Shown here one piece after another: positions 1 to 64,000 of a stretch of DNA of 64,000 nucleotides (the first letter of the stretch is position 1; each line of letters starts with the position of its first letter). The stretch is taken from the NCBI GenBank assembly GCA_963708075.1, contig OY970194.1, forward strand, positions 3,904,001 through 3,968,000, written 5' to 3'. The notes under the pieces were generated by a model. That model made no database searches and was not told the origin of the DNA. It worked only from the letters and a program-made list of their open reading frames with translations. Both the position numbers and the translations under genes were made by a program. The stretch is from Sedimentisphaerales bacterium. Lineage in GTDB: Bacteria; Planctomycetota; Phycisphaerae; Sedimentisphaerales; Anaerobacaceae.

Positions 1-375
1 GAGCAACTCCGCTATGGTAACCTCGGAGGGGGCAAGGCCAATGTCATTGCCGGGAAAGAGCACGTGGGGGATCGGCAGTGCGCGTTTCGGATAGCAGCCG
101 GTCATCAGCGCCGCCCGTGACGGCGAACATACCGGCGCCGCGTAGAACGTGGTGAGCCGCCGTCCCTCCGCCGCCATTCGATCCAGATTTGGCGTGTGGT
201 TCAGCGTGGATCCAAACGGCCCGATGTCCCCATAGCCAAGGTCGTCGATGTTGATGAGGACCAGGTTGGGCCGGTTCGTAGTGACACCGTAAGACGTTTC
301 TTTCGATGCCCTTACGGGCACACTACAAGCAGCCGGAAGCAAAACCATAAGGGCAAGAAGGATCGTTCGTTTCAT
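1..375 (-). CDS. Sulfatase (arylsulfatase family), N-terminal part, runs off the window edge
   Basis: Manual translation: MKRTILLALMVLLPAACS...RPNLVLINIDDLGYGDIG...[11 protein letters not shown]...VCSPSRAALMTG; signal peptide and CxPxR motif. Confidence 0.93.
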   Translation of the reverse strand, partial: MKRTILLALMVLLPAACSVPVRASKETSYGVTTNRPNLVLINIDDLGYGDIGPFGSTLNHTPNLDRMAAEGRRLTTFYAAPVCSPSRAALMTGCYPKRALPIPHVLFPGNDIGLAPSEVTIAELL

Positions 376-480
376 GTTCCACGACTCCAGAAGCGCCAGT
401 GTCGCGAATGCGAACACAGTTCATGTCACAATTATAACCTTCTCCACCCGTTTGAAGCAGACAGTACACACCATGGAGAA

Positions 481-1785
481 TCATTGCTTTTGACGCACGT
501 AGAACGGCACGTTTGCATATCCCGCGTGCCCCTTCCCGTCGCGGACCTGTACGAAGAGGCGGTATGCACCTTCCTCCTTCGGCGACGTGAAGTGAATCTG
601 GGCACCGTCATCTTCCTGAATAAGCCCCGGTATGGGAGCGGCCGGTTTTTCTCCTCCGCCGGCATAAGAGTCCCTGGGAATCACGACTTCCGCCCGAATA
701 TCCCATTGGAATACCAGCGGGTCGTAGTCACTATCATAGCCTGCGACCCTTGCCCCATGCGGCTGGGCCGGTTGGAGATAGACTCGTGTCTCATCGGGGA
801 ACCCGACAATGTCCAGCGTCAGAACCGCCGGGGCACGGTTCTGCGGCCATGCCCCGCTCCAGAGATAAGCCATGACATCGATTGACTCCGTGGCAAGGCC
901 GTCCTGGAAAAGCCCGTACCATGTATGTGTCGTCTCCTGCTTCTGACCCCACAGGAACACGTACGAGCCCAGGCAGCGGCCCTTGTCGGCCCGGATGACC
1001 TTCGTATACCGATCATAAATGGCGCGGGCCTTTTCCGTGCTGGTCTCCTCGATGGGTACCCGCCACTCCGTTCTCCGGACCTGCCAGTGCCCCGTGGGCC
1101 CCCACTCAGCGATCACGTATGGCTTGGGCCAGTACTTCCGTGTCAGTTCCGTCACCTCTCCCAGATCGCCATAGGCGTTAATGCCCAGCAAGTCCACATC
1201 TGCACACTGCTCTGCAATCTCCTGGATCTTCTTCTCGTATTCCCCCGTGCCGACCACCGTCATGACCGGATGGTGCGGATCGATGGCGTGAATCTCCTTC
1301 GCTATCTTGTTGAGGCGTTGCCAGAGCCTGGGGTTGTGCGGAACTCCCGGCGGGATCCAATCGAGTTCATTGCCGATCGCCCAGAACATCACCGCCGGGT
1401 GGTCCTTCAATTCGCGGACAACCTGAAGCACTCGCTGCTCCTGGTCCGCCACCATCTTCTCATCATCCCAGTCCATCCTGTTCCGCTCGCCGCGGACGGG
1501 CAGATTGACCATCGCTGTCAGACCCGCCTCCTGAACCCGGTCGAGACTCGCTTTATTCGCACCGGTCCGAACCGAATTGGCGCCACACCGGCGGAGCAGA
1601 TCGTAGGACTCCCACCCCACGGCCCCTTTGACATAGAACGGCTGGCCGGCCCTCAGCAGTTGCCAAGTCCCATCTCGCTCAACAATCTCATACCTGGCGT
1701 TGCCCCGCTCATCACCAAAGGCCACTTGTATGATGATCCCGGCAGTAAGGATCGATAGTACAGCGAGTCTTTTCGTATCCATCAT
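481..1785 (-). CDS. Secreted GH2-like TIM-barrel glycoside hydrolase
   Basis: Clan GH-A motifs WAIGNE and YVIAEWG; signal peptide; start placed at ATG with GAGGAG RBS. Confidence 0.75.
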   Translation of the reverse strand: MMDTKRLAVLSILTAGIIIQVAFGDERGNARYEIVERDGTWQLLRAGQPFYVKGAVGWESYDLLRRCGANSVRTGANKASLDRVQEAGLTAMVNLPVRGERNRMDWDDEKMVADQEQRVLQVVRELKDHPAVMFWAIGNELDWIPPGVPHNPRLWQRLNKIAKEIHAIDPHHPVMTVVGTGEYEKKIQEIAEQCADVDLLGINAYGDLGEVTELTRKYWPKPYVIAEWGPTGHWQVRRTEWRVPIEETSTEKARAIYDRYTKVIRADKGRCLGSYVFLWGQKQETTHTWYGLFQDGLATESIDVMAYLWSGAWPQNRAPAVLTLDIVGFPDETRVYLQPAQPHGARVAGYDSDYDPLVFQWDIRAEVVIPRDSYAGGGEKPAAPIPGLIQEDDGAQIHFTSPKEEGAYRLFVQVRDGKGHAGYANVPFYVRQKQ

Positions 1786-1911
1786 TGTCATCTCCTCAGC
1801 ACTCATCCGAGTGGATGAATCGAGTCCCCATCCTATCGGACAGAGACCACACACGCAAGGATTGAGTGACTCGCCAGAACCCTTGGGGAAGAGACCACGT
1901 GACAGGAAGCC

Positions 1912-1941
1912 TTGCAGACGGAGCATACGCCATGATAGAAT
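1912..1941 (+). promoter_or_regulatory. Putative sigma70 promoter for the sulfatase at 2030
   Basis: TTGCAG-18 nt-TAGAAT with extended -10 TG. Confidence 0.4.
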
Positions 1942-2029
1942 CAGGTATGGACTCAAGATAGCCGCCACCACCCCTTGCGCCGGCGTCGGTGGCGGCGAGG
2001 GTGACAGCGGCGGCGCGAAAGGGCAGGAT

Positions 2030-3466
2030 ATGAGACTCCAGGCTCCGAACCTCAACCGCACGCGTCATGCATTGACCACTGGCTACTGGCTGCCGGCGAT
2101 TCTCTTGAGCTTTCAGATTTGTTCTTTGAGCCCGGCGGCGTCACCGCGTCCCAACATCCTCTTTATCGTCGGTGATGACATGGGCTATGCGGACGTGGGA
2201 TTTCACGGGTGCAAGGATATCCCCACGCCGAACCTGGATGCGCTCGCCGCGTCGGGCGTGCGCTTCACCAGCGGCTACGTCTCCGGGCCATACTGCTCGC
2301 CCACACGGGCCGGGCTGCTGACGGGCCGCTACCAGACCCGGTTCGGACACGAGTTCAACCCGGGCGGAGGCAGCAGCGGCCTGCCGCTCACCGAGCGGAC
2401 GATTGCCGACCGCCTTAAGGCCGCCGGCTACGTCACGGGTCTGGTGGGCAAATGGCACCTGGGTGCCCAGCCACAGTTCCACCCGCAGAAACGCGGATTT
2501 GATGAGTTCTACGGTTTCCTCGGCGGCGCCCACGATTACTTCAAATCAGCCGGTATCCTGCGCGGCACCGAGCCGGTGACAGAACTCGACTACACAACCG
2601 ATGCCTTTGGGCGCGAAGCCGTGGCATTCATCGAGCGGCATAAGGGTGAGCCGTGGTTTCTCTATCTCGCGTTCAACGCCGTCCACACCCCCATGCAAGG
2701 CACTGATGAACGGCTGGCGAAGTTTCCGAACGAGGCCGATGACAAGCGGCGCACATACGATGCGATGATGCTGGCTATGGATGAGGCCATTGGTCGCGTG
2801 AGGAAGAAGCTCGCGGAGACCGGCCTCGAACAGAACACGCTCGTCTGCTTTATCAGCGATAACGGCGGACCGACCATGCCCGGCACAACAATCAATGCCT
2901 CGCGCAACAACCCGTTCCGGGGCTCCAAGCGCACCACGCTCGAAGGCGGCATCCACGTACCATTCATCGTATCGTGGCCCAGCCATGTGAAGCCCGGCGT
3001 ATTTGCGCAGCCGGCCATCCAGTTGGACCTCACCGCCACCGCACTGGCCGCGGCGGGTGTGCAAGTTGACCAGGACCCCAGACTTGAAGGCGTGAATCTG
3101 CTGCCTTTCCTGGCGGGCGAGAAAACCGGCACACCGCACGATGCGCTCTACTGGCGTTTCGGCCAGCAGATGGCCATCCGCCTCGGCGACTACAAGCTCG
3201 TCCGCTACGACAGCAATGCCGATACGCTCACCGGCGCACGCAACCAGCCGGTGACCGCTGCCAAGCTCTACAACCTCGCTACTGACATCGGCGAAACCAA
3301 AGACCTTGCCGCCGAGATGCCGGATAAGGTGAAGGAGCTTCAGTCCAGATGGGACGCGTGGAACGTTGCGAACATTAAGCCGCTCTGGGGTGGCGGCCAG
3401 ACGGACAACGACGGCGCCGAGCCTGGCGCCCCTCTGCCGAAGAAGGGGAAAGGGGCCAAGAGGTAA
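2030..3466 (+). CDS. Sulfatase (N-acetylgalactosamine-4-sulfatase/arylsulfatase B-like)
   Basis: PNILFIVGDDMG, CSPTRAGLLTGR, GKWHLG, SDNGG. Confidence 0.95.
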   Translation: MRLQAPNLNRTRHALTTGYWLPAILLSFQICSLSPAASPRPNILFIVGDDMGYADVGFHGCKDIPTPNLDALAASGVRFTSGYVSGPYCSPTRAGLLTGRYQTRFGHEFNPGGGSSGLPLTERTIADRLKAAGYVTGLVGKWHLGAQPQFHPQKRGFDEFYGFLGGAHDYFKSAGILRGTEPVTELDYTTDAFGREAVAFIERHKGEPWFLYLAFNAVHTPMQGTDERLAKFPNEADDKRRTYDAMMLAMDEAIGRVRKKLAETGLEQNTLVCFISDNGGPTMPGTTINASRNNPFRGSKRTTLEGGIHVPFIVSWPSHVKPGVFAQPAIQLDLTATALAAAGVQVDQDPRLEGVNLLPFLAGEKTGTPHDALYWRFGQQMAIRLGDYKLVRYDSNADTLTGARNQPVTAAKLYNLATDIGETKDLAAEMPDKVKELQSRWDAWNVANIKPLWGGGQTDNDGAEPGAPLPKKGKGAKR

Positions 3467-3499
3467 GGGTGCGTTTGACACCAGGTGCATGTAGAGCGT

Positions 3500-5854
3500 T
3501 CAGAACCCCTGTTCCACTCTGCGCAGCATCATTCTGAAGCTCTCTCTTTCGCTTTCCGTCAAGCGCCCATTGCCACAGGCGGATCGATACACGCCGGCGG
3601 CCTCATCCAACTCTCCCTGTTCGAGAAGGATCGTACCGAGCAACGCATAAGCATCGGCGTATGGCACATTCCGACGCACCATCTCCCTGAGGACCTTCAT
3701 CGCTTCACTCGTCTCTCGCCGCTGATGGAGGTAGAAGGCATACGTGTAGCCGTACTTGCCCTCTTCGGGGTGCAACTGGTAGGCCTTCCGGCACCATCGC
3801 AGCGACTCAAATGGCCGATCCGAGGCCAGGCACACAGCGAGATTGTATGCGGCAGCCGCTGAGTTGGGATCGAGTTCCAGCGTCCTGCGAAAGGCTTGTT
3901 CCGCTTCCTTTGGGCGTTTCATCTCACCCAGAAGCATCCCAAGATTCAGATGGACGACGGGGCTGTTGGGATCGAGAGCGATGGCCCTGCGGAATGAGGC
4001 TTCCGCCTTATCATTCTCGCCCCGGGCGTTGTAGACAAACGCGATGTTCACATAGGGCGGCACGAAGTCCGGCCGCAGCGAGATCGCATGCTGATACGAG
4101 GCCAAAGCCTCTCCGTGACTCCCGCGCTGCAGGTAGAAGTTGCCGAGATTGTAGTGGGACGCATAGTCATCGGGACGGACGAGAAGCGCCGCCAGCAACT
4201 CCGTCGTGGCACGCTCTACCGCTGCCGGATGCTCGCCTGGAAGCTGCCCGACCGGGATGGCGGCCAGAGCAGCCGCGGCCCGCACGCGCACCAGAAGATA
4301 CTCGTCCGCGGTCGCCTTGGCCAATGCTCTGACGGATTCATCGGTCACGTATCCATCCAGTGCCTGGGCCGCAGCAGCGCGCACCAGTGGAGAGGAGTCC
4401 TCCCGAAGGGCTTTGATCAGGGCAGACCACTTGGCCCCGGACTCACAGCGATACAGCAAGCGGATCAACGACGCGGCGAAGATCTCATCGTGGTCCTTCG
4501 AGCCAATATATGCCAGAATATCGCCCAGCCGGCGCCAATCGCCCCGCCGGGCGGCATCCATAAGAGCCGTTCGCTCCAGGACAGGCTTCTGGTAGTCATC
4601 GCTGTGCCACTGCCTCACCTGTTGATCCGCCCATGCCGGGTCCTTGTCACCATGGCAGATGTTACACGCATTGGGGGACTTGTACTTGAGAGTAGCGGCC
4701 GGTGTTGGGGGACGCATCGAGTGGTCGCTGCGGCTCATACGGGCAAAGTCAGTCGTGGGCATGTGACAGGCGATGCACCGGTTCCCGGTGCTGTCCGCCT
4801 TGTGGTGCGTGTGCGCCGTGGCGTTCTCCACCTTCTCCTGATGACAAGGCAGGCACGCCGCGTTTGGTTTCTCATTACCCTTGAATCGATAGCGTCCGCT
4901 CGACGTGTGACAGTGCATGCAATCCAGCTTGCCGCTCTTGACGCAGGGACTCATGCGCCACGAGGTCATCGTGTAGTTCTCACCCAGGTCGCGTCCATCC
5001 GGGTAGAAGTCCGGGTGCTCCAGGGTGGTCAGATCGAAGTGATCGAAGTAGCGGTCTCCCGGCTTGAAGGAAGGACTCACAGGGCTCAGCTTGGCATGGC
5101 ACGATCCGCACATCGAGTTGGTCTGCTCAGCGGTAAAGGGCTTTGTGCGAATGATCTTGAGGTCCTGTGGTACCCGGCCCTCGGGGGCCGCTTGGCAGAC
5201 CCGAACATGTTCCTGGGCCGGACCGTGGCAGGCCTCACAGTTGATACCCGGCTCGGCCCATGTGGTGCGATACGTATCGGTCTTCAGATCGTAATTGGTG
5301 GACAATTGGCTCACATGGCATCCGTGGCACGAGGTGTTGAACGTGTACATCGGGTCCGTCCAGTGTACAGGCGCATCGCCTCCCGCGCCGGGGAAGTGTC
5401 GCACGCCGCTGGCGGCCGTATCGAACCACTTCCTGGTCCGCACGTCGTAAGCTACGGGGAGGGTCTGCAGGCGCCCGCGTTCCATCGGCGTCAGGAAGTA
5501 GTAGACGTTCTTCCCGCCCATCACATGCGCGATTGGATGCCGTTTCTCGCCGTCCGGCCCCTTTTCGAGGACCCAGCCTGCCTCCCGTCCGATGCACGCC
5601 ATGTACTCGTACCTGCCAACCTTGATCGAACCCTCCGAGGCCGTCAGATTTGCCGTCGCAAACTCGAACGTATACGGCTGCATCGCCAAGCCATGGTGCG
5701 ACGGCGCCCACAGTTGATAGAACTGCTCATGGCACTGCCGACAACTGGCCGAACCTGCCAGCGGCCCCTGCGGCGACTGAGGGCTCAGCTCCGCAGCGAC
5801 GCCGGCGGTTGCCGTCACAGTAATGATGACGAGACAGCGAATCTGTTTCTTCAT
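3500..5854 (-). CDS. Octaheme cytochrome c with C-terminal HEAT and TPR repeats
   Basis: Signal peptide; 8 CxxCH motifs (CRQCH, CHGCH, CEACH, CGSCH, CMHCH, CLPCH, CIACH, CNICH); LVRAAAAQAL HEAT-like and HYNLG/HLNLG TPR repeats. Confidence 0.9.
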   Translation of the reverse strand: MKKQIRCLVIITVTATAGVAAELSPQSPQGPLAGSASCRQCHEQFYQLWAPSHHGLAMQPYTFEFATANLTASEGSIKVGRYEYMACIGREAGWVLEKGPDGEKRHPIAHVMGGKNVYYFLTPMERGRLQTLPVAYDVRTRKWFDTAASGVRHFPGAGGDAPVHWTDPMYTFNTSCHGCHVSQLSTNYDLKTDTYRTTWAEPGINCEACHGPAQEHVRVCQAAPEGRVPQDLKIIRTKPFTAEQTNSMCGSCHAKLSPVSPSFKPGDRYFDHFDLTTLEHPDFYPDGRDLGENYTMTSWRMSPCVKSGKLDCMHCHTSSGRYRFKGNEKPNAACLPCHQEKVENATAHTHHKADSTGNRCIACHMPTTDFARMSRSDHSMRPPTPAATLKYKSPNACNICHGDKDPAWADQQVRQWHSDDYQKPVLERTALMDAARRGDWRRLGDILAYIGSKDHDEIFAASLIRLLYRCESGAKWSALIKALREDSSPLVRAAAAQALDGYVTDESVRALAKATADEYLLVRVRAAAALAAIPVGQLPGEHPAAVERATTELLAALLVRPDDYASHYNLGNFYLQRGSHGEALASYQHAISLRPDFVPPYVNIAFVYNARGENDKAEASFRRAIALDPNSPVVHLNLGMLLGEMKRPKEAEQAFRRTLELDPNSAAAAYNLAVCLASDRPFESLRWCRKAYQLHPEEGKYGYTYAFYLHQRRETSEAMKVLREMVRRNVPYADAYALLGTILLEQGELDEAAGVYRSACGNGRLTESERESFRMMLRRVEQGF

Positions 5855-5877
5855 GTCTTTCCTTCGCCGACGACCGG

Positions 5878-7872
5878 TTATTCCGTCACGATGCGCACGT
5901 TCTCGACTTTGCCACGCAGCGGATAGGGTGCGGCGTAGTCGCCCACGGCCGTACGAGCGTCCTGGCCGATACTGAGCTCGTCCACGGGCTGTGCGGGGAT
6001 CAAGCCGGGCGCTTGGCCATCGGCCACTTTCCGGCCATTAACGACAAGCTGCATCACACCGTCGCGATGGAGCCGCGCCGTTATCGCGAAACGATCCGAG
6101 GGCATCCCGCTTGTGGTAATGGATGCGAGTTTCCCATTGATGCGCACACCAAAGACAAGTTGGCCATCCCGCAGCCATAGGGCATAGCCCTGCTGATTGC
6201 CGCCTTGGGCCAGGATGACACCGTCGCGCGACCGGGGCTCGACTTCGCAGGTGATCGTCAGCGGCCTGTTCACAATCTGCGGGGAGGCCGACGGCTGACC
6301 ACGCACGGAGCAGCGATCCGCCCAGGCTTCCCAGGCCTTGGCAAGCCGCGCGACAAGGTCCGGCTGCGCGGCAGCTAGGTCTTTCATTTCCGTCGGGTCC
6401 GCCTCAAGATCGTAGAGTTCCCAGGGCTTGTCCTTGAGGGCGACGAGTTTCCAGCGGCCCTCACGCACAGCGCGGTTGCCCTCGTGTTCCATGAAGATCT
6501 GGCGGGAAGCCAAACGCTCCCCCTTTAACGCCGGCGCCAGGCTCACACCCTCTAACGGCAGTACCTTGCTCCCGTCACGCTCCTGCGGATAAGAGGCCCC
6601 CGCCAGTTCCAGCACGGTCGGCATGAAGTCGGTGATATGACCGGCCTCGCGCGTGATCGCGCCGGGCTTTGTCTTGAGTCCGGCGGGCCAATGCACGATG
6701 AGCGGGGTATTGATGCCGCCCTCATGGCCGTAATGTTTGTAGAGGCGAAAGGGAGTGTTGCAGGTGTTCGCCCAACCACTGCCGTAGCTGACATAGCTGT
6801 CCGGCCCACCGACTTTCTTCAGGTCCTCGCCAACGTGCAGGATGTTTTTCGGTCCGCTGGTTTCGTCGAAGCCCCAAGGGTCCCACTCCGCACACGCGCC
6901 ATTATCGCTGAGGAAGAAAATAAGAGTGTTGTCGAGTTGTCCTGCCTGTTTGATCTGTGCCACAATGCGGCCGATCGCCTGGTCCATGCGATCCACCATT
7001 GCCGCATACACGGCCATGCGCCGGGCAAGGTCCGCCCGCCGCTCGGCAGGCAGCGAGTCCCAGGCGGGATTATCCTTGTCCGCCCAGCCGGTCTGGGTGT
7101 TGAAGCGATTGGCGGGAATGTTGCTGCGAGGGGTGAGCGCCGGGTCTCCGGTGACAAGTCCAAGCTCCTTCTGGCGAGCGAAACGCTGCTCGCGAATCTT
7201 GTCCCAGCCCTGCGCATAGAGCTTCTCATATCTGGCAATATCCTGATCCCTCGCATGCAGCGGAAAGTGCGGCGCATTGAAGGTGAGGTAGAGAAACCAT
7301 GGTTGGCCGCTCTTGCGGCCGTCTTCCATGAAATCCAGGGCGTAGTCACCGAAAACATCCGTGGAGTAGAACTCGCCCGGTGCATACGCGCGCTTCGCAC
7401 GCCCTTCAGGCAGGCGGCTGTAGAAGGGGTCCTCCTTCCAGCAGGTGTTGAAGCCGCCGAGCATGCCATAGAACTCATCGAAGCCTCGCTGCGTAGGCGT
7501 GCTCTGGTGGCTCAGGTGCCACTTGCCGACCATATAGGTGCGATAGCCCGCTTGCTTGAGTGCTTCCGGGATGGTCACACAATGGGCCGGCAGCACGCCG
7601 GAGAGGTTGGGAAACCCAGCCTGGTGCGGGTGCAGACCCGTGAGGATGGACGCGCGCGTCGGACTGCAACGAGCCGAGTTGTAGAACTGCGTGAAACGCA
7701 GCCCGCCTTGTGCCAGTGAGTCCAGATTGGGCGTTTGAATCTCTCCTCCATAGCAGCCCAGGTCGGACCAGCCGAGGTCATCAGCCAGGATCAGGAGGAT
7801 GTTGGGCCGCTCGCCGGCGTGGAGTGACGCCAGCGGAGCCAACAGAATGGTGGTAAGTATCCATCGTGCCAT
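5878..7872 (-). CDS. Arylsulfatase with C-terminal LamG/concanavalin-like domain
   Basis: RCSPTRASILTG, GKWHL; C-terminal DGVILAQGGNQQGYALWL...LSIGQD beta-sandwich. Confidence 0.93.
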   Translation of the reverse strand: MARWILTTILLAPLASLHAGERPNILLILADDLGWSDLGCYGGEIQTPNLDSLAQGGLRFTQFYNSARCSPTRASILTGLHPHQAGFPNLSGVLPAHCVTIPEALKQAGYRTYMVGKWHLSHQSTPTQRGFDEFYGMLGGFNTCWKEDPFYSRLPEGRAKRAYAPGEFYSTDVFGDYALDFMEDGRKSGQPWFLYLTFNAPHFPLHARDQDIARYEKLYAQGWDKIREQRFARQKELGLVTGDPALTPRSNIPANRFNTQTGWADKDNPAWDSLPAERRADLARRMAVYAAMVDRMDQAIGRIVAQIKQAGQLDNTLIFFLSDNGACAEWDPWGFDETSGPKNILHVGEDLKKVGGPDSYVSYGSGWANTCNTPFRLYKHYGHEGGINTPLIVHWPAGLKTKPGAITREAGHITDFMPTVLELAGASYPQERDGSKVLPLEGVSLAPALKGERLASRQIFMEHEGNRAVREGRWKLVALKDKPWELYDLEADPTEMKDLAAAQPDLVARLAKAWEAWADRCSVRGQPSASPQIVNRPLTITCEVEPRSRDGVILAQGGNQQGYALWLRDGQLVFGVRINGKLASITTSGMPSDRFAITARLHRDGVMQLVVNGRKVADGQAPGLIPAQPVDELSIGQDARTAVGDYAAPYPLRGKVENVRIVTE

Positions 7873-7888
7873 AGTGTCGTAATCTCTC

Positions 7889-9440
7889 CTATCGGGACTC
7901 TTGTCTCATTGGTTCGGCCCGGGGCGGATTTCTTTGCAGCGCCAGGCCTGTAGCTTGGATTGCGCACCGGTACGACGGCTCCAGTGTCGGCGAGGAATCT
8001 CGTGATGAGCGAGTTCAGTTCGCGGACGAGTTCGGGCTTCGCGGCGGCGAGGTTCTTCGTTTCACCAAGGTCATCGCGCAGGTTATAGAGCTCGAGCTGG
8101 TCGGTACCGTCGTCGTTCTGTGCGTACAGGCGGATGAGTTTCCAATCGCCGCGCCGCACACTGGTCCCGGGATGCTGGCCACTTGCTGGCGTGTCGTGCG
8201 GAAAGTGACAGAAGATGGTGTCGCGCGCGAGCGTACCGCCTTTAAGCAGCGGCGCGAGGCTCACGCCGTCGGGCTTGGCACTCAGCGGCAGTGGCACGCC
8301 GGCCATGTCGAGCAGTGTCGGCATCCAATCGATGCTCTGAATCACGGTGTCGTTCACCGTGCCGGGCTTTGTCACGCCCGGCCACACGACGATGCATGGC
8401 TCACGCACGCCACCCTCGTAAAGGCTCGCCTTGCCGTTTCGCAAAGGGAGGTTGCTCGTGGGGGGCGAGGTCATATCTGCCTGAAAGCGAGCACTCTTGT
8501 GTTCCACGACGTCACCTTTGCCGCCCCAACTTATGCCGCCATTGTCGGAAAAGAAAACGATGATGGTCCGGTCGGCGATACCGTATTCCTCCAGCGCGGC
8601 GAGCACGCGGCCCACGCCGTCGTCGAGGCTCTCGACCATCGCGCCATAGACAGGGTTGCGCTGCGGATTCCCCGGGTCGGCGCGATTGCGATACTTCGCT
8701 ACGAGCTCGTCCTTCGCGTCGTACGGCGCATGGACGCTGAACGGCCAGTAGTTCACGTAGAACGGGCGGTCCTTATTCTCACGGATGAACTTCACAACGT
8801 GCGACGATACCGTGTCCTCAATGTGCTCGCCGGGTCTGCTCTCGACCTTGAGTGTGGCCGGGAATTTCCACGGCGCGATGTAGCTGCCCGCCGGCCCAGG
8901 CCCCGGCCAGTGCGGCCAGTCCACATCGAAGCCGTGCTGCAATGCTGAATACGGCTCCGCGCCGAGATGCCATTTGCCGAAATGTCCCGTGCGATAGCCC
9001 GCATCGCGCAGCACCTTCGGCAGTGTGATGTAGTCGGTTTTCAAACGCGTGACGCTGTTCGCAACGAGCACAGGCATGTTCGGATTGCCCTTCGCGAGCT
9101 GCTTATCTAGAACAACCTGCGGCACGTGACAAGCCGGCGCCGTGATGCCCGTGCGCGCCGGCCACAAGCCCGTGAGCACACTGCTCCGCGTCGGCGAGCA
9201 CAGCGGATTCGCCGCATAGGCCTGCGTGAACCTCACGCCGCGGGCGGCAAGCCTGTCGAGGTTGGGCGTCTGGTGAAACTGGCTGCCAAAGCAACCCAGG
9301 TCCCGCCAGCCGAGATCGTCGGCCATGATGAAGAGGATGTTGGGTTTCACGGGTGTTGCAGCATCAGTCGCCGGCCAAACGGCCGACGGAGCCAGCAACA
9401 GGGCGGCAATGATACCAGCGATCTGTTTTGTGTGGGTCAT
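7889..9440 (-). CDS. Sulfatase; probable 1-nt insertion near 7913 (ORF as read extends to 7791)
   Basis: LCSPTRSSVLTG, GKWHLG; removing one base at 7913-7914 gives a TAG at 7889-7891 just before the next RBS instead of an 82-nt overlap. Confidence 0.88.
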
Positions 9441-9469
9441 TGTCTTGAGTCCGGCGATTTATCGAGGCA

Positions 9470-10903
9470 TCAGCGCAAAGGCGTCGGCAGGAAGTCCCAG
9501 TCGAGGACCATCTTCTCGGTTAACGCCTCCTTGAGCTCGCGCTCGACCTGGGCATATTTCTTGTTTCCGGCAAGATTCGTGAGTTCGCCTGGGTCTGCGT
9601 CAAGATCGTAGAGCTCATACGTGGAGCGAGGAGTCGTGAAGTAGGCACGCACGAATTCCGGCGCCAGCTTGCCCTCGGCGAAGGCGGCTTTCATCTCCTG
9701 CCAGCCGGGATCACGCTGACTGTCCACGGGCGCCACCGCCTGGTGCGGGGTGCAATTGTAGATGAGCTTGAAGTCCGCCGAACGAACGCAGCGGGCAAGG
9801 TCGAACGTGGAGGCGAGGACATCGGGCTTCATACCACCGTCGCCGCCGTGCGGGCCGCGCTCGGCGAAGATATACTTGCGTCCCTCAAACACTTCGTCTT
9901 TGAGCAGCTTCAGATAACTGACGCCGCTCATTTCCTTCGGCGGGATAACACCCGCGATTTCAAGCATGGTGGGGGCAAAGTCCTCCCCGGAGACCAGCGT
10001 GCGCGTTACAGCGCCGGGCTTGACTATGCCGGGCCAACGTACCAGCAGAGGCACGCCGATGCCGGGATCACAGAGCGTACCCTTGCCATGCGGGAAGGCC
10101 ATGCCGTTGTCTCCCATGAAGACGACAACCGTATTGTCCGCAACGCCGCGTTTTTCGAGCATGTCGAGCACGGACTGCACGTCGCCGTCGAGGTGCTCCA
10201 CCTCGGCAATGTAACGGGCAAGATCGCTGCGCACTCCCGGCAGGTCGGGCAGGTGCGCCGGCAGCGTGAGTTTGGCAGGATCAGGCACACCCCGGGGGCC
10301 TTGTGTCTCCCACACGTGGTGGGGATCGCTGAAGCCCAGCCAGAAGAACCACGGCTTTCCCTTGGGAGCCGCATCGAGGAAGGCAGCCAGCTTGCCGCCG
10401 AAGTCTCGCATGGCGCCAGGTTTCTCGACGTAATCCACCCGGTGCGTGAAGGTGCGCAGGTCATATCGGTCGAGGACTCCGCCGATGGTCGGCGCACCCC
10501 GCTGCCCACCGGTCGACGGGCCATCCAAGTGATATGTGCGTCCGGCCACGCCGGTGAAGTACCCCGCTTTATCGCGGAGCAGATCGGGCAGCGCAGGCAG
10601 CTCGGCGGGCAGCGGTGACGTGAACCGAACCATCCGAACCGCCACGGGCGAACGACCTGTCATCAACGACGCGCGGGACGGCACGCATTGTGGGCAGGCG
10701 ACGAACATCCGGTCGAAGCGCAAGCCCTGTGACGCCAGCCGGTCGAGGTTCGGCGTAAGGACGTCCTTGTTTCCGTAGCAGCCCAGGTAGGGGTAGCTGT
10801 GATCATCGGAGAGCAAGAACAGAATATTTGGCTTTTCCGCGGCCCTGGAATGAGCGCCCAAAAGACAAAGACACGCCAGAAATGACCATCGTACCGTCTT
10901 CAT
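9470..10903 (-). CDS. Sulfatase (N-sulfoglucosamine sulfohydrolase-like)
   Basis: QCVPSRASLMTGR, FSDPHH, GDNGMAFPHGK. Confidence 0.93.
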   Translation of the reverse strand: MKTVRWSFLACLCLLGAHSRAAEKPNILFLLSDDHSYPYLGCYGNKDVLTPNLDRLASQGLRFDRMFVACPQCVPSRASLMTGRSPVAVRMVRFTSPLPAELPALPDLLRDKAGYFTGVAGRTYHLDGPSTGGQRGAPTIGGVLDRYDLRTFTHRVDYVEKPGAMRDFGGKLAAFLDAAPKGKPWFFWLGFSDPHHVWETQGPRGVPDPAKLTLPAHLPDLPGVRSDLARYIAEVEHLDGDVQSVLDMLEKRGVADNTVVVFMGDNGMAFPHGKGTLCDPGIGVPLLVRWPGIVKPGAVTRTLVSGEDFAPTMLEIAGVIPPKEMSGVSYLKLLKDEVFEGRKYIFAERGPHGGDGGMKPDVLASTFDLARCVRSADFKLIYNCTPHQAVAPVDSQRDPGWQEMKAAFAEGKLAPEFVRAYFTTPRSTYELYDLDADPGELTNLAGNKKYAQVERELKEALTEKMVLDWDFLPTPLR

Positions 10904-10915
10904 AGTCTCTCCAAT

Positions 10916-12958
10916 TCAAGGCTTCCACTCACCGCTGAACAGGCGCACCCGCTCGATCCATCCGGTGAACTTGGGCAGGACAGGCTCGACCACCGGGCTG
11001 CCCAGATCGGCGCCGATTTGCATGGCTTCATTGGGATTGTGCGCGATCAATCCCGGCAACGCCGTGTCGGCAACGAGCTTGCCATCTACCTGGAGCGTGG
11101 CCCTCCGGCCGGACGTGATCGTGCCCAAAACGGTGGTCCAATCACTTACTCTCACCCCCGCCTCGGCTGTGATCGATTTGCCATCGATGACCACGGTGAA
11201 AGCGGGCCTGCCCTCTTTCAGCCAGAGTGCATAGCCATGTGTCCTTCCGCCCCGGGCCAGGATCATGCCGTCGGGTTCCTCCGACTTGAAAACGGCCTCC
11301 ACAGTCCACGCGCGGTCGGTCGGGTCCAGAGAGTCCGATTTTGGCACCTCCACCCAGCCATCACCCTGTAAGCGAAGGGCCTTCTTGCCGTCGCGTCCAT
11401 CGACGAGTACCGCATTGTGCGTCTGGCCGTGATTCTCGTAGCCGCTGAGGTCTGAAACGCGATCGCCCTCCAGTTTCGCAAAATCGAAGTGCAGCCGAAG
11501 CCCCGGCGTCGCATCCGCCTTCCAGTCCAACCCGCCGGGCTTGCCCCACCACGGGGGCCGGTCCACATACTCCGGCACACGATAGCCGACTTCATTCGCC
11601 AGCCGGTCGTGCTCGGCTTCCATCTTCGCTCGTAATGCCGCGTAGTTCGGATCCTTGAATAGATTCGACATTTCGTAGGGATCGCTCTTGAGATCGAACA
11701 GCTCGGTCCAATCGTCGTGGCCGGGGTATCGGATGAGCTTGGCGCCGGCAGTCCGCACGGCGGTGATGTCCGGCACGCGGGAGTTCTTCTGATTCTCGGC
11801 AAAGTACTCGTAGAACCAGGATTGCCGCCAGCGAATCCGGTCCCCGGTCAGCAGCGGGCGCCAACTGCGGCCCTGCATGTCCGCGGTTGCAGGCACGCCC
11901 GCGAAATCCAGCAGCGTCTGCGCCAGGTCGAGGTTCAGGACCATTTCATTGACCACGCGGCCCCGGACCTTGGCGCCGAGCGACGGATCGCGAACCAGCA
12001 ACGGGACGCGCAGACTCTCGTCGTAGGCGCTGCGTTTGTCGCCCAGGCCATGCTCACCCAGGTAGTACCCATTGTCGCTCGTGTAGATAACGACAGTGTT
12101 CTGTGCGAACCCCAGCTCGCCGAGGGCATCGAGCAATCGTCCAAGGCAATCGTCCGCCGCACTAACGCAGCGGAAGTAATCAAGGTTCACAGACACCGTG
12201 CCGGCCGTAAGATCGACCGTGCGACCGCGGGCCGCAGAGCCCATGTAGGGTGCGGGGGTGTTCAGATTCGGCACGACGTGGGCCTGCTCGTTTGCAAACC
12301 GGTCCTTCGCCCGCTCAGGAGGCTCGGTTGGTCCATGCGGCGACTTGAAGCCGACGACCAGCAACCACGGCTTGCCGCTGCTCTTCTGGCTCTTCATGAA
12401 CTCGATCGCGTAGTCGGTGGAGATGTCGTCGATCCAGCCTTTGGTCGGCGTGTCCTTGCCGTCCACGATGAAGGTTGGGTCCCAATAGCGGGCGTGGCCG
12501 ATGAAGGAATAGTGATGATCGAAGCCGGGACGTTCGCGCTGACTGTCCATGTGCCACTTGCCGACGTAGGCGGTCGTGTAGCCCGCCGCACGCAGCAGCG
12601 AGGCGTGCGTGACATCCTCGATGGGGAACGGACGGAAGTTTGAGGCAATTCCATTGAAGTGGTTGTAGCGTCCGGTGAGGTTGACCGCCCGGCTGGGCGC
12701 GCAAAGCGAACACACGACGAAGGCATTGCGGAACCGCACGCCGTCGGCCGCCAGGCGGTCCATGTTCGGCGTTTGGAACCATGGAAAACGCCCCCGCCCG
12801 CCCTGCTCCTTCTGGACAACAGACACGGCGTCGTATCGCTGGTCGTCCGTGTAGATGAACAGGAGATTAGGCCGCCCCGCCGCCCGCAGGACAGATCCAG
12901 ACAACATCGCGAACAAAAGGAGAAGACATGCTCTTATGAGGCTCGCAGTCTTTTGCAT
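10916..12958 (-). CDS. Sulfatase (GlcNAc-6-sulfatase-like) with C-terminal LamG domain
   Basis: LCAPSRAVNLTGR, YTSDNGYYLGEHGLGDKR; C-terminal LamG-like domain similar to that of 5878-7872. Confidence 0.93.
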   Translation of the reverse strand: MQKTASLIRACLLLLFAMLSGSVLRAAGRPNLLFIYTDDQRYDAVSVVQKEQGGRGRFPWFQTPNMDRLAADGVRFRNAFVVCSLCAPSRAVNLTGRYNHFNGIASNFRPFPIEDVTHASLLRAAGYTTAYVGKWHMDSQRERPGFDHHYSFIGHARYWDPTFIVDGKDTPTKGWIDDISTDYAIEFMKSQKSSGKPWLLVVGFKSPHGPTEPPERAKDRFANEQAHVVPNLNTPAPYMGSAARGRTVDLTAGTVSVNLDYFRCVSAADDCLGRLLDALGELGFAQNTVVIYTSDNGYYLGEHGLGDKRSAYDESLRVPLLVRDPSLGAKVRGRVVNEMVLNLDLAQTLLDFAGVPATADMQGRSWRPLLTGDRIRWRQSWFYEYFAENQKNSRVPDITAVRTAGAKLIRYPGHDDWTELFDLKSDPYEMSNLFKDPNYAALRAKMEAEHDRLANEVGYRVPEYVDRPPWWGKPGGLDWKADATPGLRLHFDFAKLEGDRVSDLSGYENHGQTHNAVLVDGRDGKKALRLQGDGWVEVPKSDSLDPTDRAWTVEAVFKSEEPDGMILARGGRTHGYALWLKEGRPAFTVVIDGKSITAEAGVRVSDWTTVLGTITSGRRATLQVDGKLVADTALPGLIAHNPNEAMQIGADLGSPVVEPVLPKFTGWIERVRLFSGEWKP

Positions 12959-13067
12959 GATGGGTCACACCCCTGCCCAAACCGTTTGGAAACATACCTG
13001 ACAATCGTGATTGTGCAACGTTGATCGCTCTGCGTCAACCTAACCACATGGCGAGGACGATGGTACA

Positions 13068-14507
13068 TCATCGTCCCGCTGCCTTGCGCTTCGCCTTCTT
13101 TTCGGCCGGCTGCCCGCGTTTCGCGCCGGCGGCATTGCTCGGACGCTCCGGGGCGTTGATCTTGCGGCGCGAACTTTGCCAGTTCCGCCTTTACGGAAGT
13201 GTACTGTGGATCCTTCGCCAGATTGGTCCATTCGTACGGGTCTTTGTCGTGGTTGTAAAGCTCCTCGCTGCCATCGGCGTAGCGGATGTACCGCCATGTC
13301 TCGCTGCGGATGCTGTGATTGTCCTTGTGGAACGTCGTCACGGCGGCGTGATCCCACGCGGTCCTGGGGTCCTCCAGCAGCGGGCGGATGTTGTGGCCCT
13401 CGACATGCGCCGGCCGCGGCACACCCGCGAGGTCGCACAGCGTCGGGTACACGCTCATGAAGTCCACGGGTCGTTCGCAGATACCGCCGGGCTTCGTGAC
13501 CCCGGGTGCGGACCAGATGAACACAGTTCGCGCCGCCTCCTCCCACAAAGCGAACTTTCGCCAATGGGATTTCTCGCCGAGGTGCCAGCCGTGGTCGCTC
13601 CAGAAGCAGATAATCGTGTTGTCGCGATAGGCCGATTTCTGCAAGCCGTCGATGAGGCGGCCAACCTGGGCGTCGCAGAAGGCAATTGTCGCCAGGTACG
13701 CCTGCACCGCGTCCTTCCAACGGCCGGACTTGAGAATCGCGGCGTGGTCGCCATCCGGCTTGGCCATCTTGATCCCGGCGGCGGGCACGTCGTCGAGGTC
13801 GTCGTCGCGATGCGGCGGCAACTGGATCGTTTCGAGTGGGAACATATCGAAGTATTTTTTCGGCACGCTGAAAGGCATATGCGGTTTGACCAGCCCGATG
13901 GCCAGAAAGAACGGCTTGTCATGTTTCTGGCCGAGCTTGTCAATTCCATAGCTGACCACCTTGTAGTCCGGCATGTCCTCGTCCAGACAATCGAGCGGGT
14001 AAAACTTGATCCCGCCTACGCCATCATCGGGGTCCGAGGGATAACGCTTCAGATTGCCGCCGCCGTCCTTTTCAAAGTACTCCGCCCACTCGCCCTGGCG
14101 ATGATCGCTGCTGTGGTAGATCTTGCCGGCGCCGAAAACGTTGTAGCCGGCTTTAAGGAACTGCGTGGTGAGCGTTTGCTCCTTCGCGATGGCCAGCTTC
14201 CAGTCCTGCCCATTGTCGTAAACGCCCGTCGTACTGGCGCGCAGGCCGGACATCAGGGCGGCCCTCGACGGATTGCACACGGGCGCGGCACAGTTGGCGC
14301 GAGTGAATGTGACACCCATCTTCGCCAGCCGGTCGATGTTCGGCGTCTTCGTCTGCGGATTCAGCCCGAGATGGCCCACCCAATGGTTCAGATCGTCCAC
14401 CGCGATGAACAGAACATTGGGCTTTGCCGACGCGGCGGCAGCACTTGCCGCGGCAGTTCGTGCGCCGGCCCAGAACGCCAGAGAGCTGACCAGAAACTCG
14501 CGTCGTT

Positions 14508-14511
<4 letters not shown>
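13068..14511 (-). CDS. Tat-exported sulfatase (iduronate-2-/choline-sulfatase-like); frameshift near 13164
   Basis: MKRREFL Tat motif, [23 protein letters not shown]; corrected tail KINAPERP...[10 protein letters not shown] ends at 13068. Confidence 0.9.
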
Positions 14512-15921
<1,410 letters not shown>

Positions 15922-15939
15922 ACGGAGAATATCCTTTGG

Positions 15940-17469
15940 TTACTTGCGTTTGCCCTTCTTCTGTTTGTTGCCTGGTCGCGTCTTTTCCTGCCTGTTGACG
16001 GCCCGGGTGTAGTTGTCGCCATATACCGCAGTGAGGGCGGCCCTGCGCTTGTCAGGAGAGTATCGATTCTCGAAAGCCGGCAGGAGCGGATCGTGGGTTT
16101 GCTTCATCCAATCCTGGAGTTGGCCCCGCAGTCTATCAACGTCACCCTTATGCTCGGGCTTCTCCAGCAGGTTGACAAGGCAATCCGGGTCCTTCTGAAG
16201 ATCGTAGAACTCCTCCAAAGCCCGGTAGCGGAACATCCGGACACGCTCCGCAATACCAGGATCGCCTGGAGCGGCCTCGACCATTGCTTGCATGGTCAGC
16301 CCTTCATTGGCGTTTCGATAGAAGAATTGGCCGTCGCTCCAGGGGGTGAAGATGTAGCCGAACTGCTTGTCCTGAACGCACCGCATCGGGACCGCCTCGC
16401 CGCTTGACTGCATGTCGATTTGCGTAAAGACCCTGTCCCGCCCCGCCTGGCTCCGGCCTTTCAGCAGAGGCAGGAAAGAGAAGCCGTCGAGTCCCTTGGG
16501 GATGGGCAGGCCCGCCGCTTCGAGCACGGTGGGGAAGAAGTCGATTCCTGAGATGAAATGCTGTCCATCCACAGTCCCCGGCTTCACGACGCCGGGCCAG
16601 CGTGTGATCCAGGGAGTGCGCGTGCTGGCCAGGTAGGCATTGCACTTGGCGAAGGGGATGGCGATGCCGTTATCGGACAGAAACATGACGAGCGTGCTCT
16701 CCTCCAAACCCGATTCCTTCAAGGCACGCATCGTCGCGCCAAACGTATCATCCAGGCGACGGACAGAATTCAGGTAGTGGCTGAGTTCCCCACGGACACC
16801 CGGCAGATCGGGTACGAAGCCCGGGACCGACACATCCTTCGGCGCATATGTCCTCGAGGGCTCCTTCGCCCCTTTGATGGGCTCGCCAGGAATGTGATAG
16901 GGTCGATGCGGGTCGTGAGAATTGACCATGAAGTAAAATGGTCTTGTATCGCGGCGACACCTGGCAAGAAACTCCTGGCAATACGCATAGTACATCTGGG
17001 GATCCCGGCCGTTGCCAAGCTCGTTCTGGTCGTGGACAAAGTCCCAGCGATAAGCAGCCTTGGGCGTGGAGTGCCCCACCTTGCCGAGGACGCCCGTCCG
17101 GTAGCCCGCATCCCTGAGAGTCTCCATGATCGTCGGTACATCATGATCCGTGTGCATGAAGCCCATGATGCCGCTGTTGTGTCCATAGCGGCCTGTGGCA
17201 AGGACGCCTCGGCTCGGCTGACAGATGGCGACGTTGACATGGGCGTTCTCAAACCGCATGCCCTGGGCGGCAAAGGAATCCAGGTTCGGGGTGAAACCAG
17301 GGACCTTGCCCCCGAAACAACCGACGGAATCCCGGTGAAGGTCGTCCGCCGTGAACAGAAGGATATTCAGTCTTTCTGTCTCGGCCGCTCGGGCAAAGGC
17401 AGCCCCCTTCCAAGCTGAAGCAGCAGTCAGTCCAAGCATCTTGATGAAGGTGCGTCTGTTCATTCTCAT
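15940..17469 (-). CDS. Tat-exported sulfatase (heparan N-sulfatase-like)
   Basis: MNRRTFIK, ICQPSRGVLATGR, NSHDPHRP, SDNGIAIPFAK. Confidence 0.93.
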   Translation of the reverse strand: MRMNRRTFIKMLGLTAASAWKGAAFARAAETERLNILLFTADDLHRDSVGCFGGKVPGFTPNLDSFAAQGMRFENAHVNVAICQPSRGVLATGRYGHNSGIMGFMHTDHDVPTIMETLRDAGYRTGVLGKVGHSTPKAAYRWDFVHDQNELGNGRDPQMYYAYCQEFLARCRRDTRPFYFMVNSHDPHRPYHIPGEPIKGAKEPSRTYAPKDVSVPGFVPDLPGVRGELSHYLNSVRRLDDTFGATMRALKESGLEESTLVMFLSDNGIAIPFAKCNAYLASTRTPWITRWPGVVKPGTVDGQHFISGIDFFPTVLEAAGLPIPKGLDGFSFLPLLKGRSQAGRDRVFTQIDMQSSGEAVPMRCVQDKQFGYIFTPWSDGQFFYRNANEGLTMQAMVEAAPGDPGIAERVRMFRYRALEEFYDLQKDPDCLVNLLEKPEHKGDVDRLRGQLQDWMKQTHDPLLPAFENRYSPDKRRAALTAVYGDNYTRAVNRQEKTRPGNKQKKGKRK

Positions 17470-17522
17470 GCCTCTTCCATTCCAACCTTCAGCGAAGACT
17501 GAGCCGGTCACGTCTGCCCTCT

Positions 17523-17551
17523 ATGATACTTGCCAAGCGTCGCAGGTTCAA
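17523..17551 (-). promoter_or_regulatory. Putative sigma70 promoter of the leftward sulfatase operon
   Basis: Minus strand TTGAAC-17 nt-TATCAT about 55 nt upstream of the first gene. Confidence 0.5.
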
Positions 17552-17716
17552 TGACATGCCCTTCCCTTTATCTGCCGCAGCACTTCATCAGGCATCATGG
17601 GAGGGTGATTCCCCTATATTTGGAACTGGCATTTTCGGGCAAAGCCTGATATCTTGTTGGTGCCCTGATTCCAGGGGGTACCGTTTATGGTGTTTTCAAC
17701 GCGTGTGGTATATGAG

Positions 17717-19246
17717 ATGAAAACACGGTTCGCCGGCACGGCCATTTTTTGCAGCCTCGTCACCGTTTTGGGATCCTGCGCTCCCAAAGCCATTGAGAGT
17801 TATGACGAAGTCGGCCGGGAACCCAACCTGAGCCCTGACTATTCAGGGACGGTCATGCCCGCCAACATCGCCCCTCTGAATTTTCAGGTGCTGGAAGGCG
17901 GAGTGGCGTATTTCCTCACTATTCGATGCGACCGCGGGCGCCCCATAAGCATCTTCAGCAAAACGGGGCAGATGCGCATCCCCATTCGGCGATGGCACGC
18001 TCTGCTCGATGCCAACCGGGGCCGCGATGTCCTTTTCGACATCTACGTCAGGGATGCAGATCGCCGATGGAGGCGGTTTCGACCCGTCGTGAACACCATC
18101 GCACAGGAGGACATCGACGAGACCCTGGTGTTTCGGTTCATGAAGCCGGCGTACAGTTGGTGGAAGGACATAGGAATCTATCAGCGCAACCTCACCAATT
18201 ACGATGTGTCGGCAGTTCTGCACGGCCGGTCGTTTGGCGGAGCGTGTCTGAACTGTCACAGCTTTGTGGGCAACGATCCCGACACCATGACGATCAGCCT
18301 GCGAAGTGCGACGTACGGCAGCGACACGCTCCTCGCCCGCAACGGCGGCGTGGATAAGATCGGCGCCAAGTGGGGCTATGCGGCCTGGCACCCCAGCGGC
18401 GCCGTCGCGGTGTATTCGATCAACAAGGTGACCCAGTTCTTCCATGCGGGGGGAATGGAGGTCCGGGACGTGGCCGATCTTGACTCGGCGCTGGTCTGTT
18501 ATCGAGTCGAAAGCCAGAAGGCGACGTCTCCAAAGGAACTGGCTGACAAAGGGCGACTCGAAACCTATCCGGCGTGGTCTCCCGACGGCAAGTATCTCTA
18601 CTATTGCAGTGCGCCGATCCTGTGGAAAGATCGCAATGCCGTGCCGCCCGAGAACTACGAAAAGCTCAAGTACGACCTGCGACGCATCTCATATGACGTC
18701 GCAACGGACCAGTGGGGACAGGCCGAGACTATCCTTTCCGCCGAAGAGACGGACCAGAGCATCCTGCTGCCAAGGATATCGCCCGACGGACGCTTCCTGC
18801 TCTTCTGCATGTGCCGCTACGGCTGCTTCCCTGTCTATCAGCCCAGCAGCGACCTTTACCTCATGGACCTCACCACGAGGCAGTATCGCAAGCTCACCAT
18901 CAACAGCGAGTTTTCTGAATCGTGGCACAGTTGGTCCAGCAATAGCCGGTGGATCGCATTCAGCAGCAAGCGTCAGGGCGGCCTGTTCACCCGGACTTAC
19001 CTCAGCTATGTGGACCAGGCGGGGACGGTGCGCAAGCCCTTCGTCCTGCCGCAGCAGGACCCGGCCTACTACGATTCCTTGCTGGAGACGTACAGCGTCC
19101 CGGAACTGGTCAAAGGGCCAATCACAGTGAGAAAGTCTCAACTCGCCCGCGCTGCTCGTGCCAAGCCTTCTGTAGCACCTGAGATTCCGATCACGGGAGC
19201 AAGTCCAAAGGCTGTGCCAGTCGATCCCTGGCAGGAACGCGAATAA
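17717..19246 (+). CDS. Lipoprotein with TolB/PD40 beta-propeller and a single CxxCH motif
   Basis: Lipobox LGSC; CLNCH; PAWSPDG, PRISPDG, HSWSSNSRW repeats. Confidence 0.8.
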   Translation: MKTRFAGTAIFCSLVTVLGSCAPKAIESYDEVGREPNLSPDYSGTVMPANIAPLNFQVLEGGVAYFLTIRCDRGRPISIFSKTGQMRIPIRRWHALLDANRGRDVLFDIYVRDADRRWRRFRPVVNTIAQEDIDETLVFRFMKPAYSWWKDIGIYQRNLTNYDVSAVLHGRSFGGACLNCHSFVGNDPDTMTISLRSATYGSDTLLARNGGVDKIGAKWGYAAWHPSGAVAVYSINKVTQFFHAGGMEVRDVADLDSALVCYRVESQKATSPKELADKGRLETYPAWSPDGKYLYYCSAPILWKDRNAVPPENYEKLKYDLRRISYDVATDQWGQAETILSAEETDQSILLPRISPDGRFLLFCMCRYGCFPVYQPSSDLYLMDLTTRQYRKLTINSEFSESWHSWSSNSRWIAFSSKRQGGLFTRTYLSYVDQAGTVRKPFVLPQQDPAYYDSLLETYSVPELVKGPITVRKSQLARAARAKPSVAPEIPITGASPKAVPVDPWQERE

Positions 19247-19267
19247 CCGGCCGGCTCGAACCAGGAG

Positions 19268-21268
19268 ATGCAGAACATGGCGTCAAGGAATGAGGATAAG
19301 AAGGTAGGAAAGGAAGAAGGAAAGAAGGAAGGAGCTTCCAACCTTCTCACCTTCTTACCGTCTTGCCTCCCTTTCTTCGTGCTCAGCTTCGTCTACCTGT
19401 GGTTTGTGGTCGAGCCGCACCTGATCTACCACTGTTTCGGCACGATCCTGCCGGATGCCCCCCAGTTCGCGACCGGAGGGTCGTTTTTGTGGGACTCCCT
19501 CGGTACGCCGGGCGGACCTCTCACTTATGTATCCGGGTTTCTTTCCCAAGGATACTACTACGCATGGCTGGGGGCAGCGATCATCGTCCTGGCAGGGTTC
19601 TGTCTTAGTGAGCTTTCCAGACGGCACCTTGTGGCTGCCGGTTTTGCACACGCCTCCATCCTGGCAGGCGTACCGGCGATCACGTTCTTTCTCATCTACA
19701 GTTGCTACAAGCACCCTTTGACCGTCTGCCTGGCTGTGTCGCTGGGACTGCTCTTGTCTCTCGTTTTCGAGAGACTGCCTTTACGCCGATCTCCAGTTCG
19801 CATCGTGGCGTGTTGTCTCCTGGCAGTGCTCGGCTTCTGGCTCGGCGGCGCAGGGACATTGCTGATTCTTGCACTCATGACTGTGATTCACTGGATTCGT
19901 GGTAGGGTGGGCACGGCACACCATCTCGCATCGGATCGGACGGTTGTTGGTGTGCGGTGCACACCCTACGAACTGCTCGCGCTACCGGCAAGTGCTGCGA
20001 TCATCTGGGCTCTTGCAGAGTACGTGTTCCTGATCCCTGCTCGCCAGGCGTTCCTCACTCTCACGCCTTTCTCGCCATTAGCGACCGGCGACATGGATAC
20101 CTTTCTCAGAATCCTGATCTTCCTCCTGTATGGCTTCACACCTCTGACCGTGTTGCTCGTGCTCATCGCAAAAAAGGGGACATTCTACTCTTTCAGGCCG
20201 ATCTCCATATCCAGCGAACGCAGGAAAAGTAGAATGTCCCCTTTTCCGAAGAGACGGTCTCCGGCGATCCTTAAGAAGCCGGTTCTGCCCGCCATCCCTA
20301 TCGTGCTGATGGCCCTGGCGTTGCACTTCAGCCAGGATGATCTCCGCAAGCCGTACGTCCTGTCAAACTACTACTCCCGTCAGCAGCGCTGGGACAAGAT
20401 TCTTGAGCTCAGCCGCCGCCTGCCCAAGGACAGATACAACGTCTTTGTCAGCCATGACACCCTTCGGGCCCTGTATCACACAGGCAGGCTCCCCTACGAC
20501 ATGTTCCGTTACCCGCTGGTGCCGGAAGCGATTCTGCTTACGCACGAAAAAAGACAATCGGATCTGACCCAATGGAAGTTGAGCGACATTTTCCTGGAGC
20601 TCGGGCACGTGAACATGGCTCAGAAGCTGGCGTCGGAGGTCCTGACCACCAAAGGTCATCTCGGCGTCGCCCTCGAGGAACTGGGGTGGATCCACCTTAT
20701 CAAAGGGCATCCCGCCACCGCTCGGGTCTATCTGAACGCTTTGAAGAAGGACCCGATCTATCGACGGCGAGCGGAATCCCTGCTGCACGGCCTCGACAGC
20801 GGCTTTGCACCGGATCAAGCCGCCTCCATCGACAGAATCCGCTCCTGCATGCGCGACGAAACCGCAGGAGTCACCGGCCCAGAACCCCTGGATGAGACGC
20901 TATCCGCATTGCTGGCGCACAATCCGCGCAACAAGATGGCGTTTGAATACATCATGGCCTGCTACCTGCTCAGCGGCCGGGTGGACAAGATCGTGGAGAA
21001 CGCCGAACGCCTCCACGACCTTGGCTATCAGAAGATTCCCACACTCTACGAAGAGGCCATACTCATCCACTACGGCTCCACGGGACAGCAAGTGGACCTG
21101 GCCAGGTTCAACATAAGCCGGGAGACGCTCCAGCGGTACGAAGCATTCGTACGGATGGCAATCGCCGTGCAGACTCAGGACGACCAGGCCGTGCTCAACC
21201 GTCTGATCCACGATTTCGGCACCAGCTATTTCTTCTATCATGTCTTCGGCCGGGTGGGTCTGACGTAA
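19268..21268 (+). CDS. DUF6057-like polytopic membrane protein with C-terminal TPR-like region
   Basis: About 9-10 hydrophobic segments; NKMAFEYIMACYLL and FGTSYFFY motifs recalled from this family; adjacent to its usual TolB-like partner. Confidence 0.7.
   Translation: MQNMASRNEDKKVGKEEGKKEGASNLLTFLPSCLPFFVLSFVYLWFVVEPHLIYHCFGTILPDAPQFATGGSFLWDSLGTPGGPLTYVSGFLSQGYYYAWLGAAIIVLAGFCLSELSRRHLVAAGFAHASILAGVPAITFFLIYSCYKHPLTVCLAVSLGLLLSLVFERLPLRRSPVRIVACCLLAVLGFWLGGAGTLLILALMTVIHWIRGRVGTAHHLASDRTVVGVRCTPYELLALPASAAIIWALAEYVFLIPARQAFLTLTPFSPLATGDMDTFLRILIFLLYGFTPLTVLLVLIAKKGTFYSFRPISISSERRKSRMSPFPKRRSPAILKKPVLPAIPIVLMALALHFSQDDLRKPYVLSNYYSRQQRWDKILELSRRLPKDRYNVFVSHDTLRALYHTGRLPYDMFRYPLVPEAILLTHEKRQSDLTQWKLSDIFLELGHVNMAQKLASEVLTTKGHLGVALEELGWIHLIKGHPATARVYLNALKKDPIYRRRAESLLHGLDSGFAPDQAASIDRIRSCMRDETAGVTGPEPLDETLSALLAHNPRNKMAFEYIMACYLLSGRVDKIVENAERLHDLGYQKIPTLYEEAILIHYGSTGQQVDLARFNISRETLQRYEAFVRMAIAVQTQDDQAVLNRLIHDFGTSYFFYHVFGRVGLT
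19292..19377. repeat. Purine-run/pyrimidine-run short-repeat palindrome in the 5' coding region
   Basis: gaggataagaaggtaggaaaggaagaagg... followed by complementary cttccaaccttctcaccttcttacc... Confidence 0.6.
19902..19969. repeat. In-frame GTAG-family REP doublet (REPIN-like)
   Basis: GTAGGGTGGGCACGGCACACCA ... TGGTGTGCGGTGCACACCCTAC; 22-bp inverted repeat with 2 mismatches. Confidence 0.85.
20172..20245. repeat. In-frame miniature inverted-repeat element
   Basis: Perfect 18-bp inverted repeat AAAAGGGGACATTCTACT / AGTAGAATGTCCCCTTTT. Confidence 0.85.
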
Positions 21269-21443
21269 GCATGGCAGAGGTTGGAGGATCAGCGTCTTTC
21301 TATCTGCGGGACGGAAGACTGGGCTCTTCCCAGCAGCGTTGCCGCCAGGAATTCGCGGGTCAATTTCGGCACGTTCGGATCGTTGAAGCCACCATGCCCG
21401 GCGCCCTTGACCGTGTAGAAAGTCACCGGGACTCCCGCCTTCT

Positions 21444-24400
21444 TCAGGGGTTGCTCAGGTCAACCACATCGGCACGGCGGGCTTCCGGCGTGACTTTGAG
21501 AGATCGCAACTTGCCGTCACGATATGTGCCATCGATCATCGTCTGATAGGGGGCGTGGAGTTTGAAGTCCACATCCCAGTCCTTCGGCCAGGCGGGCAGC
21601 AGGAGGATCTTCCTGCCGTCCGTCTGAAGGAGCATGGCCTGGAACGTCTCCATCAGAACCCCGCCGTGACACTGGTCCGGCGTCCAGTCGTAATTCGGGC
21701 CCCAGAACGCGGGGAACCGCTCGCGCTGGTCGTGGTGGCAGGCGCGCTCAACGAGCCCTTTCCGCGCGGCATCGGTGAGGCCGAGGTACGCCATGAAAAC
21801 GTCGTCCTGCCGCCAGCCACGATGGCCCTTGTCCCACCGGTGCTCCAGGGCTTCGATACCCCACTGCGGGTTTGGCCGGTCCAGGGCGATGAGGCGGAAG
21901 GGAAACACGGCATAGAGCTCCGGGTTCTCAATGTTTCGCTTTGTGTCGTATGTCTCGGCCGGCGCCAGGGCTTTTGCCCCTTCCACGTCACGCAGCGGCA
22001 GCGGGGGCAGCTTGTCATGAAGTCGCTGCCACAACTCACGCTCAGCAGCGGGGACCGCCTCGGCAGGCAGCGTCAGCAGCCTCTCCGTCACGGCGATGCA
22101 ACCTGCCAGCTCCGGCATCGGATTCGTGCAGTCCCACCAGGTCTCCACCGCCTGTGCGGGATGCATAACCAATCGGCCCCGCTGGTCCGTGGGGTAGTGC
22201 TGATCGAAGAACGTCAGGATCTCGCGCGCGAAAGGAATCGCCGTCTGTCGCAGGAACCGTTTGTCGAGCGTGTGCTCGTAATAGTCGAGCATCATCCAGC
22301 AGAGCTCGAGACCCCCGACCCATTCCCATTTGTGATAACGGCTCTCCTGCAGTTTGTCGGTACGCTGCTCGAAGGGCGTCCAGCCGTACGTCTCGCTAAA
22401 GATCGCTCCCCAGAAGTAGATACACTCCGGCAAGAATGCGCCCTCGTGGCCACAGTAAAGCTTCGTGCGATACTTCGATAATTCGAGCACCTCGCCGGCG
22501 TACATTCGCCACAACGGCTGCATCAGGTCGAAATCGCCGGACGTGCACATGCCGAAGTACGGCAAACGCGTGTTCTGCCACCAGTAGCCGGGACCCCAGC
22601 GGCGATAATCCGGATCGTCCTCGGTGCCCGCGGGGGCCGTAAGGAGGCTGCCGTTGAACTTGATCGGATATGCCCCGCGACCGGCACAGGCGTTGATGAA
22701 CCGCTGCAGATGGTACATCTGGCTGATGTAGGCGGCTTTGTCACGAACGGCCTGCCCGGAGTTGTCGGCAACGATCTTTCCGTCCACGTAGAGCCGACAG
22801 CCGCCGGCCGCCGAGTCTGCGACAGCCACTACATGGGTCCAGTGACCGGCGGGCACGGCGTCGCGCACGTCAAGCTGGTGCTCGGCGCAGATCAGCCGAA
22901 GACTGTTCCCGGGATACGTGTCGAACAGGAAGCCGTCTCTATCGCCGGGAGTGATCTTATCCACAATTCGCGCGCCGCCGGCGGACAGCTTCTCCGGCTT
23001 GAGCCAAGCCTCGATAGTGAAGCCCTGTGCGAAGTCCCACGACGCCGAGTCTGCTACCGGCCCCGCCGCCGTGCCGGTCCACAGCACGTCGGCAGATTGT
23101 GCAGGGGCCGTGCTGCGATTCAGTTTTGCCAGTTCTTGTATCTGGGCGTTGGTCAGTGGTCTTGTGAAGATACTCACGCGGCCCAACTCGCCGGCGAATC
23201 GGTTGCCGCCGCTTTGGTCGAGAACCGATCCGCACGGGATGAGCATTCGAGGGGACAATGGAGTCCGTCGAAGTAACCTCTGCCTCTGAATTGGCGCCGG
23301 CGCGAATCCAACTGCGATCCCAGAACCGGGCCCACCACTGCTCGTGGGCCTTGCGCCGTGCGGACGAATCCTGGGACTCCACGCGACGGATGACCTCTTC
23401 CATCTCCGCCAGCCATCCGTCGGGCTTGGAAGGATGCCGCGTGAGAACATAAATGCTGAACTGATGCGAAGTCCCGCGAGGTGATTGCAGACGAAGGTCG
23501 TCCAGCCTCCGTCCTCCGGGTGCGGTCACGACAGCACCAAAGGTACGATCCAGGAGTGGGTCGGTTTGCTTGAAACCAGTCAGTCCTTGAACTTCAGCAA
23601 GCAACTGCGGGCCAACGGACTTGATATTGTGATGATACCAACCGATGCGATCTCGCTGACCGGTCAGGACGGTGTCCGGCTCGATGATAGTTTGCGCCTG
23701 CCGCTTGTCCGGCAGACTGCGATTGAGGAGCACATCGCTGGTCTGCAATTCCGTCAGTTCGTGTTGCTTGGTGCGCCACAGCTCGACAACCGCTGTGGCT
23801 TCGAGCGGCGACGCACTCTCGGCAGCAACGTGGATGACCGGCAGATTGGCGTCAACCCACACCTGCACACTCGTCCGCTTGGGACCATCGCCGGCCTCGA
23901 CTTTCAGTGTGGCGTCACGCAGGCTCAGCGTCTGGCGAAATGGCGGATTGTTCGCGAACGGATTTGGCTCCAGATGGACGCGAACCGCGCCAACCTTGAC
24001 CAGCCGGGCGTTGTCATCCCATGCGTCGGTCTTGCCGATGAAGAACTGCACGTCGCCCTGAGGCGTGACCCAGGCATTCAGGGCGATATCACCGTTGCCC
24101 AGCGGCATCGAGCCATGGTGATCGATGCTGAGCGAGTCCCAGACAACATTGTAGGCGTCCTCGCTTGTCGCGGGACTGGAAGCCCCTGCTTCATTCGGCT
24201 CGAACAGCAGAAATTCCCAGATCGTCGGGCCATCCGTCGCCTGGAGGACGTTCAGGCGGACTTTTTGCACCGCGACCGGCGAGAATTTCAGTTCCAGACC
24301 TGAGCTGATCTTGCCGCCGCGGGCAAACGCCTCCCATCGTCCATCGCGCTCGGCCTGCAACTCGAACTCCTCGATGCGATCATACGCTTCGCTGAGAAAG

Positions 24401-27192
24401 GCACGATCAATGGTACGTGGCCTGCCTAAGTCTACGGCCAGCCAAGCCTGCTTGAGACCCGCATCCGTGGCCCAGCGGGTCCCCGGGTCGCCATCGAAGG
24501 CCAGTTCTGGCCGGCAGTCCCCACGATTCTGGTAGATGTTCGAGGCGGTAGCCGGCTGGCCCCTCGCTACTGACCTCGCGGCATCGGACGGCAATTCCGG
24601 GGGAGTGCCGGAGGCCTGGCCACCTGCCGGCGGATGGCCCTTCTTGTCGAGCTTCGTATTCAGCGCAGCCCGCTTGGCCGGCGGCACGAGCGGCTCCCAG
24701 TTTGTAAGAGCCTCAATCTCGGGCACCGCCGAGTCCGTGCGGCAACGCAATGTCACGATCTGTTGCGGCCGCACGGGGAACCGGTAAGCCGGCCCGCCTG
24801 TCAAAGGCTGGCGGCGGCCGCCCACAAGATCCGTCAAAGCAGCCTCGTGATGCGGCAGGTTCAACGCCACCTCCGCCATCCCAGCCACGCCCAGGCACTC
24901 GGCCAGACGCAACTCGATCTCGCCGCCCTCACGGCGCATCGCCTCGACAATGACGTTGTCGGATGTCTGCAGGAATGACTGTGGTGCAGCTTTGGCTGCA
25001 TTTCCAGTCACAACCGGCGGACAGTTGAACTCCCAAGCCATTTGCGGGATGCGAGCGTTCTTCCAGTCGCCATCGTGCGCGACGAGAGCAAAGGAGAGAT
25101 TGTGCCGGCCGCGGCCGCTCAGCCACGCGCATGGGTAGCCCATGTAGATGTCCTGGGCGTTAAGCAGGAAGAGCACCGGTGTCTGGCCGGTAAGCTCGCG
25201 ACCGGGCAGGCCACGGTCGAGAATCGCCACGCCACCCTGCGCATACTGGTAGTGCGACCAGCGGATCGCCGCGACAATTCCGTCGGCGAACCCGGCAAGG
25301 GTTGGGTTCTTCGCCGCCCACGCTCCATGCGAGAAGCCATACGGAATGCCTCGCCGTGCCTCCTGGATCGGCTGAGCGAGCGGGAACTCTGCCACAACAA
25401 CCGTTTTGTCGGGGACGTCATTCAACTCGACGTCGAAATCGATGCGGGGATAATCCTTGTAGAAATGCAGTTTCTGCCGGGAAGCGCCGCCACCGTGGAA
25501 TGCGGACTCAACATGTACGATTGTCGCGAGAGGGCCATCGCTCACAGTGACGCGAGGCTTGAACTGCGATGAGTCAGCGAGACGCTTTCGCTGATCGCGT
25601 CGCGGCGTGCTGTGGAAATCGCCTGCCTGCTCAGCCACGAGCAGCACCGGGCCGGCGAGAATCTCACGGCCGGAGGGTTTCAGCTTCAGGCTGCTCAACG
25701 CGCCGGTGTTCGGATCGATCCGCACGCGATAATAGGCCGTCTCAATAACCGCCGGCAATTCGGTCGGCTTTGGGGCCGTCGCGGCTTGGGCCGAGGTCTC
25801 CAAGGTGAGGACACCCGCCGATGGCAACGTGGCGCGACACAGCATCCGGCCGTCCCCATCGGCCTGGCATCTCACATCCGCCAAGCTCGTTCCCACAGGC
25901 ACATCCAGCCGCAGCGGATCGGTTCGTGACCAGTTGAGCGGATTGAACAAGGCCACGGACCGGCCTTGCCCCGCCATCTTCTGAAGGGCCGCCTCCGCTG
26001 TGCCGCCAGAGATATTCTCTACTGACTCGAAACGGTCGCGCACATCCCACGACTCTTCATTCTCGAACACCATACCGCCAGCCGCACCCCAGAGAGTATT
26101 GCGGTCCATGTTCAGCAGCATTTCGAGCCAGCCATGGTAAAGGGATTGCGTGGGATAGCTGAAATCCGTGTTAAGACTTGCCACCGTAGCCAGCATCTCC
26201 GCGGCCTGAAGCTCATGCTCAGCACGGCGATACCAGCCCTTGACCTTGGGGCACTGAATCCAAAACGATGTCCAGCTCAGCCGTGCACCGCTGTGGCTCA
26301 CGGGCAGCTCAATCTGGCCGGACTTGATCCCAGGCAGCACGGCGTCCACGTAGGCACTCAGACCACTGAAACGCAGCTTCGTTTGTGGTGCAGCCTGGCT
26401 CCACTGCGAAAGAAGCATCGATGGGTACTCTGTACAGGCCGGGGCGAGTGAATAATCGCCGTGGCCGGCGAGCACGAGCACGGGTGCTCCGGCGGGTGTC
26501 CGAGTCGCCCGAGACTTCGCATCCTGCAGGAGCTTGCTCAACGCGTCTTTATCCAGCGGGGTCTGCGTGCTGAACACCTGCCCCCAGTCGGAGTAGTGGC
26601 CGGGCGAGATCGCCAGGCAACGGGAGCCGTCCGGGGCTTCGAGCCAGTGCATCGTCTTGTTGGTGGGATTGTCGCGCGTGTACACCATCGCGTCGAGCCC
26701 CAGGCCCGAGACGATCTGTCCCATCTGCTCGTGCACCCCGGTGACGTCGATGGTCCAGGCGAATCGCGGCCGCACCCCGAAGACCTGCTGCTGCCAGCGA
26801 AGCCCCTCCACGCCCATCTTCACCAGGGCCTCGCCGCCCGACAGATTGATCGTGGGTTCGAGGAAGAAAGCATTGACCAACTCTACACGTCTCTCGTGAA
26901 TTCGTTGCTTCAACTCCGCCACCCTGTCGGGGTGAAAGTTGAGAATGGCGATCATGTTGTTGCATTCGGACAGTGCGAAGGCGTAATTGGGGTCATCGCG
27001 CACCCGGTCGAGGTGGTCGAGGTAGTCATTGGCGCAGTAGTTTCGCTCCGTGGACCAGTCGGTCAGCCACCCGCAGCTCGCCGGGTGGAAATTCGGGACG
27101 ATGAAGACCTCGGCCGGCTCCGCTGCCGCACCAGCAATTCCCAACAGACGGGACAACAGTACGAATCCAGATATCGCAACCTTCGTATTCAC
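21444..27192 (-). CDS. About 1915-aa multidomain glycosidase: GH38 alpha-mannosidase-like + F5/8C (CBM32) + GH95/DUF5703-like with LamG insert; frameshift at about 23223
   Basis: GH38-like N-terminus (FHPASCGWL, AWTIDVTG); LAFDGDPGTRW F5/8C; SMPLGNGDIALNAW, IKFNGSL, WWQNTRLPY, LLPAWPKDWDVDFKLHAP; the two ORFs join as VRIGLDQSGGNRF. Confidence 0.82.
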
Positions 27193-27213
27193 GGCTCCTT
27201 CTCCTTGACAACG

Positions 27214-27552
27214 TCAGTCCCAGTGAAAGACCTCGTCCATACTCGCCCACCACTGCCCTTCGGCACGGTCGGGCAGCGGCTGCTGACAGGGCATGCAGGC
27301 GTCCCACCACTTCCGCGTGGTCGGATCGGCCGCCATCTTTGCCGTATCCGCGGCGAAGTCCTCCCCCACGTACTCGAAATAGCTGAACAGGTAGTGATTC
27401 CCGTCGGGCAATCGACGCAGGTAGATTGAGTAATTCCGGATGTTGCAGTCGGTAATCATCTTCAGGACATCCGGCCAAACCGTCGCATGCAGCTTCTTGT
27501 ACTGCTCGATCCGGTCCTGCTTGAGCCCGATGACCGTCCCATATCGTTTCAT
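27214..27552 (-). CDS. rhaM: L-rhamnose mutarotase
   Basis: YKKLHATVWPDV, IRNYSIYL, LFSYFEY, TRKWW. Confidence 0.9.
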   Translation of the reverse strand: MKRYGTVIGLKQDRIEQYKKLHATVWPDVLKMITDCNIRNYSIYLRRLPDGNHYLFSYFEYVGEDFAADTAKMAADPTTRKWWDACMPCQQPLPDRAEGQWWASMDEVFHWD

Positions 27553-27590
27553 AGCCTGAGCCTCCTGTGTTGTGCCGGGCCGTCGATCCC

Positions 27591-28666
27591 TCAATGCCCT
27601 GCCGCGTGCTGCCCCAGGTAGTTCCCATAGGTCAATGCCAGCACCGCCCCGCCGACAACAAGCAATCCCGCAAGGATAGCCGCCTTCGTGCGAGAGCGTC
27701 GCCCGTGCCATTCCCGCATCGCAACGCCTGCCAGACTGCTGAAAAGGATCAGCATGAGCATATGAATGGCCCAGCTCGAGAACTCGAATTTCCCCATGCG
27801 GACGTGGGCGATGCCGTAGAAGAGGAATTGGCTGTACCACATAGCGCCGGTCAGCAAGGCCATCAGGTAGTTGGTCGGCAGCGCCCCGGCGAAGGCATCC
27901 TTCGCCCGGCGGAACTCGTGGAACGTCTTTTGCGACCACGATAGCCACAGACAATAGAGAGCCGTCGTCACAAAGGCGCCCGTGTTTGAGAAGATATATA
28001 CCACGTTCGTTTGCCAATGGCCGGCGCCGAATCGTGCGGCGGCCTCGGCGATGGGCTTGCCGGTGTCATTGACGGCGATGCCATAGACTGCGGAGAAGAC
28101 TCCGGCGATGCCGCACAGAAGCAGCCCTTTGCCCAAGGCAAACGACCGGGCAGCCGTGCCATCGGTGCCCTGCAGTTCCACCTCCTTGAGCCGGCCCGCC
28201 ATGCCGCACATGAGCGTGCCGAGCAGACCGATGAACACGCCGCTCATCACCCATCCTGAGCCTCGCTGGTCAAGAATGCCCTGCAGCGCCCCCTGAGGAT
28301 CGGCCCGGTCAATGTGCCCAGCACACAAGAAATACCGATCGCCAGGGCATAGGTCAGGGAGTAACCGATGTGGCGAATGGCCATGCCGAACGCTGTCCCA
28401 CCGATGCCATACGCGACTCCCAGGGCGAACGTGACCAACATGGCATTTCGCGGGGCCGAGCGCAGGACGTCCATCAATTGCGGAATAGTGATCCAGGCTC
28501 CAACGATCGGCGCGATGAACCAGCAGACCGACGCCTGGGCCAGCCAGTACGTCTGCCAGGACCAGCCTCGTAGTTTCTGCTGCGGTGTATAGCAAAGCGC
28601 GGCGGAGGTCGCGCCGAATGCGTGCAGGACTACTCCGAGAATCGGGTTGGCTGCTACAATTGCCAT
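27591..28666 (-). CDS. rhaT: L-rhamnose/H+ symporter RhaT family; frameshift in a G-run near 28290
   Basis: YTPQQKLRGWSWQTYWL, YGIGGTAFGMAIRHIGYSL, MWYSQFLFYG, SSWAIHM. Confidence 0.85.
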
Positions 28667-28669
28667 GGG

Positions 28670-29893
28670 TTACGGAGCCTCATTGAATCGGCCGAGGTCA
28701 AGCGGGTAGACGCCGTGCTCTCGGACTAGTCTCACGATATAGTCATACGTTCGGCCGGAGACGTTGCTGGTCACGGAGTGGTCCGACTGAAAGATGAATC
28801 CGCCGCCTTTGGCCGCGTTGAGCTTGCGCAGGACCTGCCGGCGAATCTCGTCCATATCTCCGGCCTCCCAGACCTGGACATCGCTGTTTCCGCAAAACGC
28901 CATGCGATGGCCGTACCTTCGGCGAAGCTCGACGACATCCATCCCGGCTTTGACCTCCAGCGGATTATAGGCATCGATGCCGATCTCAATGTAGTCTTCA
29001 AAGATGGCTTCGACGTTGCCGCATCCATGATAGATGACGGGCAGTCCCTTGCGGTGCGCGTAATCGGCCATGGCCTTGACCCACGGTTTGAAGTACCGGC
29101 GCCAGTAGTCGGGCGAGAAGAACAAGCCCCGCTTGTAGGCCACGTCGCCCCAGATCACGAATCCGTCGAGCAGTCCCTCGCCCGCGTCGATCTCGGCCTT
29201 GGCGCAGGCCGTGTAGAATTCGCCGATCCGGTCAATCACCTTACCCATGCGGTCCGGGTACAGGCCCATCCAGAGCATGGTGTTCTGCTGTCCGATCAGC
29301 CGCGTCAGGCACTCGGCGCATTCGATCATGCTGCCGTACACCGGGAAATCGGGCCGCAGGGACTTGACCGTGTCGATCCATGCAGGCGAGTTACGCTCAA
29401 ACCCGTCGCCCACGCCGGCGATCTGATTGTCCCCCGCCTCGAAGTACCGGCGTCGATCGTCAGGCGGGTCGAACTCGATAGCCTCCAGCTTCTCGAACGT
29501 GTCGGTCTCCCAAGCCGTCATTTCCGGCATGGGACAGGCGAACTTCTTTCGCATGACAGCCCCGAACCCCGTCTTGACGACCACTTCGTCAGATGTCTCC
29601 CTAAGCGTTTCAAATGACCGAATCCACGGGTCCATGTTGGGAACCGTCACAATCCAATCGAGATCGTAGTAGTAGTATGGATTGGCGTCCGGGGGCAGAT
29701 CGAGTTCCTTCCGCCATCGCCTGAGAAAGCCGCCCCAGAAGAAGTCGCTGATGGGCACCCGATCCGGCTCCTCGTGCCGAAGCGTTCTTCTCATCCGTTC
29801 CAGTTTCTCGTAGGGGCGGGTTTCAAACCCGCCCGTACTGGTGGTCTTGTGTGCCCCGCCGCCCGTCCGGCCGGTCGTCTCAAACATGCCCAT
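28670..29893 (-). CDS. Uroporphyrinogen decarboxylase/cobalamin-independent methyltransferase (URO-D/MtaA-like) family protein
   Basis: HEEPDRVP, IWGDVAY, IYHGCG, GGGFIFQSDHSV. Confidence 0.82.
   Translation of the reverse strand: MGMFETTGRTGGGAHKTTSTGGFETRPYEKLERMRRTLRHEEPDRVPISDFFWGGFLRRWRKELDLPPDANPYYYYDLDWIVTVPNMDPWIRSFETLRETSDEVVVKTGFGAVMRKKFACPMPEMTAWETDTFEKLEAIEFDPPDDRRRYFEAGDNQIAGVGDGFERNSPAWIDTVKSLRPDFPVYGSMIECAECLTRLIGQQNTMLWMGLYPDRMGKVIDRIGEFYTACAKAEIDAGEGLLDGFVIWGDVAYKRGLFFSPDYWRRYFKPWVKAMADYAHRKGLPVIYHGCGNVEAIFEDYIEIGIDAYNPLEVKAGMDVVELRRRYGHRMAFCGNSDVQVWEAGDMDEIRRQVLRKLNAAKGGGFIFQSDHSVTSNVSGRTYDYIVRLVREHGVYPLDLGRFNEAP
29810..29838 (+). repeat. GTAG-type REP copy 1 (inside CDS)
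   Basis: GTAGGGGCGGGTTTCAAACCCGCCCGTAC, identical to 62105-62133. Confidence 0.9.
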
Positions 29894-29906
29894 ACTACCC
29901 CTTCGG

Positions 29907-29941
29907 GAATATCGAATTTCGAAATCCGAATTTCGAATTTG
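29907..29941. repeat. Five tandem heptamers (GAATTTC-like)
   Basis: gaatatc gaatttc gaaatcc gaatttc gaatttg. Confidence 0.8.
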
Positions 29942-30143
29942 CGGAAGGCCAGCTTCCGTTCGATGTCACCAACATACAGCCTACCCACCACACCGGCGCC
30001 GTCAACACCAATCATCCCCTCCGCAAGTGCGGGCGAATCATCATTCGCCCCTGCTCCCCACCGTATGAGTCCGTGGATCGGCCGTCATCCAGGCTTGAAC
30101 GCTACGGGTTCCCGCCGTCTAACACAGGGTGATGATGTCTGCA

Positions 30144-33100
30144 TTATTCCTCCCACGGATTAGGGGCGAGGATGATTTGCCGCTGGGCCGTGTACGGGGC
30201 TTGCGGCGATGCAATGGTTCTGGCCTGAAGCGTGTAGATGCCGCACTGGAGGCCACGACTTTCGAACGCGCCGCGCAGGGAGCCGGGCACTGCTTTGTGC
30301 GTTTGCTCTGCAACGAGCCTGTCGCCGGTCAACAGGGAGACCTTGATTTCGCCGCTCGCAAAGGCGGCGCTGACAGTCCACGGAATGATTTCGCCCGCAT
30401 AGTATTCGTCGAGCGGCGTCATAATGGTCAGCGGCGGCTCTTCGATGCCTTGCAGCGAAACGTCATCAATGTAGAAGAGAGCTTTCCGGGCTGCTTCGGG
30501 ATCATCAGGGGCAGGGCAACTGATATGAATGTCCAAATTCTCGAAATCGCCACGTAAGCGGCCCTGGGCCTCAAAGCGGTTCCAGACGGCGGGGTCGTCC
30601 ACGCCGCCCTGGTAGCTGATCCCATCCAGAAAATCCTGCTTGCCGAACTCGCGCAGTGTCATCCCCGGCACGGCCGTCCCACCGCCGAGCCGAAGCCAGT
30701 AGCCAACCTTGACGCGCTTGCCACGCAGTTGCCGGGCCGCCTCTTGAGGCACCTGTACGTTAACGATGAGGTAGCGTTTGCCGTCGTAGACAGAGCCTTT
30801 CCCCGCTGCCTTGCTGAAATCCCACTTCAAGCAATAGCGGCCTGAGTGGGCGACTTCGTCGGTCACGCTCAAGGCGTCCACAGGCTTTTCCTCCGACTTC
30901 GAGTACTGGTCGGCAATGTAATACGATGGAACGGGAAAGCCGTCGGCCTGTGGGCCGGCCTCGAACGACGGATCGCCAATGAGGTTGGGGCCGACCTGTT
31001 CCGCTGCGGCCGGGTTGGTCACGACGGCCGGGAAGGAGAGCGCCAGGTCCTGATCGCCCATCAGACTGAGGATTTCGCGCGCCATGCGCCAGCGATAGCG
31101 GGTGAAGGCCAACGGATTGTCGATGGTGGGCGCGTTGGGATCCAGGAGCGGCTCCAGGACGCGCTGCGGCCCGTTGCGCGGCTTCGGTTTGGCCGCGTTC
31201 TCTGGCTTGCCGAATCTGTTGCTGTAGCGTGGCCACATAGCGGCAATCGTCTACGCCTTCGCGGCAGAGTTCCCAGTAAATGGTCGGCGTCGGCGCATCG
31301 ACGCCCGGGAAAACCACGTTCCAATCCTTGTGGCCGCCGTCGAAGTCATTGTGGGGATTGGCTTGCGTGGCGTCGAATCCCCACGCCGTGGCGACTTCGG
31401 CGCCGGAGCGGAGGAACTCAAGGCCCATGTTGCCACGCGAAGCCAGCGTGCTGTGTCCATAGAATATGCCGTTCTCGTAATACCAGAACGGATGTCCCTG
31501 TCGGGCTTCTCGCACGACTTTGTTGCGGTTGTAATGGCCATACGCGTAGATGCGCACGTCCACGCGGTCGCCGAGGCGCTGCACGTCGCCGGCGGTCAGG
31601 GTGGTGGCGGTCTTACAGCCGGGCACCTCATGGACAAACCCCAGGACATTCTCGGCAAAGAGCATGCGGTTGGCCGTCTTGTTGTTGCCCGGCTCATCGA
31701 TGGGATAGAAGTACAGCGAGGGCCAGCCACGGCGCTGCGCTTCCTCATGGATGTACTTGACGAGCCCGACAATCGCCTGGCGCGCCTTGGGGCTGAACGT
31801 GCCGGGGACGTGTTCCTTGCCAGGCTCCGCAAGACCATACTCCAGGTTCCGAAAGGTGTATTCGCAGCCGATCGCCACAGGCGTGCTGGAGCCCAGCGTC
31901 TTCCAGTACTCCAGGTCCCGTGCGAGCCCGGATATGTCGTAGGTGAAACCGCCGTCGGGGTTCTCCGTCACGCCGAAGTAGTAGTTGAATATGGCCAGGT
32001 CGAACCCGTGGTCACGGTAGTCCGCCAGGTCGGCGCGGACCAGGCGATCCATTTCGGCGGGCGTATTCCGTCCTCGCCGGTCCGGGCCTCTCAGCCCGCC
32101 AACGGGCGGAAAGCTCTCCAGCCACGTGCCCCAATGCCTGTCCACGGGCCGGCTCAGTCGAAACGGCAGGACCAACAGGCGCCACTCCAGGACTGTGGGC
32201 GGCGCCTTCTCCGGTCGCACGGTCAGTGACATCCGATAGCGCCCGGGCGCCGCGTCAGGAGGGATGCGCACGGTCAGCCACCACTGCTTGACCTGGCCGG
32301 CGGCCACATGAGAGGCGCGGCCGGTAGGTCCTTCGATCATCTCCGGCACGATGTGGTATTCGCCCTTACCACCCCAACCGCTGACGCGTTGGGGCCAGCA
32401 CCGAACGATCCCCACCTTCACGTTGTCGCGTGTTATGGTCTGTTTGTCCTTTTCCGCCACGAAGTCGGACAGTTCCAGAGTCACATGTCCCAGGTCTTTC
32501 TGGGGACAAATGCAGAATGTGGCGGGCTCGAATTCGCCCGGCGCAGCAAAAGCAGTCACGGGCTTTCCAATGATCGAACGTGCAGGCACAAAGGTCGGCA
32601 TGATCTGGTCGGTGTAATCGGTGGGGAAGACCACATAGCCCTTTTCCTGCTCGGCGGCGCTCCAGTCCAGCGGCGGGTTCGCGGGCCCGGATTTCACTTC
32701 GTGCCAGTTAGGCAGCTCCGGCTCGGTCAGAAAGAAAATGTCCCGTTCGAGTCCGGCGACGACTTCAGCAAGCTCCGGCCCTTCCTTGCCGATTACCAGG
32801 CCGTTCAGGACCCAGCCATGTGGGCCCCTGAACTCGATCTGCAATCGCTCGTCAGCCGCACGGGCCGGAAAAGACTCCATAAAGACAAACCGTGCCCGCG
32901 GAATGCGCATGTCCAGTTTCTTCTCGCCGTTAGCCCATACCTCAAAGAGCGGTGGATCCCATTCGGGGTCGCCGGCGACGAGCCATACTGTGTACTCGCC
33001 GTCTGGCAAGGTCATCTGGAAAGCGTTGTCGCTCTCTCCCTCGATGAGCGCACAAGTCACATCCGACGTGATTCGATAGGCACCATACACCGAGGCAGTG

Positions 33101-33378
33101 TATTTATCTTCCGGCAATACGATCGCCGAGCCGCCGCGGTCAGAGGCCACTAAGCCCTGCGTCGATTGGAAGCCATAGCCCTTTTCGGATGTGAAGGCTT
33201 CCGTGACGGTTACTTTGGTGAAACCGACGCGGGCGGCGGAAGTAGGTGTGCCGAACTGGAACCTGGCCACTATCGCGGCCTGTCGGTTCGTCGCCACCCC
33301 GCCTGGGGGAGGATCATTGACGGCGGCAGACTTTTCTCCAGTACCTGCCAACACCACAGCGAGTAGCCATAACCACAT
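30144..33378 (-). CDS. Secreted GH123/DUF4091-like glycoside hydrolase with C-terminal CBM4/9-like domain; frameshift near 31166
   Basis: Signal peptide after GGAGGA RBS; GEFEPATF, YFYPIDEP, WELCREGVDDCRY; NLIGDPSFE module in the second frame. Confidence 0.65.
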
Positions 33379-33456
33379 CTCTGTCCTCCTTCTGCCAATC
33401 GTGTGCACGCTCGCATCCTTCGGATGGCATGATTTCCCGCCCCGGCCACTCCTGCG

Positions 33457-34749
33457 TCACGCTTTTACCGCTTGATGCTTCTTGATGTAGTCAGCGTCAA
33501 TCTCTACACCCAGTCCCGGACCGGTAGGGACTTTGATCTTCCCGTCAACGACGCGCAGAGCTGACGTCTTGCATTCGAATTGCACGTTCGTTCGCAATCC
33601 CTTGAATTCGTGATGCGGACAAGCGTTGGGAAGGGCCGAGACAAAGTGCATCATATAGAGATATCCGAGCCCTCCGCCGGACATGTGCGGCGTACAGTCT
33701 TTTCCAAACGCCCTTGCCATGCGGGCCACCTGCATCGAGCGAATCATGCCGCCGAAATAGTAGTTGTCCGGCTGGACGATTTGCAGGCCGTCGTTGGCAA
33801 TCAGCCAGCGAAAGCCGTGCAGGCTGTACTCCTGTTCGCCGCCCGCCACGGGCAGGGCCAGGGCATCGGCCACTTGTTTCGTCTCTTCATACCAGTCGAA
33901 CATCACGGGCTCCTCGAAGAAGCCGTAGCGGTACTCTTCCAGCAGGTGTCCCACGCGGATGGCCTCTTCCACAGAATAGAAGCCATTCGCATCGGCATAC
34001 AGAGCCATGTCATCGCCGAAGGTCTTGCGGATGAGCGGAATGATGATCTCCGTTCTTCCCTTGGGACCGACGGCCTTGATGTCCTTCGTCATGAACATCA
34101 GTCCGCCGACTTTGATCTTGACGGCATGGGCGTTGTATTCCGCGACATCTCTTTTGATCAGGTCCAGGGACTCCTCTACCGATTTCTCACGGTACTCGGT
34201 GGCCTGGTACACCGCTACCTGGGGGTGGTGGATTTCTCCGATCAACTGACCCATGGACTTGTTCGCGATACGGCCCAGCATGTCGAGAATGGCAAACTCA
34301 ATCGTGGCCAAGGGGATCCCGAGCGCCAGGCCGCTCAACCGGAAATTGAAATTGTAGATGTAAACCTTCTCCAGCAGCAAGTCCAGGTCGCGCGCGTCCT
34401 TGTCGATGAAGAACGGTTGCAGCAGGTTGACAAAGATAGGATAGAGCGAGTTCAGACTGCTGTGACCGACCGAGATTCCTTCCGCCCCATCCGTCGAACG
34501 CACCCGGCAGAGGAAATTGCCCTGGTACCGAAGCAATTCCAGGGTCTCGATGATCACCGGAGTCGCAAACAGCTCCTTCTTGAGAACAGGCTGCTTGAGG
34601 ATCTCATCGAGCGTGGCATACTTGGGGTTCAGGGCCCCCGCTGAGCCCGGGGATTGAGCTTGGGAACCCTGAGAGGACAGCGGTGACGCCGTGGCCGCCA
34701 CGCCACCCGCAAGAGCAGTCGCAATGAATTGTCGTCGATTGGTTCGCAT
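33457..34749 (-). CDS. Tat-exported mandelate racemase/muconate lactonizing (enolase superfamily) enzyme
   Basis: NRRQFI Tat motif; KIK, YADANG, FFEEP, GGEQE, PTGPGLG. Confidence 0.9.
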
Positions 34750-34780
34750 AGGTCATCTGTCCTAATTATAGCGTGACGGA

Positions 34781-36343
34781 TCACTGTTTCCGTTTCTTTT
34801 TGTTCTTCTGCGGCTCTTCCTTGGAGGCCGGTGGATTCTGCGCCGCTTTGGCCCGCATCGCCTGGGCTTCGGCGGCTTCCTTTGTGCCGGGCGCCGGACG
34901 CCAATCGCGCTCAGGCACGAAACGTTGGTCTCCGGCCGTCAGCTCTTCGAGAGTCTCCAGACGGCGGCCCTGGTCGTTGGTGTCCTCGATCCATTCTTCC
35001 AGGACGGCTCGCAGCTTCTTCAATTCGGCCTGATGTTCGGGATTATCCGATTCGGCAAGGTTGTCGATTTCCCACGGGTCGGTTTCGAGATCGTACAGTT
35101 CCTCTTCCGGCATGGTCGGTCGGCAGAGGGTCTCCTGTGCGGGGGTGAGCTTGCCCTGGGCATGAAGTTCCTTGAGCAAGTTCCAGACAGGATACGAGTT
35201 CTCCTTGTAGGCATTGAAAGCGAGGAACGGCACCCATGGCGTGAAGTTGCGGATGTAGCGGTAGCGGTCGTTTCGTACCGTGCGGATGCGCATCACGGTC
35301 ATGTCGCAGCGGTCCCGATAGCCGAAGACATACTGACGATCCGGCTCGCAGCGGTCGCCCAGGAAGACCTGCCCCTGCATCCTGGGAGGCTTCGGCGCTC
35401 CGGCCAGGGCCAGCGTGGTGGGAGCGAGGTCAATGCCGTGGAGCAGGCGAGTGTCGACGGTCCCGGCCTGGAAATGCGCCGGAGCAGGGAAGTTCTTAGG
35501 CCAGCGGATGATCAGCGGTACCAGCAATCCCTCCTCGTAGCAGAACTGCTTGCCGCGGACATGAGACTGCCCGTTATCGCCGAAGAAGATGACCACGGTA
35601 TTGTCGGCGAGGCCGTCTTTCTCCAAGGCCGCGAGCACGAGGCCTACCTTGCGGTCCAATTCGGTGGCCTCATCGAGGTACTTGCCCCAATCCTCGCGTG
35701 TCACCGGATGGTCGGGGTAGTACGGCGGGATTTCGACCTTGGCCGGGTCGGCTTTCTTAGGTGCCGTGTAGGCACGGTGAGTCTCGTTGAAGTTGACCTG
35801 TGCATAGAATGGTTGATGCGTCTTGAGGTCATCCCACCTCGCCGAGTCGAACGGTTTGCCCTCGTATAGGAAGTTCCAGTCGGTCTTGCCGGTGCCTTTG
35901 AAATCACACGGCGGGGGCAGCTCACGAACGTTCGCCGTGAAATACCCGGCCTGTCGCATCCAATCACTGAGCACCTTCACCCCTTCCGGCAGCGGCTTCT
36001 TGTTGGTTGTGCGATGATTGTGCGCCCCGATGGTCGTGGCATACATGCCGGTGTTGAACGCCGAGCGGCTGGGCGAGCAGACGTGTCCATTGTAGCAGCG
36101 GGTGTAGCGCACCCCTTGGGAAGCCAGGCGGTCCAGGTTGGGCGTCCACACCTCCTTGGCCCCGTAGCAACCCAGGTGTTGGCCGAAATCCTCGGCGATC
36201 AGCCATAAGATGTTGGGTGTCTTGAGGCTGGGCTTCTCCACGTCAGACGCGCCCCACGCCATGGGACAAAGGACCGCCAGCACAAGAACGGCGTGAATCA
36301 GGAACGCCAAACGACACGACAACCGTGATTTGCCGGCTTTCAT
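34781..36343 (-). CDS. Sulfatase
   Basis: PNILWLIAEDFG, VCSPSRSAFNTG, RDRCD. Confidence 0.93.
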   Translation of the reverse strand: MKAGKSRLSCRLAFLIHAVLVLAVLCPMAWGASDVEKPSLKTPNILWLIAEDFGQHLGCYGAKEVWTPNLDRLASQGVRYTRCYNGHVCSPSRSAFNTGMYATTIGAHNHRTTNKKPLPEGVKVLSDWMRQAGYFTANVRELPPPCDFKGTGKTDWNFLYEGKPFDSARWDDLKTHQPFYAQVNFNETHRAYTAPKKADPAKVEIPPYYPDHPVTREDWGKYLDEATELDRKVGLVLAALEKDGLADNTVVIFFGDNGQSHVRGKQFCYEEGLLVPLIIRWPKNFPAPAHFQAGTVDTRLLHGIDLAPTTLALAGAPKPPRMQGQVFLGDRCEPDRQYVFGYRDRCDMTVMRIRTVRNDRYRYIRNFTPWVPFLAFNAYKENSYPVWNLLKELHAQGKLTPAQETLCRPTMPEEELYDLETDPWEIDNLAESDNPEHQAELKKLRAVLEEWIEDTNDQGRRLETLEELTAGDQRFVPERDWRPAPGTKEAAEAQAMRAKAAQNPPASKEEPQKNKKKRKQ

Positions 36344-37951
36344 CTTCTCTCCTGCTTCGATGCGGTCTTCTTTTGCGCGGCCTCTGCGAGAGGATAGCGG
36401 CGGACCTCCACGTCGTTCTTCTGCTTCCCGCCCGGCGTGCTGCGGCCATCCGTGACAACTTTCTCCATCAAGGCACGCATCTCGGCGACGAGCTCAGGCT
36501 TCTCTGCGGCAAGGTTCGTCTTTTCACCGATATCGTCAGCAAGGTTGTAGAGCTGGACATCGGTCCTTGCTTTCGGGTCTTGCTCCAGGATGAGTTTCCA
36601 CGGGCCACGACGCAGACCGGGAACACCGTTGGATGCACAACTGACGGCATGTTCGCGAACCGGCTGGTCCCCGCCCTTGAGCAGCGGCAGCAGGCTGAAG
36701 CTGTCCTCGCCGGCATTGTCCGGCAATCTCATGCCAAGAACATCGGCCAACGTGGCGATGAGATCGGCGTGGTGAACGAGCTGCTCGCACACCGCACCCG
36801 GTTTTACCTCGCCGGGCCAGCGTACGATGAACGGCACGCGATGCCCGCCTTCGAACACAGCCCCTTTGTAGCCACGGAGCGGACCGCTCGGAAAATGGCC
36901 CTTCATTTCGAGCTCGTCCGCGCCGATGTAGGGAGCACAGCCATTGTCGCTGGTGAACAAGACGATGGTGTTCTGGGCCGCACCACTTTCGCGCAGCGCC
37001 TCGAGCACACGACCCACCACGGCGTCGGTTCTCCATCACGAGATCGGCATAGAGGTTCAAGCCGCTCTTGCCGAGCCAGGGCCCGTTCACGGCCAAGGGC
37101 GTGTGCGGAGACGTGAGTGGCAAATAGAGCAGGAATGGCTGCTTCGCCCTCACTTGGCGATGGATGAAGTCCACTGCACGGTCGCCAAGCGTGGGGAGGA
37201 TAGCTTCGAGCTGCCAGTCCCGCAGCGCCGGCCCTTGAAGACTGGCCTGGTTCGTCGCCAGCTTATCCACCGGCAGCAACTCGCTCGGGATGCCCACGGT
37301 GCGGTCGTTCTCGATGAAACAATATGGCGGCCAATTGGGCACATCGGTACCGAAGTACTCGTCGAAGCCGCGCGTGGTCGGCCCGCCCGGGATGGGTCGG
37401 GAGAAAACGTCTCGCCACGTCGCACGGTGCGCATCGGTGACGGTGGTGGAGACCTGGCCGCCACCGCCGGCCTGGCCGCCGAACCCGGTGAAGTGCGGCC
37501 GCTGTTCCTCCGTGATCGGCCAGTCGCGACCGAGATGCCATTTGCCGATGCACGCGGTGCGATAGCCGTGCTGCCTGGCGAGGCCGGCCACTGTGAGCCG
37601 GTCCGGTGCGATGAGCGGCGCACCCCATACGGAAACGATCCCTTGCTGCAGCCGCGACCGCCAATGATAGCGGCCCGTCAGCAGCGTGTAACGTGACGGC
37701 GAGCACACGCCGGAACTGGAGTGGGCGTCCATGAAGCGCATTCCCTCAGCAGCCAGGCGGTCCACATTCGGCGTGGGAATCTTCCCGCGTTGCGGATTGT
37801 AACAGTGAACGTCGCCGTAACCCAGGTCATCGGCGAGGATGATGACGATGTTGGGCTTGCCCGAGGAAGCTGCCCGGGATATCGCCGGGACGGCGCCAAT
37901 CCCCACTCCGACCACCAGCGCCAACGTGATGAATGAGACTCGATGTTCCAT
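36340..37951 (-). CDS. Arylsulfatase A-like sulfatase; frameshift at about 37029
   Basis: VCSPSRYTLLTGR, GKWHLG; the ORFs join as VMETDAVVGRVL after removing one base. Confidence 0.9.
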
Positions 37952-37957
37952 GTCACG

Positions 37958-37966
37958 ATTATAGCA
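37958..37966 (-). promoter_or_regulatory. Extended -10 element, probably giving a leaderless mRNA
   Basis: Minus strand TGCTATAAT 6 nt upstream of the ATG at 37951; no RBS. Confidence 0.5.
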
Positions 37967-38465
37967 CCCTCGCTGCCCCTTTGCAGCAGGCAATATGTGG
38001 CGTGGGGACATCCCATAGAGTACAGGTATTGTCCCATCGTAAGTAGATATGACTGTAGAACTTGCGACATCGCCCGGCGGAAGCATTTGCCTCACCTTCT
38101 TGGTCGATGAGCCTCTATGAACCATGAAACAGAATCTGTGGCGCAAAGAGGTATATCGACCGCTGTGACGCAGAGATTGCTGGAGCACTCCGGTCCACAG
38201 CTCACCAATGACGTATGCACAAATGTCGATCCCGTGCTGTGTCAGGCGATCAGTTAGTTGCTGGTGTCGGAATGGGTTTGATGGCCATCTGACAGTGGTC
38301 GATCTCACCGAGCGACTGCGATTCAGATAGTCTCCGTGGAAGACCTGGCCGGTCATGGAGATGGGCACAAGAATCCTTTTCGGAGGTTGTGCCAGTGCCC
38401 CTATTTCCATGCAGGCAGGTGCGTCAGCTATGTCAGAATAGATCCAGAGTATACAGGAGGGGACC

Positions 38466-38496
38466 CATATGATAGTATTTCAATAAGTATCATATG
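38466..38496. promoter_or_regulatory. AT-rich palindrome, candidate operator upstream of the mqn-like operon
   Basis: CATATGATA-13 nt-TATCATATG perfect 9-bp inverted repeat. Confidence 0.45.
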
Positions 38497-38690
38497 TTAC
38501 GGGTGGGCCCGTGAGTTGAACCGGGGGTAAGTAGCCTGCGTATGCATCCGAGCCTTAGCCTCCGGGCAGAGGCTCTTGCAGATGCGTTGGTAAGGCCTGT
38601 TACGAGATCGGCCTTGACGTGGATTGCTACCGTGGCGGTAGTCCTTTGCCTTGACCGACTCGATTATTTTGGACTCCGACTCATAAGCTT

Positions 38691-39491
38691 ATGAACACAG
38701 TCCAGGCATACAGATTCTGCGTCCTTCCCTACGCCAACGCCCTTCCCCTCGTCCACTTCATGACAGACGTCTATCCCCCAGCGAAGCTGTTTTACCGTGT
38801 GCCACGATCAGCGGTCGGAGGCTTGTTAGAGGGCGTAGTTGACGCGGCGTTGATTCCCATTGTCGATTGCTTCGCCCATCCCGATCTCGTGATGATTCCG
38901 GGATTGGGCATTTGTGCCGACGGCGACGTTACGAGCGTTCTCCTGCAATGCCGTCGGCCGCTGTCGCAGGTCAGAGTCGTCGGACTTGACCCCGAGTCCA
39001 GAACATCGAATACCCTCGTCCAAGTGCTGATGCGGGACCACTTTCGGATCTCTCATCGCGTTGAATACAGCCTGTGTGATGATGAGGCGGATGCCTGCGT
39101 GTGCATCGGCGATCGCGCCCTGTGTGCGGCGCCGGCGGTGGAAACGTATGATCTCGCCGGGGAATGGAAGAAGATGACCGGCTTACCGTTCGTCTTCGCC
39201 GTCTGGGCTGTGCAGCGGTCGTGCCCTGATCTCGAGGAAATCTCGTGGATTTTGCACCGCGTCAGGGATCGTGGATGCCACGCCATTGGCGAACTGGCAC
39301 AGCTCTGTGCGCAGCGGCTGGGTCTGCCTGAGAACCGTTGCCATGAGTACCTTGCGAATCGCCTGTACTACGATGTGGGGCCCGCGGAATGTGAGGGCAT
39401 GGGCTTGTTCCGAGGTCTCGCCGCGAGCCTCGTCAGACAAGGGGCAGACCACAGACAAGGGCAGAATACCCCAGTCCCCGAGTGGAGTTGA
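38691..39491 (+). CDS. mqnA: Chorismate dehydratase (futalosine pathway)
   Basis: YANALPL, ICADGDVTSVLL, SRTS, IGDRAL, DLAGEWKKMTGLPFVFAVW. Confidence 0.93.
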   Translation: MNTVQAYRFCVLPYANALPLVHFMTDVYPPAKLFYRVPRSAVGGLLEGVVDAALIPIVDCFAHPDLVMIPGLGICADGDVTSVLLQCRRPLSQVRVVGLDPESRTSNTLVQVLMRDHFRISHRVEYSLCDDEADACVCIGDRALCAAPAVETYDLAGEWKKMTGLPFVFAVWAVQRSCPDLEEISWILHRVRDRGCHAIGELAQLCAQRLGLPENRCHEYLANRLYYDVGPAECEGMGLFRGLAASLVRQGADHRQGQNTPVPEWS

Positions 39492-39492
39492 C

Positions 39493-41670
39493 ATGTTACA
39501 ACAATGGAATGAACGAATCTCCCCGGAAGAGGCGCTGAACCTCTTGACAAAAGCGGACACGGCCGAGCTGATGGCCCGGGCTGATAAGGTCCGCCGGCAA
39601 AGACACGGTGCGAACGTCTACCACGTGCACAGTCTGAACCTGAATCCCACCAATCTATGCGAGAATCGTTGCGGCTTGTGTGCATTCTGGCGCGAAGCCG
39701 GGTCGGGCGAGGCTTATACACTAAGCCTTCAGCAGGTTGAGGAAAGGCTCGAGAGAGCCAGAGGATGGGGACTCACCGACGTTCACATCGTCGGCGGCCT
39801 GAACCGGGAATTGGGCCTTGACTACTATGTCGAGTTGCTTCGCATCACCAAGCGGGTGCTGCCCACGACAGCGATACAAGCCCTGACTGCCGTCGAGGTC
39901 CAGTGGCTTTCGGATCGTGCCGGCAAATCAGTGGCCGAAGTGCTGGCAATGCTGAAGGCAGCCGGCCTGGATGCCCTGCCGGGCGGAGGAGCGGAGATCT
40001 TCTCCACACGGGTCCGAGAGAATATTTGCCCAAAAAAGCTTCCCGCTGATCAATGGCTCCATGTGCACCACATCGCCCACGACCTGGGTATCCCGAGCAA
40101 CGCGACCATGCTCTTCGGACACGTCGAAACCCCGGAAGAGATCGTGGACCATCTATGCAGACTCAGGACTCTGCAGGACCAGACCGGAGGTTTTCAGGCC
40201 TTCTGTCCTCTTCCTTTCCACGCGAAGGGCACGCAGATCGGTGTGGCGCGAGGTCCGGGCGGGCATGCCATCGCCCGGATCGTGGCCCTGGCCCGCATCT
40301 TTCTCGACAACTTCCCGCATGTTCGAGTCCTGGCCAATTTCCTCGACCGCAAGCTGCTGCAGACGTTGCTTTTCTGCGGGGCCGACGACATCGGCGGCAC
40401 CAGCATCGACGAGCAGATCGCTCGCTCAGCCGGAGCTTCCGACGACTGCTCGTTCCACGACCCTGAGGAGATGGCGACTTTCATACGGGAACTTGGACTT
40501 CGTTCGGTACTCACGAGCAGCCTGTATGACCATCGCAGCCGAAGACAACCGCAGGCGCAGGTCCCGTTGCTCGCTTCAAAGGCGGCAAGGGCTTTGCAGA
40601 AAGCAGAGGCTGGACAGCGGCTGAACGCCGAGGAAGCGACATGGCTCCACGATACCCTGCCGTTCTACGAACTGGGACGGATCGCCCATGAGCATCGCCG
40701 GCAAGTCATCGGCGACCAGCGATCCACGTTCATCATCGATAGAAACATCAGCTTCACGAACGTCTGCACCGTCGGATGCAAATTCTGTGCGTACCACAAG
40801 GGGCCCAGGGATGGCGATGCATTCACGATGTCGATTGAAGAGATCGTGCGACTCGTGGAGGAGGCGGCCGGCCTCGGCGCCACCCAGATCATGCTTCAAG
40901 GCGGCCTGAATCCGGCCCTGAGTTTCTCCTGGTATAAGGACATGCTTCGGGCCATCAAGGATCGTGTCCCCGCTGTCTGGCTGCATTCGCTGTCCCCCGC
41001 GGAGGTGCTGTGGCTCGCGCAGCGCTCCCATCTGCCCCTCAGGGACACCCTTGTGCAACTGCGAGAGGCCGGCTTGGATTCGCTACCGGGAGGCGGCGCC
41101 GAGATTCTCGTGGATGAGGTTCGCCAAAGAGTCAGCCCGGCGAAGATCACGACCCCTCAGTGGCTTGAAGTCATGGAGATAGCCCACAGTCTGGGTATGG
41201 GCACGACGGCGACGATGGTCTATGGCCTGGGCGAGACGACAGCCGATCGCGTGCAACACCTGCTGCACGTCCGCGACCTTCAGGATCGCACCGGGGGCTT
41301 CCGGGCCTTCATTCCCTGGAGTTTTCAGTCGAATCACACCCGGCTCTCCGAGCGGCCGCAAACCGGCGTGGATTACCTTCGCATGGTCGCCCTGTCCCGC
41401 CTGGTTTTGGATAATGTTGAGCACATCCAGGCCGGGTGGGTCACCGAGGGACCGTATATGGCCCAGATCGCCCTGACTTTTGGAGCGGACGACTTCGGCG
41501 GCGTCCTGATGGAAGAGAGCGTGGTCAAGGCCACCGGCATCAATCACACCGTGACGGCCGAACAAGTAATCGCCCTGATCGCCGAGACCGGGATGACCGC
41601 CGCCCAGCGAGATACGGAGTACAAGACTCTTCGAACCTTCGACAGGCAAAGGACCCTGAAAAGCGCGTGA
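39493..41670 (+). CDS. mqnE-mqnC: Fused double radical SAM protein: aminofutalosine synthase MqnE-like (N) + cyclic dehypoxanthine futalosine synthase MqnC-like (C)
   Basis: Two CxxxCxxC motifs (NPTNLCENRCGLC; DRNISFTNVCTVGCKFC), two PGGGAEI motifs, SNATMLFGHVE, FIPWSFQ, IQAGWVTEG, GADDFGGVLMEE. Confidence 0.88.
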   Translation: MLQQWNERISPEEALNLLTKADTAELMARADKVRRQRHGANVYHVHSLNLNPTNLCENRCGLCAFWREAGSGEAYTLSLQQVEERLERARGWGLTDVHIVGGLNRELGLDYYVELLRITKRVLPTTAIQALTAVEVQWLSDRAGKSVAEVLAMLKAAGLDALPGGGAEIFSTRVRENICPKKLPADQWLHVHHIAHDLGIPSNATMLFGHVETPEEIVDHLCRLRTLQDQTGGFQAFCPLPFHAKGTQIGVARGPGGHAIARIVALARIFLDNFPHVRVLANFLDRKLLQTLLFCGADDIGGTSIDEQIARSAGASDDCSFHDPEEMATFIRELGLRSVLTSSLYDHRSRRQPQAQVPLLASKAARALQKAEAGQRLNAEEATWLHDTLPFYELGRIAHEHRRQVIGDQRSTFIIDRNISFTNVCTVGCKFCAYHKGPRDGDAFTMSIEEIVRLVEEAAGLGATQIMLQGGLNPALSFSWYKDMLRAIKDRVPAVWLHSLSPAEVLWLAQRSHLPLRDTLVQLREAGLDSLPGGGAEILVDEVRQRVSPAKITTPQWLEVMEIAHSLGMGTTATMVYGLGETTADRVQHLLHVRDLQDRTGGFRAFIPWSFQSNHTRLSERPQTGVDYLRMVALSRLVLDNVEHIQAGWVTEGPYMAQIALTFGADDFGGVLMEESVVKATGINHTVTAEQVIALIAETGMTAAQRDTEYKTLRTFDRQRTLKSA

Positions 41671-41678
41671 CACTGCCA

Positions 41679-43166
41679 ATGACAGCCCATGAGACGGTTC
41701 TACTGACAGGCATCACAGGGTCCATCGGAAGCTGGGTCGCCGGAACGATCCTGCAGGACGGCGGGCGAATCGTGGCCATCGTCCGGGCCGATACCGAGTC
41801 TGCCGCTGCCGCCCGAGTGCGCGAGGCACTGGCGGTCGTTAGCGTCCAAGAGCACGCCGATCATGTCAAGGCGGTGTGCGGGGACATCTGCGACGGCCAG
41901 CTTGTTGGACATCTCATCAGGGGGGAGACGGGAATATCGCACATCGTGCACTGCGCCGGCATGGTGGAGTTCGGGCAGGAGTTCGCGGCGTTGAGCCATC
42001 GAGTCAACGTGGAGGGAACCGCCAACCTGCTGACGCTGGCCGAGAAGCTCAGGGTCCCCTTTTGTCATTTCAGCACCGCCTACGTTGCCGGCGACCGACA
42101 GGGGCGGGTGTTCGAACATGAGACTTCTATGGGTCAGCAGTTCCACAATCCCTATGAGTCTTCCAAGTGCCAGGCCGAGTTGTTGGTCCAAGACTGGGCG
42201 ATGCGCACAGGTCTTGGTGCGTTCATGTTCCGGCCGAGCATCGTTGTCGGGGATAGTCGGCAAGGACGCATCGTCCACTTCGACGGGCTCTACAACTTCA
42301 TGCGCATGCTCGACAGCGTCGCAGGGGCCGTCGGCACGCGAGAGTTCCGTGTCGTAGCCAACCCGGATGCGACGAAGAATCTTGTGCCCGCCGACTACGT
42401 GGCCCGTGCCGCCTGGCACATTATCAGGACAAGTGCTCCCCGGACCTACCATATCACAAATCCTCAGCCAGTGTCGCTTGCAGTGCTCCGGGACATCTTT
42501 GCCGATCTGTTCGCCGTCCCCGGGGCACGGCTTGTGCGGGAGGAGGAATTCCGTCGGAAGAAACCCGATAGATTCGAGTCGATGTATCAAAAAGCGGCCG
42601 TTCAGTATGCCCCGTATCTGGCCGCAGAGCCGGTTTTTGACCGGACGAACACAGACACTGCCCTGCGTGACACTTCCCTGATGCCGCCGGAGATGAATAT
42701 GGCTTTCTTTCAAAAACTGCTGGACTATGCACGAAGAACCAAGTGGGGCAAGGCACACACGGAGCCTCCTGTCATGCTCCCGGGGCGAGAAAGATTCGTG
42801 GAACAGTATTTCGACAGCTTCCTGACCGAGAAGATGCACCAGCAACTGCTGCCCAACCTTAAGCATCTGACCGCAAGCTGCCGGATTGCCGTGGAAGACT
42901 TGCCCGGGCGGTCGTGGTCGCTGAGAATCGACCAGGGCCGGCTTGAGGAGATATCGCAAAATGGCATGGTCTGTCAGTGCACGTTCTCCCTCCACAGCGA
43001 CACCTTCTCGGCGATTGTCGGCGGCAGGCTCGCCCCGCAACAGGCATTCTTTCAGAGGAAGATCCATATCGCAGGCGACATGGAGACGGGCCTGAAATTG
43101 GCCACTGTCCTGGCGGCGTTCTTCAAGAAATGGCCCTACGACATGGAGACGCACCGTGTGGGATAG
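41679..43166 (+). CDS. Extended SDR (thioester/acyl-CoA reductase-like) fused to a C-terminal SCP2 lipid-binding domain
   Basis: TGITGSIG, STAYVAG, YESSK, RPSIVVG; C-terminal IVGGRLAPQQAFFQRKIHIAGDM SCP2 signature; alternative GTG start at 41667. Confidence 0.85.
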   Translation: MTAHETVLLTGITGSIGSWVAGTILQDGGRIVAIVRADTESAAAARVREALAVVSVQEHADHVKAVCGDICDGQLVGHLIRGETGISHIVHCAGMVEFGQEFAALSHRVNVEGTANLLTLAEKLRVPFCHFSTAYVAGDRQGRVFEHETSMGQQFHNPYESSKCQAELLVQDWAMRTGLGAFMFRPSIVVGDSRQGRIVHFDGLYNFMRMLDSVAGAVGTREFRVVANPDATKNLVPADYVARAAWHIIRTSAPRTYHITNPQPVSLAVLRDIFADLFAVPGARLVREEEFRRKKPDRFESMYQKAAVQYAPYLAAEPVFDRTNTDTALRDTSLMPPEMNMAFFQKLLDYARRTKWGKAHTEPPVMLPGRERFVEQYFDSFLTEKMHQQLLPNLKHLTASCRIAVEDLPGRSWSLRIDQGRLEEISQNGMVCQCTFSLHSDTFSAIVGGRLAPQQAFFQRKIHIAGDMETGLKLATVLAAFFKKWPYDMETHRVG

Positions 43167-45334
43167 TCTCACGACAATCCTGGCCGACAGAAGTCGATGG
43201 ATCGCCGTGGCCTGCCTGTGCAGCGTCGCGATTCCCGTCTATTGGCTCAGAAATGCCCGCGTCGATAACTCAATCGAGGTGTGGACGGGGACAAGGAGCA
43301 GGACGCACCGCAGCTATCAGCAGTTCCTAGAGAAATACGGGAACGAGGAGTTCGTCGTGATTGCCGGCGAGGCAGAGGACCCGCTCTCCGAGGAGACATT
43401 GGCCTTTCAGGGCGACCTGGCGTCGCGCCTGCGACAGATCGATGGGGTGGAAGGCGTTCTGGATATTACGCAGGCGGCCGCCGCCTTCGAAAAGTACAGG
43501 CCCGAGGACTGGAAAGAGTCTCTCAGCGGCACCGGCTTTTTTCGGAATCTGCTGCTCGGCAAAGATGGACGCACATTCGGCGTCATCGCCTGGCTGCGGA
43601 AGATTGATGATCCCCCTTCGAGAAGGCTCGTGGTCGAAGAGATCGAGTCGGCGGTTGCCCAAGTCGCCGGTGACGGGAGGCAGATGCATCTGGCCGGGAC
43701 GCCGCTATTGAACGTAGCCCTCGACCGCGGCTCCCAGGAAGCATCCCGGCGGATTCTGCCCGCGGCCCTGGCTGTCTCCCTGGTTATTCTGGCGATCGTT
43801 CTGCGACGCGTCAGTGGAGTCATCGCGGTGATGGCCGCGGTGGGCGTGACCACGCTCTGGACTGTTGGCCTGATGGTTCTGGCCGGCAGAACCTTCAACA
43901 TGGTAACGGTGGCTCTCCCTTCCCTGCTGACGGTTCTTTCGCTCTCGGCCGGGATTCACATCGTCTTGCGAATCCAGTCGCTGCTGGCTGACATGGGGGA
44001 CCGCCGCGCCGCCGTGCGCGAGACTATTCGGGAAGTATTGCCGGCGGTTCTTCTATCGAATGTCACCACGGCCATCGGATTCGGCTCCTTGATGATCTCG
44101 GACATGCAGCCTGTCTCGGACTTCGGGTTGTTCGCCGCCGTCGGCATGATGCTCTCATTCCTTTTCAATGCGACCATGGTGCCGGGAATTCTCTCCTGGC
44201 TGCGTCCTGGTGCTATCACAGTCTCTGCGAGAACCGACGCACTGGACCTCGCCCGTGGGGCGGGCCGTCGCATCACGAAGAATCTGGTTCCTGGGCTCCG
44301 CGCTCGTCATACTGGTCGTCTCACTGCTGCTTATGACGGGACTTCGCGTGGAGTCGAATGTGCTGAAGTTCTTCCCGGCCGATTCAAAGGTCCGCCGGGA
44401 TTACCAGTTCGTTGCCGAGCAGCTCACGGGCCTGTACACCATCGAGCTCGATGCCGTGACCGACTCGCAGAACGGGAGCGTCCTGCTCAAGCAGATCGAG
44501 CAGCTAGGCACTGAACTGGCCGCGCGATCCGAGGTGGCTCAGGTGATTCACTACAAAAGTATCGCCACCGCCCTGGACCCAATTCGCCAGTCTGTTTTCG
44601 TCGAGACGGCCAGGGCTTCGGAGAATCCCCTGAAGCTCCTGGCGAAGAAATACCGTCATGCGGACGACGGTCGAATCTCGCTGCGAATGTCGATCCTGGT
44701 GCGTGCAATGTCAGGCACGGACTTCTATGCCTTGATGGATTTCGCACAGCAGGCGGCACAGCGGCTTGAGCCTCCGGCCACATACACGCTGACCGGCGTG
44801 GTCCCGCTGCTGAATTCGGCCCAGCGATCTCTGATCACCACGCAGGTCCGCAGTTTCGCCACAGCGGCAATCACAGTGCTGGCCCTGGTTGGCCTGTTCT
44901 TCTGGTCCTGGAGGGTCTTCCTCGCGGCCGCACTGCCCAATCTGCTCCCGACGGCGATCCTCTTTGCCGCGATGGCGGTTCTGAAGATACCCTTGGACGC
45001 GGCGACAGTCATGATCGCAGGCGTAGCTATCGGCATCGCCGTCGATGATACTTTCCACTTCTTCTCCTGCTACCGCGAGGCGAGGCAATCCGGGCAGGAC
45101 AGCCCGACGGCGATTTACAACAGCTTTCGCACGACCGGACGAGCCATCTTGTTCACGTCCGTCGTCGCCACCGCCGGCTTTGTCATTCTTCTGCTGGCCG
45201 AGTTCAAGCCGATCCAGTACTTTGGCCTTCTGGCCGGCGTGACCATGCTCACAGCCAGTGCGGCCGATTTCCTCGTGCTGCCGGCCTGCGTGGCTTCTGT
45301 GAACCTGTGGCATCGACAAGGGCAAGAACAGTGA
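43156..45334 (+). CDS. MMPL/RND-family transporter; frameshift at about 44232
   Basis: Two repeats of TM + soluble loop + 5 TM; TTAIGFGSL, IGIAVDDTFH, DFLVLPA. Confidence 0.88.
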
Positions 45335-46413
45335 ACGTGAAATCATCGTTTCTCGTCAGACTTGAGCACGTCCTTCGAATCCACTTCGATGCCAATCGCG
45401 GTGCGCCCTATTGGCTCGAGAAACAGCGTGAGCTTGGGATCGACGCCATCGAACACATTCGAACCATCGAGGACCTCGCCCTCCTCGGGCCTATGGATGA
45501 GCGTGCGCTGTCCGAGCGCCCTATCGAGGATTTCATTCCCAGGGTATTTCGCGAAAACAACGATCATCTTCTCGCCGAGACAGCCGGGACCCTGGGCAGG
45601 CCTAAAACCGCCGTCCACAGAGCGGATGAATTCGAAGCGGCCTTCATCGTGCCATTCGTCAAGGCCGCCGGCAGAGCGGACTTTCCCGAAGGCGGCCACT
45701 GGCTGTTCATCGGGCCGACAGGGCCACACATCATCGGCCGGGCGGCACGGCGGTGCGCCAGAGCCCTTGGCGCCGCGGACGCATTCACGGTGGATTTCGA
45801 TCCGCGATGGGCCAAGAAACTCCCGGCCGGCAGCTTCGCCGCGAAGCGATACCTGGCGCACATCGAGGAACAGGCTTTGGCCGTTCTCGAAGTCCAGAAT
45901 ATCGAGGTGCTCTTCGTGACGCCCGCTGTCTTAAGCAGTCTGACCGAGAGAATCAGCGAGGCGAAGCGCATGGCCATTCGCGGAATCCACCTGGGCGGCA
46001 TGGCAGCCTCGGCCGAGTTCATGCAGCGCACGACGGGACTGTTCCCCAACGCAGTGATCCTGTCAGGCTACGGCAATACTCTGTTTGGAATGATGCCGCA
46101 ACTTTGCTACTCGCATGAGACAGGTTTCGACTACTTCCCGCATGGCGACCGTCTCGTCGTTCGCCTGATCCCACTGTGCGAGGATGGGGACAAGCCGGAA
46201 ACCGCCGCCCATGTCGATTACGGCCGGCGGGGCCGGGTCATGGTGCACCGGCTGGATGAAATGCAGTTTCTGCCGAACCTGCTCGAACGGGACACCGCCG
46301 TACGGATTCCTCCGGAGCCCAGCGCCGCAGCCGACGGCTTCTTCCAGGATGGTCTCCGCGACCCGCAGCCGATCGTCAGCGAAACCATGAAGCCGGCCAT
46401 AGGATTATATTGA
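45331..46413 (+). CDS. EhpF/GriC-like aryl-carboxylate adenylating protein
   Basis: HF...GAPYWL, ETAGTLGRPK, GPTGPHIIG, VDFDPRWAKK, GYGNTL, LERDTAVRIP and C-terminal GLY match my recollection of the phenazine EhpF/grixazone GriC family. Confidence 0.78.
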   Translation: MNVKSSFLVRLEHVLRIHFDANRGAPYWLEKQRELGIDAIEHIRTIEDLALLGPMDERALSERPIEDFIPRVFRENNDHLLAETAGTLGRPKTAVHRADEFEAAFIVPFVKAAGRADFPEGGHWLFIGPTGPHIIGRAARRCARALGAADAFTVDFDPRWAKKLPAGSFAAKRYLAHIEEQALAVLEVQNIEVLFVTPAVLSSLTERISEAKRMAIRGIHLGGMAASAEFMQRTTGLFPNAVILSGYGNTLFGMMPQLCYSHETGFDYFPHGDRLVVRLIPLCEDGDKPETAAHVDYGRRGRVMVHRLDEMQFLPNLLERDTAVRIPPEPSAAADGFFQDGLRDPQPIVSETMKPAIGLY

Positions 46414-47123
46414 TGTTGCAAGCTGCATCGGAAGAACATGTGACGTTCCTGAGCGGAGCGGTTCGGCTCAGAGGAGTCCTCTCCTACCCGGAGCAGGCCC
46501 GGCCGGAGCTTGCGGTGCTGTTGTGCTCTCCGCACCCGCACTTTGCCGGTGACATGAACAACAACGTGATCTGCGCCGTCGCCCAACGTCTCGCCGCTCG
46601 CTGCGCGGTCATGCGATTCGATTACCGGGGTGTCGGGGAAAGTGAGATCAGCCTGGGGCCCGACGAGTCGGCCTTTGACTACTGGAATGAGATTGAGGAG
46701 ACGAAGGATTATCGCGATGCCGTCGAGGATGTCGCTGCGGCGGCCCGGGCACTGCTCGCGGCGACGGAGTCTCTCGACGTGGGCCTGTCAGTCGTGGGCT
46801 ATTCGTTCGGTGCGGCCACAGGCATGCTCTTTGCCTGCCACGAGAGCCGCGTGGAGAAGATGGTTGCGATCGCCCCGCCGCTGGGCAAGGTGCCTTTCGA
46901 ATTCCTTTCGGATTGCTGCAAGCCCAGCCTCCATATAGCCGGGAGGAACGACTTCCTGTATTCGGATGAGAAGATGGCCGCGTTTCGTCGGTCCGTTGGA
47001 CCGGCGGCGAGAGTTGTGGTCCTGGATGAGGCGGACCACTTCTTCCGAGGCGACGAGAACTCGGTGGCACGACAAATCGAGGAATATCTGCTTGGTACAA
47101 AAGGAAATCAGCATGGGTCTTGA
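46413..47123 (+). CDS. Alpha/beta hydrolase (COG2945-like)
   Basis: PHPHFAGDMNNNV, RFDYRGVGES, GYSFG nucleophile elbow, ADHFF. Confidence 0.88.
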   Translation: MLQAASEEHVTFLSGAVRLRGVLSYPEQARPELAVLLCSPHPHFAGDMNNNVICAVAQRLAARCAVMRFDYRGVGESEISLGPDESAFDYWNEIEETKDYRDAVEDVAAAARALLAATESLDVGLSVVGYSFGAATGMLFACHESRVEKMVAIAPPLGKVPFEFLSDCCKPSLHIAGRNDFLYSDEKMAAFRRSVGPAARVVVLDEADHFFRGDENSVARQIEEYLLGTKGNQHGS

Positions 47124-49080
47124 GAAGAAACCCGAGATTCTCGCTCCGGCCGGCACGCTGGATGCGGTCCGCCAGGTGATCGATGCCGGCGCCGACGCTG
47201 TCTACGTCGGCGGCAAGGGTCTCAATATGAGGCAGCATCGGTCAAGCTATAACCTGACCGAGCCGGAGATCGCCGAGGCAATCGAGCTCGTTCACCGCGA
47301 GGGCAAGAGGCTCTATTTCACGCTGAATAGTCTGATCTTCGATTCGCAGCTCCCGCAGTTGCGGGAAGTTCTGGCCATGCTCGGCCGGCTCGGCCCCGAC
47401 GCCATCATCCTCCAGGATCTGGCCGTGGCAAGCCTGGCTCGGGAGATTTGCGTGCACGTGCCGCTCCACGCCAGCACGATGATGAACGTGCACAATGCGG
47501 AAACCGCCCTGGCGCTGAAGATGATGGGATTTGTGCGGGTCATTCCGTCCCGCGATATCCCGCTCCACGAGATCCGTCGTATCGGCGAGCGCTCGGGCCT
47601 GGAGATGGAGTGTTTCGTCCATGGCGATATGTGCATCTCGCAAAGCTCGCAATGCTACCTCAGCGGGATTCTCTTTGGCGAAAGCGCCAACTGCGGCCGC
47701 TGCATGAAGCCGTGCCGGTGGCAGTGGAAACTGGCCGTCCGTCAAGGCGACGGCGAATCGCTCGATCATGGAGAGGGCTACCTGCTGGCCCGCAAGGACC
47801 TGTGCATGCTGCCGCACATTCCGGCACTGGTCCAAAATGGCATCGCTGCCCTGAAGATCGAGGGCCGGATGCGGACGGCGGAGTTCCTGGCCCCTGTCGT
47901 GGCTCTTTATCGCAAGGCGATTGACTCCTATTTTGAAGATCCCGTGGGCTACACCACGAACGCGGGCGATATCCACAACCTCATCTCGCAACGCGTCCGC
48001 GAGATGACCACCGCGCACATGTTCGCCAATCCCGGCCGCGAGGGCGTTGACACGACGGGCAAGCGAGAACCCCGTTTCTTCAGCCATGCCTCCCCGGCCG
48101 CGCAGTTGACGGTGGGACAAGACGTGGCTCCGCACACCCCTGCAAAGTGGCCCGAACTGATCGTTCATGTCTCAACCGTGGCCGGGGCTGAAGCGGCTGC
48201 CGGCGCCGGCGCGAACGCGATCTACTTTTGTGGCGAAGGCTTCTGTCTGCACGGGGGAGTCCCGAGTGCGGAGGCCATCGGCAGCTTCGCCCGCAAGGCT
48301 GCTCAGAACAGCATTCGTATTGGTGTGATGATGCCGCACGTTTGCGATGAGCGGGACATGGCGGAGTGGAGGCGCCGCCTGCACGAACTCATCGCCTGGG
48401 GGAATCTCACCGTCGGTGTGTCGAATCTGGGCAGCCTGCAGATGGCTCGTGAGGAAAGGTGGCGTGACATCTTGACGGATTACCCGCTGAACACGGCCAA
48501 TTCCATTGCTGTCGATGAGCTTTCGACCCTTGGGGCACAGCGCGTCACGGCCTCGGCGGAGCTCACTTTTCAGCAGTTGTCTGCGTTCACAAAGGCGGTG
48601 CGGATGCCCATCGAGATCATCGGCCAAGGCCCAGTTTGTGGCATGCTGCTGGAGCATTGCGTGTTGGCGACTGCCGGCGGGCAGAACCCGCAGGGTGTTT
48701 GTTCGATGCCGTGCCGACGGGGTGTCTACGCACTGGAGGACACAGCATCACAGATCTTTCCGCTGGAGACGGACCGTCGTTGCCGCAATCATATCTTCAC
48801 GCCGGCGGATGTCTGCGTGTTGCCCAATCTCTCGCGGATGCTGTTGCTGGGCATCTCCGGCTTGCGGATTGAAGGCCACTTGGACAAGCCTGAAACGGTC
48901 GCAATCGTCACGCAAATCTATCGTGAAGCGATGGACTGTTTGAGAAATGGCCAAGCCATCGATGTCGCCGACGGGCTCTCGAAGATCTCCGCCGCCACAG
49001 AGCGCCCGCTCAGCGACGGGCCTTTTGACTTCCAGTCCATCAGGGTGATAGACAAGGAGAAAGAGCTTGCCCGAACATGA
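47113..49080 (+). CDS. U32-family Fe-S protein with two tandem U32 domains (O2-independent hydroxylase family)
   Basis: PEILAPAG, HASTMMN, Cx6Cx15Cx3C, LKIEGRMR; second domain Cx6Cx13Cx3C and LRIEG. Confidence 0.87.
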   Translation: MGLEKKPEILAPAGTLDAVRQVIDAGADAVYVGGKGLNMRQHRSSYNLTEPEIAEAIELVHREGKRLYFTLNSLIFDSQLPQLREVLAMLGRLGPDAIILQDLAVASLAREICVHVPLHASTMMNVHNAETALALKMMGFVRVIPSRDIPLHEIRRIGERSGLEMECFVHGDMCISQSSQCYLSGILFGESANCGRCMKPCRWQWKLAVRQGDGESLDHGEGYLLARKDLCMLPHIPALVQNGIAALKIEGRMRTAEFLAPVVALYRKAIDSYFEDPVGYTTNAGDIHNLISQRVREMTTAHMFANPGREGVDTTGKREPRFFSHASPAAQLTVGQDVAPHTPAKWPELIVHVSTVAGAEAAAGAGANAIYFCGEGFCLHGGVPSAEAIGSFARKAAQNSIRIGVMMPHVCDERDMAEWRRRLHELIAWGNLTVGVSNLGSLQMAREERWRDILTDYPLNTANSIAVDELSTLGAQRVTASAELTFQQLSAFTKAVRMPIEIIGQGPVCGMLLEHCVLATAGGQNPQGVCSMPCRRGVYALEDTASQIFPLETDRRCRNHIFTPADVCVLPNLSRMLLLGISGLRIEGHLDKPETVAIVTQIYREAMDCLRNGQAIDVADGLSKISAATERPLSDGPFDFQSIRVIDKEKELART

Positions 49081-50359
49081 GCCCATAGGCCCGCAGGCGA
49101 TTCTGGCCAAGAAGCAGCAATACCTGATTCCCTGCTCGTACCATTTCTACAGGGATCCGCCTCAAATCGTGCGCGGCCAGGGGATCTACGTGTACGATTC
49201 CGCCGGCCGCAGGTACATGGACCTCTACTCCGGCGTGAGCGTTCATGCGCTGGGCCACTGCCATCCGGAGATGGTCGAGGCCATCTGCCAGCAAGTCAGA
49301 ACCCTGCAACATACAAGCACGATCTACCTGACAGAGCCCATTGTGAACCTGGCCGAGCAACTGGCGAAGGTGCTTCCCGGGCAGATTCGCAGGACTTTCT
49401 TCTGCTGCAGCGGCAGTGAAGCCAATGAAGGGGCGGCTTTGCTGGCGACGCTCCATACCGGCCGAAGCGAGTTCCTGGCCTTCCAGAATGGCTTGCACGG
49501 CCGCACGAAGTTGGGCATGAGCCTGACAGGCCTTGGTCTTTGGCGCACCGATCCCAACCCTGTCGGCGGGATTGTGCACGTGCCGCCGCCGCACTGCCGA
49601 AGTTGCCCGTTTGGGCAAAGTCTCGGCCAATGCCAATATCAGTGTGTCGCCGCTGTGGAGACCGCCATTCGCACGGCCACCAGCGGCAAGCCCGCCGCCA
49701 TGTTCGTCGAGCCCGTGCAAGGCAATGGCGGCATCATGGTCCCGCCGCCGGAGTACTTCCCCAAACTGCGTGAGGTCCTGAACCGGTACGGCATGCTGCT
49801 CATCGCTGATGAAGTCCAGACGGGTTTTGGACGCACCGGCAGAATGTTCGCTATGGAGCATTGGAACATCGCGCCCGATATTGTCACGGGCGGCAAGGCG
49901 CTGGGCGGGGGCACACCGGTGGGTTTCTTCTCCACGACCGACCAAATCGCCGCTAGTTATACCAGGCCCGGCGCATCGACCTTCGGCGGCAATCCCGTGA
50001 CGGCTCAGGCAGGCCTCAAGTTCCTGGAGATCCTGCAGCGTCAAGCCCTGGTGGACCACTGTGCCCGGATGGGAACCCTGTTACAGGGTCGCCTCAAGAA
50101 AATGGCTGAGAAGTCCGATATGGTCTCGGACGTTCGGGGTCTCGGATTGATGGTGGGGGTTGAGATCGCCGGGCATGGAACGCTATCTGCCGCCGAATGT
50201 ACGGATCGTATCCTAGAACGCATGAAAGATGTGGGGTATTTGCTGGGCAAGACCGGCCCCAGCCGCAATGTCCTGACATGGATGCCCCCTCTGATCATTC
50301 GACAAGAAGAGCTGATGGAGGCTATCGACGCCCTTGAGAAGACTCTCCAAAGTCTGTGA
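49067..50359 (+). CDS. Class III PLP aminotransferase
   Basis: SGSEANE, EPVQGNGG, IADEVQTGFGRTG, PDIVTGGKALGGG, STFGGNP; TTG start with AAGGAG RBS. Confidence 0.93.
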   Translation: MPEHEPIGPQAILAKKQQYLIPCSYHFYRDPPQIVRGQGIYVYDSAGRRYMDLYSGVSVHALGHCHPEMVEAICQQVRTLQHTSTIYLTEPIVNLAEQLAKVLPGQIRRTFFCCSGSEANEGAALLATLHTGRSEFLAFQNGLHGRTKLGMSLTGLGLWRTDPNPVGGIVHVPPPHCRSCPFGQSLGQCQYQCVAAVETAIRTATSGKPAAMFVEPVQGNGGIMVPPPEYFPKLREVLNRYGMLLIADEVQTGFGRTGRMFAMEHWNIAPDIVTGGKALGGGTPVGFFSTTDQIAASYTRPGASTFGGNPVTAQAGLKFLEILQRQALVDHCARMGTLLQGRLKKMAEKSDMVSDVRGLGLMVGVEIAGHGTLSAAECTDRILERMKDVGYLLGKTGPSRNVLTWMPPLIIRQEELMEAIDALEKTLQSL

Positions 50360-51329
50360 CTCCCGGAGGCAGCCCGTTGCCAGGCTGCTCCTGGCAATAG
50401 CGGTATTCGCCATTCTCCTGGCGAGCTGCGCCTCATTCAAGCACCTGACGCTGGTGAGCAACACATTCCCGAGCGCCAAGGATTGTGGCAAATGCCACGT
50501 TGAGATCTACCATGAGTGGTCGCAGTCGGACCATGCTCACGCCTATACGAACCTGCACGTTCGGGCAGCAACAGATGATTACAGGTTCGAGAGCTGCCTG
50601 AGCTGCCACTCGCCCGAACCCACGCTGACGGATCGCGCTCCCACCGTTCGGGCGGCCGGCCGTGAGGAAGGGGTCACCTGCGTCGCCTGTCACCTCGATC
50701 AGGGTGCTCTTGCGGGTCCGCTGGAGCCGACCGGCAAAGTTCATCCGCATCCGATCAGCGTTCGGCCGGAAATCTACCACAGCAGTGGCATTTGCGGCCG
50801 ATGTCATGAAGGCACCATGACGCAGTGGGAATCAGTCCATGTGGAAAAACGAACTTGCCAACAGTGCCACATGGAATCCGTCACACGCAAGGTCACCCAG
50901 GCCACGGGCGGAATATCCAATGTCCTGGTGGCCATGGAGAAACAGGTCCCCCAGAGACGCCACAAGTTCTGCATTCTCGGCGACGCGCAATCACAAGAAC
51001 TCGTCACCCTGACGATCGAATCCTTGGGCGGCACGCTCGATGTTGTGGTCGAGAACAACCTGCCCCACAGCCTTCCGACAGGCGATTTCGGCTTTCGAAT
51101 CGTGACTCTGGAAGTCTTCGGCATCGACGCCGGCGGCAAGTCGATTCTCGCCGGAAGCTGGGAACTGGCTGGGGAATCCTCGACCGCCATTCCTGCGCAA
51201 GGGGCACGAGCGTGGTCATTGGATATCGGCCCCGGCTGCAAAACGGCCCGCGCCGTCCTGACTCGACGCAGCTACGACCAGGAGGCTCTCGTGCTGGCGG
51301 AGGCACAGGTGGAGGTGGCGAAGCCATGA
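50334..51329 (+). CDS. Pentaheme cytochrome c lipoprotein
   Basis: Lipobox LASC; CGKCH, CLSCH, CVACH, CGRCH, CQQCH; PHSLPTGD; start uncertain. Confidence 0.87.
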   Translation: MRRLSKVCDSRRQPVARLLLAIAVFAILLASCASFKHLTLVSNTFPSAKDCGKCHVEIYHEWSQSDHAHAYTNLHVRAATDDYRFESCLSCHSPEPTLTDRAPTVRAAGREEGVTCVACHLDQGALAGPLEPTGKVHPHPISVRPEIYHSSGICGRCHEGTMTQWESVHVEKRTCQQCHMESVTRKVTQATGGISNVLVAMEKQVPQRRHKFCILGDAQSQELVTLTIESLGGTLDVVVENNLPHSLPTGDFGFRIVTLEVFGIDAGGKSILAGSWELAGESSTAIPAQGARAWSLDIGPGCKTARAVLTRRSYDQEALVLAEAQVEVAKP

Positions 51330-53308
51330 AGAAGGAGACGATTCGTCGCTTCACCCGGCCGGAATTAGGGCTACACTGGAGCCAGGCAGTGCTATACATC
51401 CTGCTGTTCGGCTCGGGCACGCTTCTGCTGGTCGGGCGAATCCTCGATCATCCGCTCGCCTCTCAGAAGTCTCTCGGGGCGCTCCACCGCGTTGCGGGCG
51501 TCGCACTTGTCGTACTCCTGGGCCAGGCTCTGTTGCTCAGTATCGTTGCGGACAACTTCCGCAGCTTCTGGCGCACGCTGCGAGAGTGTCTGCGCTGGCG
51601 ATGGGGTGACGTCGTCTGGCTCGTCAAAGTCCCGTTCAATGCCATCACGCGACGAGTGAAGCTGCCGCCCGCGGATCGCTTCAACGCGGGCCAGAAGCTC
51701 CACGTGCTGGTCATCGTCTGTGTGCTGGTCGGCTTCAGCATCTCGGGCCTGCTGATGATGCTCATACCCGGAGCGCTCGGGCCATGGATCATCCACCTGA
51801 TCTGTTTCATCCCGGCCGCCGCTTTCCTGGCGCTGCATCTGTTCCTGTCACTCCTGAATCCCGAGACTCGAAAGGCCCTCCCGTCGATCTTCTCGGGCCA
51901 CATGTCGTTGGAACTCGCTCGACGACACCACGGTCTGTGGGCAGGACAACCCGACTCGGCGGAACACCCATCCTATGTATCCCTCCGGATGGTGCTCATC
52001 ATGATCGCTCTGGTAATGGTCGTCGCCGGGGTCTTCGCGATATGGTATGGACCGGCAAAAGTCTCCGGCGTTGTGGCAGCCACAATCACCCGCCACGGCA
52101 CAAATGCAATCACGCCGGCGTCTCTTTCCAAGGTCCATGACGGTGACAACGCGGATACCGACAACTGCGCATCTTGCCATTTGCCGATGGCATCGCCGCC
52201 TTCGGAGAAATGCCTTGTCTGCCACACGGAGATCCAGGAGCGAATGACGGCCGGATCGGGCTTCCATGGCAAGATTGCCGGCTCGTGCAGACAATGCCAC
52301 ACGGAGCACAAAGGCACCGAGGCCATCCCCATATCACTGGACCGACAGGCATTCAACCACGGCAACACCAACTTTCCGCTCGATGGCAAACACCAGGCCG
52401 TGCCATGTGAGAAGTGCCACGAAAGGACCGGCCCGGACACTGCCGGCAGAATGCAGTACACCGGGCTTGACTACAAGAGTTGCATAAATTGCCACTACAA
52501 CCCGCACAATGACCCGCGCGCCAGCCACTGCCTCGAATGCCACACTATGCAAGGCTGGGACCGCGATAATCTGACGTTCGATCATGATCGTGACAGCCAA
52601 TTCCCACTCCTGGGTGCACACGCCAAGCCGGATTGCGAGAAATGTCATCCCCGCCAGACAACAAATGGCCGGGTGCAGGTCCGCCTGTTTGACGTTGGCA
52701 AGTCCTGTCAGGATTGCCATGCCGACCCGCATGCCGGCCAGATGAGCTCTGCGTGCGGCACCTGCCACACGGAGACAGGCTGGACCGGGAACAACCTCGT
52801 ATTCTCGCATGATAAGCACTCATCGTTCCATCTGGATAGGCTTCATTCCTCAGCGAGTTGCGATGACTGCCATGGCCGACAGGCCAGGCGTTATCGTCCG
52901 CTGCCACGCGAATGCGACACGTGCCATACGATCCAACAGGCCGCCATGCAGGGAACCGCACGGGTGCTCTCCGGGCCCCCTGATCCTCACAATGACCGAC
53001 TCTCCTGCACGGATTGTCACGATGTGAACACACCAAGACAACGCCAGGAGGAGTTCGCCGCCAGGTGTGCAACCTGTCACAATTCCCGATATGGCGCCCT
53101 GTTCTACTCCTGGGCGAATGCTCTTGATGAAAACCGTGCTTCAATCAAACAGAACCTGAAACGCATCGATGATCCGAATGACGCGAGAAGGCTCCGGCTC
53201 GAGCAAATCCTGGAAGATGCGGCCGCAGCAGGTTTCCACAACCTGAATCTGACTCAGGAGATCTTGCGGGCAGAAACTCCGACACATCCAGAGAACGTCA
53301 ACAAATAA
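51326..53308 (+). CDS. FdnI-type diheme cytochrome b fused to a 13-heme cytochrome c domain
   Basis: LHWSQ, LHRVAG, RFNAGQKL, IHL, LHLFL, HHGLW; fifth TM helix; 13 CxxCH motifs with FxH..FPLxGxH repeats. Confidence 0.9.
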   Translation: MKKETIRRFTRPELGLHWSQAVLYILLFGSGTLLLVGRILDHPLASQKSLGALHRVAGVALVVLLGQALLLSIVADNFRSFWRTLRECLRWRWGDVVWLVKVPFNAITRRVKLPPADRFNAGQKLHVLVIVCVLVGFSISGLLMMLIPGALGPWIIHLICFIPAAAFLALHLFLSLLNPETRKALPSIFSGHMSLELARRHHGLWAGQPDSAEHPSYVSLRMVLIMIALVMVVAGVFAIWYGPAKVSGVVAATITRHGTNAITPASLSKVHDGDNADTDNCASCHLPMASPPSEKCLVCHTEIQERMTAGSGFHGKIAGSCRQCHTEHKGTEAIPISLDRQAFNHGNTNFPLDGKHQAVPCEKCHERTGPDTAGRMQYTGLDYKSCINCHYNPHNDPRASHCLECHTMQGWDRDNLTFDHDRDSQFPLLGAHAKPDCEKCHPRQTTNGRVQVRLFDVGKSCQDCHADPHAGQMSSACGTCHTETGWTGNNLVFSHDKHSSFHLDRLHSSASCDDCHGRQARRYRPLPRECDTCHTIQQAAMQGTARVLSGPPDPHNDRLSCTDCHDVNTPRQRQEEFAARCATCHNSRYGALFYSWANALDENRASIKQNLKRIDDPNDARRLRLEQILEDAAAAGFHNLNLTQEILRAETPTHPENVNK

Positions 53309-53333
53309 GTAGCACATCCAAGGGCCTGAAATT

Positions 53334-53358
53334 GGGCGGATAGGCTTCCTACCCGCTC
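53334..53358 (+). terminator. Hairpin after the operon, possible terminator or REP remnant
   Basis: GGGCGGATAGG-CTT-CCTACCCGCTC imperfect stem; no clear U-tract. Confidence 0.3.
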
Positions 53359-53453
53359 TGTCACGGGCAGCAAGATTCACCGCCGGCCGGAAAACAGCGC
53401 AGAGATACAGGATATGCTCTATAATGCGAGAGGCCTATGTTCGGAGATCGTCC

Positions 53454-56261
53454 ATGAGAACACTGTGTGTTGTCCTTGGCGTACTTGCAGTCTACTCGTC
53501 GGCGGGGATGGCGCAACAGGCGCCCATTGTGATCGAGAATCCTCACTTGCGATACACAATATCTTCCGAAGGAAAGAACCTTGCCTTTGTCGATCGTGCA
53601 ACAGGTGTTGACTACCTGATACAGGACGCACCGTCCGTGTGCGCTCTGGCTCGCTGCAAAGGCGTAGAGTACCCTGCGACATCCGCTCGATTTGCGGATG
53701 GCCGGTTGACCATTGAGTTCAGCCAGGTGGACGGGAAAGCCGTTCTTGGCGTCATACCCCGGGACTCATACATTCAGTTCACCGTTGATTCGGTGAGCGG
53801 CGACAATATCGAATCGATCATCTTTCTGAACGTTCCGCTTACGCTGCAAGGCAGGCCCGATGAGTCTTTTGGCGCATGCGCTTTGTCTCTTAACCTGATC
53901 ACCCGCGTGGACCAACTGCCGGCACTTCAGGCGAACCTGCGAGCGTCATGCTATGGCAAATTCGGTATGGACGGGGCCAAGGTTGCTATCGTCGGGATGC
54001 CGATGCCCAGAATGCTGGAGGCTCTCAGGCATGTATTGACCGATGCGGATGAGATGCCCCATTGTACGGTCGCAGGCCCCTGGGCGCACGATGTCCCGTT
54101 CAACCATGGCTCCTACTTGTTCAATTTCGGCTCGCTTACGGATTCGAACGTGGACGAATGGATAGCCATGGCCAGGAACCTCGGGGTGACCCAGATCGAC
54201 AATCACGGTGGCGGAGGTTTCTTCCGGTTCGGTGACTTCGTTCTGAACAACGAGAAATGGCCCGACGGATGGGATGCGTATCGTCGGATTGTGAACCGCC
54301 TTCATGACGCCGGAATCGGGTCTATCTTCCATACGTACGCGTTCTTCATCGATAAACAATCGAAGTATGTCCGCCCGGTTCCAGACAAACGGCTTGACGC
54401 CTTTCGAGCCTTCACACTCGCCGCGGATATCAGCGCCGACGCCACAGAGATCACCGTTGCCGAATCCACGCAAGCCATGACGACCGTCACGGGCTTCTTT
54501 GAGCACAACAGCGTCATCCTTCATGTGGGTGACGAACTTGTTGCTTTCGGCGCCGTGAGCCAGGAGCCCCCCTGGCGATTCACGAAGGTCCAGCGAGGCG
54601 CGTTCGGGACCAGGGCAGCAGGACATGAGAAGGGGGCGAAGGCCCGCCACCTCAAGGAGAGCTTCGGTCTTCTCGTGCCGGATCCTGAATCGACGCTCTT
54701 CGAAGAGATCGCGAGGAACCACGCCGAGATCGTGAACTCCTGCGGGTTCGACGGCATCTACCTCGACGCCATCGACGGCAGCAGTATTCTGCGCGGTCCG
54801 GACGAGTGCTGGTACTGGGCGGACAAATTCGTCTTTGAGATCCAGAAGCATCTTCAGAAACCGGTGGGCATGGAGATGAGTGCCATGTGGCACCATTTCT
54901 GGCAGTATCGGACCCGCTGGCAGGCGTGGGACTATCCACAGCGTGGTCACAAACGCTTCATCGACCTGCACGCGGACTCCGTCAATGGCGGCCTCCTGCT
55001 GCCTCTGCATCTCGGCTGGTGGAATTTCCAGCACTTCAACCCACCGCAGGTCGAGCCGACCTATCCGGATGTGATCGAGTATCTCGGGGCCAAGCTCATC
55101 GGCTGGGACGCGGGAATCTCGCTTACCGGTGAGATCGACCAGGCCCGGCTCTCTGCGGTTCCGCTTTTCCGTCGAGCGGTCGATATCCTCCGTACGTGCG
55201 AGGAGCTCCGTCGAGACAATGCCTTCGACGAGACAATCAAAGCCCAATTGCGCCGGCCGGGAAAAGAGTTCTCGCTGGTTCGCGATAGTAGCGGGAAGTG
55301 GCGATTCCGCCCAGTTGTCCATGAATCACATGTGATCTCGTCTGCGGAGCCCTGGAGCCTCTCCTGGACGGTAGACAATCCCTTCATGGAGCAGCCGGCG
55401 CGATTTCGCCTTGAAGCCCTCACGGCCGCAGGTTCGTATGATGATCCAAATAACATCGTCCTGGCCGACCTCTCTGAGCCAAACCAGTTTGCGGGGTCGC
55501 CTCGTACCGCCGGCGGAGTCACCGGATCACTGTCGGAGGCACCGGATGGAGTCAGGCAGGCGGGCGTATTCACGGCAGCCAATTCCGGCAAGGTACCGCG
55601 CAATGCCGCATGGGCCAGGCTGGACCGCAAGCTCGAACCCTGCCTCAACCTGAAGGGCCGTGAGGCGATAGGCGTCTGGGTGGAGGGTGATGGCCGTGGG
55701 CAGATCCTCGGCATTCGGCTCGAGAGCCCCCGCCACATTTCCTTTGGTGCCGTGGCGGACCACTATATCACGGTTGACTTTACCGGCCGACGACTGTTCA
55801 CGCTCGTCGAAACAGAATCAGCCCGCTGGAGTGACTATGTCTGGAATGACGGCAAAGGGCTTTATAACGTCTACCGCGAGACCATCGACTTCGGCACGGT
55901 TGAATCCGTGGGCATCTGGTACAACAATCTCCCGGAGGGTCAGCAAGCACGGTGTGTCATCGGGCCCGTCAAAGCACTGCCAATGGTTGCCTGTACTGTG
56001 AGGAACCCTGCGGTGACAATCAACGGCAAGACCATAACCTTTCCGGTGGAAATGCCATCGGGCGGCTATCTGGAACTCAGCACAACCGGTGACTGCATGC
56101 TCTATGGGCCAAAGGGCGAGGAGATCGCCAACGTATCACCAAAGGGCCCGATTCCCTTGCTGTCGCCCGGGAAGAATCAGATCCAGTTCTCGGCCGATGC
56201 AGCCGATGGGCCTGCCCCGCGCGTGAGACTCACGATCAGCTCACATGGGCAACCTCTCTAA
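53454..56261 (+). CDS. Large secreted protein, possibly a TIM-barrel glycoside hydrolase
   Basis: Signal peptide MRTLCVVLGVLAV; KWPDGWD and GFDGIYLDAIDG motifs; TATAAT at 53420. Confidence 0.55.
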   Translation: MRTLCVVLGVLAVYSSAGMAQQAPIVIENPHLRYTISSEGKNLAFVDRATGVDYLIQDAPSVCALARCKGVEYPATSARFADGRLTIEFSQVDGKAVLGVIPRDSYIQFTVDSVSGDNIESIIFLNVPLTLQGRPDESFGACALSLNLITRVDQLPALQANLRASCYGKFGMDGAKVAIVGMPMPRMLEALRHVLTDADEMPHCTVAGPWAHDVPFNHGSYLFNFGSLTDSNVDEWIAMARNLGVTQIDNHGGGGFFRFGDFVLNNEKWPDGWDAYRRIVNRLHDAGIGSIFHTYAFFIDKQSKYVRPVPDKRLDAFRAFTLAADISADATEITVAESTQAMTTVTGFFEHNSVILHVGDELVAFGAVSQEPPWRFTKVQRGAFGTRAAGHEKGAKARHLKESFGLLVPDPESTLFEEIARNHAEIVNSCGFDGIYLDAIDGSSILRGPDECWYWADKFVFEIQKHLQKPVGMEMSAMWHHFWQYRTRWQAWDYPQRGHKRFIDLHADSVNGGLLLPLHLGWWNFQHFNPPQVEPTYPDVIEYLGAKLIGWDAGISLTGEIDQARLSAVPLFRRAVDILRTCEELRRDNAFDETIKAQLRRPGKEFSLVRDSSGKWRFRPVVHESHVISSAEPWSLSWTVDNPFMEQPARFRLEALTAAGSYDDPNNIVLADLSEPNQFAGSPRTAGGVTGSLSEAPDGVRQAGVFTAANSGKVPRNAAWARLDRKLEPCLNLKGREAIGVWVEGDGRGQILGIRLESPRHISFGAVADHYITVDFTGRRLFTLVETESARWSDYVWNDGKGLYNVYRETIDFGTVESVGIWYNNLPEGQQARCVIGPVKALPMVACTVRNPAVTINGKTITFPVEMPSGGYLELSTTGDCMLYGPKGEEIANVSPKGPIPLLSPGKNQIQFSADAADGPAPRVRLTISSHGQPL

Positions 56262-56423
56262 TTCAACCGGGAGGTGTCCCTTCAACCAGTCGCACCCACG
56301 TGCATTGGGAATCGGCCATGCGGCAAACCGACACGCGCCGCCGATCCCGTCCCTCGTCGCAGACAGCAACTGTGTGATCACGTGACAGTCCGACTCCTGT
56401 CATTCCCGCACAAGCGGGAAATC

Positions 56424-59140
56424 CTAATCACGGTCGCGCTCATCATCCTCACGAGCCGTAGTCACAGCCCATGTCGGATACGGCTCGCGAGGGCCTCTCA
56501 TGGCGTGCCAGAGAATGCGGTTCAACACGTCCTCCGGGCAGCGATCCACTTGCTCCAGAGGCAGTCCGGCCGAGACGATCGCATCTCTGCGCAGTGTGGC
56601 GTCCGACACCTCCTTGGGATTCGGATTCATCTGGTCCAGAGGGCACGTTCGTGGGCACCGCGACGTAGGGAGTAAGGTCGGGCACGTCGGCAAAACAGTC
56701 GCTCATGGGAGTGGCCGTGGCGTCAATTTGGTTCATGGGCGGCAATCCCAGGATCAATTCGATCGTGCGGAGAATGCTCGTCTGGTTGTACTGGGTGCTG
56801 ACGACGGCCTTGCGCCTGGTGTAGGGGCTGATGACATAGGCTGTCGTGCGATAGCCGCTGACGTGGTCCCAGCCGGCCTGCGGGTCGTCTTCGATGGCGA
56901 AGATACAGGTCTTCGCCCAGAATGGGCTGTGACTGATCGCCTCCACGATCTGTCCGAAAGCCAGATCGTTGTCCGCCACCTGGGCCGCCGGCGTCGGGCG
57001 AGCCGGCCTTGGTTCCGGACGTGTGGTCGTTCGGCAGACAGATGATGATCAGATTGGGGAACTTGCCCGTCCGCTCGTATTCGCGCAGTTCCTTGATGAA
57101 CTGGGCGGCCCGGAAGATGTCGGGGATATCCATGTCCCATCCGACGGTTTGCGTGTTCAGATAGGGTCGCAACGACTCGATGGCGGGCCGGCTGCTGATA
57201 TGGATCAGGTCCGTCCGATCGACGAAATCACGATAGTAATCCAAGAACTTCGGCCGGTCTTTCTTGCCGGGATCCTTCCATGCGGTCTCAGTGATGGCGA
57301 ATTCGCCGTAGACGCGAAGCGATTTGCCCCGGGCGATGGCGTTGTCCCAGATGAACCCGGAAGGAGCGTAGGCCAGGGCGTCCACGTCCGTGTCGTCCAT
57401 GCCGTCGGGATAGCTGCGGGGAAAGCCCGCGAAGGACTTCTCCATGTAGTCCGTGGCGAACGCCGAATCCGACCACTGATGGCCGTCGGCGCTGAGGATG
57501 CCCGAGCAGTAGATGTTGTCCAGCAGAACGAACTCGCGCACCATCTTGTGCTGATTGGGTGTGATCTGTGCGCCGAAGACACACAGGGATGGATCGCCGT
57601 TGCCTTCAGGAATATCCCCGAGGACCTGATCGTACGTCCGGTTCTCTTTGATGATGTAGACCACGTGCTCGAAGACAGACGGCTCGCCGACTCTTTGGGG
57701 GATGGGTCGCGGCGGCTGGTTCGATCGCGCCGGCTGTCGGGCTTCCTTGAGAAGCGGGTATCGGTAGTTATCCAGCACCCGGCGCGTCAATGCCGGCAGT
57801 TCTTTGCCCCGAGGGACGGGTACAAGCGACAGGGTTCCATGGTACTGATAGCTATTGTATTCATGGGCCCGGGATTCCTTGAGGCCGCTGGTCGAGCCGA
57901 CCCCTTTGATATTGGCCACGACCAGCCAGTGATGCGCAGCATCATAGGCAATCGCGCCGGGAAACCACCCGACCGGGATCAGTCCCAGGAGTTTCGATTC
58001 ATCGGGACGGAAGCGGAACACGGCAATGGCGTTCTGGGTTCCGTTGGCGACATAGAGGGTATCGCCGGAGGGATTGAATGCCAGCGCGTTGGGGCTGGCT
58101 CCGAACAGGTCCGCCGGGCTGGATTTGGCCCAGATAGTTTCCACCACCTTATCCGTGCGCGTATCGATCACGCTCAGCGTGTCGCTGCCTGCGTTGGCCA
58201 CGACGACATGGCGTCCATCCGGGGAGCCCGCGATAGCGGAGGAATGAAGCCCCACCATGATTTCGTCAACGGGCGCGTCCTGGTTGATGCGGATCACGGA
58301 AACCGAACCTTCGCCGGCAATGTGCCGCACGGGATCGACCCGCACCCGCATGCCCTGCCCCGCCGGACCGGTGAGGCTGTCCTCGTCCGGGAGACGACCG
58401 CCCCAGTTGCTCACGTACGCCTTGCCGCCCACCGGAACCACGCCATAAGGCGCGACGCCCACCGGCCAGGACCGAAGCATTTCCCCGGTGTTCGTATCGA
58501 TCTCCGCCAGGCGATTGGACAGGTTCAGGACCACGTACAATCGGCGTCCATCGCGGGAGATCGCCAGTCCGGCCGGGATTTCCTCCTTGCGCCACGGAGC
58601 ATTGGCAGCGGGCAAGCCGATGGAAGACAGGCCGCGGACCCGCCCCTCGGGACTGACGGCGAACACCTTGATGTCGCCATTGACGTTGGACAGATAGATC
58701 CGCGAGCCATCAGGACTGAATATCAGACCGGTATAGCTGAGCTGGCCGGATTCGTCCGGCTTGAGAATGTGGGAGGAAACGTCGTTAGGGCCCCGGGACT
58801 CGCTGGAAGGCAACGTGACGCGCTGTTTGATGTCGCCGGTCTGCGGATCGACCAGAACCAACTCCTGCGTCTTGCCGGACGTGGCGAGCAGGCGGCCGTC
58901 GGGACTCAACGCCACGGCTTGCGGCCGCATGCCCGGCAATTCCACCTGGATGCCGGTCGGCGTGAGCACCTGATGAATCGGCGTGATGTATCTTTGCGGA
59001 CTGACTTCGCCCACAGGCTCGGTGTTGGAGTAGTCCACGGTCCGGCAGGATCCGGCCAGGACCAGCACAGACAAGAGTGTGATGAGCGTGGAGGGCGACG
59101 GTATCCCATGCGTCGACGTGATTATGTCTTTCTCGTCCAT
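56424..59140 (-). CDS. YncE beta-propeller/alkaline phosphatase-family phosphoesterase lipoprotein; frameshifts near 56997 and 56642
   Basis: Lipobox LAGSC; YVTN-like repeats; YIIKENRTYDQVLGD, SADGHQW, LPNDHT, EDDPQAGWDHV. Confidence 0.87.
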
Positions 59141-59365
59141 CGTGCTCTCCTGTCAGGATCGTCAAGACCAGTTTGAACGGCTTTCAGGGAATCTGTACTA
59201 TCAGAATGCCGTTCATTTGTCACGTAGTGCTTCGGAAATCGGGGATAGGCGCTGTCAAGGAGCATCGCCACAAGGCAGGAAACATGGAATGAGGTGGCCG
59301 ACCGCTCCGTGTCCACTACCGTCCGCAAAGCAACGAGGCACCCACAAAGCGGGCTGATACGGCGC

Positions 59366-62300
59366 TCACTCGTACAAGCCGGGTGACCCGTCGTAGTTCA
59401 GACTCGGACGCCATGCGTTCTCGTCGCTAAGTGCACTGGGGTCTGTCTTCGATGGATCTCGGACAACCAGGGAAAAGCCCCGGCCATCGGTGCTGGTGTA
59501 CCAGCCATCATCAAAGCGGAAATCGTGGATGGTTTGGCCGGTGGCATCACGCAGAACGATACGCTCGCCTGCGTTGTCCAGGCTCCCGGCATACTGGCCA
59601 GCGATGTTGAAATCCTGCCCGTATTTGCCCTCGAAGGCCTCAACATCTTTCACCGCCAGCACGTAGCCGCCTGGGGCCAGTACAACGCTGGGGAAAGTGA
59701 ATTGGATTCCCTCCGTGAACTCCACGAGATTCAAGTTTACAGTCTGCGTTCCGATGTTGGTCAGTTCGATGTACTCAGTGTTGGGATCATCCGGATTGCC
59801 GGTGTCTGCCGGATGGTACATGATCTCGCTGATCCGCAGGCTCTCAGCGACAGGCCCGACCGCGAATACGGCTTCGTTCAACGCACTCCATGCATCCGAG
59901 GCCAGGGCGAGGGATTTGATGCGAGTGCTTTGCGGCAGTGGAACCGGCCCATCGTAAGGAATGGCAGTGGCGGACACCGCGCCGCCCACTTGCCCCTGCT
60001 TGCCCCCGGCCAACTCAGCCGAGATGACGAAGTCCGAGCTTGTATTCGATGCATTCAGGCCCTGAATCGCCAAAAGGTTCGAATCCCGCCGCAGCAAACC
60101 AATATGGGCGGAGACATCGAACACCTCTGACCCATCGGATTCATGGCTTACGTCCGCGCGGGAGTCCCACTGAGGAGCCCCGGCGAACCGCGAACGCGCA
60201 ATCTCCACGCCATTGAGATACGCGACGAAGCCATCATCGTAGCGCATCCGTAAAGTCATGAAGTCGTATTCACTTGGATCGCTCTGTGCAGCAAACAGTA
60301 TTCGGATATAGCAAGTTGTGTTCAGTCCGTACATCTGCGAGCCCACGTCGACGCCGATCAGCGCCTCATATCCCGAGGCTCGCTCATAGCCCACTGCTCC
60401 GGTGCCGCCCGGCCAGGTTAGATCATTGAAACGCAAGTTGCTTCTCCATGCATCCCCGATGGGGCCCTTCGGAACGAAGACTCTCTTTGCGGCACTTTCC
60501 GCGACAAGCGTGGTCAAGGCGTCCGGCTCACCGGCCGCGATGGGCTGTCGAGGGTCGGAGCCATCGAGCGTGTAGTAAACCTTGCCGTTCGGCGCCTGCA
60601 TGGAAAGCTTGTCGCTTGAGGCGATGTGCCCGCCGTGCTGATAGGAACCATTGACGTAGAAGACCGGCGCATCGGTACGCGGGTACAACCCGGCGGCCTT
60701 CAATTGCTCAAGCAGGATCCCTGTCCGCTGTGGGAAGTACTCCGTCAGCAGCCGATTCCGCTCGGCCATCCACTCCACATCGCGGGTGTACGGCCGCGCT
60801 CGCTGGGCATCGCCCCAGCGGGCGGATTCGCAGATGATCGCACTGTAGATCTCATGGGCCCGCGTCTCCCAGCGTGCGGCAGCGGCATCGGGCGTCAGAG
60901 CGCCGCCGTTGAACATGTGCCTGTGCACGCGGTCAGCGTAGCGGAGGCGAAATTCAGGATTCTCCCGCAGCTTTGTATAGACGTGCGAGATGCTGGTGGG
61001 GACATCGACGTTGATGTTCAGGAAGTCCGTCGCCTCCCAGATACTGTACTCCATGTCCCAAACGAAGAATCTGAACTTCGGGTCGCCGATCCGGCTGCCG
61101 ATGGCCCGCTGGTTGTTGGACTGAAAGATCTCCGGGCCATCCTTGTTGGTCGTGTACTGATGGATGAGGAAGAAATCGATGAGATTGTCGAGGTCCACAT
61201 ACCTCTGCATTTCGGCATAAGCCTGGGGACTGGCGAGCCCGCGGTCGGCCAGCGAGAGCATTTCGTTGTATCGATTCAGGTCGCCATCGACAGCCTCATT
61301 TGTGGTGGTCCGGCGGTTCAACGCATCGTAATCCTCGTCGGACCCTCCGAAGTACTCCTCGCCGAATTGCGCATCCGGCCGCTCTACGGGGTTGTACAGG
61401 CCCCAGTAGAGTCCATTGAGGTACAGGTGGACGAACGTGGCATGCCCATCGATCTTGCCCATGTCACGCGCGGTGTCGCGGGCGAAGGCGTCGCGGATGT
61501 ACTGGGCCTGCTCCGGGTACTGCTGTCCCGCCCATGACCGGCCGTGCTGTGCCCGCAGCACGATGCTGTCAAATCGATCCACCGGGGCATCGGGAAAGAG
61601 CTTGTAGTCCATCTTCCTGGGACCGTATTCATTCCGGAACTCCAGTCGGAGCGAATGCTTCTTCGTTCTGTCGTGGCTGCGCCAGGAGTAGCTGTGGATG
61701 CGTATGCCGCACTGTCCGACATAGGCCGTGCTCCCATCGCCATTGATGATCTCGATGGATGTAGGACGCTCCCAACTATCGCCCCGGCCCGTCGCGTTCG
61801 AATAGATCCCGCGCTGACTTCCGAAGAGGTCCTCAGGGTCCATGATGACAGACATCGTGCGGCTACTCCGCAGCGCCGGAATCATCTCGTCCCGGTACGC
61901 CGGATCGTTCACCACCTCCGAGTCCATTTCATAATCGGCGCCGGCCCCGGCCCATAAGGCCGGAAAACCCGCAGGATTGCCCGGCTGGTGAAGCACATCG
62001 TTGAGGAATATGTACGTGTGTGTCCGCACCCCGCTGGACTTCCATCCAGGCTTCATCGCTCGTGCCCTCAGGCAGGTCGTGCCTGTGACAGCGATGGGCT
62101 TGCTGTAGGGGCGGGTTTCAAACCCGCCCGTACCAGACACCCCAGGCTCTGATCCATCAAGCGTATAGTATATCGTCGCATTCTTCGTGTTGCATGTGAT
62201 CGTGACTTCAAACGGGCTATCATAGAAGCCCCGCGGATAGCTGAACTCAACATCAGCGACCACGCCCTCATACGCACGCACATTCGGCGCTGCGGGTGTG

Positions 62301-62833
62301 GGAGAATCCAGGAACCCCCAGGCCTCGCCGCCGTCAGGGAATCGGCCATACGAGACATCGGTGAGCTGTTCGCCGAACACGACATGATCGAGGAGAGCGT
62401 CATCTGTACCGAACAGTGCAATCTCCTCACCCCCGACGTTCAATCCGAAGCTCGCGTGCAGTCCTGCATCCGCAGCATCACGGTCGAGCCAGACGATAAG
62501 GTACCCTTTCGCCGGTATGGTTGTGAGGCCCGCCTGATCTCCCGGGATCCGCCACTTCATCGGGACGCTCAGGTAGTCGGTCATGTACATGTCTGCGACA
62601 TTCACCGGACCGTCACCCGGATTGTATAGCTCCACCCAATCATCGAACTGGCCCTGCGGGTCTGCCAGGACGCTGTCATTGGCCGCCATGAACTCGTTGA
62701 TGACCACACGGCCGCTCGCCAGAGCGAACGATGAGATGGCGGTCAGCAGGAGAATGCTGCTCCGAAGCACAAGACGAGCGATATGTCCGGGCTGGAGAAC
62801 CATTCCTTCCTCACAGGTTCGTAGCAGCGCCAT
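59366..62833 (-). CDS. Lamin-tail domain/CotH kinase family secreted protein
   Basis: VVINEFMA..DDWVELYN LTD, YYTLDGS repeats, LYLNGLYWGLYNPVER, WDMEYS, C-terminal LRISEIMYHP LTD. Confidence 0.87.
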   Translation of the reverse strand: MALLRTCEEGMVLQPGHIARLVLRSSILLLTAISSFALASGRVVINEFMAANDSVLADPQGQFDDWVELYNPGDGPVNVADMYMTDYLSVPMKWRIPGDQAGLTTIPAKGYLIVWLDRDAADAGLHASFGLNVGGEEIALFGTDDALLDHVVFGEQLTDVSYGRFPDGGEAWGFLDSPTPAAPNVRAYEGVVADVEFSYPRGFYDSPFEVTITCNTKNATIYYTLDGSEPGVSGTGGFETRPYSKPIAVTGTTCLRARAMKPGWKSSGVRTHTYIFLNDVLHQPGNPAGFPALWAGAGADYEMDSEVVNDPAYRDEMIPALRSSRTMSVIMDPEDLFGSQRGIYSNATGRGDSWERPTSIEIINGDGSTAYVGQCGIRIHSYSWRSHDRTKKHSLRLEFRNEYGPRKMDYKLFPDAPVDRFDSIVLRAQHGRSWAGQQYPEQAQYIRDAFARDTARDMGKIDGHATFVHLYLNGLYWGLYNPVERPDAQFGEEYFGGSDEDYDALNRRTTTNEAVDGDLNRYNEMLSLADRGLASPQAYAEMQRYVDLDNLIDFFLIHQYTTNKDGPEIFQSNNQRAIGSRIGDPKFRFFVWDMEYSIWEATDFLNINVDVPTSISHVYTKLRENPEFRLRYADRVHRHMFNGGALTPDAAAARWETRAHEIYSAIICESARWGDAQRARPYTRDVEWMAERNRLLTEYFPQRTGILLEQLKAAGLYPRTDAPVFYVNGSYQHGGHIASSDKLSMQAPNGKVYYTLDGSDPRQPIAAGEPDALTTLVAESAAKRVFVPKGPIGDAWRSNLRFNDLTWPGGTGAVGYERASGYEALIGVDVGSQMYGLNTTCYIRILFAAQSDPSEYDFMTLRMRYDDGFVAYLNGVEIARSRFAGAPQWDSRADVSHESDGSEVFDVSAHIGLLRRDSNLLAIQGLNASNTSSDFVISAELAGGKQGQVGGAVSATAIPYDGPVPLPQSTRIKSLALASDAWSALNEAVFAVGPVAESLRISEIMYHPADTGNPDDPNTEYIELTNIGTQTVNLNLVEFTEGIQFTFPSVVLAPGGYVLAVKDVEAFEGKYGQDFNIAGQYAGSLDNAGERIVLRDATGQTIHDFRFDDGWYTSTDGRGFSLVVRDPSKTDPSALSDENAWRPSLNYDGSPGLYE
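62105..62133 (+). repeat. GTAG-type REP copy 2 (inside CDS)
   Basis: Identical 29-mer to 29810-29838. Confidence 0.9.
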
Positions 62834-62901
62834 AAGGCGTTGCTTCGAATGCCCTTAAACAGACATACGTGCCGATTCTCTATTATAACGTGTGTCAGGG
62901 C

Positions 62902-62926
62902 GTAGGGGCGGGTTTCAAACCCGCCC
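62902..62926 (+). repeat. GTAG-type REP copy 3 (intergenic)
   Basis: GTAGGGGCGGGTTTCAAACCCGCCC. Confidence 0.9.
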
Positions 62927-62969
62927 AAATGCAATGGCGCCAATCCGGCACTCGTGGCCATGCCGGGTC

Positions 62970-63078
62970 CCTGGATTTGTACATGAACCAGTTGCGGGAG
63001 CTGGCCAAGACCTACGGCAAGCTGAATATCCTCGACGCCACAGAGGGACCAACGATCCGCGAGTTCACGCTGTTTTGA
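62970..63078 (+). pseudogene. Collapsed remnant of a GH29 alpha-L-fucosidase/F5/8C gene
   Basis: LDLYMNQLRELAKTYGK joined directly to LNILDATEGPTIREFTLF*. Confidence 0.5.
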
Positions 63079-63141
63079 CAGGGGGGACGCTGCCGAAGAA
63101 GCTTCTGGCGATGTTTGGGGCGATCCGGTATGATGGAGGGC

Positions 63142-64000
63142 ATGGCCACAAGCCGCAAAGTCCTGTTGACGATCGGGTGTTCGCGGGCTTCGGAGCGGGG
63201 GATGCTGCGGGGGATCGTTCGTTACTCGCGGTTCCATGGGCCATGGATGCTCTATCGAGAGCCGCCATTCTACCGCAAGCCGCCGTACTGTCCCCAGCCC
63301 AGACAGGCAAAGGCATCGACGCGATTGCAGAATCACGGGATCGACGGCATTATCGCTTTTGCCGCCAACTGTGCCCAGCTTCGCGAGTTCATTCCTCCCG
63401 GTTTTCCCGCCGTCGTCTTGCCGATCGAGGACAAGACCCCCGGTTGTTGCAGCATCGTGGAGAAGGACGACGTGGTGGGTCGCATCGCCGCAGAGCATTT
63501 CCTGGAGCGAGGGTTCGCTCGCTTTGCCTTCTGCGGATTCGATCACATGTACTGGTCAAGGGTGCGGCAGGAAGGCTTCATTCGGCGTCTGGCCAAGGGG
63601 GGATTCACCGTCCACCTGTATGAGCCCCCGGGACCATCCGCACGCGTGCCGTGGGAGGCAGAGCAGGCCTCCATGACCGAGTGGCTCAAATCGCTGCCCA
63701 GGCCGATTGGTCTGTTGGCCTGCAACGACGATCGCGCTCAGCAGGTCTTCGAGGCCAACAAGGCCGCGGACATTCGAGTGCCGGAGGAGATCGCCATCCT
63801 CGGTGTCGACAACGACGACATGATCTGCGAGTTGACCAATCCACCCCTATCGAGCGTGGCGATGAACTTCGAGGAGGCCGGGTACGAGGCGGCCGCCCAA
63901 CTGGACCGGCAAATGAAGGGCAAGGAGGTTTCCGCCAGGGAGATCCACATTCGACCCACGCACGTTCATACCCGGCAATCCACGGATGTCATGGCGGCGG
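63142..64000 (+). CDS. XylR-type transcriptional regulator (periplasmic-binding-fold domain), runs off the window edge
   Basis: Manual translation MATSRKVLLTIG...LRGIVRYSRFHGPW...AAEHFLERGF...LLACNDDRA...VPEEIAILGVDND...PPLSSV. Confidence 0.9.
   Translation, partial: MATSRKVLLTIGCSRASERGMLRGIVRYSRFHGPWMLYREPPFYRKPPYCPQPRQAKASTRLQNHGIDGIIAFAANCAQLREFIPPGFPAVVLPIEDKTPGCCSIVEKDDVVGRIAAEHFLERGFARFAFCGFDHMYWSRVRQEGFIRRLAKGGFTVHLYEPPGPSARVPWEAEQASMTEWLKSLPRPIGLLACNDDRAQQVFEANKAADIRVPEEIAILGVDNDDMICELTNPPLSSVAMNFEEAGYEAAAQLDRQMKGKEVSAREIHIRPTHVHTRQSTDVMAA

Follow-up and report, generated by a model that had tools for sequence, protein, structure and literature searches.

The ten genes at positions 38691-53308 of the window (the whole stretch of 64,000 nucleotides that was analysed) form a putative cassette that would supply a membrane-bound naphthoquinone of a non-canonical kind and the cytochromes to oxidise its quinol, a reading to which we give an even chance of being correct. 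Comparison of related loci supports the grouping of the tailoring genes, the exporter, and the cytochromes with the futalosine genes into a conserved unit.

Organization of the operon and assignment of its genes

The ten genes (Table 1) are tightly packed on the + strand, as a sequence-only reading of this DNA had described, and are separated by a 1-nt gap or overlap by 1-26 nt, with plausible starts; these overlaps suggest their co-transcription as one operon. The family names given in that reading were all upheld by Pfam, NCBIfam, and PDB profile comparisons, and genes for MqnB, MqnD, UbiA, UbiD/X, and MenG are indeed absent from the operon. The intergenic region upstream of mqnA contains a perfect 9-bp inverted repeat, read directly (38466-38474 / 38488-38496); no sigma-70-like or sigma-54-like promoter match on the + strand and no Rfam match were found in this region.

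Table 1. Genes of the operon and the region preceding them (window positions)
Feature	Position	Strand	Basis
Intergenic, presumed promoter region	38411..38690	.	Between divergent sulfatase gene and mqnA
MqnA, chorismate dehydratase family	38691..39491	+	PF02621 134.7 bits
MqnE::MqnC radical-SAM fusion (aminofutalosine synthase + cyclic dehypoxanthinyl futalosine synthase)	39493..41670	+	TIGR03700 + TIGR03699
Thioester-reductase-type SDR (NAD_binding_4) fused to SCP2 lipid-binding domain	41667..43166	+	PF07993 125.6 bits, PF02036 54.5 bits
MMPL/HAE3 RND transporter	43156..45334	+	PF03176 on both halves
EhpF/GriC/ThnN-type truncated ANL adenylating enzyme, 360 aa	45331..46413	+	EhpF homologue
Small alpha/beta hydrolase	46413..47123	+	Pfam abhydrolase families, GYSFG nucleophile motif
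Double U32 protein	47113..49080	+	PF01136 342 bits in 2 stretches
Class III (omega-type) PLP aminotransferase	49067..50359	+	PF00202 342 bits
Pentaheme c-type cytochrome, predicted lipoprotein	50334..51329	+	5 CxxCH; lipobox LASC at residue 29
Membrane cytochrome b fused to 13-heme c domain	51326..53308	+	PF01292 52.7 bits; 13 CxxCH

The best solved relatives of the first gene product are MqnA chorismate dehydratases (2i6e, 6o9a, and 7ahr; E 3e-20 to 1e-17), and no MqnD structure was matched by this protein in the PDB comparison. In the long MqnE::MqnC ORF, the TIGR03700 match spans residues 80-420 and the TIGR03699 match residues 449-786; the MqnC half scored alone reaches 455 bits (cut-off 428), and two CxxxCxxC motifs are present, CENRCGLC and CTVGCKFC.

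A profile of 15 homologues of the adenylating enzyme, which carries a TAGTLGRPK motif, matches the PDB structures of EhpF (3l2k/3hgu) with E 9e-42 over residues 7-359, i.e., over its full length, and the analogy to EhpF/GriC drawn from the letters alone was thus correct. Among 8000 candidates scored, 1013 homologues of this enzyme were found at E <= 0.001, and in one case (P0121, 674 aa) it is fused to the hydrolase. The reductase::SCP2 protein, with motifs TGITGSIG and YESSK, scores 42.2 bits with the UbiT model, under the cut-off of 46.9, and the aminotransferase, with a TGGKALGGG motif, has no NCBIfam equivalog at cut-off. The catalytic motifs of the operon's enzymes are intact.

Each half of the double U32 protein has four cysteines that all 8 aligned homologues share: C174-x6-C181-x15-C197-x3-C201 in the first and C516-x13-C530-x3-C534 plus C557 in the second. 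The NCBIfam scores of this protein are below the cut-offs of UbiU (178 vs. 440 bits), UbiV (60.5 vs. 275 bits), and also TrhP. U32 four-cysteine motifs of this kind bind 4Fe-4S clusters in UbiU/UbiV (PMC6747719). By analogy, the double U32 protein may be an intramolecular counterpart of the UbiU-UbiV pair, that is, an iron-sulfur hydroxylase acting without O2.

In the case of the transporter, the sequence-only reading recognized the family, but the reading frame is broken in this assembly. One base near 44232, extra in comparison with three relatives, divides the gene between two frames, with overlapping ORFs at 43156-44514 and 44168-45334; the relatives' MMPL genes are single ORFs of 726-761 aa, and a contig 95-99% alike (run X4) also does not have this base. 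The models nearest to the transporter are TIGR00921 (HAE3) and HpnN, both under cut-off. The pentaheme protein matches the Pfam families Cytochrome_C7 and C554, and the cytochrome b part of the last protein, with five hydrophobic segments in residues 1-250, is of the FdnI/HydC type (PF01292).

Futalosine genes in the source genome

The canonical futalosine pathway comprises MqnA, MqnE, MqnB/MTAN, MqnC, and MqnD, followed by the late steps of MqnP, MqnL/MqnM, and MenG, with the C6 carboxyl removed by UbiD/UbiX. The source genome (7.5 Mb in 1 contig, 92.8% complete) has a single PF02621 gene, that of the operon's MqnA, and the operon copies of MqnE and MqnC are likewise the sole ones genome-wide. 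Hence, the separate housekeeping mqn set envisaged earlier was not found, and the operon is not an extra pathway but the sole source of the ring. Neither MqnD (tblastn with a verified MqnD, nothing at E <= 1e-4) nor a UbiD-type decarboxylase (PF01977; MqnL) was found genome-wide, so the canonical menaquinone route is incomplete in this genome; MenB was not found in it either. MTAN, two MenA-like prenyltransferases (TIGR00751, 110 and 108 bits vs. a cut-off of 102), and MenG methylase (241 bits vs. 158) are encoded outside the operon. The presence of NuoH, CydA, and COX1 suggests that this bacterium, with genes of complex I, cytochrome bd, and haem-copper oxidase, needs a quinone pool. According to Table 1 of PMC3914697, Planctomycetes typically have MqnA, MqnC, and MqnD.

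Conservation of the cassette in Planctomycetota

As the core cassette we considered the genes of the EhpF-type adenylase, thioester-reductase::SCP2, alpha/beta hydrolase, class III aminotransferase, and MMPL. The co-occurrence in other genomes, for which the sequence-only reading had proposed synteny searches, was confirmed in 76 fetched loci with the adenylase gene, many of which end at contig edges. The adenylase gene is accompanied by that of the reductase in 62 of them, of the aminotransferase in 58, of the hydrolase in 56, and of MMPL in 44. A Mqn gene is present in 38 loci, cytochromes in 28, and either of them in 60, and the remaining 16 have neither within the fetched stretch. Four distinct gene orders of the cassette could be distinguished, in all of which SCP2 is fused to the reductase or adjoins it, also where U32 is absent. 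In 27 loci the adenylase and aminotransferase genes flank a gene of MqnD (its identity was checked in one). The cassette recurs across Planctomycetota, anammox bacteria included. The cassette loci have recruited quinol-binding cytochrome b of two unrelated types, PF01292 here and PetB/PetD in Scalindua-like loci.

In the phylum sample, PF02621 was found in all 13 genomes whose adenylase match was strong (at least 296 bits), as compared to 81 of 121 overall. UbiD is encoded in 11 of the 13 cassette-bearing genomes; the two without it, namely, the source genome (G000) and G102, have all their Mqn genes adjacent to the cassette. Both the Scalindua-like carriers and those among the aerobic planctomycetes encode MqnD. 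The distribution of UbiD and MqnD in the carriers thus indicates that the cassette is not simply a substitute for missing steps. Of the 24 genomes of the genus, 5 (G000, G003, G008, G009, and G015) carry both the adenylase and MqnA, and this patchy distribution suggests that they are gained or lost as a unit. The MenA-like and MenG genes are present in all 23 congeners, with or without the operon, and therefore do not co-vary with it.

Proposed pathway and alternative explanations

The substrate, step order, product, and direction of electron flow given here are those that we infer for the operon. MqnA and MqnE::MqnC, with a nucleosidase encoded elsewhere, would convert chorismate and SAM to the bicyclic ring, which the MenA-like and MenG proteins, also encoded elsewhere, would prenylate and methylate. 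Instead of being removed, the C6 carboxyl would be adenylated by the EhpF-type enzyme and reduced to an aldehyde by the thioester-reductase-type SDR, with the SCP2 domain holding the lipid intermediate. Conversion of the aldehyde to an aminomethyl group would fall to the class III aminotransferase, although the substrate of this enzyme could also be a ring or side-chain ketone. The double U32 protein would hydroxylate the ring without O2, and the MMPL/HAE3 protein would flip or export the product. On the periplasmic side, the cytochrome b::13-heme protein may act as the quinol oxidase, with the pentaheme lipoprotein as its electron acceptor. A broader proposal, which we make tentatively and regard as somewhat doubtful, is that Planctomycetota, marine anammox bacteria among them, produce a hitherto undescribed respiratory quinone. 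In this menaquinone-type lipid, the C6 carbon of the futalosine ring would survive as an aminomethyl (or formyl) group, and in anaerobes a UbiU/UbiV-like enzyme would add a further hydroxyl. The proposal includes that this lipid is served by its own transporter and quinol:cytochrome c oxidoreductase, all encoded in one cassette that is gained or lost as a whole.

It might be argued that the operon produces plain menaquinone by a non-canonical route, in which the cassette replaces MqnD and UbiD/UbiX and the cytochromes are a menaquinone-dependent quinol oxidase. The lack of any other Mqn genes in the genome, the presence of MenA-like and MenG genes, the quinone pool needed by its respiratory complexes, and the position of all Mqn genes of the two UbiD-less genomes next to the cassette are in agreement with this route. 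However, the occurrence of UbiD in most cassette-bearing genomes of the sample, and of MqnD in the Scalindua-like and aerobic carriers, would make the cassette redundant in most of its carriers; additionally, menaquinone synthesis offers no place for an aminotransferase and a ring hydroxylase and needs no lipid exporter, and we consider such a route unlikely. The sequence-only reading left the choice between an electron shuttle and an alternative respiratory quinone. The latter, as a membrane-bound quinone, is favoured by our results, and a free shuttle is less likely because of the SCP2 domain, the HAE3/HpnN-group transporter, and the MenA-like and MenG genes. Export of a polar naphthoquinone with an amino or hydroxy substituent, and its cycling by the multiheme cytochromes, would account for an exporter and periplasmic multiheme cytochromes in one operon, and, as PMC6687433 describes it, Shewanella ACNQ is an amino-naphthoquinone shuttle formed non-enzymatically from a menaquinone precursor. 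An excreted shuttle is nevertheless improbable here, given a lipid-binding domain kept with the reductase in every gene order, a transporter closest to models of lipid exporters, and a fused cytochrome b that belongs to a membrane quinol-site family; the missing prenyl step on which it depends draws no support from the operon genes, and MenA-like genes exist elsewhere in the genome.

A product other than a quinone also has to be taken into account, namely, an amino-lipid obtained by reduction of a fatty or isoprenoid acid to an aldehyde, its amination, and export, in which case the futalosine and cytochrome neighbours would reflect shared regulation only. A hydrolase, a short adenylase, and a reductase together follow the logic of the LuxD/LuxE/LuxC fatty-acid reductase, to which the three cassette enzymes may be likened. 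A lipid is suggested by the SCP2 domain and the MMPL protein, and the 16 loci that have no Mqn gene and no cytochrome within the fetched stretch fit such a product as well. Against it, Mqn genes adjoin or enter the cassette in four arrangements, with MqnD wedged inside it in the 27 loci, the solved relative of the adenylase and its annotated plasmid homologues belong to aromatic-acid pathways, and the futalosine family is found in every strong carrier of the sample, so that we find this explanation quite improbable.

The redox span that a respiratory chain covers depends on its quinones, and a new head group is seldom discovered. Through the cassette, the futalosine pathway is joined to ring tailoring, a transporter for lipids, and a cytochrome that would oxidise quinol, across a phylum that includes Scalindua-type anammox bacteria; the cassette also offers a testable answer to how futalosine enzymes are used without MqnD and UbiD. 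If the membrane-bound naphthoquinone proposed here is real, O2-independent U32 hydroxylases would reach beyond ubiquinone and Proteobacteria. The patchy presence of the operon in the genus, with other members having MenA and MenG only, also hints that sediment bacteria share quinone rings or are auxotrophic for them.

Comparison with known systems

Our literature search found no paper describing a cluster of this composition, in agreement with the sequence-only reading, which knew of none. The operon shares with the futalosine pathway MqnA, MqnE, and MqnC at the equivalog level, with MTAN, MenA-like, and MenG genes elsewhere in the genome, but differs from it by the fusion of MqnE with MqnC, six interleaved genes of other families, and the lack of a detectable MqnD or UbiD in this genome. 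It resembles the UbiT-UbiU-UbiV system in having two U32 domains, each with a four-cysteine motif, and SCP2 in the same operon. However, the U32 pair is one polypeptide here rather than a heterodimer, SCP2 forms one protein with a reductase, the context is futalosine/naphthoquinone synthesis in Planctomycetota instead of ubiquinone synthesis in Proteobacteria, and the proteins remain under the NCBIfam cut-offs of UbiU, UbiV, and UbiT.

Reportedly, Bera et al. described in 2010 the conversion of an aromatic carboxylate to an aldehyde by EhpF/EhpG. As in EhpF/EhpG (D-alanylgriseoluteic acid of Pantoea) and GriC/GriD (grixazone), the full-length EhpF homologue encoded here has no ANL C-terminal domain and shares its operon with a reductase gene. 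In the Pantoea phenazine cluster and the Streptomyces aromatic cluster, the reductase gene is directly downstream of the EhpF-type gene and its product is of the aldehyde-dehydrogenase family, whereas in our operon, in which Pfam detects no ALDH-family reductase, the partner is the SDR::SCP2 protein, and MMPL is encoded between it and the adenylase. Both halves of the transporter match the MMPL, HAE3, and HpnN models of lipid exporters, that of HpnN far below its cut-off.

The architecture of the last gene product, a membrane cytochrome b and a periplasmic multiheme c part in one ORF, is like that of CbcL of Geobacter sulfurreducens, described in PMC9129911 as an inner-membrane menaquinol oxidase with a b-type cytochrome fused to a multiheme c part; CbcL has 9 c-haem motifs, as compared to 13 here, and the cytochrome studied by us, unlike CbcL, is encoded with a pentaheme lipoprotein in a putative quinone-biosynthesis operon. 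Rhodoquinone, in which the amino group comes from RquA, is an amino-substituted quinone and a distinct electron carrier. Together with ACNQ (PMC6687433), which is soluble and arises abiotically from DHNA, it provides a precedent for an amino group that makes a quinone a distinct electron carrier. In contrast to both, a class III aminotransferase is encoded in the operon, and the amino group is predicted to be placed on a side carbon.

Gene content of the operon

The ten genes of the operon lie on one strand and are tightly packed, as a sequence-only reading of this region had described, and searches of Pfam and NCBIfam bore out all the family names given there. Start codons are plausible, and neighbouring genes are either separated by 1 nt or overlap by 1 to 26 nt. 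Catalytic motifs are intact in all operon enzymes. The MqnC half of the MqnE::MqnC fusion, scored alone, reaches 455 bits (cut-off 428), and the solved-structure matches of the PF02621 protein are MqnA chorismate dehydratases, with no MqnD among them. A profile built from the adenylase together with 14 homologues aligns with EhpF from end to end (E 9e-42), in agreement with the ligase type (EhpF/GriC-like) assigned earlier.

Features of the operon, its surroundings and related loci (positions without a prefix are those of the window)
Feature	Position	Strand	Basis or remark
Operon, ten genes	38691-53308	+	
MqnA family		+	PF02621
MqnE::MqnC fusion		+	TIGR03700 + TIGR03699
Thioester-reductase-type SDR fused to SCP2		+	Pfam/NCBIfam
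MMPL/HAE3 transporter		+	Pfam/NCBIfam; extra base near 44232
Short adenylating enzyme	45331-46413	+	Pfam/NCBIfam
Alpha/beta hydrolase		+	Pfam/NCBIfam
Double U32 protein (two U32 domains)		+	Pfam/NCBIfam
Class III aminotransferase		+	Pfam/NCBIfam
Pentaheme cytochrome		+	5 CxxCH, lipobox
Cytochrome b fused to multiheme domain		+	PF01292, 13 CxxCH
Intergenic region upstream of mqnA	38411-38690		AT-richer
Perfect 9-bp inverted repeat, 13-bp spacer	38466-38474, 38488-38496		
945-aa ORF directly 3' of the operon	53424-56261	+	signal-peptide-like start
784-aa protein	3503-5854	-	multiheme cytochrome c motif families (C7, MtrC-like), HEAT, many TPR repeats
Nine sulfatase-family genes, GH38-like and GH123-like glycosidase genes, RhaT-like transporter	1700-17511, 34781-38410		
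NuoH gene, same genome	G000:C1:7217835-7218724		split between frames
COX1 gene, same genome	G000:C1:7205179-7206431		split between frames
Only MTAN-type nucleosidase of the same genome (L089)	G000:C1:2840420-2841304	-	signal-peptide-like start ending in lipobox-like LLTSC
MqnD and aminotransferase start in one 490-aa open frame, Gemmataceae-labelled MAG	L052:11084-12556		fusion or sequencing artefact
Histidine kinase, sigma-54 activator and response regulator upstream of the cassette, Scalindua sediminis-labelled	L041:1631-5362		

The MMPL gene is split over two frames by one extra base relative to three relatives in which it is a single ORF. Since a contig of sequencing run X4 (95-99% similar) lacks this base, and the NuoH and COX1 genes are likewise split, the frame break is likely an assembly indel; position 44232 is outside the coverage of the near-identical run X1. 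The three splits together suggest single-base assembly errors rather than three pseudogenes.

The 945-aa ORF has no match in Pfam or NCBIfam, and tblastn found none in the 76 related loci described below, which places it outside the conserved cassette. The inverted repeat upstream of mqnA is a possible operator. A promoter and terminator scan, uninformative for this phylum, gave no plus-strand promoter-like site and no terminator-like sites above shuffles. The sigma-54 -24/-12 pattern was matched 73 times (73.4 expected), with no match in the intergenic region, and Rfam gave none at E <= 0.1 over 36000-57000. The sulfatase and glycosidase genes form a sulfated-polysaccharide degradation neighbourhood, of a kind typical of Planctomycetota.

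Conservation of the cassette

Among 8000 candidates scored, 1013 adenylase homologues were found at E <= 0.001; the best are 60-90% identical and, where named, carry the label Phycisphaerae or Planctomycetes. The co-occurrence of the operon families, which the sequence-only reading had proposed to check, was examined in 76 loci obtained by an alignment-based scan of species genomes, and four gene orders were seen. Partners were sought by tblastn with the window proteins and a few locus proteins, and their counts cover the fetched stretches, many of which end at contig ends: reductase in 62 loci, aminotransferase in 58, hydrolase in 56, MMPL in 44, double U32 in 35, any Mqn gene in 38 and cytochromes in 28, with a Mqn gene or cytochromes in 60. 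A search of the full-text literature, subscription journals aside, returned no published description of this cluster, in line with the earlier statement that none of this composition was known.

Gene orders of the cassette loci
Type	Genomes	Order
I	Phycisphaerae-labelled MAGs and the window; complete in L013, L015, L016, L020, L022	mqnA, mqnE::C, reductase::SCP2, MMPL, adenylase, hydrolase, double U32, aminotransferase, pentaheme, cytochrome b/multiheme
II	Scalindua and other Brocadiia	reductase, SCP2, MMPL, adenylase, double U32, TPR, aminotransferase, PetB, PetD, pentaheme, NapC-like multiheme; hydrolase further on (Pfam)
III	Gemmataceae-, Pirellulales- and Planctomycetaceae-labelled MAGs	reductase::SCP2, hydrolase, adenylase, MqnD, aminotransferase, sometimes DUF547, 357-aa protein, MqnA, MMPL
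IV	Five sampled genomes	TPR, reductase::SCP2, aminotransferase, MMPL, adenylase, hydrolase, pentaheme, cytochrome b/multiheme

The MqnD and MqnA identities of type III were confirmed against solved structures, that of MqnD in one locus; an ESM Atlas search with the conserved 357-aa partner of these loci gave unnamed clusters only. Loci of types I and II contain the U32 gene, which, except for locus L066, is missing from types III and IV. In the Scalindua-like loci, PetB/PetD, an unrelated cytochrome b, takes the place of the cytochrome b/multiheme protein, which argues for quinol oxidation as a function of the system and against a chance neighbourhood. In genome G102 the cassette is joined with MqnE, MqnA and MqnC, and also with a divergent MqnD and both cytochromes; an apparent MMPL::adenylase fusion there proved to be two genes in different frames. 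Two long MMPL-containing proteins (P0122 and P0123), which cover only 49% of the adenylase, may be gene-call artefacts. One hydrolase::adenylase fusion (P0121) was found.

Quinone genes in the genome, the genus and the phylum

The genome of the window (7.5 Mb, one contig, rated 92.8% complete) contains one PF02621 gene, and the fusion is its only MqnE and its only MqnC. The operon thus does not duplicate a separate housekeeping mqn set, for which the sequence-only reading had proposed to search. Genome-wide searches, within that completeness, did not find MenB, UbiD or MqnD. Outside the operon, the genome encodes two MenA-like prenyltransferases, a MenG/UbiE methylase, an MTAN and an MTA phosphorylase, each scoring higher than its NCBIfam cut-off, and also NuoH, CydA and COX1. 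The organism has complexes that depend on quinones, and no source of a naphthoquinone ring other than the operon can be recognised in it; the canonical route has gaps at MqnD and at the decarboxylation step. Export of the MTAN-type nucleosidase, if it takes place, would leave no obvious enzyme in the cytoplasm to turn aminofutalosine into dehypoxanthinyl futalosine.

Among 41 genomes (40 relatives and that of the window), PF02621 was found in nine, the adenylase in six and MenB above the cut-off in none. Four of the 23 other species of the genus (G001-G023), namely G003, G008, G009 and G015, carry both PF02621 and the adenylase; a fifth, G005, has a PF02621 protein with different scoring and no adenylase. 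MenG and a MenA-like gene are present in all 23 congeners, and no co-variation of these genes with the operon was found within the genus. Patchy against this constant background, the operon behaves like an accessory cassette; apart from it, the lineage retains only the last two menaquinone steps. The state of most of the genus could reflect ring auxotrophy or an unrecognised ring pathway.

Across 121 evenly sampled Planctomycetota genomes, the scores of the adenylase were bimodal (at least 296 or at most 181 bits), the dividing line being chosen after the scores were seen. PF02621 occurs in all 13 strong carriers, compared with 81 of the 121 genomes overall, and UbiD in 11 of the 13 (exceptions: the genome of the window and G102), so the cassette was rejected as a general UbiD substitute. 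The weaker paralogue (28-30% identity) is not adjoined by any cassette gene in the four other Planctomycetota genomes examined. Other incomplete futalosine sets exist in the phylum: G048, G051, G061, G078 and G153 have a single PF02621 gene (by tblastn, three MqnA-like and two MqnD-like), no UbiD and no adenylase.

Possible product of the operon

We put at about even the prospect that the operon makes a non-canonical membrane naphthoquinone and provides it with its own transporter and a quinol:cytochrome c module, which retains the naphthoquinone of the sequence-only reading. In the futalosine ring, the C6 carboxyl stays until the UbiD/UbiX step, and this carboxyl, on a prenylated intermediate, would be the most economical choice of substrate for the adenylase and the reductase. 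The association of SCP2 with the reductase in every gene order suggests an acid bound to a lipid. Amines are commonly made from acids by a reductase with a class III aminotransferase acting after it; the target of the aminotransferase here could be either an aldehyde or a ring ketone. The PigE model is among the weaker matches of the aminotransferase orthologue of locus L076.

Plain menaquinone made by an odd route fits the genome of the window, but it leaves unexplained the MqnD and UbiD of most carriers, as well as the aminotransferase and the putative double U32 hydroxylase, and we consider it rather unlikely. The soluble electron shuttle, which the sequence-only reading had also proposed, has a precedent in ACNQ (PMC6687433, in excerpt); SCP2, the HAE3-type transporter and the MenA-like genes fit it poorly, however, and it appears improbable. 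Slightly less probable still is an unrelated amino-lipid, which would involve no quinone chemistry and is difficult to reconcile with the 27 loci in which MqnD separates the adenylase gene from the aminotransferase gene.

Comparison with known systems

Thioester-reductase SDRs are known as terminal domains of NRPS and carboxylic acid reductases. EhpF and EhpG were reportedly proposed by Bera et al. in 2010 to convert an aromatic carboxylate to an aldehyde via an adenylate. In the Pantoea phenazine cluster and in a Streptomyces aromatic cluster, the EhpF-type gene is directly followed by a gene of the aldehyde dehydrogenase family, whereas the operon has a thioester-reductase SDR instead. According to an excerpt of PMC3175449, the final product arises from phenazine-1,6-dicarboxylate through the action of EhpF-O.

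The genomes of types I and II bear labels of groups which we take to be anaerobic. The first half of the double U32 protein contains CX6CX15CX3C and the second CX13CX3C with a further cysteine, all invariant in eight of eight homologues; a phmmer search of the PDB gave no match. These motifs resemble those that bind 4Fe-4S in UbiU and UbiV, two proteins that act with UbiT, an SCP2 protein, in the O2-independent hydroxylation of ubiquinone intermediates (Pelosi et al., PMC6747719, in the part available). A role of the U32 protein as an MqnD stand-in was rejected, as both occur in the complete Scalindua-like genome G066.

The cytochrome b/13-heme protein has the domain architecture reported for CbcL, a menaquinol oxidase of Geobacter (PMC9129911, in excerpt). 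Finally, all five Planctomycetes proteomes in Table 1 of Zhi et al. (PMC3914697, that table) have MqnA, MqnC and MqnD, and it is from this usual state of the Planctomycetes that the genome of the window departs.

Follow-up and report, generated by a model that had tools for sequence, protein, structure and literature searches.

We identified a ten-gene operon on the + strand of an uncultured sediment planctomycete that may form a branch of the futalosine pathway making a tailored, exported naphthoquinone-type redox carrier instead of menaquinone, a reading to which we give a probability of about 0.4. The operon runs from the start of mqnA (38691) to the end of a cytochrome b/multihaem c gene (53308) in the window, the whole 64,000-nucleotide stretch analyzed here. 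Two of its products, a tandem U32 protein and a class III aminotransferase, recur as a pair in anammox bacteria, many gut and soil anaerobes, some clostridia and Paenibacillus, and we think it likely that the substrate of this pair is an intermediate or product of the futalosine pathway. If the naphthoquinone reading is correct, it would extend O2-independent hydroxylation to a new class of substrate, in a protein family in which most of the twelve subfamilies have no known substrate (PMC10990095). It would also add an undescribed respiratory or shuttle quinone to gut Negativicutes, acetogens and anammox bacteria, organisms whose electron carriers are incompletely known. No report of the pair or of the EhpF module described below was present among the literature matches listed, in a coverage that mostly leaves out subscription journals.

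Gene content of the operon

The first gene is mqnA (38691..39491; PF02621, E 4.9e-39), encoding chorismate dehydratase. It is a single-copy gene, the sole PF02621 member in the genome, and was placed in the MqnA clade and outside the MqnD clade in a quick tree. It is followed by an mqnE-mqnC fusion (39493..41670) of aminofutalosine synthase and cyclic DHFL synthase, whose two radical SAM domains score 701 bits (TIGR03700) and 782 bits (TIGR03699), both exceeding the NCBIfam cut-offs; this is the only copy in the genome, and four relatives have the genes fused likewise. MqnA, MqnE and MqnC are present in the window and common to the published futalosine pathway of MqnA-E, MqnP/L/M and 'MqnZ' (PMC4746308), with MqnP/L/M lying beside the pair in Firmicutes.

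The first-pass annotation had taken the locus for a menaquinone-type operon, which the rest of the genome (one contig, 92.8% complete) contradicts. Searches of it by tblastn (E 1e-3) and with PF01977 did not find mqnD, mqnP, mqnL or mqnM, and in a genome without detectable mqnD, mqnP and mqnL the operon cannot finish menaquinone. Neither was an MqnZ orthologue found in the genome, which has just a generic MTAP (25-30% to MqnZ). The classical men pathway was considered and rejected, there being no MenB in the genome. Prenylation and decarboxylation are instead replaced by a carboxyl-activating module.

This module starts with a thioester-reductase-like SDR (Pfam NAD_binding_4) bearing a C-terminal SCP2 lipid-binding domain (41679..43166; PF02036 at residues 388-478, E 1.3e-14), confirming the SDR-SCP2 fusion recognized in the first-pass annotation. 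By similarity the reductase is nearest to the terminal reductases of NRPSs, its best solved relative being the MxaA reductase domain (4u7w, E 1.5e-16), and in anammox loci the SDR and SCP2 are two unfused genes. Next is an MMPL/RND exporter in two frames (43156..45334), each half matching PF03176. The frame break consists of one extra base near 44232 that is missing from genome G015 and from one run X3 contig (depth 3), and the gene is a single frame in G015 and G009. An EhpF-like adenylating protein with a putative aromatic-carboxylate substrate (45331..46413) follows, homologous to EhpF over its full length (PDB 3l2k/3hgu, E 4e-36, residues 10-357), and then an alpha/beta hydrolase identified by Pfam (46413..47123), with the sequence pattern of a Ser-Asp-His triad (GYSFG, RNDF, ADHF), which may act as a hydrolase or acyltransferase. 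EhpF/EhpG and GriC/GriD are responsible for the activation and reduction of aromatic acids and likewise place a stand-alone EhpF-type adenylating protein next to a reductase. The reductase of the window is, however, an SDR with SCP2 rather than a protein of the aldehyde-dehydrogenase fold, phenazine and grixazone genes are missing, and MMPL and cytochrome genes are attached.

The tandem U32 Fe-S protein (47113..49080, 655 aa) comprises two PF01136 domains and lacks DUF3656. Its stop is overlapped by the ORF of its constant partner, the class III (PLP) aminotransferase (49067..50359; PF00202, E 4e-102), which has the catalytic lysine motif and, in a comparison with PDB sequences, gave broad class III matches, none close in specificity. 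The operon is completed by a five-haem cytochrome c (50334..51329; five CxxCH) with a lipoprotein-like signal (LASC) and by a membrane protein in which cytochrome b (PF01292) is joined to a cytochrome c with 13 haems (51326..53308; 13 CxxCH). The first-pass annotation had drawn the unit at 42780..49080, an extent that misses the downstream aminotransferase and cytochromes that are part of it. It also passed over the homologue of EhpF and did not register that mqnD/P/L are lacking.

Identity of the tandem U32 protein

Both PF01136 domains are over the cut-off and no other Pfam family was matched. An AlphaFold model (pLDDT 88.8, pTM 0.90) has two beta/alpha repeat domains in succession, which we read as two barrels, bearing out the direct adjacency of the U32 domains; comparison of the model with PDB folds returned only the U32 protein Mk0906 and barrel proteins of a generic kind, with no functional clue. 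Two cysteine clusters had been proposed, of which that of the N-domain stands: all 45 N-domains of the family that were compared have C174-x6-C181-x15-C197-x3-C201, and the family-specific residues D172, K199 and M39 are each equally conserved (45/45). The C-domain motif Cx6Cx13Cx3C is present in the sequence but does not hold as a cluster, its first cysteine, C509, being kept in just 6 of 48 aligned C-domains (a set that includes three from long RlhA). The conserved cysteines are C516, C530, C534 and C557 (33-34/48) and C568 (34/48), so a second cluster, if any, would be on other ligands. By analogy with U32 ring hydroxylation, which uses prephenate (PMC10990095), the protein is predicted to be a prephenate-dependent Fe-S hydroxylase.

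In a careful, unrooted tree of 33 chosen N-domains (LG+G4), the family is a clade of its own (100/99) apart from the RlhA, TrhP and UbiU references; the RlhA group is unresolved in this tree. The C-domain clusters with the second domain (RlhA2) of long RlhA and not with UbiV in a quick domain tree, from which 24 locus or domain prefixes were dropped to thin the set. UbiU and UbiV are represented in the trees by one E. coli reference sequence each, UbiV on a long branch of unsure position.

The description of these genes as UbiT/UbiU/UbiV-like parts could not be upheld. Common to the two systems (PMC6747719, PMC10990095) are the U32 fold, the four-Cys motif, two cooperating U32 domains, a nearby SCP2 and the quinone context, and the presence of an SCP2 domain alongside two U32 domains within the operon is what speaks for an equivalent making ubiquinone or another prenylated benzoquinone. 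We consider this already disfavored reading extremely improbable. The tandem U32 protein falls below the NCBIfam cut-offs for UbiU (178.9 vs 440 bits) and UbiV (60.9 vs 275 bits), as does the SCP2 domain for UbiT (42.5 vs 46.9 bits; 30% over 69 residues to E. coli UbiT), and the N-domain, at 31% identity to UbiU, lies outside the UbiU clade. UbiD was not found in the genome, no prenyltransferase was found within the operon, and the four UbiA-family genes at other sites, two of them MenA-type, gave no match to MqnP queries. In contrast to UbiT/U/V, the window has a single polypeptide rather than a heterodimer, an RlhA2-like rather than UbiV-like C-domain, an SCP2 fused to a reductase (SCP2 was not found in the Firmicutes loci of the family), a constant aminotransferase, and futalosine rather than 4-hydroxybenzoate genes.

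By sequence, the tandem U32 protein is RlhA-related. It shares with RlhA (RlhA1 + RlhA2), the 23S rRNA ho5C2501 synthase, a related C-domain and the Cx6Cx15Cx3C motif, and like long RlhA it is built of two U32 domains (PMC5727448). Two RlhA1+RlhA2 proteins each are tabulated for Selenomonas, Mitsuokella and Pelosinus (PMC5727448, Table S2), the second of which probably belongs to the tandem family, and the family seems to be masked in annotations as a second 'RlhA'. This filing, the shared ancestry, and a possible derivation from within the RlhA group left unresolved by the careful tree would fit an RlhA-type RNA hydroxylase that is a mere operon passenger, an explanation we find very improbable. 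The genome's only DUF3656 is in another gene, C1:2729674, a separate true RlhA, and each of four other pair-bearing genomes (4/4) encodes one separate TrhP-sized and one separate long RlhA-sized U32 protein. Family-specific residues, and the fact that the family sits in quinone operons and tracks quinone genes across phyla, are also at odds with it. The protein scores 209 bits against TrhP (cut-off 534) and lies outside the 99/99 TrhP clade. The first-pass annotation regarded a grouping inside RlhA/TrhP, together with restored RNA hydroxylation in the corresponding mutant, as counting against its proposal; this is half borne out, the protein being RlhA-related but lacking DUF3656, forming its own clade and occurring alongside a true RlhA.

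Distribution and genomic contexts of the pair

Among 160 similarity-selected, partly redundant U32 loci, 123 had enough flank, and the aminotransferase lies at most 3.6 kb downstream of the U32 gene in 109 of them; of the remaining 14, one (L177, 47% identity) is within a YcaO/RiPP cluster. The Negativicutes genomes with the U32 gene and those with the aminotransferase are one and the same set (54 of 101), and three Selenomonadaceae with an unlinked U32 have the aminotransferase orthologue elsewhere (68-69%). Species with the pair include Sporomusa ovata, Selenomonas ruminantium and Paenibacillus species, in addition to anammox bacteria. Of the 101 Negativicutes, 49 have mqnC and the pair, 45 neither, two mqnC only and five the pair only (all five keep MqnP), and in the genus of the window the tandem U32 and MqnC occur in the same 4 of 23 relatives (one further weak match being CofH), counts that overstate the strength of the pair-futalosine link because related genomes are non-independent.

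The EhpF module is found in 29 of 160 loci and MqnP/MqnL in 14, never together (0/160), a mutual exclusivity that is a point for the naphthoquinone-carrier scheme. The module of the window and of anammox bacteria combines an EhpF-like adenylase with reductase-SCP2, cytochromes and an MMPL exporter. EhpF and the reductase are both missing from the Firmicutes loci, several of which have a decarboxylase, and MqnP/L/M flank the pair there. We set aside a role in hopanoid or ladderane metabolism, suggested by MMPL and SCP2, since both are missing from the Firmicutes loci and the neighboring genes are quinone genes.

The main rival explanation, which we consider unlikely, is that the pair bypasses MqnD by acting on cyclic DHFL, the aminotransferase at the ribose aldehyde or ring ketone and the U32 protein as an oxidase or hydroxylase, to give DHN or another head group. 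HpnO provides a parallel, acting on the ribose aldehyde of ribosylhopane. MqnD was not detected in any of the 101 Negativicutes with a query positive in 3/3 control genomes, yet the pair is present in 49 of the 51 that are mqnC-positive, and the window operon recruited mqnA/E/C and not mqnD; a bypass, if true, would itself explain the futalosine pathway without MqnD in Selenomonas and relatives. However, anammox bacteria and Paenibacillus have both MqnD and the pair, and three genomes (G091, G109 and G076) have mqnA/E/C and an MTAP-like 'MqnZ' with no MqnD and no complete pair, both of which lowered our first reading of pure MqnD replacement. The pair is also retained where MqnP is present and mqnA/mqnC were not detected, and the MqnD reaction is a redox-neutral retro-aldol that needs no hydroxylase. 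We argue that the pair operates downstream of MqnD, based on the coexistence with MqnD, the retention with MqnP alone, and the MqnD-family gene inside or adjoining two variants of the EhpF module (L314, L334). The report of MK-6 only in Lucifera butyrica (Sporomusaceae; PMC6315149) agrees with a bypass and, given the 49/51 mqnC-positive Negativicutes with the pair, counts against the naphthoquinone-carrier scheme, as does the MK-7 reported for Thermacetogenium phaeum (PMC3551663) together with the pair at a Thermacetogeniaceae locus (L077).

A proposed naphthoquinone-tailoring pathway

Under the naphthoquinone-carrier scheme, MqnA, MqnE-MqnC and a housekeeping nucleosidase or phosphorylase would convert chorismate to cyclic DHFL, the enzymes being assigned by family and the flux presumed. 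Conversion of cyclic DHFL to 5,8-dihydroxy-2-naphthoate (DHN) would follow; this step is a gap, and with neither MqnD nor an MqnZ orthologue found in the genome it counts against the scheme. The tandem U32 protein may then hydroxylate a free naphthoquinol ring carbon without O2, with prephenate, as for other U32 proteins, the probable oxygen donor. The O2-independent hydroxylase for a naphthoquinone scaffold put forward in the first-pass annotation accordingly finds support in gene context and distribution across genomes, and it is the chemistry that we infer.

The coupled aminotransferase could next replace the new oxygen by an amino group, comparable to Fur3 acting on mompain. Fur3 is of another aminotransferase class, and class III enzymes usually act on aldehydes, a mismatch that counts against this step. 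The precedent is the conversion of mompain to 8-amino-flaviolin by Fur3/NphE, in which a PLP enzyme aminates a hydroxynaphthoquinone, although the substrate is a polyketide, the pathway aerobic and the amino group cryptic (PMC11969235).

It is improbable that the U32 protein alone tailors the quinone, to a hydroxy-naphthoquinone, with the aminotransferase a helper for recycling the phenylpyruvate that prephenate releases or for processing an aromatic amino acid. A homologue of the PF04392 binding proteins, a family we take to bind aromatic amino acids, occurs in 20/160 loci, directly upstream of the pair where mapped. To our knowledge no dedicated aminotransferase serves UbiU/V, RlhA or TrhP, and an unrelated aminotransferase is retained in variant modules without U32; both points count against a helper. 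In its favor, phenylpyruvate is the proposed U32 co-product (PMC10990095).

These variant modules, from other Planctomycetota, have a PigE-like aminotransferase (best match PigE; unrelated to that of the window, about 30% identity) directly after the reductase, with an unrelated single-domain U32 in 2/6 loci and no U32 in the locus in 4/6. We argue that this unrelated combination of aminotransferase and U32 represents convergence; the four loci without U32, together with the 14/123 lacking a downstream aminotransferase, count against the naphthoquinone-carrier scheme. Loci L333 and L334 have neither gene, so the EhpF module can exist without the pair.

In the subsequent steps of the scheme, EhpF would adenylate the carboxylate otherwise removed in menaquinone synthesis, and the reductase-SCP2 and hydrolase would reduce it or join it to a fatty alcohol replacing the prenyl tail. 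We regard as quite unlikely an alternative in which the naphthoate carboxyl, or an SCP2-held fatty acyl thioester, is reduced by way of EhpF and the reductase to an aldehyde. The aminotransferase would convert this to an amine, either an aminomethyl-naphthoquinone or a fatty amine that supplies an amide anchor, with ring hydroxylation by U32 being separate. The pairing of a reductase with a class III aminotransferase is known from the myxochelin B and prodigiosin pathways, and the NRPS affinity of the reductase and the position of the PigE-like aminotransferase in loci without U32 are in keeping with this logic. The window-type aminotransferase, however, follows U32 (122/160 loci) and not the reductase (24/160), and Firmicutes loci dispense with EhpF and reductase.

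Finally, in the naphthoquinone-carrier scheme MMPL would export the product, to be reduced and oxidized by the cytochrome b/multihaem c pair. In its fullest and rather unlikely form, anammox and other anaerobic planctomycetes would draw on the futalosine pathway for a non-isoprenoid amino-naphthoquinone, exported or lipid-anchored, that carries electrons together with a cytochrome b/multihaem c chain dedicated to it. In about half of Negativicutes, some clostridia and Paenibacillus the same pair would give an amino-menaquinone with a prenyl tail, the equivalent of rhodoquinone among naphthoquinones, missed by routine quinone analysis. In the scheme itself, Firmicutes would apply the pair to a prenylated quinone built with MqnP/L/M. 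In Paenibacillus, the MqnP beside the pair is a second one, 41% identical to the MqnP of its own standard mqn operon.

The operon and its genome

The tandem two-domain U32 protein (47113..49080, + strand) belongs to an operon of ten genes, all on the + strand, that spans 38691-53308 and in which neighbouring genes overlap or lie at most 8 bases apart. First come mqnA and an mqnE-mqnC fusion, followed by genes for a reductase ending in an SCP2 domain, an MMPL exporter, a homologue of EhpF and an alpha/beta hydrolase. Next are the U32 gene and one for a class III aminotransferase (49067..50359, + strand), and the last two genes encode cytochromes, the first a five-haem cytochrome c and the second a cytochrome b with a 13-haem cytochrome c fused to it. 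The MMPL gene carries a single surplus base near 44232. A relative's genome (G015) and a low-depth contig from another run lack this base, which therefore probably reflects either an assembly error or a strain change. Other genes of the window are apparently split over overlapping frames in the same way (30144-33408, 36340-38410 and 56449-59140), and the assembly as a whole may tend towards errors of a single base.

No MqnD, MqnP, MqnL, MqnM or MenB was detected in the window's genome (92.8% complete, one contig); the operon therefore cannot yield menaquinone through the established pathway. Two MenA-type prenyltransferases occur outside the window (996216-997334 and 4843496-4844473 of the same contig) despite the absence of MenB, which suggests DHNA salvage.

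Identity of the tandem U32 protein

The first-pass annotation had likened the operon's U32 and SCP2 components to UbiU, UbiV and UbiT, an identity that does not hold: the U32 protein scores far under the UbiU and UbiV cut-offs, and the SCP2 domain under that of UbiT. A place in the ubiquinone pathway is accordingly the alternative to which we give least credence. The protein is also far below the TrhP cut-off and lacks DUF3656. The genome's only copy of that domain belongs to another frame, of 622 residues, which falls with Escherichia coli RlhA in the tree, so that the genome does have the separate RlhA about which the annotation had asked. TrhP-sized and long RlhA-sized U32 proteins are also present in four of four other genomes tested that bear the U32-aminotransferase pair, and it is very unlikely that the tandem protein is itself an RNA hydroxylase. 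Its nearest named relatives among the matches listed belong to Phycisphaerales and Sedimentisphaerales assemblies (65-82%).

Of the two cysteine motifs read from the sequence, the N-terminal one is invariant (45/45). The second needs redrawing, C509 being kept in 6/48 sequences and C516, C530, C534 and C557 in 33-34/48. In an unrooted tree of 33 N-domains, the tandem family forms one clade (100/99) separate from RlhA, TrhP and UbiU, with the aminotransferase-linked members as a subclade (95/95). The RlhA references do not resolve in this unrooted tree, and an origin of the family within RlhA is thus possible. A quick tree of 91 domains placed the C-domains with the second domain of long RlhA proteins and not with UbiV. 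In the rows shown of Table S2 of PMC5727448, Selenomonas noxia, Mitsuokella and Pelosinus each have two RlhA1+RlhA2 proteins and Veillonella parvula one; judged from these rows, the second protein probably represents the tandem family. We infer a UbiU/V-type hydroxylase in manner of action, yet one outside UbiU/V, TrhP and canonical RlhA.

A sister group of tandem proteins (loci L091, L094, L104, L108 and L228; syntrophomonads where named) has a cell-division-type gene context, and no aminotransferase orthologue was found in two genomes tested from it. A close family member (47%; L177:9989-11830) lies without an aminotransferase in a YcaO/lantibiotic-dehydratase/nitroreductase cluster, possibly recruited to peptide modification. 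Elsewhere in the window's genome (contig positions 5278085-5281130) lie three co-directional genes. Two of them, judged by eye, resemble a type III PKS gene and a methyltransferase gene, and the third looks like that of a divergent U32 with a single domain, missed by the PF01136 genome search and 32% identical to the variant-module U32.

The aminotransferase partner and its gene contexts

We compared 160 loci, the best 80 of 596 from genomes and the best 80 of 570 from metagenomes, a set redundant in Selenomonadaceae that includes Brocadiales, Sedimentisphaerales, Negativicutes, Clostridium, Paenibacillus, Peptococcaceae and others. Of these loci, 123 retain 1.5 kb or more of flank, and in 109 of the 123 the aminotransferase gene is downstream of that for U32. 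In a taxonomy-drawn sample of 101 genomes (at least 90% complete) from the class of Sporomusa ovata (Negativicutes), the 54 genomes that have one gene are precisely those that have the other.

The pair has two contexts, never found together among the 160 best-scoring loci. MqnP accompanies it in 14, in some with MqnL/MqnM and sometimes with a polyprenyl synthase, type II NADH dehydrogenase, ApbE or ABC importer; this set would add a prenyl tail and remove the carboxyl group. EhpF, which would presumably act on the carboxyl group, accompanies it in 29. The reductase, SCP2 and MMPL are usually there too, and the hydrolase and cytochromes often are; all named Brocadiales loci extending far enough upstream have this second context.

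Among 301 genomes of the window's phylum, EhpF was found at 41% or above in 22 besides the window's own. Of those 22, the 11 from family f41 and the two from f90 have the tandem U32 gene beside EhpF, and the two f41 loci that were mapped show the same order of genes as the named Brocadiales loci. In six loci examined from families f30, f31 and f62, the module has a PigE-like aminotransferase unrelated to that of the window's operon; two of the six also carry an unrelated U32 of a single domain, and one has mqnE, mqnA, mqnC and mqnD attached. In an f75 locus, a gene of the MqnD family belongs to the same gene run. Such EhpF/reductase/MMPL/cytochrome variants with the PigE-like enzyme (L311-L316, L333 and L334, other Planctomycetota) sometimes carry a single-domain U32, AtaL-family or MqnD-family gene. 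A more distant EhpF group (L317-L324, 29-34% identity) is a different, conserved planctomycete system, its annotated loci encoding an aldehyde-dehydrogenase-like protein, iron alcohol dehydrogenase, radical SAM enzyme, sodium symporter and beta-propeller proteins.

The futalosine pathway and the proposed chemistry

By simple tally of related, non-independent genomes, 49 of the 101 have both mqnC and the pair, 45 neither, two mqnC only and five the pair only, all five retaining MqnP. Of 23 relatives in the window's genus, 4 have the tandem U32 and the same 4 have MqnC, and MqnC exceeds its cut-off in 35 of 49 genomes picked from the loci. The substrate probably derives from the futalosine pathway.

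Observation covers the gene families, their coupling and their distribution; all the chemistry is inferred. Ring tailoring, the explanation that fits the most cases, has a probability of about 40%. The U32 protein would hydroxylate the futalosine-derived naphthoquinol, a step modelled on UbiU/V, whose hydroxylation of aromatic rings takes its oxygen from prephenate (PMC10990095). The aminotransferase would then exchange the introduced oxygen for nitrogen, on the model of Fur3 and its transamination of mompain (PMC11969235). In the window's operon, EhpF, the reductase-SCP2 protein and the hydrolase would rework the carboxyl group, MMPL would export the product and the cytochromes would exchange electrons with it. 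An acid-to-amine route seems unlikely, and a mere helper role for the aminotransferase more so. That pair and module mark an undescribed class of amino-naphthoquinones is a speculative suggestion; literature reaching few subscription journals yielded no description of either. Against ring tailoring stand the variant modules without U32 and the quinones reported, MK-6 only in Lucifera butyrica (PMC6315149) and MK-7 in Thermacetogenium phaeum (PMC3551663).

Another objection to ring tailoring is that no enzyme of the window's genome has been assigned to the conversion of cyclic DHFL to the aromatic ring. The main rival, rather improbable in our view, has the pair bypass MqnD. This would be consistent with the window's operon and with Negativicutes, where MqnD was found in none of the 101 genomes (the same query being positive in 3/3 controls) nor in those among the 49 locus-picked genomes. 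However, the pair coexists with MqnD in anammox, Paenibacillus and two other genomes of the 49, occurs in genomes without mqnA/mqnC, and is not found complete in three genomes that have 'MqnZ' and no MqnD. The missing mqnD of these taxa was noted previously and MqnZ proposed (PMC4746308). 'MqnZ' is MTAP-like, and MtnA is present in 5/5 genomes tested in this connection; the window's genome has a generic MTAP, MtnA and an MTAN. By analogy, a phosphorylase, isomerase and aldolase could replace MqnB plus MqnD, the model being the DHAP shunt. 'MqnZ' directly follows mqnC in Negativicutes and a syntrophomonad (L285:8008-8838, L286:12347-13195 and L290:11647-12495), and a third MqnE/MqnC-like radical SAM gene adjoins mqnE and mqnC in Selenomonadaceae (G064:C20:169111-172265 and others).
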